This document shows positions 1-64,000 of a stretch of 64,000 bases of DNA, piece after piece. Origin of the DNA: Sminthopsis crassicaudata. Its lineage: Eukaryota. The number at the start of each line of letters is the position of its first letter. Position 1 is the stretch's first letter. Below the pieces are notes generated by a model. It was not told the DNA's origin. It saw only the letters and a program-made list of their open reading frames with translations, and made no database searches. The DNA lies in contig NC_133617.1 in the NCBI RefSeq assembly GCF_048593235.1, positions 478,372,958-478,436,957 on the forward strand, in the 5' to 3' direction. The position numbers were made by a program, and so were the translations under genes.

Positions 1-789
1 TGAGAAATGAAGAAAACAAAACCTTTGTTACCAACATGTATAAGCAAATAAAACCAATACCTACATTGTAGATCTAACTTTCTTTAGTGTATTTTCTCTT
101 AGTTTTGAGTGGACAACGTCATAGTCAATCAGAATTAAATGTTTGGGGAAGGACACCATCTTTCCCCACACTGGGGAAGGAGAATGAAGAGTTCCATCTG
201 TGGGTCAAGAAGTGCCAAGTTTTTGAAGAAGTGAATATGGGGGACCCATAAAAGAAGATTCACAGCAGAAGGTTGGTATAAACATAGTTTGGGATTGATG
301 GTAAGGATTTGATGGAAGGAACAGGGAATGGAGAATAAGAAGACCAAGATGAGAGATATTGCCATTATATTTTCCCCAAATTGAAGAAAGGAACAAAGAT
401 ACATTACTTGCCCAGTATCATACAGCAGATTAATGAGAGGGATAGAACTTAGGTTTTTAGCTCAGTCCATCATTGACACCATCACAAAACTCTCATACAG
501 AGCTTGAAGGTTTACAAAGTGCTTTCCATATGAGCCCATTGGGAAGTACTCTTATCATCTCCATTTTACTGATGAACAAACTGATATCTGTCTTGTCCAG
601 GGTCATAAAAACTTAGTGACAGAGCCAAGATTAAGATTTAAATTCCCTAATTCTTAGTTTATTGTTCTTGCTCTCATTACATCATTCTATAAGGTAGGTA
701 AGCAATTTGACTTTTTTTGGAAGGGTCTAAGACTCAAAAGATCTTAATTTGGGTGGCTGAGAACAATTCCTACTGGATAAACAGGGAAA

Positions 790-1012
790 AGAGTGGCTAA
801 GTGGCAGTAGCCTGAAGTCAGGAAGACTCATCTTTCTGAGTCCTCTGTTACTTACTAGTCGTGTAATCCTGGGCAACTCATTCAACCCAGTTTGCCTTAA
901 TTCCTTATATGTAAAAAGAACTGGAGAAGGAAATGGCTAAACTGCTCCAGAATCTTTGCCAAGAAAACCCCAAATGGGGTCACAAAAAGTAAGGCACACT
1001 GAAATGCCTGAA
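790..1012 (+). mobile_element. CORE-SINE with RTE/BovB-like tail (Mar1-like)
   Basis: tRNA-like head (ctgaagtcaggaagactc), CORE, then tail ctggagaaggaaatggc...ctttgccaagaaaaccccaaatggggtcac shared with copies near 41.0, 58.2 and 59.8 kb. Confidence 0.85.
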
Positions 1013-1751
1013 AATTCTATGAAATGTTAATGGAAGGTTATGTCTTGGGGGCCTGAGCTATAGAGGAACTATGAGGTCCAGGGAGTTGTTTTATGAATGA
1101 CCACATTTAAGATAACTTGGTAATGTTTAAATAAAACAAATGAAGTACTCAGTTGTTTGTCTATACTTGGCACTTGGGTCCAGTTTCCTACAGTCCAGGG
1201 AATATGTGAATTCCTGTTTTAAGATTCCCCAATGGCTCTCCCTTCCTGCCACAGTCACTTGAGAGCTTTGTGGAAAAGGCCATTTTTAGCAAGCTTTAAT
1301 AAAGAAAACAAGACAAAAAAACTACTTTTATTTTATTTTATTTTTTACTTAAGCATTTTATAAGTCACTTTCAAGGATTGGCACTTGTGACTGAATTCCC
1401 TTGCTTCCAACCCAGATAACTTCCATACTGACCCATTTCCTTTCTTCTTTCACTTGACTTACTGAATAGGAAGAAGATGCGACTGGTTCCTGTATCTCTG
1501 AGTCAGTGAGTGACATGTCCTCCTTAGCACAAGAGCTTGCCTATTTGTGGTCCTGGAAGTTGGTCAGCCTGGGACAGGTAAATGCTTTGAGCATCATTGT
1601 TGCCTCCTTTGGAATGAACCAAGCAATGTAAGTTGAGTTAGTGTACAAGGTCATTTTGAAAAAACTGTCCACAACATCTCCCTCTTGATTCATTCATTCA
1701 AAAGCATCATAGGATTCAGAGCTAAGGACTTACCTTAGAGATCATCTTGGC

Positions 1752-1938
1752 CAGAGGTTTTTAACTCATCTTGTGAACTTATTATTGTGATAGCTGTTTT
1801 TCAATATAATTGGTTTCCTTTATAATGCTAAGTATTTTATTTTATACATTTGAAAACCTTATCCTGAAAAGGAATTTCTATGCTTCATCAGATTGCCAAA
1901 AAGATCCAGGACACACAGAAAAGGTGTGAAATCCCTGA
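1752..1938. mobile_element. Short non-autonomous DNA-transposon (hAT/MITE-like) remnant
   Basis: cagaggtttttaac-type end and internal 'tttcaatataattggtttcctt' shared with the 14283 and 46444 copies; family name not assigned. Confidence 0.6.
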
Positions 1939-2479
1939 AATCTAACTCCGTTTTACAAATGAAGAAACTCAAGTTTAGAGAGTGGAAGTGATTTGCCCAT
2001 TCATTAATTCATTTAACAAGCACTTAATAAGTTGTGTTTGGAGAGCATTTCATCAATGGAAAGGGAATGGAAGTAAAGTTTAGATAAGATACAGTCCCCA
2101 CCCTCATAGACTTTACTGTCTAGTATGGATTAAAACCCACCACAAATAATTTTAATATATGATATAATAATTATGATATGCAATGTAAATGCTTTAGGGA
2201 GTTGAGAAATAAAACTGTTACCTAAGGTGGGGGTGGCGTTTTGGCTTAAAGCACAAGCCATCCTAGGTAATATATATTCCAAATAAAAGGGTTATCCTGG
2301 AGACACAATGCCTTAACCCAAAGGAATGATGACAAAAATCAGAATGCTAACTTTTGTGGTAGTTTTATAGGATCACAGAATTTAGGAGTGGGAGGGACCT
2401 GAGGACAAGAAGCTTCATGGTATAATAGGAGTACTAGGTTTGGGGTCTGAGAATATGGGTTTGAATTCTGACCATTAGA

Positions 2480-2738
2480 GGCAGCTGGGTGGTTTGGTGG
2501 ATACATCTCTGGGACTGGATTCAGGAAGACCAGCATTCAAACTTGACTTCCTAACTGTGTAACCCTAAGTAAAGCATTGAACCTCTATCTGCCTCAGTTG
2601 CTCAACTGTTAAATGAGGATCATACAGCACCTATTTCCCAGGGTTGTTATGAGGGCCAAATGGGATAATACCTATAAAATACTTAGCATAATGCTTGACA
2701 TGTATTAGGTGCTTAATAAATGCTTGCTCCCTTCCTTC
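2480..2738 (+). mobile_element. CORE-SINE (MIR-like) with L2-like tail
   Basis: gcagctgggtgg head, cctcagtt core, tail gtgcttaataaatgcttg. Confidence 0.8.
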
Positions 2739-4644
2739 CTAGATGAGTAAACTTGGTTGAATCACTTAACTTATTCTCAGTGGCTCAGTGGTTTCATTTT
2801 TACAGAATTAGGGAATTGAACTCTTCAGCCTCTGAGGTCCTTTTAAACTTCAAATCAGTGATTCTATAATTGTTAATTAGGTATTTTTTTCTTTCCCCTT
2901 CTTTTATCCTGCTGGAAGACTATCTCAGTCATATACATACTTCTCACTCTCCTTTGCCTTTTATTAGTTACCAGAAAAAGACATTAGGGATATTTTAGTC
3001 TAATTCTCTCATTTTATATATGGGGAAACTGAGGCCCAGGAAGATGAATTAATTTGTAAAAGATCACACAGGTACTTACAGAGCCAGGATATTTTGACAT
3101 CCTCTCTAAAGCTGTTTACTGACAGAGGGATACTATCATGTAAAAAAAAGAACACTGGGAGCCAGGAGACTGGGGTTTTAATCTTGAATCTAACACTGGC
3201 TATGTGACCTTGGATAGTTATTCATAGGATCAAAATCTGGGTCTGCAAGAGGCCATTTAGTTTAGCCCCAATGAGGAAACTGAGGAAGTCACTTGATGCC
3301 ATTGAGGTTTAGTCTATAAAAGGAAGATAGCAACCTTCAATTACCTATTTCCCAAAGCTGTTGTGAGAAAAGTGCTTTATAAACATTAAAAATGCTCCTT
3401 AAATGTGTTAGGATTACCTTCCTGAGCAACAAGATCTCTGTGTTGAGTGTTGCTATCACTCGTTGCTTTTTCTGGGCATAGTGGGTTCATTATTTTACTT
3501 GCTTTCTCACTGCTATGAAAAACATGTACTGGACCTTCCATATTTCTCAGTCAGAGAGGGGTCATAGGGACTCTTCTGATGGGTTAATTTTGATCAAAGT
3601 TGTCTTTGTAGCAAACAGAGCTGAGTTTAATACAGCCTTGCAGATAGCTTTCCCCTTCCATCACCCCTCTACCTATGGTACTGGCCTGCCACCATTTTAA
3701 TTTAGAAAAAAAAAAAAAAAACAAACAAACCCAAACAAACTTATTTCACCTTCCTTCTGGAAGCTGAACAAATGAAATCAGTACTTTTATTACTCATTGG
3801 CCCTGAGCAGAGATTCAAGCCTGAGGGTTTGATCATCTGAGCATGGTCTAGGTAGGAACTGTCATTGCCTTAAGAGCTCTGATTTTAGTCTACCTCAGGC
3901 TGGCTGCCACTCTCCTTGAAATGATATCACCAGAACAAGGTACCTCAGCTGTCACTTCATTAGGAACTGAAGAATCCAAATTATCTGCTAACTCTCTATG
4001 GAATGGCACAGCAGGGAACATCAGGTCGCCAGAGCATCTGGAATCAACTTGAACCCTGGAAAATAGGTTAGTGAAAGAACATCATCTTCTGAATCCAAGC
4101 TTCATTCCTGCTTCCTTATCCCACGTAATCCATGGCAAGTATATACAGTCAACTCTACAGTAACCATATCAGAGACCAGGTCAGTCTATCACTCAGTCAA
4201 TAAACATTAAGCACTGGGGATGTAAATACAAAGAACTGACCCTTAAGGAACTTACATTCTAGTGAGGAAAACAGCATGGAAATCTTGGCTTTTGCTTTAT
4301 TTCCGGCCTCTGCTCTTAGCACTATGAACCATATGATGCTAGAAGGACTAGTAGGATAAGCAAAGGAAGATGTTGACTGTATTCTTAGCAAATACCTTGC
4401 TCCTACACAGTTGAAAATACCATTAATTAATTCATCAGTCAACAAAACATTTATGATGTGCCTATGATGGGCTAAGTGCTATACAAGACAAAATACACAT
4501 TCAAGACAGTCCCTGGCCTCAACGAGCTTACATTATACTTCCAAGTTGGAGAGTATAATATCATCAAAGAGACAAGTAAATATAAGAGGTATACAAAGTA
4601 CATAAAATGTAATTGGAGAGAAAGGCTTGAAAATTTTTAATAGT

Positions 4645-5105
4645 TTTTTTTATTTTGTCCAGTTGTCCATGTAAAGATAGTTTTCAACATTTGCTTTTTT
4701 AAAATTTTGAGTTCCATTTTTTCTTTTTTTCTTCTTTCCCTCCTCCCCAAGACAGCAAGCAATCTGATATAGATTAAACATGTGCAATTCTTTTAAATTT
4801 ATTTCCATTTTGTCATGTTGTGTAAGAAAAATCAGACCAAAAGGGAAAAAGAACACAAGAAAGAAAAAAAAAACAAGCAAAAAAGGTGAAAATATTTTGC
4901 TGAGATACATATTTAGTCTTTAGTTCTTTCTAGCATTTTCTATCCCAAATCTTTTGAAATTCCCTTGAATCACCCCATTGTTAAGAGCCAAGTCCATCAC
5001 AATTGCTCATCACATACTCTTTTTGTTACTGTGTACAATGTTCTCTTGATTCTCATTTCCCTCAGCATCAGTTCATGTATATCTTCCAAGCTTTTCAGAA
5101 ATCAT
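4645..5105 (-). mobile_element. L1 3' end fragment
   Basis: T-rich left end, aagatagttttcaacatt, agacagcaagcaatctgata, gttactgtgtacaatgttctc...tcagcatcagttcatgt; same motifs recur in other copies. Confidence 0.85.
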
Positions 5106-6599
5106 TCATAAGAAATATCTTTTTTTAAGAGGTGGCTCTTGAATGAAAATTTGAAGGGGCTCCAAGAATTGGAAGTGAGGAAGGAAGGCATTACATAACA
5201 TAGTGAAAAAGCTTGGACTTGGTATGGAGTTAGGAGATGGAATGTTTTGTAAGGATGATGGTAACTAAATCTATTTAGTAAGTTATATGGAGGAGACCAG
5301 TGTGAAAATCAGCTCAGTGGCTGAAATCGGATTGTGCTAGGTTTTAAATGACAGACGAATTATTATTTTATTCTAGAACAACAGGGAATTATTGAAGTTT
5401 CTGGAACAAGGATGTGATAGCAGTATAGGACATGGATTGTAAAAGAACATAATATAATATAAAATAATATAATGAAGGAAGACTAATTAGGAGCAAATCC
5501 AGTCTTCACTTTGGCTCTATGGATCAAATCATTCTCAAAGTAGGCACAAGACTAGAATTTAATCTGATGGTTAATAAATTGGCAGTCATAACTGGGGTAA
5601 GGGGTGCAGGAAAAGGAAACTCTTCTCCTCACTCCCACCCCACGTTTTAGTATGAAGCCAAAATCTGTTCTCTATACTTGTGGCTACTGATGACTAAGTG
5701 GTGAACCGATTCACTAAATCATAGGATGCCAGGCTAACATTTTATTTCCTGAAGGTGAAGTTATTGGCACCTGCCCCTGAAGAAACTGCAGAGACTCAGC
5801 TTTGCTTCATATAATTGATCTCCTAGGTCATAATTCTGGCTTCAAGAACTGGACTAAAAAGATACAAAGAACAACAACCATTTTATTTTAGCCAGATCTA
5901 AGTTTGCTAAACTCCTTTGGTCAGATGATAATATCCCAGTGTTGACAGTTCATTGGTTCTTCCGTACCATTCCCAACACCCCCACTCTTGCTGAGCCTGA
6001 ACTTATATTCACTCATCTCCAATTTCTTCTTGAAGAAGAGTGATGAAGAAGCTCTTCCGAGAAACCTCAGGCGTTGAACGAACATTACTGGGACCTAATG
6101 GCTCAGGAAAGAAGGAGATGGGGTGAGCCCATTTTCCTCTCTGGGCTTCAGTTTCCTCATCTCCAAAAGGAAAGGTTTGGACTGATAGCCTTCGAAGGTC
6201 CTTCCAGCTTTAGAGATATTGATCCTGTATTTTATGATCTCTTTGGGGCTGATTTTCCTTATCTCTAACTTAAGGGGGGGATGGGTGGGACGAGACAATC
6301 TTTCAGATCCTTTCTGTCTCACAGCCCTTCCCGTCCAGTTACACAGCCATTCTGGCCTGTCTCCTCTCTACCACCTGGCAGAGTATCGCTGAAATCTTCC
6401 CTTCTGGGGAGATTTCCCTGGGTAGCTCCAACTTCAGGCAACCATTGGACTCTCCACCATCCCTGTTACTAGGATCTATTTGGAGATTGGGTCTTGGTCT
6501 TACTTCTGAGCCTGAGGGAGGCACAAAACCACTTCTTTTCATTTATTTCCCCTTCCTTTTTCTTCCTAAACCTTCTATGGCCCTCCCCCAGCCCCCCTT

Positions 6600-7928
6600 T
6601 GAAACCGTTAGCCGCTGTGGGGTCCCATCCATCCTCTCCCAAGCTCCCCTCTCCCCCCCCCCCCAAGCGGAGCCGAGGGGCCTGCGAGCGGGCCTGTCTT
6701 GATTGTGTCGATGGGAGATGATTTTCAAGGTGAAATTTCTAGTTCAGTTGAGTCACTTTCATTCAAGGCAACGAGCCAAATGTCACCCCCGCCCTGCGCC
6801 GCACTCGATGCGCCCGCCGCTCTCCCATTGCATTTAAATTTACTCCACTTTTCCTCTCTGACACCTGTTTAAATCAATATCTTCCTCTCCAGGTCGTGGG
6901 GAGAATGTGCTCGGGCCCTCCACACAGCGCTTCTCAAATCCACTAAAATCAACACAATAATTGAAATATTTTCAAGCTGATTACACCGCAGCCCGAGGCT
7001 AGGCTGGTTGCTAAGGGTAAGCTCCCCGGTTGCTAGGGGGAGTAAATCATCTTGCATTATTTGATTTTTGTTATAGATATGAAACCGCTACTCCCTCGAT
7101 TAAATGTCTCTCAGTCTAACACCTATGGGACCTGGGGAAAGAGAAAAGAAAAGCGGTAACCTTGACCCTGTCAAATAAATATCTCTAACTTTTCCTGTCC
7201 TCCGGCTTCCCAGCCAAACCTGTCTGCGGATTTTTTTCCCTTCTTCTTCTTCCCTTAACCTGACTTTAAATAACAAAGCTGTGGGGACGGGCAAGATGAA
7301 GAGAGGGAAAAACTGTCTGTTCTATTAAAGGACCTCTCGGCTGGGCTAAACACTCTCTATTTACTCCAAACACAGCATGATGGGGAAGCTACAAGGATCT
7401 AATAGCCTTGAAGATGTAGAATCTCCGCAATTACGGTTCCCTTCAAGCCGGCGGCTCGCGGGGGCCCCAGCCCGGCTCGATGCGGAGCGCTTGGCCGGGG
7501 CTGCCTTCCGCAAGAGCCCGGGCTCTCTGCGCCGGTCCGGCCGCAGCCCCGCCACCACCGCGGGCGCCGCTGCCGCCGCCTAGGACGGCCCGGTGCATTA
7601 TTAATAGGAGCTCCGGCGGCCGGGGGAGGTGGCATGTGACACGGACACCCGGCAGCCTGGGCTGTTTCGCGGGGTCTCAGCATGCTCCTGCTTCCCCCTT
7701 TATCTCCACTCCCGCCCACCGGCTCTCCAAAAATTAATTCTGCCCAATAATACTGTCATTGTCCGACTGTCTGAGGCCAGAGGCTAGCTGTCCTGGCCTC
7801 CCGCTGGCCGGGGGCTCCGCACCTTTCCTCTGGAAACAAACAAACAAGCTTGTGGCTGAGGTGGAGGGAGAGGTGAGGCGGTCTCAGTGGAGACCTGGCC
7901 TCGTCCTAATGGAGTCACACAATGGTGG
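6600..7928. promoter_or_regulatory. CpG island with enhancer-like blocks
   Basis: Sharp rise in GC and CpG (6600-6830, 7430-7930) against a CpG-poor background; repeat-free; TGACA/TGTCA and PBX-HOX-like motifs; ends in an N gap. Confidence 0.75.
6893..7016 (+). other. Candidate non-coding exon
   Basis: Acceptor cttcctctccAG (AG 6891-6892) and donor AGG|GTAAGC (GT 7017-7018); 124 nt; stop codons in all three frames. Motif evidence only. Confidence 0.3.
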
Positions 7929-8087
7929 NNNNNNNNNNNNNNNNNNNNNNNNNNNNNNNNNNNNNNNNNNNNNNNNNNNNNNNNNNNNNNNNNNNNNNNN
8001 NNNNNNNNNNNNNNNNNNNNNNNNNNNNNNNNNNNNNNNNNNNNNNNNNNNNNNNNNNNNNNNNNNNNNNNNNNNNNNNNNNNNNNN
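7929..8087. other. Assembly gap (159 N)
   Basis: Run of n at the edge of the CpG island. Confidence 0.99.
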
Positions 8088-8256
8088 GTAGGCACAAAGG
8101 AGTCAGCATAGGATAGCATGTAGAGCTATCAGAAACTCAAGAATGTTTCCCAGTTCCTTTATTTTGGGTTGTTTTGGGAGGGTTGGGTTGATTTATTTCA
8201 CCCAAACACTTAGGCTAGGTTGGTTTTGCATTCAGTTTTTTTTTTTTTTTTTTTTT

Positions 8257-8360
8257 GGGGGGGGAGGCAAAGTTTAAGTGACTTGCCCAGGATCACACAG
8301 CTAGTAAATACTGAGTCCTGATTTGAATTCAGATCCACCTGATTCCAGGGCCGGAGCTCT
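8257..8360 (-). mobile_element. Short CORE-SINE (WSINE1-like)
   Basis: After a T-run: aagtgacttgcccaggatcacacagctag...atttgaattcagatcc. Confidence 0.8.
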
Positions 8361-8500
8361 ATCATCCAGTTATTAAAAGGGAACATCTTTCTTATGCCAG
8401 AGGATTAAGGATTTGGAGGGAGAAGGGACTTAAGAGGCCATCTAGCCTGTTTTTTATTTTACAGATTGGGAAATAAATTCAGGGAGATTATGACTAACCA

Positions 8501-9444
8501 ATGGCTGAAGATGAAGGAAGCCTTTGCTGGCCCAAAATTTAGAGCAGGTAGGGACTGAGATGTCTTAGATTTACCTCAGGGCTTTAGGAATGGAACCTTC
8601 CCCCCCTCCATTCCCCCTCAGAGATGGAATTGAGAGACCTGTTCTGATGGCACACCCAGGATACTTTGCACTACACCGTGAAGTCTGTGGCACCTATTTC
8701 CTGAAGAGCACATTGATCCTGAATTTAGAGGACTTCAGATCTTACCACTGATGCTAGCTATCTGTGCACTTCTGTACAAGTCACTGAGTCTCAGTTTCTT
8801 AATATGTAAAGTAAGGGCCTGATACTAGGCCTCCAACTCTAAATTTATAATTTCATGTTGTAAAGAGGATATTCTTATCCAATGATGGGACTTAAAGCCA
8901 AGTTGTCCCATTCAAAATAAAAGCGTTCTGGAGCACACACACACACACACACACATGTTAAGGATCTGGGTCCCTTGATTGATGTCCCCTCTCTTTTCAT
9001 AGGAGGGGACCAGAAAAGTAAAGTTATTCTTAATAGCCACACATCAGGACTGAGAGAGCCCTCACTACATTCAGCCCTCACTATATTCAGGCATTTTCTT
9101 AGCCACACATCCCACCTACTCTCTATCCAGAGGTGCCACTTGTTGGGTAGGTTGGATCAAAGCCCAGGAAACTGTTTTTCAACAATTAAGTGGCCCTCAA
9201 TTTTAGAGGAACCATTAAAGTTCCTTCAGTCCAGTAGATCAGACCCATCTTAGTGCTTTCGTCTGAATCTTTCCTTCCATGCTTTGTATCATTAGGGAGA
9301 CCACCTTCCCAAAGTGAAGTTTAAACCATGGCTGAAGATGAAAGAAGCCTTTGCTGGCCCAAAACTTAGAGCAGGTAGGGACTAAGGTCTCTTAGATTCA
9401 CCTCAGGGAGATGGCTTTTAGGAATGGACCCTTCCTCTCCCCCC
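8501..9444 (+). repeat. Dispersed direct repeat pair (~8501-8606 and ~9328-9444)
   Basis: atggctgaagatgaa(g/a)gaagcctttgctggcccaaaa...; 6 mismatches in the first 81 nt. Confidence 0.95.
8933..8955. repeat. (CA)n microsatellite
   Basis: Read directly. Confidence 0.95.
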
Positions 9445-9599
9445 AAAACTGCTTGCTCTCCTCTGTTTCTTGGTCACTGGCAGCAATGGGACCTTGTCTT
9501 CTTAGCTTCAGTAAGCCTTTTGCCTGGGGCCAAAGAGCCCCTCCTTATACCATCTCTCCCTCTCCCCCCCTCCCCCCCAGTATATTGTAGGCACAAGAG

Positions 9600-10000
9600 C
9601 CTTTGGAGAAGTTTGAGGTTTTTTTTTTTTAATGGGCAGAAATATCTGCCTGTTAAACTTTAACTACAACTGTACCCAAAGCCCGTCTGTCTAGCAGCAG
9701 GTGGGCTAGTGAGAGGCCCGGTCCTGCTGGGATATAACCAGCTGTTCCCATGAATGAATCTCAAGTAAATTAACAAACACCACACAAACCTGTCAATTGA
9801 ATCATTCTTGATTACTGTAAACGCTGGGTGATCCGGGCGGGGGCCTTCCTCCCCAGCCCCTCCTGCTCGGAGTAAGCTTCTTTGTGTCCAGGGGAGCTCC
9901 CACTATCTCTCACACCCCGTACAGCCAGGCCTTGCAGCTGCATTCCTCAGAGCCGTGTTTTAGATGGCAAGTGGTCGCCGGGTTCTAATCCGTCCCACGT
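9600..10000. promoter_or_regulatory. Candidate enhancer block
   Basis: Repeat-free, CpG-retaining; CTGTCA 9790-9795, CAGGTG, CAGCTG and acaaaca motifs. Confidence 0.4.
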
Positions 10001-10432
10001 CCCATTGCCAGTCCATTCTTTCATAGGCGCCATTTCTTAGCCTGTATCCTCTCTGCTTGAAGACTTTTAGGGTTCCCCATTTTCTACAGAATCAAGCTTA
10101 GCTTGGCATTCAAGCTCCCCTAGATTACCCATGCAACTTTCATTTTTATTTAGCACAGTTCCTGGAACATAGTAAGTGCCTAATGAATGCTTGTTGAGAT
10201 GGCTTCTATTGCCTTGGCTCACATGATTCTCCCAATCCTTTAAGTCAGCTCTTCTTCCATTATACCTTCCCTCACTGTGCCTGAAACCTGAAGCATGAAT
10301 TATCTAACTAGAACTAACACTTTGTGGAGTATTTTGTGTGTCAGTTTTTTATTTTGTCACGATTGTTGGCATAGTGGAATTGAGTGCCAGACTTGGAGTC
10401 AAGAAGACCCGAGTTCCAGTCCTACCTTAGAC

Positions 10433-10990
10433 ACTTCCTACATATGCCCTTGCCTAGTTATGTGTTTTTTTTTAATAGCCTCAATTTTTTTAATAGGGAT
10501 AATAGCACTTACTATATATAGTGATATAAGGACTTCCTACACATGACCACACTAGTCATGTTTATGTTCTCTTAGCCTCAGTTTTTTTTTTCATCTGTAA
10601 AATGGGGATAATAATAACCCTTACTATATAGTGATATAAGGATTTCCTACATATTAGTGATATAAAGACTTTCTACATATCACCATGCTTAGTCATTTTT
10701 TCTTAGCCTCAGTTTTTTTCATCTGCAAAATGGGCATAATAACACTACATAGTGATATAAGGACTTCCTACATATCACCATGCTTACTCATGTTTGTTTT
10801 TTCTTAGCCTCAGTTTTTTTCATCTGTAAAATGGGGATAATAGCATTTATTATATAGTGGTATAAGAACTTCCTATACTTTCTACATATGATCACTTCTA
10901 GACATTTATTTTTTCTTAGCCTGAGTTTTTTTTTTCATCTGCAAAATGGGGAAAATAATAGCACTTACTGCATAGTGATATAAAGATCAC
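10433..10990 (+). repeat. Tandem array of ~5 MIR-core-derived units (~97-131 bp)
   Basis: Anchor tagcct(c/g)a at ~10476, 10573, 10704, 10805 and 10917; most units continue tttttcatctg(t/c)aaaatggg and all carry tagtg(a/g)tataa. Confidence 0.9.
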
Positions 10991-11249
10991 TCTATAAAGC
11001 AACTTGCAAATCTTAAAACACTACATAAATATTATCATCATCATCATTAACTTTTTGAAGATATGGACCATAATGCATTTATTCTATGCTGTCATCAACA
11101 CAATGGTGTGTATTTAATAATCAGTCAATTAGTAGTTATTTTGAATGAATGAAAAAAAATACCCTTTTCTTATATCTATAAAATAAACCAGGTTGGGAAT
11201 CCATAGAGATTGAAAGACACTTTTAAAGAGCTGGTGGCAGTAAGGAAAA

Positions 11250-11500
11250 GGGAAGGGAATAAGCATTTATTGAGTACCTACTATGTACCAATCACTGTTT
11301 CAGGCACTTTACAAATATCATCTCATTTGATTTTCACTGCAACTCTGCAAGCTAGATGCTGACATTGTTGCTATTTTATAGATGAGGCAATTGAAGTTAA
11401 ATGACTTGCCTAGGATTGCTTAGGAAAGTGCCTAAGGTCGCCATTTGAACTCGAATTTTTCTGATTCCAGGTCAAGTGTTCCAGCCACTGTACCAGCTAG
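11250..11500 (-). mobile_element. CORE-SINE (MIR-like)
   Basis: aataagcatttattgagtacc...ttttatagatgagg...ttgaactc. Confidence 0.75.
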
Positions 11501-12554
11501 CTGCTTCTACATATAATATAGCCTAGTATATAAAAAGGGCTGGCTGGAGAATGTAGGAAACTTGGCCTCTGGCTAGACCAGAATTAGTGAACAACTGACT
11601 ATGTGATTTTGTGGAAATCACTTTTCTGAATTCTGTTGTTTCCAGCCATATAAGAAGAAATCAAGAATTTTTCCTCCCTCCTTAGAGTGACATTAGGAAG
11701 ACCAATGTGGTAAATATCATATAGTGCTAAGTTTCTTGGAAGAATGCATTTAGGTGAGTAGATGGTGGAACTACCTCTTTACGTAGCATTCTCTTCCTTA
11801 TTTTTGTCTCCTACTTGGGAAAACCCCACCTGCACTGTCTGGGTCTCCTCTCAGACCCCACCACTTCCTTGCAGAGGCTGCCAGTTACCGGTTTGGCTTC
11901 CCCTGGACCTCCTGGAACTGCTTCCATTTCAATTTACCGTTGACTTGAGAACTTGGACAGCTGGGAGAGGCTGGGTAAGGCAGATACTCTGCTGGAAGAA
12001 GCCAGATGGGACAGTATTTGGGGGGAGAACAATGCAACATGCTTTAAAAACTCTGCTATGGCACTAGGACAGCATTACACAGATAGCAGGCATTTAATAC
12101 ATAACTTGCTGATTATGTTAGGCTTTTACATTGAAAATGTCAAAGTTTGTCACAACAGTTCTACCTCATAATCATCTTTATCAGACAGAGATGAACTCCA
12201 TTTTGCAGAAGGGTAAACTGAGACCCAGAGAAATTAAATGAATTGACCAAGATCACAAGCATGATGAAATGGAGATTAGAAGTCAGGAATCAACAGATTT
12301 ACAGGATAGTGTTCTTTCCTAAAGCATAGGTCTGATCATCTTTCTCCCCTGATGAAGACATTTCAGTGAATACCTCTTGCCTCTATAACAAAAAAATAAA
12401 TAAACACCTCTATTTGGCATACAAAATCCTCTGCAATTTGAATCGGACCTGTCAGAATAGACTGATTTCCCTCATACATTCTATCAATCAATCAATCAAG
12501 CAAGCATTTATTAAGTATGCTTAGTTTCCATAGACTATCACCCTGGCTTTCTTT

Positions 12555-13191
12555 TTTTTTTTTTTTAATTTTTTTTATTATATATATATATATATTTTTA
12601 TAATATTATCCCTTGTATTCATTTTTACAAATTACCCCCCCTCCCTCTATTCCCTCCCCCCGATGACAGGCAATCCCATACATTTTACATGTGTTACAAT
12701 ATAGTCTAGGTACAATACATGTGTGTGAATATCATTTTCTTGTTGCACAATAAACATTAGAATCCGAAGGTACATGTAACCTGGGCAGACAGATATTAGT
12801 GCTAACAATTTACATTCACTTCCCAGTGTTTCTTCTCTGGGTGTAGCTACCTCTGTCCATCATTGATCAACTGGAAGTGAGTTGGATCTTCTTTATGTTG
12901 AAGATTTCCACTTCCATCAGAATACATCCTCATACAGTATTGTTGTTGAAGTATACAGTGATCTTCTGGTTCTGCTCATTTCACTCAGCATCAGTTGATT
13001 TAAGTCTCTCCAGGCCTCTCTGCATTCCTCCTGCTGGTCATTTCTTACAGAGCAATAATATTCCATAACCTTCATATACCACAATTTACCCAACCATTCT
13101 CCAACTGATGGACATCCATTCATCTTCCAGTTTCTAGCTACAACAAAAAGAGCTGCCACAAACATTTTGGCACATATATGACTCTTTCCGC
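12555..13191 (-). mobile_element. Young 5'-truncated L1 with target-site duplication
   Basis: Poly-T at 12552; intact ORF2 C-terminal frame (CAKMFVAALFVVARNWKMNGCPSVGEWLGKLWYM...ILYEDVF); TSD CACCCTGGCTTTCTTT at 12539-12554 and 13192-13207; target TCTTT/AA resembles the L1 endonuclease consensus. Confidence 0.95.
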
Positions 13192-14282
13192 CACCCTGGC
13201 TTTCTTTAAAGTTCAGATCAAATGCCATCCCCTGCTCCTCCTTGATACTCTGCCCCTTTTGATACCCAGTTGCTTGTTCTCTCCATATTTCTCAAATTAC
13301 TTTGCATATGATTTGTATTTACTTTTCTGTGAATGTATTTTTCCTCCAGTAGAAAATAAGATCCTTGAAGACAAGAACTATTGAAGGCCATTTCTAGACA
13401 TTGTTTAAGATATAGAAGGTGCATAAATGTTTGCAGAATTGAATTAAGTTGAATTCCCTTAGACCATATTGATTTTCATTAGGGAGAAATCTTGGGTCCA
13501 ACCAGGCTCTCTGGTGATGGAAGCATCAGTAAAGGCTGAAGCTTACATAATCCAACTCTGGGCAGAATCTTTTAGAATCAAGGATTTCTAACCATCAATG
13601 GATACCAAGAAGACTGGATAGTTAGTAACAGTAATAAAAGTATTTAATTAAATTAATAGGGATGAGAAACTGATGCTGAGAGAGGAAGGGAACAAGGGTT
13701 CTAATAAAAAATAGAGAAAATAAAGGAACAGAAATGGGGAGAGTAGTATTTGTGTTGGGGATGAATGAATAAGAATGAACAGGTCTACTACTTATGAGTA
13801 TAAGTAAACCATTTATAATCACCCACTTACCTGCTTCTTCCCCTTTGATTCATTTATCTTTTTAATAAATCTATATTGAGTATCTCCTATTCAAATAAGC
13901 TTGAGCTATACCGTGAGATGAGCACAAAATAACAGGAAAATGAAGAATATTCCTTATTTCTCTTTTTTTCCCTTTCCCCCCTTTTTGAAGTTTGAAGCAA
14001 TGTATTAGAATAGGAATGTGTTAAGATCTGGAGAGGAATAAGTTTGAGTTCTTTTCTCTCTCTCCTTCTGAAGTCCTGGAAGCATAGACTTAAAAGAATC
14101 ATAGATTTAGAGCTGGAGGAGACCTTAGAGACTTTTTAGAAATAAGGAAAATAAGGCACATTAAAATCAAGTGACTTATCCAAAATCATATAGCTAGTAA
14201 AGGAGAAAAAGGAGAAACTAGAAGGTGACAAAGGGAAGAAGGAGGAAGAATCAGAAAAAAGAACTCAGACCAATTTCCAGAA

Positions 14283-14480
14283 CAGAGATTGTTAACTTGG
14301 GGTCTCTGGGTTTTTTACATACTATTTTGATAACTATACTTCAATAGAATTGGTTTCCTTCATAATCCTATGTATTGTATTTCATACATATAAAAATGTT
14401 TCTGAGGAGTCCATGGGCTTCATCATACTGTCATAGAGGTCCATCTCACACAGATATACATACACACAATTAAAAAGTCC
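14283..14480. mobile_element. hAT/MITE-like remnant
   Basis: cagagattgttaacttggggtc...ttcaatagaattggtttcctt..., similar to the 1752 copy. Confidence 0.6.
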
Positions 14481-14644
14481 TACGTCGCAAACCTTCGTAC
14501 ACCTTAGATTTTATAAGCATATAAATCAAAGATTGCGGGGGGGGGGGGAAGAAAGAATAGGATTTTGTCCAGGAAAACAAGAAAGCTAGAGGATAAAAAA
14601 AGTGGATGGGAGGAATCTCCTCTTTACGATGGATAGGACACTAT

Positions 14645-14656
<12 letters not shown>

Positions 14657-14712
<56 letters not shown>
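14657..14712. repeat. (TA)n microsatellite
   Basis: Read directly. Confidence 0.98.
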
Positions 14713-14715
<3 letters not shown>

Positions 14716-16854
14716 AGTGAAAATGGAGAAACTAAAAGGAAAAGCTTGTCAAAGTTACTATGCAAAATCAGAAAGAAGTGATGGAAAGGAAGCAGAGAGT
14801 GAAAGTAGGAAAAAAGAGCAAAAGATAAATTAAGAGGACCTAAATGGGAAAAGAAAAGAGCTTGTGGCAGAGGTAGTAGAGGGAGAGGTTGGGTGATAGA
14901 AAAGGAAAAGACATAAGCTGCTATATTTATAGGTATTATAATAACTCACTTTTATAAAACACTTTAAGGTTTGTGTATTTTGTGTACATACCCCTCCCTC
15001 CAGCCAGTTGTTAAACATTTACCACTGTACTCCTGCTTCCAGCTCACTATTCTGTGGTTCTTTGATTCTATAGGAAAAATCCCATAACACATTTTTAAAA
15101 GTTTAATTTAAATTAATAACATTTTCTCATCACTTTCTTAAACCTAACTAATCAACAAAACAGTAAATCAAGCACTCTAGAATTTGTTGATTTTTTTGAG
15201 ATCTAACTGCACATGCTGAAAATTTAACACTCACTTCTCCAAAGTTAGTAAGAGCTAGTTCTAGGACACCCTTAGAGATGGAAAAAAATATCTGTCTACA
15301 GTTAAATATCAAGGTATTTAAGTAATTAAGTAAGTAAAATCTGGTTCTATGTTCTTTCCATGGGGTAGTCCTCTCCCCCATTTTGTGGCTCAATTTCCCC
15401 ACTGAGAAAAATAATAATAATAAAAATAATAAAATAAAATATTATTCTTATTTATTTCAAAGTGTCAAAGAAGTAATAGTCAAATGTTAGAGTGTTTAGA
15501 GTCTTGATAGGAAAGATGCTTTGGAAATTCAATATCAGAATGCATCATAATTAGGTAATGGTTGAACAATTTGGTGGATCTCATTCAGCAATGTTCTGGT
15601 AAAAGTTTAACAACTGCCTCTCCTTTAAAAATGTACTCATGATTTTGAGGAACTGTAGGAGTTGCTTTTACACACTCTTACATTATATAAAAGGTTTAGA
15701 AAGTGGATACAAGAAGGTCACAGAAGGGATAGAGTTGGAAGCAGTTAATATGGTTGGGCTGGACATGAAGCAAAGTCTTGTCAGCATAGTTGAGTAAAGA
15801 TGGCATGGGGATAAGGGTGGGTGATCACAGGGCAAGTTCAAATTAACTAATTTTTCTTAGGTATTACTTGTTCCTTCATGACTGCAAATCTGTTCTAGTC
15901 CTCTATTCAGATAGTAGGACTCAGCCCTCCACCCTTCAAACCCATCAGTTTTGATTTGATTTGAGCACCTTCGTTTTTCTCAGGGCTCAATTTAGGGCAC
16001 CTGGAATGTTAGAGCACAAAACAAAAACAAAGCAAAGAGGAAACCATATGTCATCCTAACTGGGAGAGAAGTGCCAGACATTGTCCCTCAAGAGGCCCAG
16101 GAAACAGAAGGGCAAGGGGAAGAAAAAACTCGGAAAGAAAAGAGGAGATCAGAAATTTTAATAGGATGGAAATTGAAACCACAAACTGACATAAATGCCA
16201 TCAGTTTGCTGAATCTCAAACTGAATCAAAATGTATATAATTTACTTTTTGTTTCTTTCTTTTCACCCTGAGCCACACAATGAATCAATGACATTTTAAA
16301 AGTTGTCTCTTAAGTACATAGAAACAATGTAGAGTAATAGAGTTCTGGGCTTGAAATGAGGAAGACATGAATTCAAATACTGCCTCATACTTACTGATTT
16401 ACTAATTTAGTGATTCTAGGAAAGTTACATAATTTCCAAATGTCTCAGGCTTATGTGCCCTCAGTCTTATTTACTAAATTTCTGCTGATGGTGGAGGGAA
16501 TTTGTATACTGAGAACTTCCCTTATTGATGAAATCAAAGAGCTTTCCCATGTTATTGTTATTTAACAAAATCCTACTGAATCATTAAAAATGGAAACTTA
16601 AGAGAATACATTTTATAAAACCATTGAACCAGTACCTCAAAATATTCTCCAGTCAGAAAAGCTTTTTTTTCCCTTATAATCGCTTCTCCCTATGGCTTCT
16701 TAGTCTAGTAGAGATGAAAAGATTCTCTTCCAGGGGGCACTCTGTCTAAATGTCTCTCCAAACTCCTCCTGACCATCCTCCTGTCTCCAGGGGCCTAAAA
16801 ATTGTTTCAAAGTACCAATAGTCAAACCCATAGAAAGGGAATAAAAAGGGAAAG

Positions 16855-16856
<2 letters not shown>

Positions 16857-16890
<34 letters not shown>
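16857..16890. repeat. (GT)n microsatellite
   Basis: Read directly. Confidence 0.98.
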
Positions 16891-16892
<2 letters not shown>

Positions 16893-17686
16893 TCCCATCT
16901 CTAGACCTTGGAATTTTAAAAGGATCACACATACACATTGCACTCATTCTACTCTTACTCAAATGTAGCAGGGAAAGAGATGTAAATTTCCTAGTCCTGA
17001 TTAATCAATCTTCTGGGTTTTAGGATCACCAAAAGCCTTTGGTATTCTGGGCCCCTTCTCAGTTTAGCTCAAGCTCATGCAGTCAGAACCAAAATTTCAT
17101 TAGGTTTAAGAAAGAGCAAGGAAAAGGGGCTGGGGATGAGCAAGATAATGCACACAATAAAAAAAAATCAGAAAATCTTCTAGAGTTTCTAATCTGTAGG
17201 GGAGGAAACAATATTCTTTCTAATCTTTTCCTTTAGAATATTGCTTACATTTTCAGAATTTATTTATAATTTTAGGGTATAACAAAGCTGTCCCCTATGT
17301 GCAACATGAGGGTATAATTTTGTGACTTGAAGGGAGACAGAATAGATATCTCTAGCCTCTTTTATCTACACTCTTCTCCAAGAAAGACTTTAATTCTGCT
17401 AAGAGAGGAAGCAGGAGATTGGGCCCAGAAGACTGGCCATTCTGCTTTCCTCATAGAAAAGAGGCTAGGATTATATCTATCTGCTCCCTTGACTATTATT
17501 AGTCTAGGGGATGTAGTGTTCAGGTTCAAATTAAGTTCCAAGCCAATTTTTATTAATGAGGAAAGGAGGGCCCCAAGCTTTATATCCAAGACTCTATTAT
17601 TCCCTTCCCACTAAATTCCAGTTCCATAACACAAATGCATATAGTATTCAAATTAATAGCAAACCAGAAATCAGAGAAAGTATATC

Positions 17687-19027
17687 AGATAACATAGTTA
17701 ATATAGTTCCCATTGGGAATGGGGCAACTCAACTCATTGGAGAGGGAGTTCTAGAACTCACTCAACTGGAAATTCCCCAAAATCTCCAATACAGCAAGTT
17801 GTAGATAGGTAACACGATGGAGACTATCAGCTCTTATCATAGTAGTTTTAGTTTTAGTGTCCCTTCAGCAGTCTGAAGTGGAATTGACATTGTCTATCTC
17901 CTTCCTTGAAGTCCAAAGAAGAGCCCAAATTGATTCAAAAGACTAGAGGAGACTGAAGAAAGTTACTGTCTTCTCTCATACTCTTGACAGTTCTTCCCCA
18001 CTCCTCATTTAGATTTGGGGCATTGCTCCTCACCAAGAAGGGAGACCCTCATACCAATTGGCTTTGAGACTTGAGTCACATGATTGTCTGTGATTTGGGC
18101 CAGCTATGTTGGAAGTGGGAGGCAGTTTTGTATAAAGTAAAGAACACTGCATTTAGAATCAGAAGGTCTGGGTTCTAATTCTGGATCTGCCATTCCTAAG
18201 GCAGTGGAAATGTGACTTGGCCCTATAAGATTTCAGTTTCCTTATCTGCAAAATGAAAAATTTCAACCCAATGATCCAGACAGGGTGACATGGCATCCAA
18301 AAATCCAGTACTAGGCTACTTTTAGGGAGGAACAGTATTCCTAAATAGTGAGGAGATAGTCCTGTGGAGCCTGGTCAGATCACATGGAGGACCTAGAAAG
18401 CATGTTGTGTAAGAATTGGTTGAAATGAAGAAGAGAATATTTAGTTTGGAAAAGAGAAGACTTAGGAGGTACATGGGGATTTGTTTTTTTGAAGGGAGAT
18501 ATGAAAGTTCTTGCTTGATTCTAGAGGGAAGAACTAGAAGCAATGGGTATATATTGCAAAAAAGGCACATTTAGGGTTGATATAAGGAAGATCTTCCTAA
18601 TAGAGCTATTCAAAAATGCAATGTTTTGATTGTAGAGGTAGTGAATTACCTTAATTAGTCTTCAAGTAAAGGCCAGGTGACTACTTGTCAGGGGTGTGTA
18701 TGTACATACACACACCTGTCATATACATTTATGTATATATGTGTGTGTAGAGAGACAGATACAGAGAAAGACAAAGATAGATATAGAGACAGACAGACAT
18801 ACACACAAATAAAGGGAGACACAGAGAGGAAAAAAAAAGGCAGTCAGAGAAAGAAAGGCAAAGACATAGATAATATAGATAGATAATATAGTTCCCATTG
18901 GGAATGAGGTAACTCAACTTAATGGAGAGGGAGGTCCCAGAATTCACTCAACTGGAAATTCCCTGAAATTTCTAGTATAGCAAGTTGTAGATAGGGAACA
19001 TGATGGAGATTATAAGTTCTTATTATG
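17687..19027 (+). repeat. Dispersed direct repeat pair (~17687-17840 and ~18875-19027)
   Basis: atatagttcccattgggaatg...tcactcaactggaaattccc...agcaagttgtagatagg in both; offset 1185 bp. Confidence 0.95.
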
Positions 19028-19043
19028 TTAACTCCTTCCCAGG

Positions 19044-19051
19044 GAGGGAGG

Positions 19052-19092
<41 letters not shown>
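19044..19092. repeat. (GA)n microsatellite
   Basis: Read directly. Confidence 0.95.
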
Positions 19093-19095
<3 letters not shown>

Positions 19096-19756
19096 CCCTG
19101 TGGTGTCTTCTGTGTCATTACATACTTCTGTGTCCTAAAAGGTAAATTTTGATTATAAATGCCTATTGTACAGCTCCATAGTGGAGAAGCTAGAATCTGA
19201 AGCTTCTTGAACACAGGGCTTATGTCTTATTGACATAAGCTCTATATTTTGGAAAGACCTTACACAAGGTCTTACACAAGTGACTTAGCTTTTCTGAAGT
19301 TACTTCTTAGTTTTCTTACTCATAAAATGGAAGACAATAATGCTTGTATTATCCTAATCATAGAGTTGTTGTAAGAAAAGACTTTAGGAGGGACATGATA
19401 ACTGCCCTCAAGTCTTTGAAAGGCTGTCAAGTTGATATGAAGGATTAGACATTTTCTGCTTGAACCAAAAGGGGATAATTAGAGAAATAAGAGCTTTCAT
19501 TTTAATGCTTCTTCTGAACCCATCTCATATTCCTACTAACACATATCCTATACAGATGGGTGATTCATAAGAGAAGTAACATGATATAGTGTTGAGGTTG
19601 GATTCAGGAAGATTTGAATTCAAATTCTGTTAGACATTTACTGATTATTAAAAGTCATGTGACTTTTCTGACACTCAGTTTTCTTATCTATTTATGGAGA
19701 TAATAATGGAATTTTTCTTTCAGAGTTGTTGTGAGTGTGCAATTTTAGTGATGTTC

Positions 19757-20010
19757 TAGGGTCCAGTGGATGACCTTGGCATTTTCAATGTCTGACCAAA
19801 CTAAGCATTTCACAGAGTCTGATTTAGCTGTCTTCATGATCTTTGGAACAAATGGTTCTCACCCACTATTGGGATGCTTCTCCCTACCTCACTAACAGGT
19901 CTGGGGCCTTTTGGTTATCCTTAATCTGATTTAGCTCATCATAAATGGTTTTATTGGTATGTGGAAGCTGGACATGCTTCGGCTTCTTGGAGCCACCAGT
20001 GTATAATTTT
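19757..20010. mobile_element. Marsupial interspersed repeat remnant (possibly RTE-related SINE)
   Basis: gggtccagtggatgaccttggcattttcaatgtctgacc...gcttcttggagccac resembles a marsupial repeat from memory; family uncertain. Confidence 0.45.
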
Positions 20011-20267
20011 AGAGAGTTGTCTGATAGCACTTGCACCTGTGGGTCACACATTCGGTAGCAATCAGAGGGAGGACAGCAGTCTAGGTTCTGATGCCAGGAC
20101 TTAACCTTCTATTTACTCTGCCACCACCCCCCTCTGAGTACTGGCCAGGGCTGGTGCTCAGGAAATAAATATCTTTTGGTTGATCGTTTGATGGCTAGAG
20201 AAGTTAATCAAGGGGACCAGCAGCCCCTGTGAATCATATTGACTCAATTCATTCTTTTTTTTAATTA

Positions 20268-20830
20268 GTGTTTTATTTTTCCAAATACATGCAAAGATAG
20301 TTTTCAACATTTACCTTTTTGAAACTTTGTATTCCTATTTTTCTCCCTCTCTTCCCCTCTTCTTTCTCCCCAAGACATCAAGCAATCCAATTAAATCCAA
20401 TTAAACATGTGCAATTTTTCTAAACATTTCCATATTTGTCATGTTGTACAAGAAAAACTAGATCAAAAGGGGGAAAAGAAAAAAGAAAAAAAAAAGCAAA
20501 CAAAGAAGAAAAACAAAACAGTTAAAATACTATGCTTTCATCTCCCTTTATTCTCCATGAGTCTCTCTTTGGAGGTGGATGGCACTTTCCATCACAAGTC
20601 TATTAGAATTGCCTTGAATCAATTGTTTGTTGAAAAAAGTCCATCACAGTTGATCATCACATAATCTTGTTACTGTGTACAATGTTCTCTTGGTTCTGCT
20701 CACTTCCCTTAGCATCAGTTCTTGTAAGCCTTTCCAGGTTTTTCTGAAATCAGCTTGCTCACCATTTCCTATAAAACAATAATATTCCATTACATTCATA
20801 CATCATAACCTATCATTCCCTGATAGGTAT
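20268..20830 (-). mobile_element. L1 3' end fragment
   Basis: Same 3'UTR motifs as the 4645 copy (gcaaagatagttttcaacatt; tcacagttgatcatcacat). Confidence 0.85.
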
Positions 20831-21419
20831 CCACTAAATAATTCATTCTTGATATAGAGTTAAAGATGTTTTCTTAAGCTCCACAGAGTTTTCTCATTCT
20901 GTTCTGCGTCCTTTTCCATTTACCACATGATGGGAACTTGGGAAATAGGTTTGTGAGAATAGGTCTGAAAATGAGGACAATAAGATAGGATTAGGGCTTT
21001 AGGAACATAATTTTAGAGCTGCAAAAGACTTTGGAGGAAATGTGGTCCAACCTTCTTATTTTATACACAAGGAAACTGAAGGTCAGAAAAGAAACAGAAC
21101 TTTCTTTCCTAAGACCACCTAGCTAAGAAGTTGACAAGAGTCAGGATCTCAAAGTCAGATTTTCTTACTCCAGACAAAGCATTTTCCCAGAACTACTCTA
21201 AAGCCTCACTTTTGAACTTTTCTTTCTGGTCCTTTAGAATGAGGTAGAAAATAAATGTTGAGGAGCTTAGTTGTATGGACCATTTCATCCTTGGATTTCC
21301 ATTTTTCAGATTCTCCCTGACTGAAGCAAGGGGCAGACACACTTTGCAAGGAAGAGCAGCAGAAGGGGATTTATCTATCTCCAATCTCCCTATTCAGACC
21401 CCTTCTCCCTCAGGACCCA

Positions 21420-21900
21420 GCAGGGTGACAGAGCCTCCCATCTTCACCAACTGCCTTGTCTGCTTCCCCCCTTTCCCTGGTAGAGAGGCGTGGTTTTGTG
21501 AAACAACAGCTCCCTCTTCCAGGTATAATCCCACCAATTACAGAGGAGGGGCTGATTACATTGCCTTGGCCTGTCTGCCGGGCTCATTAAGGAGCACACG
21601 ATTTGCATTTCAACATGTGTAAACCCCATACAGCTGGTGTGGGGGTTTTCACATGGCTGGGATTCGCACGTGCCTTCCCCAGCTCCAGTCGCAGTGGCGG
21701 CTGTGTTTTTGTAACTGTGCAGGGCTGGGTTTGGAGAGGAGCGGGGAGGGATTGTCGGCTGTCTCTGTCACCGGTGGGGTTTGGGGTTGGCGTGTTTGTT
21801 TTGTTGTTCGTGGGTGTCTTGTTTGTATGCGCCTCTCTCTGCATATGGTCTCTTGATGTCTTATTGCATTAGGGGCAAAATGTGTTAAGATAAGAATGAA
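21420..21900. promoter_or_regulatory. Candidate enhancer with four regularly spaced E-boxes
   Basis: CATGTG 21614, CAGCTG 21631, CACATG 21650, CACGTG 21667; CpGs retained; no repeat recognised. Confidence 0.45.
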
Positions 21901-22309
21901 GAAGATGTCTATAATGCTATCAGTGGGCAGATCTGTGTCTGTGAGGATATTAGTTCCATGAAAGCTGTGAGGGAGCTACCAGGCTCTGTGTAGACCAAGC
22001 TCGATGCGAGTTATTTGGGAAGGGGCTAAGTGTTTACGAAGCTGCTGCAGAATACATATGAAGTTTTTCTGGAGGTGATTTTTAAGGAGAAAGATTTGTG
22101 GAGTGTGGAGTTGGAAACCAAGGAGAATTGATGTGGGCACAGAACTTATGGGTGAAAAGGAGGTACAAAATGAATATAGAGGGATTTTTGCAGTAAAGGT
22201 GGATGAAGGGTGGCAATGCTAGAAATAGCTAAGGTTGATGTGGGGACTAAAGGTTGGGATACGTCTCCTGAGAAGCCAGGTGCCCATCTGTCCTTTGGCT
22301 TGATCTGTC

Positions 22310-22311
<2 letters not shown>

Positions 22312-22357
<46 letters not shown>
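22312..22357. repeat. (GT)n microsatellite
   Basis: Read directly. Confidence 0.98.
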
Positions 22358-22358
<1 letters not shown>

Positions 22359-22999
22359 GGAGGAGGTGGAGTGAACTGGTTTTAGTGGATGATTATGGGA
22401 GTAGCATTGAGTGAGAAGGCAGCATGTAGCTGGCACATGTGATATCCTGAGTGAATATTCTTGTGGAGTTTCCTGCATGGAGATAGGATTGTTGTTGCTG
22501 TTCTTTCTCCTCTCTGTATTTATCCTGTGGAATCATCACAATATGGAAGTTGAGGGTGAATTCAGTATTTGGACATATTCAACTCTTCCTTTTATTACAT
22601 TTTATATGTTAGCATGTAATGGGTTTGCACACCATGTATCTTTGATCATGAAATGAAGTGAATTTTATTTTCCTTCCAATGTATGTATATTTGGACCAGG
22701 ATGAGGGTCCTTGGGAGAGGAGAGTCTCATTCTTAAGTGTGTGTGTGTGGTTTGTCTGAAGCTTTGGAGAGAGGACTGCTTTTTAGGAGCAATCATCCCT
22801 CTTGGCTTGGCCTGGGTTAGGGGGTTCTGCAAGAAGGAAGACCTGGAGAAGGGAGAAGAGCTCCTTTGGGGAGGGGTCAAGACTGGAAAGTGGAACCTAC
22901 AAACCTCAATCTCATTAGTTTTTGAAGATTCCACCTTGTATGAAGGGCCAGGCCAAATGTGCCTTTCCCTAGGTCCCTAGAAGGAAACAAAGCTCCAGG

Positions 23000-23440
23000 T
23001 CAGGCTGCCCTGGACAGTGGGAACAGGGAGAAGGAGCTCCTAGAAGAAAACCACTTCAGGCTGCTCTGGAAGGTGAGGGCAGGGAAGAGATGTTCCTAGG
23101 AGAAATTCTCCTCCCCCCCACTTCAGACTTCTCTGGAGAGTGGGAACAATGAGGGGGGCTCCCAGGAGAGGACCCCCATTTCAGGCTGCTCTGGAGAGTA
23201 GAAACAGGTTGAGGGCTCCTAGGAGAATCCCCCCTCCAACAGTACACTTCAAGCTTCTCTGGAGAATGAGATCAGGGAGGGGGTTCCTAGAAGAGGACCC
23301 CCATTTCAGTTGCTCTGGAGAGTGGATCAGGCAGGGGGCTCCCAGGAGAGGAGCCCCACTTCGGGGTGCTTTGGGAGTGGGAGCAGGGAGGGCATGGGAG
23401 AGAACCTCCAAGTTGGGCCGCTCTGGAGGGTGGGAGCAGC
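23000..23440 (+). repeat. Degenerate minisatellite, ~8 units of 55-68 bp
   Basis: Units like ttcaggctgctctggagagtggga...ggctcc(t/c)aggagagga.ccc start at ~23000, 23055, 23122, 23180, 23248, 23305, 23360 and 23412. Confidence 0.9.
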
Positions 23441-24480
23441 GAGGTAGGGGTGAGCTCTTCACTGTCTGCCATTTAGCCAGCAGCACTCCTGGGCAGCGCG
23501 GGGGTGGAGGGAGCCACAGGACACCTCCGTCTCCTCTATTTACAAACTAGCTGCCTTCAGCAGCCAGCCTGTTTAAGCACTTCATTCCCATTCAGAAGGG
23601 CCATCTGCTGCCTTTTGCTGTAAGTCTCCCTGAAAACCCCAGCCTTGACAAGCTAGAGATATGTCAGTGCAGTTATCAGCAGAAAGCAACATCTGCCATC
23701 CCTGACACCTAGTATTGTAGCCCATTTAATATGTCCCCCTCCTCCCTTTAACTGCAGACAACAGCTCCCTATATTATATTTTCCCACTCAATTAGCACTA
23801 TCATCCTGCTGAAATAGAAGCCAATTTACCTTTAATGACATCATTGTTAGGAAAGTGGCGGTGCCCGGTCCTCGGCTGTCACTGGATTGCGGGAGGCAGG
23901 GCTGTCTCTCTCTACTAGCCCTGACAGCGGATGGGGAGCGGCCGCAGCCTATCGGAGGCNNNNNNNNNNNNNNNNNNNNNNNNNNNNNNNNNNNNNNNNN
24001 NNNNNNNNNNNNNNNNNNNNNNNNNNNNNNNNNNNNNNNNNNNNNNNNNNNNNNNNNNNNNNNNNNNNNNNNNNNNNNNNNNNNNNNNNNNNNNNNNNNN
24101 NNNNNNNNNNNNNNNNNNNNNNNNNNNNNNNNNNNNNNNCGGCCCACTGAGCAGCCAAAACGAGCTGATGGATCCATTAGGCCGCTTCGAATGCTTTTCC
24201 CCCTCTCCCTTCATTCCTGACTGACACTGTAAATCTCAGCCAATTTCAGGCCCTAATCATCATTACAAACCCCCCTCCACTGTTCATTTGTGACGCCGGG
24301 CCATTCTAATCTGGGGGTGGGGGAGAGGATCCCCCTCCCCACAAGGGGGTCGGAGCTCTGGGGAGCCCGAACAACCTACAGCGAGAGGAGAACGGCGAGC
24401 TATTTGGGTACTGCCGGGGTGGGGAGGGGGCCCTGCTTCAAGTGGCTCCCAGGGAGGTGATGAGGGGAGCCACAGAGCCT
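23440..24480. promoter_or_regulatory. CpG island with enhancer-like blocks (interrupted by gap)
   Basis: CpG-rich flanks; 4 TGACA/TGTCA and 2 CATCTG in 23600-23840; TGATGGAT 24166 and TGACTGACAC 24218. Confidence 0.65.
23960..24139. other. Assembly gap (180 N)
   Basis: Run of n inside a CpG island. Confidence 0.99.
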
Positions 24481-25804
24481 GGGAGGTGTTAGATGCAGTT
24501 TCTAGATGGAGGGTTCAGGGCTGGTGGTAGGGAAGATGAACTGCATAGAAACAAACAATCCCTCATCTGATGGTGTTTTCAACTTTTTAAAATATTTAAA
24601 TTTAAGGGATACCTTATTTTGCATGTCAGTCATTTCCAGTTATAATCCTCACTACCTTCCAAACTACACTGGGAGCCCTTCCTTGTAACAGTGCAAAAAC
24701 AAAAACCCAGGTAAGCAAAACTAACCAAAATAGCAACTGGTACCCAACAGAGAATGCAACATTTCATATTCCCTGTCTTTCCAATGATGCTTCTAGTTTT
24801 TCTTTTTCTTTTAAAATTTTGGACTGGAGTTGTGATTTCCTTGGTATGGAGAACTCCCAGTGAGGAAACTCTATCTGCCTATGGCATTTGGCACCTGCCT
24901 GGTGTGGTGTCTAAGACACTGCCCTTAAAATCAAGAAGAACTGGGTTAAAATCCTGCTTCAATTCCTTATTAGTCATGTGACAGTGGACATCTTGATTAA
25001 CCTCTTTGTACCTCAGTTTTTTTTCTCATCTGTAAAATGAAGGGTTTGCACTGGATAGCCTCGGGGATCACGTCTAACTTCAGAGCCTTGATTATATGAT
25101 CCTATTTTCAGTCTTAAGCACTGGGATGTTAAAAGTGGGACTTGAATCCATGTTTTCCTGACTCTAAGATGGACTCTGTCTACAATACCACACTGTCTCT
25201 TTTTTCAAACTTTTCCTGTAACAATACAGCTAACATTTCTACAGCACTTTCAGCTTTTTAGCAAATGCTTTTCGAATATGATCTCATTTGCTCCTCACAA
25301 CTAAAGGAAATAGGTGTTGTTTTTTATCCTCTTTATACAAATGAGGTAACTGAGACTGAAAGACATTAACTGACTGGACTAGGCTCACACAGCCAGTAAG
25401 CTATTGGGTCTTCCTGACTCCAAGAACTATTCACAATGCCACCTATTATCTCCTCAATAACCCCGTAAAGTAGGCCAGCAATAACCAATCAACAGGCATT
25501 GATTGTCTACTCAGTACCAAGTATTGTGTTAGGCAATGTAAACCTAAATAAAATAATCTCCACTGACAGATGAAGAAATCAAGGCTTGGAGAGATTAAGC
25601 AATTTAGCTAAAGCCCAATAGCAAAGTAGGGGTAAAGCTAAAACTAAAACCCAGCTCTCTTAACCTTTAGTCCAGGGCTCGCTCTTATTGCTCCTATATA
25701 ACCAGAGAGATTATTGACCCAGGAAAGAGAATAGGAGTTGGTGCAATTAAGACTGTTGGGTCAATAGCTATGTTGCTTAGGAAATATTTCTGCTCTCCTG
25801 TTTG

Positions 25805-26020
25805 TGTTGTTGTTGATTCTTTGTGATCCCATTTGGGGTATTCTTGGCAGAGATTCTGAAATATTTTGCCTTTTATTTCTCTAGCTCATTTCAGAGGAAG
25901 AAACAGACAGACCACTTGAATGACTTGCTCAGAACCACATAGCTAGCTAATAAATACCTGGGCTCACATTTGAACTCAGGCCTTTTTGGCTCCAGGCCCT
26001 TTGCTTTAGCCACTTTGTCA
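25805..26020 (-). mobile_element. Mar1-like CORE-SINE with RTE-like tail
   Basis: gttgttgtt...gtgatcccatttggggtattcttggcagag...tttgaactcagg. Confidence 0.8.
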
Positions 26021-28424
26021 CCTAGGAGCCCTGATATCATATTGGATCCTTCTAAAAATCAGATGATAATGTGATGATAGGATTCTCATAGAGATCACAG
26101 AATACTGACTTTTGTTTTTAAAACTCTGAGTTCCAGATTCTCTCTCTCTCTCTTCTTCCAACACGTGAAGTTATGCAGAACATTTTCATAAAAGTCATGA
26201 CATCACAGAATACTGAGTGACATTTGACATATTTATAAGTTCATAAAACTGGAAGAAATCTTAGAAATCTTATAAGGAACCTTGGGAATGGTGTATCCCT
26301 CACCATCACCATTTTGCCTGCTTCTAGGCTAATCCTTATAGCCATCATCCAAGAAAGAAATTTGTATGGAGAAGGGGATAGGTGTCCTCAATAATTTCCA
26401 ACTAACTTTCAACCCAGGGTAGGGAAGCCAGCCTAGCTGATACGGTAAGGTACCCTGAAGGAGAAATGGTAGGCAAAATGTTCCAGGCAAGTCAAACTAT
26501 TACCTTGACTGCCATCTCCTGTATGAAGCTGAGAGAGATAACCCAGGGCTTTGAATCTAAACCCTAGGAATAGCAATATTTCCAGCCCAGTGTCCTTAGC
26601 CATCATCTTAGGAACCTAAGATGTGGAACTATTCCACATGTAACAGATGGGAAACCCCTGTGGAAAGTCAGCCTGGCAATTACTCCTACAGGTGCTTAGC
26701 CATAACCTCTGAAGACCCAAATGAAAAGGTTCTTTTCCCCAAAAGTTCTTGGTTCTGTCATCAGAACCAAGTGTGCGACATCAGAAATTGATAGGATTTT
26801 ATTAGTGGAAATGATATTTTAAAAGGAGCATTGACTTTTCTATCCTACTGTCCCTTAAGGGTCATGCCATCTTTCATATGACTTTAAGCTGAAACCAACC
26901 ACAAATGTCCTCTGTCCCATTAGTATGAGTTCCAGGAAATTAGGGACTGTCTTGATTTCCTCTTTGCATCCTTAAAATTTAGCACTGTGCTTTGTATATA
27001 AGCGTTTAATAAATGCTTTATTCATTTAAGTTTTAATCCCTTCATTGGACTGATGAAGAAATCGAGGTTCAGAGCTACAATAAGATGATATAGAACGAAT
27101 TAGAGTAACCTACCACCATGTTGTACTCTAGTGGGGAGTAGAAAAGCCACATATAGCACATAGACCAATGTTAGGGTATGATGTGATTACTATGTGACAC
27201 AGCATGTCACAATAATGAATGATAAAACTGAGGATAGGAGTATCAAAATAGCAAATGGGAGACTGTGGAATGTTGGAATGGAGTCTTCTCTGAGAAAATC
27301 AAAAGGGCTGGATTCTTAATCAGCTGAATGGGGGATTAATTCACCTCTCTCGACTCATTTTCTTTAATCTGTAAAATTAATGGACTAGATTAGATTATCA
27401 CAAAATTTCTTTCCATCTTGAAGATTCTGTAATATCCTAAGGATAATTTCAGGACAAACTGATATTGTACCCATATGATGGAGTCATGATAATAGGAGAT
27501 GGTAGAAAGCTAGCCATCCATGCCTCATATCTTGTAGGGAATGACGTTTGCTTCTTGTTGCCTGAGGGATTTTAGCTTGTCTGGACCTCTCTTGATTGGC
27601 ATATGGTCCAAAGTGGGTAATGCAAAAAGCTCTGGGCTACCTTAGGAGGACTGAGCTCTGCTTCCAATTTCTCCATTAACCATCTGTGTGACACTGGTTA
27701 AAGTCTCCTCACCTTTTAGATAGCTAATTTGTCTTTCTGCTTATGCTTTATGTGCTCAATCATGCTAGCTTTTTATGACAAATATTTGTGTTTTTATTAC
27801 AATCCTATTAATCACTTTTTTTATTAGTGGCTCAATATATGTTCTTGGATATGAGAATCCAGATTTCAGAATGCTCGGAGGGGCCTGCAGGACTCTTAGG
27901 CTGGAATTCTTGGTGGTCAGTAGCCTCATCTGTTTTTTTTTTGGCAAAGTCCCTGAAAGCCCTGATCTACAGAGCATTGGTGCTTACCATTAAACATGGG
28001 AGAGCAAACATAGTGGGACAGGGTTTGGAGAGGGGAATATTATGTATAGACCTCAAAGCATTGTAGCTCTTGAACTTGGAAGATGAGGAATTGCCCAGGG
28101 AGGATGAACTTATAGAAAATGAACCACAAATAAGCAAAATTGAAGTTTGTGAACATTCCACCTCTCTTCCAGGAAATCTCTGGGGAAGGGAGCTTTGGCT
28201 CTCCTGACATTCAGCGACCTATCAATCTTGTCAACTAATTCCTGCTTAGAGCTATTCCTTCTGGAAGGGATATTTGCATTTCAAAAGGAAAATATGAAGA
28301 TATCTATAGTAATGGCTCTCTAATGGTGGAATTTTTAGGCTTTGTGACAGACTAGTAAGGAGATATCTTGGGGAATAGAGAGGGCTTCCTAGAATTTGTC
28401 TAGCCACATAACTCATAACACATG

Positions 28425-28740
28425 ACTCAGTGGATAGAGTGCTGAGTCTGGAGTCAGGATGTCTCATCTTTTAAAATTCATATCTGACCTCAGACACTTC
28501 CTAGTTGTGTGACCCTGAACAAGTCACTTAATTCTAGTTTACCTGTTTCGTTATCAGTAAAATGAGGACTATTAATAGCACTTACTCCTGGGGTTGTTGT
28601 GAAGATCAAATGAGATAAATTGGCCTTTGCTTCAATTGCCTCAATTTAAAAAAGGAGTAATAATAGCACATGCTTCCTATGGTGGTTGTGAGGATCAAAC
28701 AGAAAACATTTGTAAAATGCTTAGCACAATTCCTGGAACA
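28425..28740 (+). mobile_element. CORE-SINE plus a second partial CORE
   Basis: cagtggatagagtgctgagtctggagtcagga...gtgtgaccctgaacaagtcactt; ttgt(t/g)gtgaggatcaaa-like motif occurs twice. Confidence 0.8.
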
Positions 28741-28746
28741 AGTACT

Positions 28747-28747
28747 A

Positions 28748-28788
<41 letters not shown>
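28747..28788. repeat. (TAT)n microsatellite
   Basis: Read directly. Confidence 0.97.
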
Positions 28789-29036
28789 GCTAGTCCACAA
28801 GCATTTAATTTTTATTTGTTGTACTAGGCCGGGGACACAAAGGCAAAAAACAAAATAGTCATGAAAGAATTTCAAGAAGATGCTATTTTGAATTATGCTT
28901 TGAAGGAAGCTGAGGAGTCTATAAAGTAAGTGAGAGAATGTATTCTAATCTTGCATAACCTCTTTCAGAGAGGTGGGTAACTTCATTAAGAATTGCTTAA
29001 ATTCTTACTTTGTGACAGGTAAAAATAATCTTACCC

Positions 29037-29260
29037 TCTTGTTCAGTCATTTTCCAGTCATGTTTGACTCTTCATGACTCTACTTGGGGTTTTCTTGGCA
29101 GAAATACCAGAGTGGTTTACTAATTCCTTCTCCAGCTCATTTTACAGATGAGAAAACTGAGGCAGAGTTAAGTAACTTGTCCAGGATCATATTGCTGGTG
29201 AGTGATAAATCTTTCTGATTCTAAATCCAATGCCCTGTATACAATATTGCCACCTAGCTC
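29037..29260 (-). mobile_element. Mar1-like CORE-SINE
   Basis: gttcagtcatttc...ggggttttcttggcag...ctccagctcattttacagatgag. Confidence 0.85.
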
Positions 29261-31289
29261 CCCCTGCCCTCTAGATGTTTACATTTTGTTGGAGGGAGAT
29301 AACCTATGTTTATGTCAAACACATACAGACAGAGACAAGATTATTTTGAAGGGATGGTGGTGAAGGCTGTCATAGTTGAGGGGACCAGGGAAGGTCCCAT
29401 GGAGAAGGTGATATTTATATATCTGTGTCTTAAAGGAAATCAGGGATGCCAGGGGCAGAGGTGAGGAGGGTGTGCCTTCCAGGCATAAGTAACAGCCAGT
29501 ACAGAGGCTCTGAGACAGGATATTAAATCTCATATCTGAGGAACGGCAAGAAGACCAGTTTGTCTAGACTATGGAGTCTAAGCAGGGTAGTGATATGTAA
29601 TAAGACTAAAAAGAGACCAGGTTGTGAAAAATTTAAAAAGGCCAAACACTGTCAGGGCTTCCTGTGTATATCCTGTCATATCCTTCCTGTGTAACCTGTG
29701 TAACTATTTGGATATGTGATCTCATTTGATTAAAAAAAAAACCCATCCTCAAAACTCAATCTTGCAAATGAAGTGCTATTTAATTCCCATTTTACAGATG
29801 AAGAAACTGAGGCTGAGCGATTAACTCTCTCAGAGTCTCATAGCTGGTAAGAGTAGAAACAAGATTTGATCTTAGGACTTCTAGATGCCAAGTTCAGTGT
29901 TCTATATACTGTACCACTTAGCTTTCTTCTTGGTCTTCACTTTTGTATTTTGTGAACTAAGAGGATTAGATTAAGATGACTTCTGTTTGTGAAAGGTAGC
30001 TTCCAAATTTAACTATGTGTTCCTATAATTTGTTGTTTGATTGCTCAAAAAATTGAGATGGAATCCTTGGGAAACTCAGAATAAGGCTGATCTCGAGTTG
30101 GCAGGTGTGGCTTGGCAGATAGATATGTGGGGGGGAGGGGTGTCAGAGCTTGGTGATGGGCCATATATTGAAAAAGAGTGCCAACCATCACTTCTTTCCC
30201 CATCCCCGATCTTGCCCTCGAGGTTCTGTTTCTCTTCTCAGTCCAGTTCCTCAAACCTGAGCAGACTGGACATTGATAATCTCTCTGGAAGCCATTCTTG
30301 TGGAATGAGACCAAAATGCTTGGAGGCAAGGTCAGGAAGGGTCAGGAAGGAGAGAGGTTCCTCTTCTGATGGGCATCAGTTCTGGTCCATGGCCCAGAGT
30401 ACTGGTACCCATGGTGGAATGTGATCTGGGCCTAAGGCTGTCATATTGGCAATTATTGCTACTAATTCCACACTCCCCGAAATGGACCCTGGAGTCTCCT
30501 AGATTGGACTGGAGAGAAACCTGTCCAATTCTGCCTCCTTTCAACCTGCTGAGACTCATGATGCCAGATTGCCTGGCCTTGGCCCTTAGCCTTATCCCCT
30601 GAGGGGATTTTGGAATTGAATTTCTGTGTTCCTAGGTGGAGCTCAAGTCTGGCTCATCAAATTCAGACCTGAGATCACACATGGTGGAGACTGGGACAAG
30701 CCCAATGAATGCTACTGGACTAGACACTGTTTAAAATCTATGGTGTTGCCCAGACAGAATAGAATTGGGATGCAATCTAGGTCAAAAGAAATTAGTGGTA
30801 TTTTTTTTTTCTCATTTAGGACTGGTAGTGAGTTTCAAATGAAATAAAGGATATAAAGCATTTTTTTCAAACCTTAAAGCACCTTATTAGTGCCAATTAT
30901 TACTGTTTTACTATTTAAAAGTTTTTTTTTAAATTTTTATTATTAGCCTCCAGGTCTCAAATCTGGTGATGACTTCATTCTCTGAGACTTCTATTATACT
31001 CCTGCTAAACCCAAGCAATGTTTATAGAGGGATACAGAATTTGCCAGTAAATGTTTAACAACCAGAACTCTGAAAAGGAGAGAAAAATGTGTATATTTTA
31101 AAGTTTAATATGAATTCTTAATTCTTTCTAGTCTAATAGCAAAAAATAAAAACACCAATAAATCAAGCCTAGATTTGCAGCCACTAATAATTTCTGAAGT
31201 AAATTTAAATTTAAATAGACAATTTAACAATCAGCTGTTCAAATTCAAACAGTCAGCTGGTTCCAGCACATCCCTTTAGGGTTGTTGTT

Positions 31290-31540
31290 TGTTTTTGTCT
31301 TTTTTTTCAGTTATATCTCATTTTTCATGATCCCATTTGGAACTTTCTTGGGAAAAATACTGTAGTGATTTTCCATTTTCTTCCTCAGCCCATTTTACAG
31401 TTGAGGAAACTGAGGCAAACAGGGTGAAGTGACTTGTCCAGAGTTATACAGCTAGTAAGGGTCTAAGGACATCAGGGAGATGAGTCTTCCTGATTCCAAG
31501 CTCCAGTGCTCTATTCACTGCCCCACCAAGGTGCCCCAGC
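31290..31540 (-). mobile_element. Mar1-like CORE-SINE
   Basis: gatcccatttgg...cccattttacagttgaggaaactgaggcaaacaggg. Confidence 0.8.
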
Positions 31541-31794
31541 CTATAAGGTTAGGATTCAGGTTAGAATTCACACCCTGGATAGTAAGCCTAGCTTAGGGTC
31601 TTACTACAATACAGAGTTGTTTAATCCTTACATAGTGCTGAATAAGATATTTTAAAAAAATAAATTATTACTTCTGGAGGGGTCCTTATAATGTAAGGAA
31701 GAAATCCTCACTCTCAAGCCCCTACCTCATGGCAAGTTCATCCAACCCTTCCTTACTAATGCTACCTTGAAACTGTATAACACATTATGCTTCA

Positions 31795-32890
31795 TTTTTT
31801 TTATAGTATTTTGTTTTTTCAATTACATGTGAAGATAGTTTACAACATTCATCTTTGCGAGATTTTGCATTCCAATTTTTTTTCTCTCCCACGCTTCCCT
31901 CTCCTCTTTCCAAGACAGCAGGCAATCTGATGTAGATTATATATGTACAATCATTTTAAGCATATTTCCATATTTGTCATATTGTGAAAGAAAAAAATCA
32001 GAACAAAAGGGAAAAACCATGAGAAAGAGAAAGTAAACAGACAGACAAAAAAAGAAGGGGTGAGAATAGTAACTTTGATCTGCATTATGTTTCTGTATTT
32101 CTCTCTCTGGATGCAGATGGTATTTTCCATCCCAAGTCTATTGGAATTGTATTAGATCAGTGTATTGCTGAGAAGAGCTAAGTTTATTACAGTTGATCAT
32201 CACATAATTTTGCTATTACCATGTACAATGATCCCTTGGTTCTGCTCACTTCATTTAGCATCAGTTCATGTAAGTCCAGATTTTTCTGAAATCAGCTTGC
32301 TCATCATAAAATTCATTTTCTTTTAAATTTTTTATTCATTTTGAAGTCAAATATGAAGACAAAAACAGAACATTTCCACATATATAGCACAACATAAAGA
32401 CAGCATGCAATATAAAACCATGAATTTCCATTTTATGCTGTTTACTTTTTTCTTAAAATTATCTAATAAAGAGTACAATCATTTTCAAAGCTCCCAAGCT
32501 TCTCTGTGCTTAATTCTAAGTTTTTTTTAGTTCTCTTCTGTGCTTTTAATTTTTTTTCTCCTTCCCTCCCCACACTATCCTATAGAAGGCTACTAATAGA
32601 CACAGATATGTACATACATGTAAAACCATACTATATATACTTCTGTTTATCAGTTCTTTCTTGGAGGTAGATGGTATCTTTACCAGTCCTTTGCAGTTGA
32701 TTTGAATATTTATAATACTCAAAATAACTTAGTTGTTTAAAGTTGCTCTTAGAACAATACTGCTGTTACTGTGCACAACGCTCTCTTGGTTCTGCTCATT
32801 TTACTCTTCATTATTTCATGCAGATCTTCATGTTTTTCTAAAATCAACCAGCTCATTTTATAACACACTAGTATTCCATATCAGATATGA
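31795..32890 (-). mobile_element. Two adjacent L1 3' end fragments of different subfamilies (~31795-32305, ~32330-32890)
   Basis: First matches the 4645/20268 type; second has a different 3'UTR ending in shared ctcttggttctgctc...tttcatg motifs. Confidence 0.8.
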
Positions 32891-33990
32891 TGTTTTCCAA
32901 AGCACTTTCATATAACTAACCTCATTCAAAGCCTCTCTGAAATCATGTGAGGTGTCTATTTTGCAGATGAAGTGACTATGACACAAAAACTTGGAGTATA
33001 GATCTGGGTTTGAGTCTTGTTTGTATTTGCTTATCACAGGCAAGTCAGCTGATATCCCCCACAAGCTTCAGTTTACTCATTTGAAAATAAGTGTGCCTAT
33101 GGTATCACCTTACAGGGTTGTCATTGGAATCAAATAATATGTTAAGGAAAGTGCTTTGTAAACCCTAAATGTTATATAAATGTCAGCTGTTATTCTTTAG
33201 AGGACAAGGCCACAGGACAATTTAGATGATAGCCGGGCAAGTGGTTGGAGCTCTTAGGAAGAAAGATGTTTTAGAAATTTAGAGTCATAATGTGCTTATT
33301 TCTAGCTTGGAGACAGCATGCTCTGAGAGCCACAATGTGCTTTAAATGGAGAGGAAGGCATCAAGGAGGAGGCTGCTCCAGGCACCATTGCCATTGGAGA
33401 CATGATTTAGGAAAGTAAGGAAGGAGGATTTTTTTTCTCTCTCAACAGGCAAGAAGAGTGCCTTTCTTCAGAAAGGATTTTGAATCATTCTTAAAAGAAG
33501 GAAGATGCAATCTCCTGCTCCCTTCCTGTAAAACACTTTATATGTCTAGTTCTTAGGAACTTTACCTAAAATAAGGAATCAAGCTAAATGTTCTGTAATA
33601 ATACCTAATGATATAGGTGGTGTAGTCTGCTAAGGACCTAAGTGCAAATCCTGTTTCAGACACTAGCTATGATCCTAGATAAATCATTTGCACTCTTTGT
33701 GCCTCAGTTTCCTCATCTTTTAAAAAATTTTATTATTGTTTTCTTTTTTTTTTTGCTTATACATGTACATTAATTAAAAAAACACATTTCTTTTGTTTTA
33801 TTTCTCTAATATTTTCCCCTTATTAACATTCAAAACAAAACAAAATTTTTACATTTGCTTCTAAAAATCTATGGGTTTTAGGTTCTTTCTCTTAGCCCCA
33901 CCTTCAGTTAAGAAACCACTTGTGAAGTTATGCAAAGTATTTCTGTAAAAATCATGTTGTGAAAAAAAAAGTCTCTCACCCTAATGAAAA

Positions 33991-34132
33991 NNNNNNNNNN
34001 NNNNNNNNNNNNNNNNNNNNNNNNNNNNNNNNNNNNNNNNNNNNNNNNNNNNNNNNNNNNNNNNNNNNNNNNNNNNNNNNNNNNNNNNNNNNNNNNNNNN
34101 NNNNNNNNNNNNNNNNNNNNNNNNNNNNNNNN
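33991..34132. other. Assembly gap (142 N)
   Basis: Run of n following an L1 3' fragment (~33722-33990, minus). Confidence 0.99.
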
Positions 34133-34488
34133 TCTTGAACCTCTCAGTAAGATGAGGAAAGTAGTACAAGTATGATAATACCCATTTTACAGATGAGGAA
34201 ACAAATTCAGAGAGGTTAAATTGCTTGCCCAAGATCACCCAATTAAAAAGTATACTTGTGGAAATTTTAGGGTCCCTCCTAATTCTGTGATTCTAGAAGC
34301 CCTTAATTTAAACTGCCCTTTGATAATTTGGGCTTTGTTCTGTAATCATCTTTTAGCCTGAGCTTTTTGCACAGATTTATCCACAAACACTCATGGGGTC
34401 CCTCTCAGATCGATGGCATAGTTCGGTATAGCTGACCTACTTTAGAGCCCAGACCGACCATTTCAAGTTGTCCATTTTCCCCATCCAG

Positions 34489-34619
34489 GTTTGTCTGTGC
34501 AAGTGACAACTTCAGTACTTTCCTGCAATGGACCCCAAAGTTTTGCCTCTGACCTGCTTCTCATAGCACAAGCTTGTGGACCTACATTGGGAGTGGCTGT
34601 TTCCTGTGGACTCATCCAT
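34489..34619 (+). other. Candidate exon
   Basis: Branch-like CTGAC ~34433, acceptor tccattttccccatccAG (34487-34488), donor CAT|GTGAGT; 131 nt; one frame open, peptide not recognised. Confidence 0.25.
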
Positions 34620-35801
34620 GTGAGTACACAGACAGAACCAAGAGAATTCCTACTGAGGTGGTAGGCATGTTTCAGGTGCCAAAGATGTCACAAGGACTGA
34701 TTTTCATTGGCACGTGGGCCACTTGCTGCCCCCTGCCCCCTTCCCTTCCTGCTGCTTGTAAGAGCTGCTCCTGCCTACTCTGCCAATGGGTCAGTGGCCA
34801 GTGGATTCTTCTCCCCCTCCCCTATTCCCCGATGCATGTTCCATTTCCCCCTACTTCTGCTGTACCAGAAGGAAAGGGGTCGGGAACCTTGGCTCAATAC
34901 TTTTCAAAGACTGCCAAATGGAGATCTATATTATAATGAAACATAAACATCATAATACAGTCTATCCATTTTTTACTAAGTATTTACAACCACCCTATTT
35001 ATTTATTCAGTCTCTTGCCATCACATCCCATGTCTTGTAGTCCCTGTGCTACTTTATGGTATATAAGAATTACTGACAATATTGAAGTTATCATAATATA
35101 GTAGTGAACACAGAAGCATATGTAATTGTAGCATAATAGAATAACTTAAATAGTATCATTGACATTTTAAAAAATCGTCATAATGCTTTTAACTCTTATT
35201 GCGGACTTTCTTGACTTATGAGATTTACAAAAGGAATGTTCAAGGTGTCATATTTTAGGTTCTTCACGAAGGCAAATACTGTATCTTTTCTTGTATAATT
35301 ATTAGGCATAGGAGGTGGATAGTGAATACTTGTTGAATTTGGATGTCAAATTTCAACATAGTATAACAAAGTCTCTTCTAGCCTTTCTTAGAGATATGCC
35401 CAATTTTATATTTTAGTTATTTTTTATTTCACCAGTGTGAGCTTTCTTTCTATCTAAGCAAATCATAATTGCCATAGTTGATAGTTTTAGGAAAGCAGTA
35501 TCTACTACTACTATTATAATTGCTACTGTTGCTGTTGCTACTGTTGCTATCATCACCCTACCATTACCGCTGCTGTTGATACTACTAATGGCAAAAACAA
35601 CTGATATTTATACAGTGTTTTTAAGCTTGCAAAGAGTTTTAGATTCATTAGCTCATTTAAGGCTCAGGACCACTTAGGGGCCATGTACCATATAGTTATG
35701 ACTTTATTATTATCCCCATTTCACAGAGCTTTCTTGTAAACAACTTGCCCATAGTCTAATAGGTGATAAATGTCAGAGATAGGCTTTAAACAAGTCTTTC
35801 T

Positions 35802-36257
35802 TTTTTTATATGACTATAAATTGTTTTGATTTTTTCTTTTTTGATTTCTTTTGATTTCTTTTTAAAATTAATTTTATAATTATATTTGTTGACAGTATAT
35901 ATGCGTGGGTAATTTTTTACAACATTATCCCTTGTACTCACTTCTGTTCCGAATTTTTCTCTCCTTCCCTCTACCCTCTCTTCTAGATGGCAGGCTCCCT
36001 ACATGTTAAATGTGTTATAGTATATCCTAGATACAATATATGTGTGCAGAACTGAATTTCTTGTTGCACAGGAAGAATTGGATTTAGAAGGTAAAAATAA
36101 CCTGGGAAGAAAGACAAAATTGCAAACATTTTACACTCCTTTCCCAGTGTTCCTTCTCTGGGTGTAGTTGATTCTGTCCATCATTGATCAACTGGAAATG
36201 AGTTGGATCTTCTCTATGTTGAATATATCCACTTCCATCAGTATTGTTGTTGAAATG
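35802..36257 (-). mobile_element. 5'-truncated L1 with TSD, inserted in a MIR
   Basis: TSD TAAACAAGTCTTTCT at 35787-35801 and 36258-36272; 3'UTR similar to the 12.5-kb L1. Confidence 0.9.
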
Positions 36258-36386
36258 TAAACAAGTCTTTCTAATATCAAGTTGAACACTCTATCCATGT
36301 TATCATATGGCTTCTCTGTGCAGTAGAAAGAACACTGGATTAGCACAGTGCTTGGCGCATAGTAGATGTTTTAAAATGATTTATTG

Positions 36387-36530
36387 AGGGCAGTTAGATG
36401 GTATGGTAGGTAGAGCACCTGTCTGGAGTCAGGAGGACCAGAATTCAAATCTGGTTTCAGACACTTGACATTTATTAGCTGTGTGACCCCGGGCAAGTCA
36501 TTTAACCCTGATTGCCTTAATAAAAAAAAA
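36387..36530 (+). mobile_element. Short CORE-SINE (WSINE1-like) with A tail
   Basis: gggcagttagatgg...ggagtcaggaggacc...gtgtgaccccgggcaagtcatttaaccctgattgcc then A-run. Confidence 0.9.
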
Positions 36531-36599
36531 ATACTGATTGATTGATTTGAAGAGAGTCTCTGGGTTCAAGTACTGGTTGAACTACTTATTGCTGTGAGA

Positions 36600-37550
36600 T
36601 TTTGGTTTTCTAATTTTTTAATTATTTATTTAGAATTTTCAGGATTTCTTCTTTTGTGCTTCTCTATTATGGAAAGATGGATCCATCCACAACCTTTTTT
36701 TTTTTTTTTAAATTAAGTTTATTAATCCTTTAAAATTTTTTGTTAATGTATTTTATGGCATAATTTTTCTTCTGAAGATTGTTTTAGCTGTATCTCAGAA
36801 ATTCTGAGTATTGTCTCAACATCATTCTTTTTTATAGTGTTATTATTTGCATCTTTCTTTTTTATATACTCATTAGTTAGGATGCTTTAATAAAAACATT
36901 TAGTGTTCATTTTATTTGATATCTTTTGCTTGTCCTTGCTGTATTAATAGCCATTTAATTATGTTGATTTTTTGAAGGATATTTTTAGTGTTATTGATTT
37001 TAAAATTTATTTATGATTTCTATGTGTCCTAATAAAATGATCTGGGTTTTTTTTTTTTTTTTTGTATATAAAGGTATCATATGGTTCTGGGATATATGTA
37101 TATTCTTTAATATCTCTGTTCAGAAGACACACACACTTTAAATTCAACAGTTTATTCAGTTCTAATTTTCCTTTTAGTTTAGCTTTCTATTAGATTTTTC
37201 ATGTCTGATAGAGGAACATTAAAGAGTACAATTATTGTGGGGTTGTTGTTTTTTTGCAAGTCAGTTTTTCTTTATGAATTTAGCTACTTTGCCAATGTGG
37301 TGCATATATGTTTCATATTAGTACCAATTCCTTAAAACATTCTTTCTTGATATTGTGACTTTTTTTGCTTTGTTTTATTTTTTAAAATTTGTTATTAATA
37401 TGGGTACAAGGTCACACAGCTAGTAAGTGTAAAGTATCTGAAGCTGGTTCTCTTGACAGAGCAGATGCTCTATTCACCGCATCATCTAGCTGATCCTTTT
37501 GCTTTGTTTTATAACATAGATTACCACTCCTGCTCTTTGGACTTTGGACA
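36600..37550 (-). mobile_element. Old degraded L1 internal fragment (short SINE inserted ~37375-37490)
   Basis: T-rich L1-antisense-like sequence (tttagctgtatctcagaaattctg...); weak similarity. Confidence 0.55.
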
Positions 37551-37977
37551 AGTTGCTTAACTTTTTATATTTCGGTTTTTCATCTATGAAATAAAGGATT
37601 TAAATAGATTATTTCTAAGGGCCCTTCCAGCTCTAAATAATCCTATGAATTGCTATAGCTAGAAACAATCAACTTTTTGGTGACAAGCCTAAACAAATTT
37701 AGTTCATCTGTTTGGTAGACAATAAAATCATCTGTAACCTGGATTATACACATGAATACAATCTATATACAAACACATCTTTACAACTAAATCTATACAC
37801 ATACATTTGATGAAATCCCCTCTGACAAATGAGACTAGGTCACATCTTTATTCCATCTTTATCTTTATCTCCATCTCTAACTCTAGCTCTATCTCACTTG
37901 CTCTGGTGAATTGGGCTAGTTCATATAGCTATTTACCAATTTCTTTTATTGAATAAGATTATGATATGTGTATATGA

Positions 37978-38026
<49 letters not shown>
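37978..38026. repeat. (TCTA)n microsatellite
   Basis: Read directly. Confidence 0.98.
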
Positions 38027-38030
<4 letters not shown>

Positions 38031-38866
38031 CTATATCAGATTTGATCAGTCACTACAGGAATGGAATAATGAATCAAAGCTTGATAGACTTCAAATCTGA
38101 ACCTCAAGAATGTACATTAAGTGTATGATCTCAGACAAGTCACTTTCCCTATGTGGGCTTTTTCTTCCTCATCTATTAAAGAGTGGGTAGAATTAAACTA
38201 GAGATTCTTAATATTGCGTGTGTGTGCATGTAAGATAGACCCCTCTGTTGAAGCCCATGGACCCTTTCACAGAATAATGTTCTTAATGCATAAAAATATG
38301 TAGGATTACAAAGGAAGCAAATGCTATTGAAACCATTATAAAATATGTATTTTTTAAAAGAATAAGTTTATGAATCTCAAGATCATTAGATGGTCTTCGA
38401 ACTTCCTCAACATCTATAATATTCCATTAATAATAGCCTCTGTGTGTGTGTGTGTGCATTCATTGTTTGTAAAGCACTTCCCATTTTCTATGTGATTTGA
38501 TCCTCATAACAATCCTGGGAAGTAGGGGCTATTATTATCCTTATTATACTAGATGAAGAAACTGAGCTCCAGAGATTCTAAATGATCTATTCAGGGTCAC
38601 TTAACTATTAAATGACCAAGGGAGGATTTGAATTCAGATCTTCCTGAACAAGACATGACTAAATCTTATCTCTAAGTTTAATACTTTAGGCCCTGTGCCA
38701 TCTAGCTGCCTTACTTATTAAGTTCTTGAAAAGAGAATGAAAAGGAAAAAAAGTGCACATTCTTCTTTTACCTCTTTTAGTTTTGCTTATGCTTTTGTTT
38801 GATTTTAATTTATTCATTTCTTCACAAACAAATAATACTGTAAAGTTTTAAAAGTGTTTTCAAATT

Positions 38867-39646
38867 CTAAAATTTATTTATTTATTTACAAAACATATGC
38901 GTGGGCAATTTTTCCAACATTGACCCTTGCAAAACCTTTTATTCCAAATTTCCCCCTCCTTCCACCCACCCCCTTCCCTAGCTGGTAGGTAATCCAATAC
39001 ATGTTAAATATGTTTAAATACATGTTAAATCCAATATATGCAGACATAGTTATACAGTTATCTTGCTACACAAGAAAAATCAGATGAAGGAAGGAAAAAG
39101 AAAAACTGAGAAAGAAAACAAAATGTAAGCAAATAACAATAGAGAGAATGAGAATGCTATGTTGTGTTCCACACTCTGTTCCCATGGTTCTCTCTCTGGG
39201 TGTAGATGGCTCTCTTCATCTCTGCACAAGTGGAACTGGTTTGAATTATCTCAATGTTGAAGAGAGCCATGGCCATCAGAATTGATTGTCGTGTAGTCTT
39301 GTTGTTGCCGTGTATAATGATCTCTTGGTTCTACTCACTTCACTTAGCATCAGTTTATATAGGTCTCTCCAAGCCTCTCTGAAATCATCCTGCTGGTCAT
39401 TTCTTACAGAACAATAATATTCTATAACATTCATACACCATAACTTATCCAGCCATTCTCCAATTGATGGACATCCACTCAGTTTCCAGTTTTTTGCCAC
39501 TATGAAAAGGGCTGCCATAAATATTTTTGCACATGTGGGTCCCTTTCCCTTCTTTAAGATCTCTTTGGAATATAATCCCACTAGAAACACTGCTGGATCA
39601 AAGGGTATGCACAGTTTGATAACTTTCTGAGCATAGTTCCAAAAAT
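38867..39646 (-). mobile_element. 5'-truncated L1 with TSD
   Basis: ORF2 C-terminus (GKGPTCAKIFMAALFIVAKNWKLSGCPSIGEWLDKLW...); TSD AGTGTTTTCAAATT at 38853-38866 and 39647-39660. Confidence 0.92.
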
Positions 39647-41008
39647 AGTGTTTTCAAATTTCTTTTTTTCATTTGCATCTTATAAAGGCCATATGTTATC
39701 CATAAGTTAGTTGGAACTAGATAGAGATTACCGTATCAATTTTAAACATGCAGTAACTGAGGCAAAGCAAGATGAAATGTCTATTAGGAAGTGACAGATC
39801 CATCACCAGTATAATACAGCTTACAAATTTGTAAGTTTACCACCTCTCTAGGAAGCCCATTCTACCTGGGCAGCTCTAAATATTCAGACATTTTCTTGGT
39901 ATCAAGCCAAATTTTGCTTCTTTGCAAAATTTCTATCCCTTTCTTAGTCCATTCCTTTGGGGTCAAACCAAGTAAGTCTAATCTCTTTTCCAAGAGATAG
40001 ACCTTCAAATGCTTGAAGACATCTAATTTATCCTCTTAGAATAGTCTATTCTCTTCTCCATGTTAAACATTCTTTGTCTGTGATTCTTACTTGATATGAT
40101 TTGAGCTCCTTCATCATTCTGATTGCCCTAATCTGAATTTTTTTTCCCATTTTAATTTATTATTTATTTAAGCATTCTTCTCTATTTAAATTTGAGTTCC
40201 AAATTCTCTCTCTCCTTCTCACAGCCATTAAGAAGAAAAGTAAAATGATATCAATTATACATGTGAAATTATGTAAAACATATTTCCACATTAGCTGTAT
40301 TTCAAAAAAAGCAAAAAAAAATTAAAGAATGTAAGAAAATTATATTTCAATTTGTACTCAGAATTTATCAATTTATATCTCTCTCTGGAGATGGATAGCT
40401 CATGAGTCCTTTGAAATATCTTAGATCATTTATTATATTGATGAGAGTGGTCAAGTTTTTCACAGTTGCTCATCTAATGATGACATTACACTATTGTTGC
40501 TACTATGCTCAATGAGCACAGTTCTTCTCCCAGTTCTTCTCACTTCACTTTTCATCAATTCATATATATCTTGCCTTTGTTTTTCTGAAACTAACTCCCT
40601 CATCATTTGTATAGTAAAATAGTATTCCATCACAATCATATGCTACAACTTGTTCAGCCATATCCCAGTTGATGAGTATCCCCTTGATTTCCAATTCTTT
40701 GCTACCTTCAAAAAGAGCTGCTATAAATATTTTTGTATTTATAGGTCTTTTTTCTTTGATTTTTTTTTTTTTTTTTGTGATACAGACTTAGTGACTGTAT
40801 TGCTGAGTGGAAGAGTATTCATAATCTTGTAAACCTTTGCTTTTAGTTCCCAATTGTTTTCCATAATAGTTAGATCTGTTTATTACTCCACCAGAACTTC
40901 ATTAGTATAACTATTTTCTCCTCATCCCCTCCAGCGTTTGTCATTTCTGATAAGTATGAAGTGGTACCTCAGAGTTCTTTTAATTTGCATTTTTCTAATC
41001 AATAGTGA

Positions 41009-41257
41009 AGGGCAGCTAAGTGCCACAATGCCTAAAGTGCTAAACCTAATGGTAGGATTTAAAGTTATATTCCTGAGTTCAAATCTGCCTTCATCCACTG
41101 ACTAGCTGGGTATCCCTGGAAAATCACTTAACCTTGTTTGCCTCAGTTCCTTATCTGTAGAATGAGCTGGACATAGAAATGACCCATTCCAGTATCTTTG
41201 CCAAGAAAATTCATGAGGTCATAGAGTCAGATAAGACTGAAATGGCTGAGCAACAAC
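41009..41257 (+). mobile_element. Mar1-like SINE nested in L1
   Basis: gggcagctaagtgcc head, RTE-like tail ending caacaac; 7-bp TSD ATAGTGA at 41002-41008 and 41258-41264. Confidence 0.88.
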
Positions 41258-42377
41258 ATAGTGATTTAGAATATTTTTTCATATGACTAAAGATACTTTG
41301 ATTTCTTCTGAAAACTGCCTGTTTATACCATTTGACCATTTATGGGGAATGGCTCTTGTTTTTAAAAACTGAACTCTGTTTTGTATTCAATATACATTTG
41401 AGAAAGGAGACCTTTATCACAGAAACTTATTATAAAATTTTTTAGTATTATTCATTGTCTAGAGTATCTTTTATCATAATAGTTTAAAAGCAAAACAGTC
41501 AGTACTTTCCCTGATTATCCCTTTTAGTTAGACTTAATTTTGTTTTTGCTTTGTCTGAGATCATGACTGCTACCCCCTGCATTTTTTATTTCAGCTAAAG
41601 CATATTAGATTTTACTCTAGATCTTTATTTTAATTCTGCATGTCTTTCTGTTTAAAAATATTGTTGGATTGTAGTTTCTAATTCATTCAGTTATGTGCTT
41701 CCATTTTATGAGTGAGTTCATTCCATTCACATTCACCATTCACATTCACCATTATGATAACTATTATTGCCTACCCAATCTTCCATTTCCCCCTCCACTC
41801 TAAAACCTTACATGCCTCTTTTATTTGAGAAAAATTTCCCCATTCTACTTCTCTCTTCTACCTTTTGCCATTTCACCCCTCTTTCTCGTCCCTTCATTTT
41901 TTGGAGGTCATTCCAACATATTTGACACATCCATGTCCTTTGTCTATATAAACTTATTTTAACTGACCTAATAATGATAAAGTTCTCAGGAGTAAAATAT
42001 ATCACCTTTTCATTTAGGAATATAAGCAGTTTAACTTTTTTAACAATTGTTAAATTATCTCTCTTGAATCTATTTTCCAAGTAAGTTATTTTTCCAATGA
42101 GATATTTCACATTTTCTTCTATTTTTCTCCATTCATGTAACTTTGTTTTATTATTCTTGATGTCTTTTGGAGTCATTAGCTTCCACTTATTCAAATATAA
42201 TTTCTAAGGAATTATTTTCTTCTGTGAACTTTTGTACCTCTTTTTTCATTTGACCAATTCTGATTTTATTGAGTTCTCTTTTTCTGTGGGTTTTGTGTCT
42301 CTTTACCATTTGGCCTCCTCTACTGTAATTGTTTTTTCAGTATTTTTTTTTTTGTATCTCTCTTTATCTCTCTCCTT

Positions 42378-42603
42378 NNNNNNNNNNNNNNNNNNNNNNN
42401 NNNNNNNNNNNNNNNNNNNNNNNNNNNNNNNNNNNNNNNNNNNNNNNNNNNNNNNNNNNNNNNNNNNNNNNNNNNNNNNNNNNNNNNNNNNNNNNNNNNN
42501 NNNNNNNNNNNNNNNNNNNNNNNNNNNNNNNNNNNNNNNNNNNNNNNNNNNNNNNNNNNNNNNNNNNNNNNNNNNNNNNNNNNNNNNNNNNNNNNNNNNN
42601 NNN
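42378..42603. other. Assembly gap (226 N)
   Basis: Run of n. Confidence 0.99.
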
Positions 42604-44147
42604 TTCTTTTTTTTTAAGTCAATTTTTCTTTTTCCATGCATCTTCTTCATTAACATCCAATAATTCTTTTTTTGTTTGAATACATATTATCCTTTTTCCT
42701 TGAGGCTTTTTTTGTAGCAATTTTCACATTGTTATCTTCTCAGTTTGTGTTTTGGTCTTTTTAGCGATCATAGCAACCTTTTATGATCAAATTCTTTTTG
42801 TTGTTATTTGCTCATTTTCCTGCCTATTTCTTGACTAAATTTTATATTAAAATTAGGTTTTGTTCATCTGGGAGTGGTGAGACACTGTCCTATGATTCAT
42901 ACTTTTTTTCATGTTGCTATTTTCAGGACTAATTCTAGGGGTCTGACTTATTTGGTACTACCAAAGTAGTATGATCCTAGGAGAGGCATGGTCACTACTC
43001 TGCTGCTCTATGCTCCGGTCTTTACCTAGGAAGAACCCCTGGAACCCTGTAGCCACAAATTCTCTCACTCTTCTTTGTTTTGGACCTGTGACCAGGGCTT
43101 CTGATACTTTTTGATCAATTTCCAGCACCAGCACACCTTTTCATCCTGGAACTATGACCCAGAACTGTGTTTGGGCTATAGAGTTGCCAAATAGTGCCAG
43201 CTATAATTTCTTTCTGACCATTTACCTGATCCTTCCTTACTATCTCTTGTCTGAGAGTGCCCAAAACCGATGCGGCTACTGGGGGAACTGTTCCTGCAGC
43301 TATGTGGGCTCCAAAGAGACTTCTGTGAACCTCTCAAGTTATCTTAGTCCAGAAAAATGTTTTCTCTTGATCACTTGTTGGCTTTGCCAACAAATTTCAT
43401 TTGAAGTGTTATTTTAAAATTGTTTGGAGGGGAATGTTGGGAGAGTTAAGCTGAATGGTTGCTACTAATCTGCCATCTTGTCTCCACCCTTTCTCCCTTA
43501 TCTGAATTTTCTCCAGCTAACTGCCTAATTTCTAACCCAGTTCTCCTCCCAGGATACCATATTGCTCAGCCGGGAAGTAGAAAACACATAAAAAAAAGAA
43601 AGCCCAATGTCATCATCACCAATATCTACTATTGATGTATCCACTGGCTACATAGCACTGGATTAGCCATCACTTCTTATTTTAAAGGAATACTATTTCT
43701 TTTTCTAAAGCTTGTAATTTAAGGGGAAAGCAAGACTTAAGGACATTTGTTTAACTGTGACTGGAGGCCTGTTTATAATTGGGTAAAATAGAGGCAGACT
43801 TATTTATTAGAGAAATCATTGATTACAGAAGGGCCAATGCTAACTCTCTTCATATAGGTTGCTCTCATTGGCACTGAGGTATCTTTTCCCAGACCGGAGG
43901 TGCTATCTGATTTAATTTGTATACATTTTTGCAAGTAAGGAAGAACCTTGAAACTGTCCTTAGTATGTATATCCCTAAGAATTTACCCAGATTTTGTTTG
44001 CAAAGGCTATCCAAATCTACTATTTCTGCTCTAATCTTTTCCTCAAAGGCTATTTTGTTTGGGTCTTTCATTTTCCTCTCTTCTCTCTTGTTCCTAGGAG
44101 TCCTACAAAATAAATTGGAAGATTCTTCCCTACATTTCTTTAGGAAC

Positions 44148-44174
44148 ATCCATCCATCCATCCATCCATTCATC
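44148..44174. repeat. (CATC)n microsatellite
   Basis: Read directly. Confidence 0.93.
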
Positions 44175-44828
44175 CAGTGGGAACCTGGAGCATCTCTTAG
44201 CTTCTCAGGTGATGGAAGTTCTTGAGATTTGACCATTATTGCCATTTCAAGGGGACCAGTGACAATTTCTTACTCTCTTTAAGGAAATTTAAACTTAGCG
44301 GGGCTTCATATCCAACATTTAATATTACCTTTGGGTATAGGGAAAGTAGAACTCCTCTGTAAATAGGATGGAACTCTATACATATGTGACCTTGAGCATT
44401 CCTTTCTGGACCTGTTTCTTTAATTATAAAATGAGAAATTTGGAATAATATGACCCCAAAAGTCCTTTCTATATCAAATTCCTATTATCTTATAATCAGG
44501 AAAATAATCATATCCATATTTCTATTCCTATAAAGGAGCTGTCAATCATTTACTCAGCCACTGTCTTTCTGATCAAAACACCTCCCTGGCTACCACTCCC
44601 AAATATATATTTCCTTTCTCTACTAGAATGTAAGCTTCTTGAGGTTGAGAATTATCTTGGCTTTTTCTATTTGTAATCCTAACATTTAACATAGTGTTTG
44701 GCTCATAGTAAATATTTAATAAATGCCTTTTCATTCATTTTTCTCCTCTGCTTTGGTCTAACAGCCTCTGCACAGAGATCTATCTATTTTCATCTGTAGA
44801 AACAAAAGGATTTGCTGAGAGCCACAGA

Positions 44829-44829
<1 letters not shown>

Positions 44830-44858
<29 letters not shown>
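44830..44858. repeat. (GT)n microsatellite
   Basis: Read directly. Confidence 0.97.
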
Positions 44859-44862
<4 letters not shown>

Positions 44863-45039
44863 GTAGACATATATTTTGAGCAGACCAGGATCATCCAGAG
44901 TACTGCCTATGGCATTTCCAGAAGGCAAGATCTCTGTGCAAGGTCCAAGGTGAAAATGTATGTGACTCTATATGCAGCCATTAGAAATAGGATGTAGCTA
45001 GCAACAGGGATAGTGGGAAGGTGCATCGTATATAAGCAA

Positions 45040-45460
45040 GTGATTTTCCTCTCAGTTACAATGTGCAAGCTTGGAGCCCAAGAGGGACCTTTAGTGCATT
45101 TAACATGACCAAATTAACCCCCATAGACAGGCAAACACTTGTTTACACAGCACAGGAAAGCAAAGATGGAAATTTATGATGTCGCTAAAAGAACTTCTCG
45201 CCTAGTGTTCAGAGAAGAAGGGGAAAGAGATAACAATATTTCCCATTGAAAGGAAGTGGAAAAGCTCTTAACAAATCAATACCCTTATTTAGTCAATAAA
45301 CCCACAAAACATCTCCTTGAGGGTATAAACATGGAGAAAATTCACTGCTTGCAAGCAGATAATCTCCAAGCCGGTCCTCTACAGGATCTTGTCAAGCTGT
45401 AGTCGATGAGAACAGTTGGTTTGTGCGTGAACATGCATTAGAGGTGTCCGTGGATAAGTA
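45040..45460. promoter_or_regulatory. Candidate FOX/ONECUT/GATA enhancer
   Basis: GCAAACA 45131, TGTTTAC 45140, ATAAACA 45325, AAATCAATA 45273, AGATAA 45357; repeat-free. Confidence 0.4.
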
Positions 45461-45866
45461 CTAAGACTGCCCAGCAGGACATTTAGAAGTAAAGACAGGG
45501 AGCATTTCAGCATGGGCACATCAAGAGAGAAAATATGGTGAAACAGAGAAAAGACTGGATTTGGAGTCAGGAAGATCTAGATTCACATTCATTTTTCCCC
45601 TACTTTCAACCCTAGGCAAATTTTTGTGCCTCAATTTCCTCATCAACAGGATAACAGAGTTGGATTTGCTGGCTTCTAAAATCTCCTCTAGTTATGAATG
45701 TTTACCTCATCAATGCCTGAGAAAGTCCTATGTGGTCATATTTATGATCATTTAAAGGAACTTGATGGTAGATTTTGATTATAGGATGCATTCAGCACCC
45801 TAATGAGAATAGGATTGTAGAATTATTTTTCTGAAACTGTTACCCTTCTCTTTAGCTTTCTTTTTC

Positions 45867-46423
45867 TTTATGGAAAAAGAAACTGAGACTAAGAGAAGTC
45901 AAATATCTTTCCTATATTCATAGAGCTCATGAAGCCTTCCTGCCTAGGTAACTAAACAAGAGTGGATAGAGAAGCCAGAGTCAAGAAGATGTGGGTTCAA
46001 ATTCAGCCTCAGATACTTATCATGGTATCCTGGGCAAGTCATGTAACTTAAATTTCTTGCTCTGTAAGAATGGGATAATATTTGCAAGGTCCCTGGAACA
46101 TACATAATAGGCACCTTATAAACGCTTATTCCCTTCCTGACCTAGACTAGATGATCCTGGACAATAGGAGAGTTTCTAGAAAATGGGAAAGAAAAGATAT
46201 TATCCAAGATATTATCCCATTCTTACAGAGCAAGAAATTTAAGTTACATGACTTGCCCAGGATACCATGATAAGTATCTGAGGCTGAATTTGAACCCACA
46301 TCTTCTTGACTCTGGCTTCTCTATCCACTCTTGTTTAGTTACCTAGGCAGGAAGGCTTCATGAGCTCTATGAATATAGGAAAGATATTTGACTTCTCTTA
46401 GTCTCAGTTTCTTTTTCCATAAA
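45867..46423. repeat. Perfect 215-bp inverted repeat with 127-bp spacer
   Basis: 46209-46423 is the exact reverse complement of 45867-46081 (compared base by base). Confidence 0.98.
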
Positions 46424-46443
46424 ACTAGGAGTTGAGACTAGGG

Positions 46444-46621
46444 CAGGGATTCTTATTCGGAGGGTTCTTGAACTTTAAAAAATATTTTAATGACTATGTT
46501 TTGGTATAATTGATTTCCTTACAATTCTGTAATATTTTAAAATATTATTCTAAGGAGAGATTCATAGGTTTTTATTAATTTTCAAAAGGATTCATGATGC
46601 AAAAACATTTCAGGATTCCTG
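46444..46621. mobile_element. hAT/MITE-like remnant
   Basis: cagggattcttattc...tataattgatttcctt...ggattcctg; related copies near 38238-38380 and 56245-56500. Confidence 0.55.
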
Positions 46622-49194
46622 GATAAGATCCTCCCGGCTCTAACATTGTAGGATTTCGTGAAAGAAATCTAGAGGGAAAAGAGAAAGCAGGGGACCTGAT
46701 TTATAAAAGATGCTGAGATTTTTCTAACAAACCTCTGTCCAGATTGAGGAGAAGTTGTAGCTGGTGCTTTGGAAGAGAAATATGCAAATGCTGTTTTGCA
46801 GAAGACAGTGGAAAGAAAATCAGGACCCTAGCTAGTATTTGGTAGTGTGAGTTGGCTCAGAGCTGTCTGGATGAACCTGGGTATTGGAAATAGTTTAAAC
46901 ACTAGTATAACTGACTAAGCAAGTAGCAGATTGTAACTGGCTCATTAGGGAGCACAGATACATGTATGCATCATCTGGAAAATACTCTTAAAAGGAGCTG
47001 GGAGGCAGTTCTCAAAGCTTTGGTCAGTGAAGATTTAAAAAGCAAGGAAAAGCTTTGAGGTGAACTGCAATGTGTCCTTGTCCTGATTCCCTTGCTCTGG
47101 CCTTCCTCAGTCCCAGGGATAGTTTCCTGAACAAGAATCATTGATCTCCCAATTTGGGGACATCCTGCAGTTCCCAAATATCTGTGGCTTAAGGTCAGAT
47201 GATGATAATAATAGTAATAATGGTAATAACAATAGTGATAAAATGATGATGATGATAATGATGATAGTATTTACATCATGGTTTAAGGCTTGCAAAAACC
47301 ATTTACATGTATGTATTATCTTATTTGATCCTCACAACACCGATGTCAAATAGGTGCTATTATTATACTCATTTTACAGTAATTAAGTGATTTATTCGGG
47401 GTCCAACAGTTAGTAATCCTATATGAAACACTTTTTCTTGACTCTAAGTCCCAACTTTTATCATTGTGAATTTTGGGAAAAGAGGAGACATTCCTTCTAG
47501 GACTGGATTCTGACTTTTATGTTTCTCTTAGGCTTCGATGGGACTCAAAAGTTGACTGTCTTGGAATCCTGTAGTGGATAGAGTTCTAACACTTAAATTG
47601 AGCACTTTGTTTGGATCCTGATCCTCTCACTTATTACCTGTATATCTTCTGCCAGGTCACCAAGACTGGACCTCAGTTTCCTAATCTGCAAAATTAAAAA
47701 AGTTGAATGAAATGATCCCTAAATCTCTTGCAACTACAGATCCCTTGAATCCATATTTTCCTTCTTTCTCTCCATTTCTTGTTCCCAGTCTCCTATTATT
47801 CAGGAAGCAGTACAGTATGGTGGAATGAGAAGTGACTTTAGTGCTACAAGAACTCAGGTTCAAATCTCAGCTGTGCTTATTACTTCTGTGACTTTGGGCA
47901 CATCAACTAACTTCTCTATGTCTCATTTTCTATATTCCTAAGATCAGGGAAGAGGATTTTGGCTCAGTGTAAGAAAGAACTTTGTAGCTACTATAGCCAT
48001 TCAATAATAGAATGATTGCCTTCAGAAGTAGTGGACTCCTCATCATTGGAAGTGTTCAAAAATAGGCTCAATGAATGTCAATGTTTTAGAGGGTATTCCT
48101 GAATTAGGTGACTTGGCTTGTAAGGGACTTTATAATTCTTTGATTTTATGATTCTGAGGTTCTATGATTATTCCATACAGTTAGTTTCTTTCTAGCTTTA
48201 TGACCAGCATTTGCTGGGCTCTTCTTCCCTTTCTCTCTCCTTGAATACTCATGATCTCAATCTTTTCCTTCTCTTTGGCTCTAGGAAGTATTAATTCTTT
48301 TAGTTGACTTTCTTGATCTCTTTTATCTTTTGATCTCATTAGCATCATTTAAGCAATATCTTATTCACTTCACAAAAGTCACAGTGAAAATGAAAACCAT
48401 CTGATTGGTGTACAAATTTGTCCTCTGACCAACCCAGGATGTCAGTGAAAGAAATAAAAAGTGCCCTCCCCCTCCTAGGTCATCACAGTAAATATCCATT
48501 TAAAATAAACCTAGAGATCAGATTTAAGTTTTTTTCCCCTAAAGCAGTGGTCCCCAAAAGGCCACTGTACCAGCTGATTAGAAATGATATCAGTCTCTTC
48601 CCACTCCAGGCTCCCACCAGTCAGTACCAGGTGTGCAGATTTGATAAGAATGACCAGTATGGAATATATTTAGCCCCAGGCCTTAGGTCTGGTTGATCTA
48701 GGTCAGTTTCTGGAGTTACTATATTAGTTTTTCCTGGGAATTGGTTCAGAGGACCCTGTCCTAGGTTCCAGGGCTAAATCTTCGCTGATCACTGAATCCC
48801 AACTAGAGGCAACAAGCTTCTAAGGCTTTCCTGGCCCCTAAGCCTGTTTGACTCCCTGGGCTCAGAGATCAGTACAGTCCATTCAATTACCCATTCCTTT
48901 CCTTATGTCTTTTCTACCACAACTGGATGTCCCGTTCTGGTATCTACTTCCTCTTTCTCTTTATTCCTTGTCTCTGTGCACTCCAAGTCATAGAATTTAA
49001 GAATATATTTATAAGGGAAGAGAAAATATATGAAACTAGATATATTAAACTAATGAAAGATCATAAGAAATACATGAATGAATGAATAAAACATTTATTA
49101 AGGATTTAAACTTGTTCAAGGCATTGTGCTAAGTACTAGGGATTCTAATGGAAAAAAATGTCACAATCTCTGCCCTCAATGAACTTACATTCTT

Positions 49195-49645
49195 TTTCCC
49201 CAATTTTTATTATTGTTTTCTTTTTTATGATTATACATGTACATTAACTTAAAAAAATACACATTTCTTTATGAATCATGTTGGGAGAGAAAAATTAGAA
49301 CAAAAGGGAAAAAACATGAGAGAAAAAAAACAGAAAAGAAAGTGAACACTGCATGTGTTCATTCATTCAGCATAGTTCTCTCTCTGTATGCAGATGGCAT
49401 TTCCTATCCAAAGTTTATTGGGATTACCTTAGATCACTTAACTGCTGAGAAGAACCAAGTCTTCCATAGTTGATCATTGAACATTTTTGCTGTTATTGTG
49501 AACCATGTATTCCTCAGCATAAGCTCATGTAAATCTTTCCGGGCCTTTCTAAAATCAACTTGTTCATGATTTTTTATAGAACAATAATATTTCATTACTT
49601 TCATGTACCATAACTTATTCATCTATTCCCCAATTAATGGACATC
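49195..49645 (-). mobile_element. L1 3' end fragment inserted in an L2-like remnant
   Basis: ORF 49434..49622 (NKLWYMKVMKYYCSIKN) is ORF2 C-terminus-like; flanks rejoin as cttacattct/aatg. Confidence 0.85.
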
Positions 49646-51374
49646 TAATGTGGAAGAAAATACTTATGGAAAGTTTCAGCTACAAGTTAGTCCTTAAGTG
49701 CAGCCTCAAAGCAGATAGTAAGGCCTCTTCTTTCACATCATTCCTGCTGATAAAATGACATTAATTTCTGATTTGAATTACTTGACAGTTCCAAGGATTT
49801 ATGTGGCAATAACTTGCTTTTTTGGGTGTTCAATAGGAAAGAACCTGCAGATGTAATTGCCAGACTTCACCTCCAAAAAAAATTGCTTCAAAAAATGCTG
49901 GCAGAAGGCACTCACTGGAAGCATTGCTACTCCCAAGGCTCTTAGGTTCAGGGCCCCTGAGTTGTCACTATCACGATTTGAGGAAAGATGGTAGTCAGGC
50001 ACATGTTGGCTCCTGTCTTTCCCTCAGAGGGGCTTTATTGTTTCAGTCAGACTAGCTTGCTTGATCTTTGGGTGGCTCTTGGTTTTCAGTGGGCATGATT
50101 GAACTATGTAAAATATGAGTAAAGTTTTGTATATATAAGATAATTATATAGTCTCAGGTTAAATGGTACTAAGCTTTCTTTCTTAAATAACATTTTTTCT
50201 TCCCAATTACATGTAAAATCATTTTAACCATTAAAAAAGTTTTGGATTCCAAATTCTATCCCTCTCTGCCTCCCTTTTCCCCTCCCCAAGATGTACTCAA
50301 GCTCTCTAAACCATTGTGAGGCTCCTTGGACTTAGATTAGCTCATGATTGTCTTTAAGCTTACAATACCTGGTTTCTTGTGTTCCCTCAAGAGAGTGGGG
50401 TCTTCCCTCCAAAAAGCCTCTTCTAATTCGGAATTTACCCATGTGGGTGTTCAGAATTGAGCTCATTGGTCTGCTCTACAATCCCCAGTATCCTTCCAGT
50501 CAATCAGGAATTCTCCTGTTTGCACAAGTTCTCTGGCCAAATACAAAAGGACAGACAGTTCCCACCACCTCAAAAACAGAATATTGCATCCTGCTGACAG
50601 CAGACAAAGACAAACCCATGTATCACACAATCCTAGCAGGATTGAAGGGATTTGAAGGGAGATGATGGTCATCATGGCTGAGCCTCCTAATCCCTCCAGC
50701 CCAGGATTCTGTACCTGATAGGGCACCGAGGGATGTTTTGTGGGAGGTTGGGATGGCTTGTTCTCTCTGACATAGATTATCAAAGGTTAGAGGCATCTCC
50801 CCAAACAACCTACTTTCCCTTAGTAACCCATTACGGCTCCGTGATCTGTGAAGTGAGCTAAATCTGTTTTGAAGCTAATTATATTTTCATTCTGTACCAC
50901 CTCTTGGGAGTGATAACTTTCCTAAGTTTACTACCCCATGTTGAAATAGTTATTTTAGGCAGTGTGATACACTTGGACGATCCTGGGTTCAGGTCTCAGT
51001 TTCACCATTCACTACCAGAATGACCTTGGAAAAATTAATAAAAATAAGAGCTGCCACTTTAAGGTTGACCCATTGCTCTCTAAGGCCAGGTAGATGGCAC
51101 ACTGTATAAAGTGCTGTGACTTCAGTCATCAAGACTTGGGTTCAACTCAGGGATTAGATACTTATTAACTGGCTGATTCCATGCAAGTTACTTAACCTCT
51201 GACTTAGTTTCCTCATCTGTAAAATAAGAATGATAATAGTACCTACCTTTTCAGGTTGTTGTGAAGATCACATGTCTATAAAGTGCCTTGGAAAAACCTT
51301 AAAGGTCTTCCAACTTAAAGTGTCATTCCAATGTTAGCTATTTTTATTCCTTTTTTTATATTGCTTTTTTTTGT

Positions 51375-51695
51375 GTGTGTGTATGAAACATTTGGGGTTA
51401 AGTGACTTGCCCATGATCACACAGCAATAAAAGTTGTGTCTGAGGCTGGATTTGAACTCAGGTCCTCCTGGCTCCAGAGCTGGAGCTCTATCTAGTACTA
51501 CTTAACTGCTCCTGTTATTAATCTTATCTATCTTATCTAATCTATAAATCCATGAGGTAGTTGCTAACAAGCAACTCCCCCTCCCCCCCAGGCAATTGGG
51601 ATTAAATTATTTAGCCCGAGTCACACGTCTAGGAAGTGTTAACTGTCTGAGATCAGATTTGAACTCAGGTCCTCCTGACTTCAGGCCCGGTGCCC
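51375..51695 (-). mobile_element. Two short CORE-SINEs (~51375-51495, ~51590-51695)
   Basis: ggggttaagtgacttgcc...tttgaactcaggtcctcctg in both. Confidence 0.85.
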
Positions 51696-52984
51696 CTTGG
51701 CACATAAATAAATTGAGGTGCAGAAGGGTGATTTGTGATGGTTTGTGTCAGAGGTGGAATTTGAACTCCGGTCTCTTCAGGCTTCAGATTTAAGACTGCC
51801 TCATGAATTTGCTTTCCAGCCTGAATTTTCTTATCAATAAAATGGGGATAATTATATTCTGCCTCTTGCGAATATTTATTAAGAGGATTAAGTGAAAGTG
51901 GATAGTGAGAGGATTATAGTGAAAGTTTATAGTTTATGAAGAGAAAGCTTTCTATAAACTAAAACACTGTAGCAAATATAAAGGATCATTGTGATTTCTT
52001 TTGTTTAGATATGTTGTTTCATTGGAAATTCTTACTGAGAAAATCCCCTCTGTCAAAGCAGGTCAGAAGTTTTATTGAAACTTAAAATCATAGAAAGATG
52101 CATGATAGAAGGGAAGTAACATATTCAGTGTTAGTCAGAGGCAGAATTTGAATCCAGGTTTTCCTGACCTTGAGGATGGTTCTCTATCTGATATACCTTG
52201 ATGCCTCTATAGTGTTATTATTACTGTTCCTCCAAATATTTTTATTTTATGCTTTAAGCAGGATGAAAAGAGCTTTTGTTCTGGTGTACTAAGACTTGGT
52301 GAATGGGTACACGCTAACTGCTATTACCATTCAAGAATTTGCAGCCTCAGATCTTATCCTGTGAATTGCTTCCAACCTTGGTTTTCTCAAGTGAAAGATT
52401 CCTGGTGATTTTATTCTGTTTTGATATGATAAAAACCTCTTGCATATTTTAGATGCTTCTCAATATCAATAATTTGCTTATTAGAGAAGCTAAATGTAAT
52501 AGGTTAGAGACTGGGGTAAATCTGAAAGTTCCCATCCATGTTGGAAATATAGTAAGAGAAAACCCAGCAGGAGGAGGGGAGAAATCACAGTATGTTAACC
52601 TCCCATTAGATTTGAATCAACCTTAAGAGTTCATCTGGTCTAATCCCCTGTCTTCAGGCAAGTGAAAAATTTCATCAGACTAAAAGAAAATGTCAGTCCC
52701 TGGAATTTCCAAGTTGGGCAAAGGTGGGAATACATTAAGAGAAGAAAGGCAGAGTGACCCCCTGTTTTCTGGAGTCTTCTGTGGGGAGATATTGGTTGTT
52801 CTTAGCTGCTGAGTGAAGAGAGGATAGTGTTTCCCCTGAAACTCTATGCTCTGTGTACAGACAAGACATTGTTATTATTTATTAATAAGTCTCTTCCTCC
52901 CTCAGCCACTCCAGATATCCTACTCTCCATTCCTCAGGGGACAATATGACCAAGAGCCAAGCCTTAGCAAAGGGTAATCATTGA

Positions 52985-53550
52985 GCTGACAGAGCTGAAG
53001 AGCTTCCTGAAAAAAGAGCAAGGGGAGAAGGAGGAAGGGGGGAGGAGAGGAGATGGAGAGAAAGAGAGGAGAAAAAGACAGGAGGAGGCAAAAAAAGAAA
53101 GGAAGGAGAACAGAGAAGGGAAAGGGGGGAAAGAAGAGAAAAAAGAGAGGAGAAAGAGAGGAGAGAAAGGAAAGAGGCAAAGACGTAGAGACAGAGACAG
53201 AGAAACACAGAGACAGGGAAAGAAGAAGAGACAGAAATAGAGACAAAGAGAGAGGAGAGACGGACAGACAGAGATAAACAGATAGACAAGGAGATAGACA
53301 GAGAGAGAAACAGAGAGGGGGGAGAGAGGAGAGACAGAGATACACATACACAGAGACCTAGAGACAGTAAGAGAGACAGACACAGGGAAAGACAGACAGA
53401 GATGGACAGAGAAAGGGAGAAAAAGATAGCAAGAAACAGAGAAACAGGAGAGACAGAGACAGATAAAGACATAGAGAAAAGAGACAGAGAGATAGATGAG
53501 AGAAAAGAGAGGAGAGGAGAGGAGAGGAGAGGAGGGGGAGAGGGAGAGGG
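52985..53550. repeat. Purine-rich (GA/GAGACA) low-complexity tract
   Basis: ~560 bp almost entirely A/G; source of the spurious L/S/C/F-rich and K/R/E-rich ORFs. Confidence 0.95.
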
Positions 53551-54682
53551 AGAGCTGAAAATCTCAGTTAGACACTTAATTTGGTAAATTGAGATCTGAG
53601 TAGCCAAACAGCTTTTCGTGCCCAGTCATTCTGTCATTCTCCCATTAGCTGGTCTCCTCTTCTAATAAGCATCTTTCTAACCACTGCAGCCAGAATGTTT
53701 TTCTGTGGGTATAGAAGAGGAAGAGTTTCCCAGGACCAGTCCCTGAAAGCTTTCCACCTAAATAGAACTGGGTGCCCAGCTATCTGAAATGAGCTTTATT
53801 TACAGATAACTATGCTGCTCCCTGGGCCATCACTCTCCCTCTAGCATTATTAGCATACTCATTCTTCCTACTGTGTCTCCCCACCTCTCTCCCAGCCCTA
53901 CCTCTAGTGCTCTGGGAATGCCTTTATGCTAGCAAAAGAATGGGTTGATTTTGTCAATTTAACCAAATAGAGCATCAATTCAGTTGACAAGGAAAGGAAG
54001 TGAAGAGGGAAAGGAGAATCTGTCAAACTGGTCATTTAACTGAATTGACTAGCCAAGTCTGTTAAAACTGTTGAATCAGGTCTTCCTATTTAGGATTGTC
54101 TTGCCTGACCCTTCCCTTCTAATCATCCCTGTACATTCTAGCTATTTGTGTGTGGCAGGCATAAACTGGTTTTTGAGCTGTGGGCTTCTGTGTAATAGTC
54201 CTGTTGTAGAACTGAGAACAAGGAATAGAAATTTCAAGGCGATAGATTTTGACTCAATATAAGAAAGATTTTTGTAGTAACTGGAACTACCCAATAATAA
54301 AAATGTGCTGCTCTTGGAGAGACTATTATCAATGGAAATGTTCAAGCAGAGGCTCGATGACTGCCCATTATGGAGGTTTTGGAGGAGAGCCCTGTATTTG
54401 TTGGGAGGATTGGACGAAATTCAGATCCAGCTTTAGCATTTCCTAGCTGTGTGACCTCAGTAAAACTACTTAAATTTCTGCTTGTCTCAGTTTGCTTAAC
54501 TGTAGAATGGGAATATTAATAGCATTTCTGTCACAGAGCTGTGAGGATCTAATGAGATATTTGTAAAGTCCTTTCTTAGCCTAGTACCTGGCCACATGGT
54601 AGGTGCTTGATAAATACTTATTCCTTTTCCCCTTTCATAATGTGGCTTTAGCCTGCCATTTCAGATTTCCAGATATGTAACT

Positions 54683-54684
<2 letters not shown>

Positions 54685-54750
<66 letters not shown>
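54685..54750. repeat. (CT)n microsatellite
   Basis: Read directly. Confidence 0.98.
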
Positions 54751-54754
<4 letters not shown>

Positions 54755-55819
54755 GGCAATTAGGGTTAATTAATTAATTAACTTCGACATCTAGCTGCCC
54801 CTGATTGACTTCTTTTCACATAATTTATATTCCAGCCAAACTGGTGTATGTGCTCTTTCTTGTCAGTAATATTCCATCTCCAATCTCCATGACTTTGCTT
54901 AGGTCTGGGACGTTCTTCCTCCTTATCTCTGTCTTAATAATCTCTGTCTTCAAAGCCCAGCCTAAGAGCTATCTTTTACATGAGACTTTTATTCTGACTC
55001 TTTCCAGCTGTTACTGCCCCCAAGATGATCCTGCATTGATTATGTACAGGACATTCTGTTAGGCAATATAACTCAGAGGCAGAAAGGACCTCTGAGGGCA
55101 ACCACCTCATTTTACAGATCAGGAAACTGAGGCTTAGAAAGGCATAGGAAGGGGTAGCTAGGTGACAGTGGATAGTTTTGGAGTCAGGAGGACTTGAATT
55201 CAGATCTAACCTCAGATACTTACTAGCTGTATGATCTTGGCCAAGTCATTTAATGCTGATTGCCTCTAAAACAAAACAAAGATTGTAGTGATTTGCCCAA
55301 AATATAATAGCAGGAGCAGGCATGAGCTTAGTTCTTTTGACTCCATGTTCAGGGATTATTCCATTGCACTGTGTTGTGATCTTTGGATGGCAGGACTGGT
55401 TATTTCTCATCCTGTCTCCTGGTTTCGGTGACAGGAAACGGGACTTAGCTAGGAAAAGCAGGGGAGAATTTTCCTCCTCTACTTGGCCACTCTGTGTGCT
55501 TGGAGGTGGATGTGTGAGGTTTTAGGCTGGCTCCCAAGGCTACATTGGAAATATTAGTGGGTGGCTTGTGGTCTGCATTTTCCTTGCAACCTTGTTACTT
55601 CCTTGACACCATGGACCTCATTTATTCATTCAACCAATACATTTTTTTTCTGATCACACTCTGGGGACACAAAGATGAATGAAAGACAGTGTGGTGTAGT
55701 GGGAAGTACATGGGACTTTGAATAGACTTGGGTTTCTCATTAAAAGAGGTCTCGATAGTATTTTTACCTTTTTGTTTTGTTTTGTTTTGTTTTGTTGTTT
55801 GCTTGTATTTTTTTTTTCC

Positions 55820-56035
55820 TTTTTTTTTTTTGTTGTTGTTGTTGTTCAGCATTCAGCATACAGAAATATATTTAGGAGAATTTTACACATTTAATCTATA
55901 TCAGATTGCTTGCTGTCTTAGGGAGGGGGCAGTGGAGAGGAAAGGGCAAAAAATCTGGAGCACAAGGTTTTGCAAAGATGAATGTTGAAAACTATCTTTG
56001 CATGTATGTGTAAAAAAAATAACATTAAAAAAAAG
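55820..56035 (+). mobile_element. L1 extreme 3' end, plus strand (the only one seen in this orientation)
   Basis: tttaatctatatcagattgcttgctgtct...aatgttgaaaactatctttgcatgt then A-run; reverse complement of the 4645-type end. Confidence 0.85.
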
Positions 56036-56356
56036 AGAGAGAGAGACCTTGAGCTTAATATCTTTTGACCTCAGTTTTCTGGGATAGAATCTCTTAGTCT
56101 CAGTTTTAGGGATAAAATTTTGGAGTATAGCAGATATAGAGTCAGTCAGAAAGACCTGAGTTCATCCATGTCCAGCTTTTGAATCATACTGATAGATGAT
56201 CCTGCACAAGTCCTTTAACCACCCAATGCCACATCAGCATTGTAAAGTTTCTTAATCCTTGGATACCTTTGGTTGGCTGTGAAGCTTCTGGACTCCTCAG
56301 AAGAGTAATTTTAAATACATAGAATTACATTAGACACCAATTATATTGAAAGACCA

Positions 56357-56954
56357 TTTGTTGGAATAATATTTTTAAATGTATAAAACAAATCATATAG
56401 GATTACAAAAGAAATTAATCATACTGAAATAAAGGTGTAATTTTTCTTAACCATCCAAGTCCACAGGTTCTTTGAAATCTAATGGAGATCCTTGGAGTCA
56501 AATGTTTTATTTTTTTCTGTTTATACATGTATATTAACTTTTTAAATACACATTTCTTTATAAATCATGTTGAAAGAGAAAAATCAGAACAAAAGGGGAT
56601 AAACATGAAAGAAAAAAAAAAAAGAAAGAAGTAACCATAGCATGTGATGATTTTGTTGGAATAATATTTTTAAATGTATAAAACAAATCATATAGGATTA
56701 CAAAAGAAATTAATCATACTGAAATAAAGGTGTAATTTTTCTTAACCATCCAAGTCCACAGGTTCTTTGAAATCTAATGGAGATCCTTGGAGTCAAATGT
56801 TTTATTTTTTTCTGTTTATACATGTATATTAACTTTTTAAATACACATTTCTTTATAAATCATGTTGAAAGAGAAAAATCAGAACAAAAGGGGATAAACA
56901 TGAAAGAAAAAAAAAACCAGAAGAAAGAAGTAACCATAGCATGTGATGATTTTT
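56357..56954 (+). repeat. Near-identical 295-bp tandem duplication
   Basis: tttgttggaataatatttttaaatg... starts at 56357 and 56652; copies differ only around an A-tract; covers a MITE part and an L1 3' end. Confidence 0.97.
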
Positions 56955-58234
56955 ACATTCAATCTCCATAGTTCTTTTTTTTTTTTTTTTTTTGATGCAG
57001 ATGGCATTTTCTATCCAAAGTTTTGGACTCCAGATTTTAAAACTCCTGCTTTTAGATATAAGTGGCAGAATTGTTGCTAATCTTCACTGGGAAAAGGCAT
57101 TTCTCACGGGGAGTCTCTTACTTTGATGAAATCACAGCTTTAGAGCTGTACCATAAAAATGATATCTCTTATGACTATTGTTATGTCAATGAAACCACAA
57201 ATCTAGTTCCTATCATCAATACCTGTGTTTGGCACCTGACACAGTGGTTATTAATAAGTTTTTTTTTATTGAAAAATTTCTGATTTCAATTGTGATTTGG
57301 GATTGTGATACCTCCCTATAACTACTATCTATTAACTGGCTCTCATTCCACCCCTTCTAGGCAGGAGCATTTAGCCCTTATCTACAGATAGCTTTACTAA
57401 TGCAGTAGGTACAACGTTAGACTTGAAGTCAGGAAATCCCAAGTTCAAATTCTATCTCAGCACTTACCAGTTATGTGACTTGAATAAGTCAAGTAATCTT
57501 TCTATGCCTCAGATTCCCTATCTATAAAATAAAGATAATAATAATAGCACCTATCTCCCAGGGTTGTTGTGAGGATTAAATGAAATAATATTGGTCAAGC
57601 ACTTTGCAATTCTCAATGTGCTAAGTAAATACTAGCTATAATTATTATATGTGCATTCTTTTAAGGAAAATGATTTTCTAACAACTCTTTAGATAGTTTG
57701 GGAAGAGTCTAGTCCTGAAATAACTGTAGAATGATGATCTCTCTACTACTATACAGAGAAGCTGTTGAGATCACAAAACAAAATGTATGTAAAGTGCTTT
57801 GTATCCTCTGATATACTGTACCATGTGAAAGGTAATAATATGATGATGACGGTGGTGATGTGTTACCAAACAAAGGTATGATATTTCTGTCTGAGTTAGT
57901 CATCCTATTTTCAGGGGGACAGATTCTTTGTTTATTGTTCAGAAATAATAGACACATGTTCTCAATGGAGATAAAGGACTGTGTGGAAGTGATAAGTAAT
58001 CCTTATGCTGGATTTTGAGCAACTTCTCTGTGCCTCAGTTTCCTCATTTGTAAATGAGAATTAGACTTGATGACCTAAGATGCCTTCTAGCTCTTGATCT
58101 ATGATTTTATGACTTCATGCCCTTGGGAAGGGAGTAGGAAATGTTGGGGAGGAAAAGAAAATGGAGGGGAGGGGAAATAGAAATTTAAGGGAGAAAATAA
58201 GATCAAGAAATAAAGATAGGAACAATTAGAATCC

Positions 58235-58475
58235 AGTGGATGGACTACTGGGCCTAGAATTAGGAAAAGTCATTTTCTGAGTTCAATTCTGGTCTCAGAC
58301 ACTTATTTAGCTATGTGATCTTGAGCAAGTCTCTTTAGCTTATTTGCCTCAGTTTTCTCACCAGTAAAATAAGCTAGAGAAGGAAATGGCAAATCACTTG
58401 GCAAATCTTTGCCGAGAAAATCCCAAATGGGGTCATGAAGGGTCAAACACAACTGAAAAATGACTAAACAACAAT
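58235..58475 (+). mobile_element. Mar1-like CORE-SINE with RTE-like tail
   Basis: cagtggatgg...gctagagaaggaaatggcaaat...cccaaatggggtcatgaag...acaacaataa. Confidence 0.85.
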
Positions 58476-59214
58476 AATAATTAGACTTTCAAAGCCTATA
58501 CACTAATGAAAAAGACATGTAGATATATGTGAGTGAATCTAAGAAATTGTTGGGATCCTTTATAAGAGATACTATGACGGAATCATTAATTTTCTAATGC
58601 TTTCTAGCCATTCATTTTATGTGCTGCCCAGCATATACAGAGATTCTACTGACCCCCAAGCAGTAGGGCAGCTGCTTTGAGCTGTTTTCCTGGTAGTGTG
58701 ATGGATTGTGATGAGTTTTCCATGCTTTTTTATCTGGTTCCACTTATGACCAGCATGTAATTATGAAGTAGCTACCAAGTATGAGAGATAGAGCAGTTTG
58801 GAGGAGAACTTTTCTTTTTCTTTGTCCAAAACTCAGGCCATGGGAGGATTGAACCTTGTAACCTCAGCTTCATGGGATCACACTTTAACCCAGAGTTCTT
58901 TCTAAGTTACACTCGAGTGTTCTCAGAGTTGGGAAGGACCTCAGAAGTCACCTCGATTGACTTATAGTAGAACAGGAACACTTCCTATAACATCTTTGAC
59001 AAAGTTATCATCTAGTCTCTGCTTGAATATCTCTAGGGATGAGAAATTCACTCCCTTATGAGACAATCCATCCAATTTTTGTACAGACAAAGCTGTACAT
59101 TGTTTTATTTTTCTTACATTGAATCAAAATTGTCTTCTGCAACTTTAACATGTTCCTCTAAGTTCTCCTTTCTAGGGTCAAGTGTACTAAGTCTGATTCC
59201 TCATTTTTTCTTTC

Positions 59215-59690
59215 TTTCTTTCTTTTTTCAATAGCATTTAATTTTTCCAAATACATATAAAGGTAATTTTCAACATATATTTGGTAAAACTTGATGTTGT
59301 AAATTTTTCTCCCTCCATCCATTGCTTCCCCCCTTCCCAAGACAGCAAGCAATCTGATAAAGGCTAAATATGTGCAATCCTTTTACACATATTTAAAAGG
59401 AAAAAAATAACAAAAAAGTGAAAATGCTGTTTTATCCATATTCAGTTTCCATAGTTCTTTCTCTAGATGTGATTGACATTTTCCATCCCAAGTCTATTGG
59501 GATTGTCTTTGGGGGCAGCTAGATGATACAGTGAGGAGAGCACTCAGGAGGACCTGAGTTCAAAATTGCCCTCCGACACTTAGTATTTACTAGTTGTGTG
59601 GCCCCAGACAAGTCATTGAACCCCAATTGCCTCACACACAATTGCCTTGAATGCAATGAATCATTGCATTGTACAATAATTCTTTCAATA
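59215..59690 (-). mobile_element. L1 3' fragment interrupted by a short SINE (~59512-59630, plus strand)
   Basis: L1 motifs (agacagcaagcaatctgata; catcccaagtctattgg) flank ggggcagctagatg...aaccccaattgcctc. Confidence 0.8.
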
Positions 59691-59754
59691 CTTGAAGAGA
59701 GCTTTTATGTCTCCCCCCCACAATGTTTAATTTCTTCTCCCCAAGGGCAGCAAG

Positions 59755-60025
59755 ATGATGCAATGGATATAGCATCAAAACTGGAGTCAGGAAAACTTAT
59801 CTTCCTGAATTCTAGTCTAGACTCAGATACTTATTGTGTGGCCCTAAGCAAGTCATCTGACCCAGTTTCTACATCTGTTTAAACAATAACAACAACAAAA
59901 ACAAACCCCCAAACCATGAGCTTGAGAAGGAAATGGCAAACCACTCCAGTATCTTTGCCAAGAAAACCTCAAATGGGATCATGAAGAGTCGGATATAAAT
60001 GAAAAATGATTGTATGATAACAACA
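59755..60025 (+). mobile_element. Mar1-like CORE-SINE
   Basis: ctggagtcaggaaaacttatcttcctg...gagaaggaaatggcaaaccactccagtatctttgccaagaaaacc. Confidence 0.85.
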
Positions 60026-60609
60026 AACATCCCCAGCTCTTTCAGCCACACTGGGCAACTCTAATTCTATGGTGGCAGAGGGTTGAGCTTATCTGATTTG
60101 TAAAAGCAAGGGTGAAGAGTTGTCTCAGCTTCTGTGTGCCAACAAAGCCCTTGCTGGTACTGGGAAACTCAAGGTCCTAAGGTTCATGGTATAAATCTGT
60201 AGGGATTAAAGCCAGAAAGGCTTTTAGAGATATCTTTGTTCCCAACCTGTGCTGAGTGATTTGCAAAGAGTCTTCCAATCCATGTGCACACATAGCATTG
60301 TTATTTTGGTTTTATTTAGTTACAGAAAAATATGCATTGTTTCTCAGGAAAATAAATAAGCAAATATATATCTGGTACCCTGAATAAATGATGTATCTCA
60401 TATACATTACTATTTTCAAAATGTATGTTGATGCTATCATGATTAAGAAAACATAAATGTATTAAGTGCTACTGAATTCACAGTAACTTTTTGTTATCAT
60501 ATTTTTCTCAATCACTGAGTACCAATTTTATATTGTAGGATTTGTGCATTTTTGCTATTAAGGAATCCTAATATTTGAAAAATGATTCTGAACTATTCAT
60601 CCTATCCAA

Positions 60610-60915
60610 CGCTTTCTTTTTCTGTCTGTCTCTCTGTATATGTATCTGTTTCTCTTTCTCTTCTCTCTGTTTCTATCTCTTTGTTTCTGTCTCACTATCT
60701 CTCTGTTTCTGTCTCTCTGTCTCTACCTGTCTGTCTTTCTCTGTGTTTCTCTGTGTCTCTGTTTATCTTTCTATGTTTCTATTTCTCTCTATCTGTGTCT
60801 TTGTGTTTCTGCTTCTATCTCTCTTTTTCTCTTTCTTTTTCTCTCTTTCTCTATGACTGTGTCTCTGTTTCTGTCTCTCTTTTTCTCTTTTTTTGCATCT
60901 CTGTCTCTGTCTCTC
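60610..60915. repeat. Pyrimidine-rich (CT/TGTCTC) low-complexity tract
   Basis: Read directly. Confidence 0.95.
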
Positions 60916-61719
60916 TTGAGGAAACTGAGTCCTGAAGAGACTAAGGCATTTGCCCAAGGTCACGTGGAAGGTAAGGACCAAACCTCCCCTCCCCTCCAAA
61001 ACCAATCCTATTTCCTAGAATGGTAGTGAATTCTTGGTTTTCAGCTTTGTTTCTGACACACAGCAGAGCCAAGCATTGCCAAGGCCAGCATGCTGTAATT
61101 ATATTTGTTTGTAATCTTTTTTATATCCCAACCTATCTTTGGACTCACCTTTCTCTTCTGTAAACTGAACAAGTTGAACTAAATATCTTCCAACTCAGAC
61201 ACTGCATTTCAATTCTTTAACTTGATCCCTTTTCCCCCTCCTTCCTTTCTTATCCACAGCACCCTGCCTACATCTCTAGCCAAGGAGCAGGCTCACTCTG
61301 GAAAGCCTGAAAAGCCCAGATTGTTTGTTCTACGGTTTCCTTAGAAATGCCAGTGGGGAGCCTTCCTACCTTCCTGTCCCCATGCCAAGGCAGTTACAGG
61401 GCTTAGATAGAAGCTACTCTGGGCCAAAGAAAGATTTCTTATAAAACCAGGCAAAGTTTGGTTTATCTCTTCATACCCAAGTTTAAAATAGTGAAGGTCT
61501 GAGCTTTGAAGGTAACATCGGAGCAGGACCACTTTTCCTGTGGGGATTTGAGCCATGTGGTGTAATGGAAAGAGTGCTGGGCTCAATCAGGAGAGTTGGG
61601 TTTGATTGTAAGTGCTAATCCAAGTTAGCTGTGTGGTCTTAGACAAGTTCCTCTGAGGCTTAGTTTTGCCATCTATAAAATGGGGATAATAATGCTTACA
61701 TCACCAGATCATAGGTCCC

Positions 61720-62774
61720 CCAAGCTACTTAATGCAATAGAATGAGTCTGCCTGAGTCATACCCAATATCTCAGATAATAAATGACTTCACTTTGTTAAC
61801 ATTTCTCAAACAGGACTATTTGAAAAATCTTCCTTTTTGTTTTGGGCTATCAGTGTCTGGGTTCCTACTGGGATTAAAAAAAAAAAGATAAATTAGCATG
61901 AAAAAAGGTAAAGATTATTTCACATTGGTTGTTATGAACTGAAGTCAGGAAGCGCTGAGTTCGAATCTTGCCTCAGATACTTTACTAGCACTGTGACCTT
62001 GAGTAAAATAACTAGTCTCTCTCCAGTCTGAGTTTCCCATGAGGTAGGCTGACATGATGGCCTCCAAGATCCCCTCTAGCTTTAAACTTGTGATCGTATG
62101 AGCCTAGGGATATTGACTCAATAAGCAACGATTAAACACCTATGGTGTGCCACACTGAGAGGCAGTCAAGAGAGGGAAAAGGCAGCATCTCTGCCTTTGA
62201 AGAGCAGATTCTTGGGATAATAAAACCAGTAAATGGAAAATCTGTTATTTTCTTTTTTTTTTCTTTCTTTCTTTTTTTCCCTGAGGCTGGGGTTAAGTGA
62301 CTTGTCCAAGGTCATACAGCTAGGAAGTGTTAAGTGTCTGAGGTTAAATTTGAACTCAGGTCCTCCTGACTCCAAACTTGGTGCTCCACCCACTGCGCCC
62401 CCTAGCCGCCATGCGCATGTGTGTCTATATACATACATACACGCTGCTATCTGTCCATGGGTACTTGCCCGCACACATTGTACGCATGCACCTAAAGATG
62501 CAGGAATATACACATACATGTCCCTGAGCACGTATACGTATCCTGGGTCTGCCGATTTCCAGACCAAGCCACTTAACACAATGGAAGGAAGAGGAGCTCG
62601 GGCAGATCCTGCTGGAGTCACACCCAGCGTCCCAAACGACTTAACGCCTCCACATCGTTAGCATTTATCAAATCGGGCTCTTCGGAAAGATTTCCTTTTT
62701 CCTCCGGACTAGCGGCGCCCGGGCTCCTAATGGGGCTAAAAATGACAAATTAGCATGAAGAGAGGTAAAGACTA
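61720..62774 (+). repeat. Diverged ~200-bp local duplication (61720-61917 and 62564-62774)
   Basis: Collinear blocks ccaagc(t/c)acttaa, gagtca(t/c)accca, ttccttttt, ggg(t/c)tccta, aaattagcatgaa, aggtaaaga(t/c)ta. Confidence 0.9.
62281..62410 (-). mobile_element. Short CORE-SINE (WSINE1-like)
   Basis: ggggttaagtgacttgtccaagg...tttgaactcaggtcctcctgactcc...cactgcgccccctagccgcc. Confidence 0.9.
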
Positions 62775-63536
62775 GGATACAAGCTCTATTTGCTCCACAC
62801 CTAAGATCTAATTACCCGTAGTAGTCCCCTAATTCCACGTAACACACCGCGGGGCCTGGAAGGCCCGGATGATAAATGCCTCAAATCCCCCAATATTCTC
62901 CTCTCTCCTTCACTCAGACGCAGCCTCCTTCCCCTTCTCCGAACGCAGAAATGATTTTTCTCTATCAAAATGTGCAATAANNNNNNNNNNNNNNNNNNNN
63001 NNNNNNNNNNNNNNNNNNNNNNNNNNNNNNNNNNNNNNNNNNNNNNNNNNNNNNNNNNNNNNNNNNNNNNNNNNNNNNNNNNNNNNNNNNNNNNNNNNNN
63101 NNNNNNNNNNNNNNNNNNNNNNNNNNNNNNNNNNNNNNNNNNNNNNNNNNNNNNNNNNNNNNTCCCTGACAGACTCCAGACGGGCAGCGGCTGCTCGGCG
63201 GCAATCTCTCGGAACTGTCACACTCTGTGATCGGCCCTTTTACAAACACAAACACTGCTGATTTCTTATCAAATGTAAAACCTGCACAGCTCTTTCTTAA
63301 ATGGTTACCACTAGCATGAAATTGACATTGTGAATCACATGTGACACTGGCTTGTCTGAGGTGTAATTGATCTGTGCTTAGGAAGGAGACCGCAGCCTTG
63401 CTTTCTCAGGGAGCCCCAATCACTAACGCTCTCCAGCACATCCCTGGCTTTGCACAATCTGCTCAGGACCCCGGCGATGGCAAATTGTGGTAAATGATAG
63501 AAAACTGTAAGGAAATGCCTGATTCGCCTAAGTTGT

Positions 63537-63574
<38 letters not shown>

Positions 63575-64000
63575 CTCGATCCTCCGAGGTGTCAATTTCA
63601 ATTTCCATAGCTTCATTATTATGCACATCAAATGGCTGTAATTGGCTGCTGTGGAAATTTATTCTCCCCCCCCCCAAAAAAAAAAAAAAGGGAAAGGGGA
63701 AAAAAAAAAAAAAGATGTGAGATGGTTGGCGTAATGAGATTTTGGAAGCTGCAGGGCCACCCCTGAGGTTGGCCGGGGAAAAAACGAGAGATTGGCACGC
63801 GAACAGAAGCCCATCCTGTCTGGTTAACAAAATGCCATTTGAAAACAAGTCTGTTGGGGTGTTGATGTCATGTTACAATGGCAAACACATGGCTCAGGTT
63901 CCAGGAAAAGCAGCTTCCCACTCCTCCTGCCATTATTGATGTTATTAGTGATTCTAATAATGGCGAGTGTACCCCGGCTGAGGAGAATATTCCACCATCT
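62410..64000. promoter_or_regulatory. CpG island with enhancer-like blocks (gap 62981-63162)
   Basis: High CpG density; TGACA/TGTCA at 63323, 63342, 63590 and 63866; TCACATGTGA palindrome 63335-63344; several TAAT/ATTA motifs. Confidence 0.65.
62981..63162. other. Assembly gap (182 N)
   Basis: Run of n inside a CpG island. Confidence 0.99.

Follow-up and report, generated by a model that had tools for sequence, protein, structure and literature searches.

A very young 215-bp perfect inverted repeat built from old SINE sequence in Sminthopsis crassicaudata, most likely left by template switching

A pair of perfectly complementary 215-nt arms in the genome of Sminthopsis crassicaudata is, on balance, best read as a real, lineage-specific and very young germline rearrangement, most likely the result of a replication error with two template switches. 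We observed the structure itself, its presence in independent reads and its ancestral state in related genomes. The locus is of a mutation type that is already known, the short-range template-switch mutation or, equivalently, the micro-inversion with breakpoint duplication, and it provides a cleanly polarised case in which a decayed repeat became a long, perfect inverted repeat in one mutational step. A relative shows the ancestral layout, both junctions can be read to the base and the ancestral allele may persist in the species.

Results

The window, by which we mean the whole 64-kb stretch of DNA (64,000 nucleotides) that was analysed, is AT-rich (38% GC) and CpG-poor (CpG observed/expected 0.15). 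A repeat search together with direct string comparison bore out the perfect 215-bp inverted repeat that a first-pass annotation had placed at 45867-46423: the arms, 45867-46081 and 46209-46423, are exact reverse complements of each other (215 nt, 100%) and are separated by a spacer of 127 nt. By string comparison their complementarity stops dead on both sides, where not one more base pairs. Perfect arms of this length are far beyond chance, because the best other inverted pair with its members at most 5 kb apart in the whole window is only 82 nt long at 80% identity; there is no second long perfect inverted repeat in the 64 kb. The parts of the structure and the evidence for each are collected in Table 1.

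Table 1. Parts of the inverted repeat and its junctions, in window coordinates
Feature	Position	Strand	Evidence
Mini-palindrome at junction 1, 10 bp	45857-45882		45857-45866 pairs with 45873-45882 around a 6-nt loop; read directly from the sequence
Ancestral left flank, last 8 nt (TTTTCTTT)	45862-45869	+	Its reverse complement is 46188-46195; flank piece of relative B ends at 45869
Junction 1 microhomology TTT	45867-45869		Flank alignment of relative B reaches 45869; perfect arm begins at 45867
Left arm, new inverted copy of right arm	45867-46081	+	100% over 215 nt; absent between flank and spacer in relative B
Native part of spacer, inverted relative to the ancestral arrangement	46082-46187	+	Contig of relative B (X13) has 46075-46187 on the strand opposite to the left flank
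Inverted copy of the left flank's last 8 nt	46188-46195	+	Reverse complement of 45862-45869
12-bp tandem duplication AAGATATTATCC x2 across junction 2	46194-46217	+	TRF: period 12, 2.0 copies, 100%
Junction 2 filler, 13 nt (GATATTATCCAAG)	46196-46208	+	Identical in X2 contig 46052-46238, with 0 other letters
Right arm, original copy in ancestral orientation	46209-46423	+	Contig of relative C (X14) contiguous over 46280-47191
Start of right flank, continuing the MIR-like fragment of the right arm	46424-46442	+	Weak HSPs to 46438-46442; contiguity in relative C

Each arm is an identical composite of two different repeat fragments, and the earlier description of the arms as old, degraded SINE sequence is supported both by copies elsewhere in the window and by the depth of public contigs. 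The other in-window copies of the arm sequence reach only 64-81% identity. Among public contigs aligned to the region at 85% identity or more, the bins that include 45978-46020 and its mirror image had a summed depth of roughly 3,200-15,000, compared with roughly 14-65 in the flanks, and the loose ends of the contigs piled on the arm core share a consensus typical of the head of a SINE. Because of this depth and these shared loose ends, we conclude that the arms include the conserved core of an interspersed repeat of very high copy number, of which the copy here is old and degraded. The repeat is probably MIR/CORE-SINE, judging by the MIR consensus.

The junctions of the two arms are of two kinds. 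The outer end of the left arm and the inner end of the right arm cut repeat fragments abruptly, and the other two junctions continue them; the outer junction of the left arm and the inner junction of the right arm are new, and the left arm's junction with the spacer and the right arm's with the right flank are native. The boundary between left arm and spacer (46081/46082) is native because a SINE copy at 11251-11327 of the window aligns straight across it (46069-46137, 74%, E 8e-10), in agreement with the first reading that the SINE of the left arm runs on into the spacer; the first 56 nt or so of the native spacer are the tail of the SINE that starts in the left arm. The boundary between right arm and right flank is native because a contig of relative C (X14) runs unbroken from 46280 to 47191, across 46423/46424. 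This contiguity is direct evidence for the statement that the MIR core of the right arm continues into 46424-46440, for which the copies within the window provide only weak HSPs, reaching 46438-46442 at E about 1e-3.

The ancestral arrangement was found in a second relative. The contig of relative B (X13) extends from 44870 to 45869 and then passes at once to 46187, from which it descends to 46075 on the opposite strand before a further 92 letters; there are no letters between the flank and the inverted spacer, and the depth of the contig equals that of its neighbours. Relative B, then, has the left flank, the inverted spacer and the start of the right arm, and no left arm. This is the arrangement that had been predicted for a sister species, one arm only with the spacer reversed, and with the contiguity of arm and right flank in relative C it confirms the proposed ancestor of left flank, inverted spacer, right arm and right flank, the basis for the ancestral left junction being one contig from one relative. 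Relatives B and C diverge from this genome by about 5.1% and about 6.5%, respectively. That the present layout is the derived one is secure, since abrupt junctions stand against continuing ones and the arms are identical despite the 5-6% divergence between species. One contig of relative B has a joint of the "opposite strands" kind between 46275 and 46391, at a depth of 70, which may reflect multi-mapping of the SINE core.

Base-level inspection of the two new junctions adds three features to the first reading: 3 nt of microhomology, an overrun of the inverted copy by 8 nt into the left flank, and a filler of 13 nt that is partly templated. The microhomology is at junction 1, where the TTT is common to the native left flank and the inverted copy. 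At the far end of the spacer, the 8 nt that are the reverse complement of the left flank's end have a chance of about 4e-5 of arising at a fixed place, and it is because they mirror that end that we regard the inverted copy as having overrun the start of the segment by this length. Nine of the 13 letters of the junction 2 filler (ATATTATCC) are a second copy of the 9 nt with which the right arm begins, and this accounts for the 12-bp tandem repeat that had been noted at the inner junction and that TRF recovered. A 10-nt motif, TTTCTTTTTC, lies at the left flank's end (45857-45866) and recurs in direct orientation at 46408-46417, with 6 nt between it and the right arm's end; its presence at these two places accounts for the mini-palindrome at junction 1. 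The direct repeat may have favoured the switch, or the match may be due to chance in T-rich sequence.

Two runs from the same species, X1 and X2, contain the stretch, and they come from two samples and two studies. In the pieces listed X1 has no difference from the assembly, and it may be the assembly's source animal; X2 has a few differing sites and, as it also belongs to another sample and study, is independent of the assembly. The X2 contigs cover 44870-45896 (spanning the new outer junction of the left arm), 46052-46238, 46280-46423 and 46394-47194. When the assembled structure was simulated as a de Bruijn graph with k=31, the contig ends fell at 45896, 46052, 46238 and 46394, exactly as in X2, and each new junction is crossed by 30 nt in the X2 contigs, the maximum for a 31-mer graph inside a perfect repeat. 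The arm-only contig, 46280-46423, has a depth of 1.65x that of the flank in X1 and 1.73x in X2, i.e., two copies. Independent reads contain each of the new junctions, and the DNA of an independent animal has the structure.

How old is the rearrangement, and is it fixed? The 0 differences in 215 nt place the divergence of the arms below 1.4% (95%), or under about 0.27 of the split from relative B, and this figure, the absence of the left arm from relative B and signs of heterozygosity in X1 all agree with the claim that the copy was made very recently. The left-flank contig of X1 ends at 45869, not at 45896, and 45869 is the branch point that was simulated for a genome in which the ancestral allele is also present; X1 is, in our estimation, probably heterozygous and carries the ancestral allele as well. 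The spacer contig of X1 spans 46073-46181 compared with 46052-46195 in the heterozygote simulation, falling short by 21 nt at its left end and by 14 nt at its right, and the heterozygote model of X1 needs two further differences, near 46072 and 46182, on the second haplotype. The fuller proposition that living animals still segregate for the inverted duplication, with one sampled animal appearing homozygous and one heterozygous, we put forward as an outside chance.

If transcribed, the locus is predicted to fold into a 215-bp perfect stem of -434.6 kcal/mol (z -41), a result that follows trivially from the repeat. That this stem would be a dsRNA substrate for ADAR or Dicer if the locus is intronic, as the first-pass annotation had it, is a speculation. 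We found no Pfam match among 10 ORFs tested, which were chosen from those of at least 90 aa, and nothing in Rfam at the gathering threshold; no exon was found, and there was no Pfam or Rfam match to place the locus in a gene. None of the runs on record as RNA contains the stretch. Six runs guessed to be RNA (X7-X12) contain 12-46% of the sampled words of 45500-46800, and their contig totals of 0.6-1.6 Gb look like those of DNA libraries.

Discussion

A major question arising from these observations is what kind of event could duplicate an arm, invert the spacer and leave a filler at one join but not at the other. The mechanism that we infer is replicative. In the ancestor the left flank, which ended at 45869, led into the inverted spacer, and this into the right arm and its flank. 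A nascent strand would have come off its template at 45869 and, by way of the TTT/AAA microhomology, primed anew on the complementary strand, at the right arm's end. It would then have copied about 326 nt of the opposite strand, made up of the right arm, the spacer and the left flank's last 8 nt, with the backward copying passing the start of the segment and so giving the inverted flank copy, after which the strand would have returned to its original template downstream, at the start of the right arm, with a short and partly templated filler. The predicted product begins with the left flank and the new left arm; the inverted spacer follows, then the inverted copy of 8 nt of flank and the 13-nt filler, and last come the original right arm and the right flank. 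Against the ancestral allele this is a predicted gain of about 236 bp, with 342 nt in place of 106 nt.

This layout has a close counterpart in the short-range template switches described by Loytynoja and Goldman (2017, PMC5453318), in whose four-point model the type 3-1-4-2 yields two inverted repeats around an inverted spacer, and among which the return point lies downstream of the leaving point in all observed classes. At our locus point 3 is 45862, point 1 is 45869, point 4 is the ancestral boundary between spacer and arm and point 2 is the end of the arm; this is the order 3<1<4<2, with the return downstream of the point of leaving. As in those events, a forward fragment is followed by a reverse-complement copy (here 45867-46195) and by a second forward fragment (the right arm and right flank), and the direction of change is polarised with an outgroup, the ancestral state coming from related genomes (relatives B and C); like many human events, it is possibly still segregating. 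The switch and return are not clean, however: the plain four-point model has no filler or tandem repeat, whereas the return junction here has a 13-nt filler and a 12-bp repeat, and junction 2 needs extra switches or later slippage. In contrast to the human catalogue, the host is a marsupial and the substrate is old SINE debris. There is also a difference in size, as most catalogued events are tens of nt long and the longest short-range template-switch pattern in human haplotype assemblies is 318 bp (10.1101/2021.11.26.470150), whereas the copied fragment here, at about 326 nt, is at or above that human maximum. If our reading is true, the event is at or beyond the upper size limit of described short-range template switches, and an inverted copy at the top of the human short-range scale helps to link the scale of the "mutation cluster" to that of the structural variant. 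Larger rearrangements of the FoSTeS/MMBIR and DUP-TRP/INV-DUP kinds (PMC11293582) likewise switch template at microhomology, duplicate a segment in inverted form and carry short templated insertions where the pieces join, but they span kb to Mb and often arise on pre-existing inverted repeats, whereas the present event covers about 0.3 kb with no such repeat evident.

The two-switch event that the first-pass annotation had proposed stands as far as the layout goes, which fits type 3-1-4-2, but the same layout is equally produced by breakage. In the model of Ranz et al. (2007, PMC1885836), staggered single-strand breaks, fill-in of the overhangs and inverted rejoining by end joining give the same end product, and the model predicts an inverted segment with inverted duplications of ancestrally single-copy sequence at both ends; we found inverted duplications of 215 nt and 8 nt around the inverted 46082-46187. 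The length of 215 nt is within the range of Drosophila breakpoint duplications (46 bp to 1.9 kb, median 321 bp; PMC1885836), and both a 3-nt microhomology and a short filler are also typical of end joining. Those inversions are chromosome-scale, though, whereas here the uniquely inverted part is only 106 nt, the second duplication is 8 nt and the model would require the recapture of a loose fragment of about 330 bp. A 215-nt overhang also demands long unwinding, a difficulty raised by the authors of the model themselves (PMC1885836), and the templated 9-nt copy in the filler points to re-priming by a polymerase. None of these objections is decisive. We favour template switching over staggered breaks, considering it about twice as probable, because the event is small and local, because a free fragment of about 330 bp would need recapture and because the filler looks re-primed; an origin by breakage we regard as possible but unlikely.

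The other explanations fare far worse. The alternative named alongside the first reading was an assembly or sequencing artefact, in which a fold-back chimeric read or a mis-join made the second arm, and the perfect identity of the arms is just what such an artefact would yield. It is rejected because the X2 contigs, from another sample and another study, cross each of the new junctions and have just the ends that the structure predicts; the arm contig at about 1.7x flank depth in both samples, and the continuation of the assembly into native sequence on either side, also argue against it, leaving an artefact scarcely credible. The case is also a caution against taking every 100%-identical inverted duplication in this assembly for an artefact.

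Could the arms instead be an old inverted repeat, derived from two opposed SINE insertions or from an old duplication, that was kept identical by gene conversion while relative B lost one arm? Gene conversion between palindrome arms occurs in other systems, but the same two-fragment composite in both arms excludes independent insertion, and repeat fragments are cut abruptly at the outer junction of the left arm and the inner junction of the right. In addition, the layout of relative B brings back a single uninterrupted copy and accounts for the inverted 8 nt of flank, and a loss in relative B would also have had to invert the spacer precisely, all of which makes an old repeat highly improbable. 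Least probable of all is the insertion of a mobile element, foldback or MITE-like, whose terminal inverted repeats would be the 215-nt arms; long terminal inverted repeats around a short spacer do resemble foldback elements, but there is no target-site duplication (left ...CTTT, right ACTA...), the arm contig at about 1.7x flank depth represents two copies and not a family, and the sequence of arm and spacer is already at the locus in a relative, in rearranged order. We also worked through by hand a model of snap-back priming at a double-strand break, with joining by microhomology afterwards, and rejected it because it would keep the spacer in its ancestral orientation, contrary to what is observed.

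What might a newly formed hairpin of this length do? We consider it most likely a neutral scar, with no function indicated. The first-pass annotation had suggested that the repeat can extrude a cruciform, and for double-stranded DNA this is doubtful with a spacer of 127 nt, because in yeast a longer spacer between inverted Alu repeats led to a drop in recombination, the lengthening from 12 to 100 bp lowering it 300-fold (Lobachev et al. 2000, as cited in PMC10164571). A hairpin in single-stranded DNA is possible. The fragile inverted Alu pairs of that work, as they are described in PMC10164571, resemble the present arms in being SINE-derived, about 200-300 bp long and 100% identical, but with the 127-nt spacer found here we would not, on the cited results, expect strong fragility in double-stranded DNA.

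The birth of hairpins and miRNAs by template switching (PMC8794818, PMC10710096) likewise turns sequence without function into a perfect stem by a single mutational step. In those cases, however, the stem has the size of a miRNA and the locus is transcribed, whereas the present stem is 215 bp long with a 127-nt loop and is known from DNA. If the rearrangement is segregating, it would be a natural and genotypable newborn 215-bp perfect hairpin derived from junk SINE DNA, and if the locus were also transcribed, a source of hairpin RNA or endo-siRNA caught at its birth. The locus is in addition a possible population marker.

Elsewhere in the window there are two older inverted pairs with members 2.7-3.4 kb apart, 59544-59625 / 62288-62369 (82 nt, 80%) and 55864-55929 / 59329-59394 (66 nt, 80%), both probably opposed interspersed repeats. 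Five runs of N of 142-226 nt are present, at 7929-8087, 23960-24139, 33991-34132, 42378-42603 and 62981-63162. Microsatellites lie to either side of the inverted repeat, (CATC)7.5 at 44147-44176, (TG)15 at 44830-44859 and an ATA/ATG-rich array at 47198-47266, and public contigs break there.
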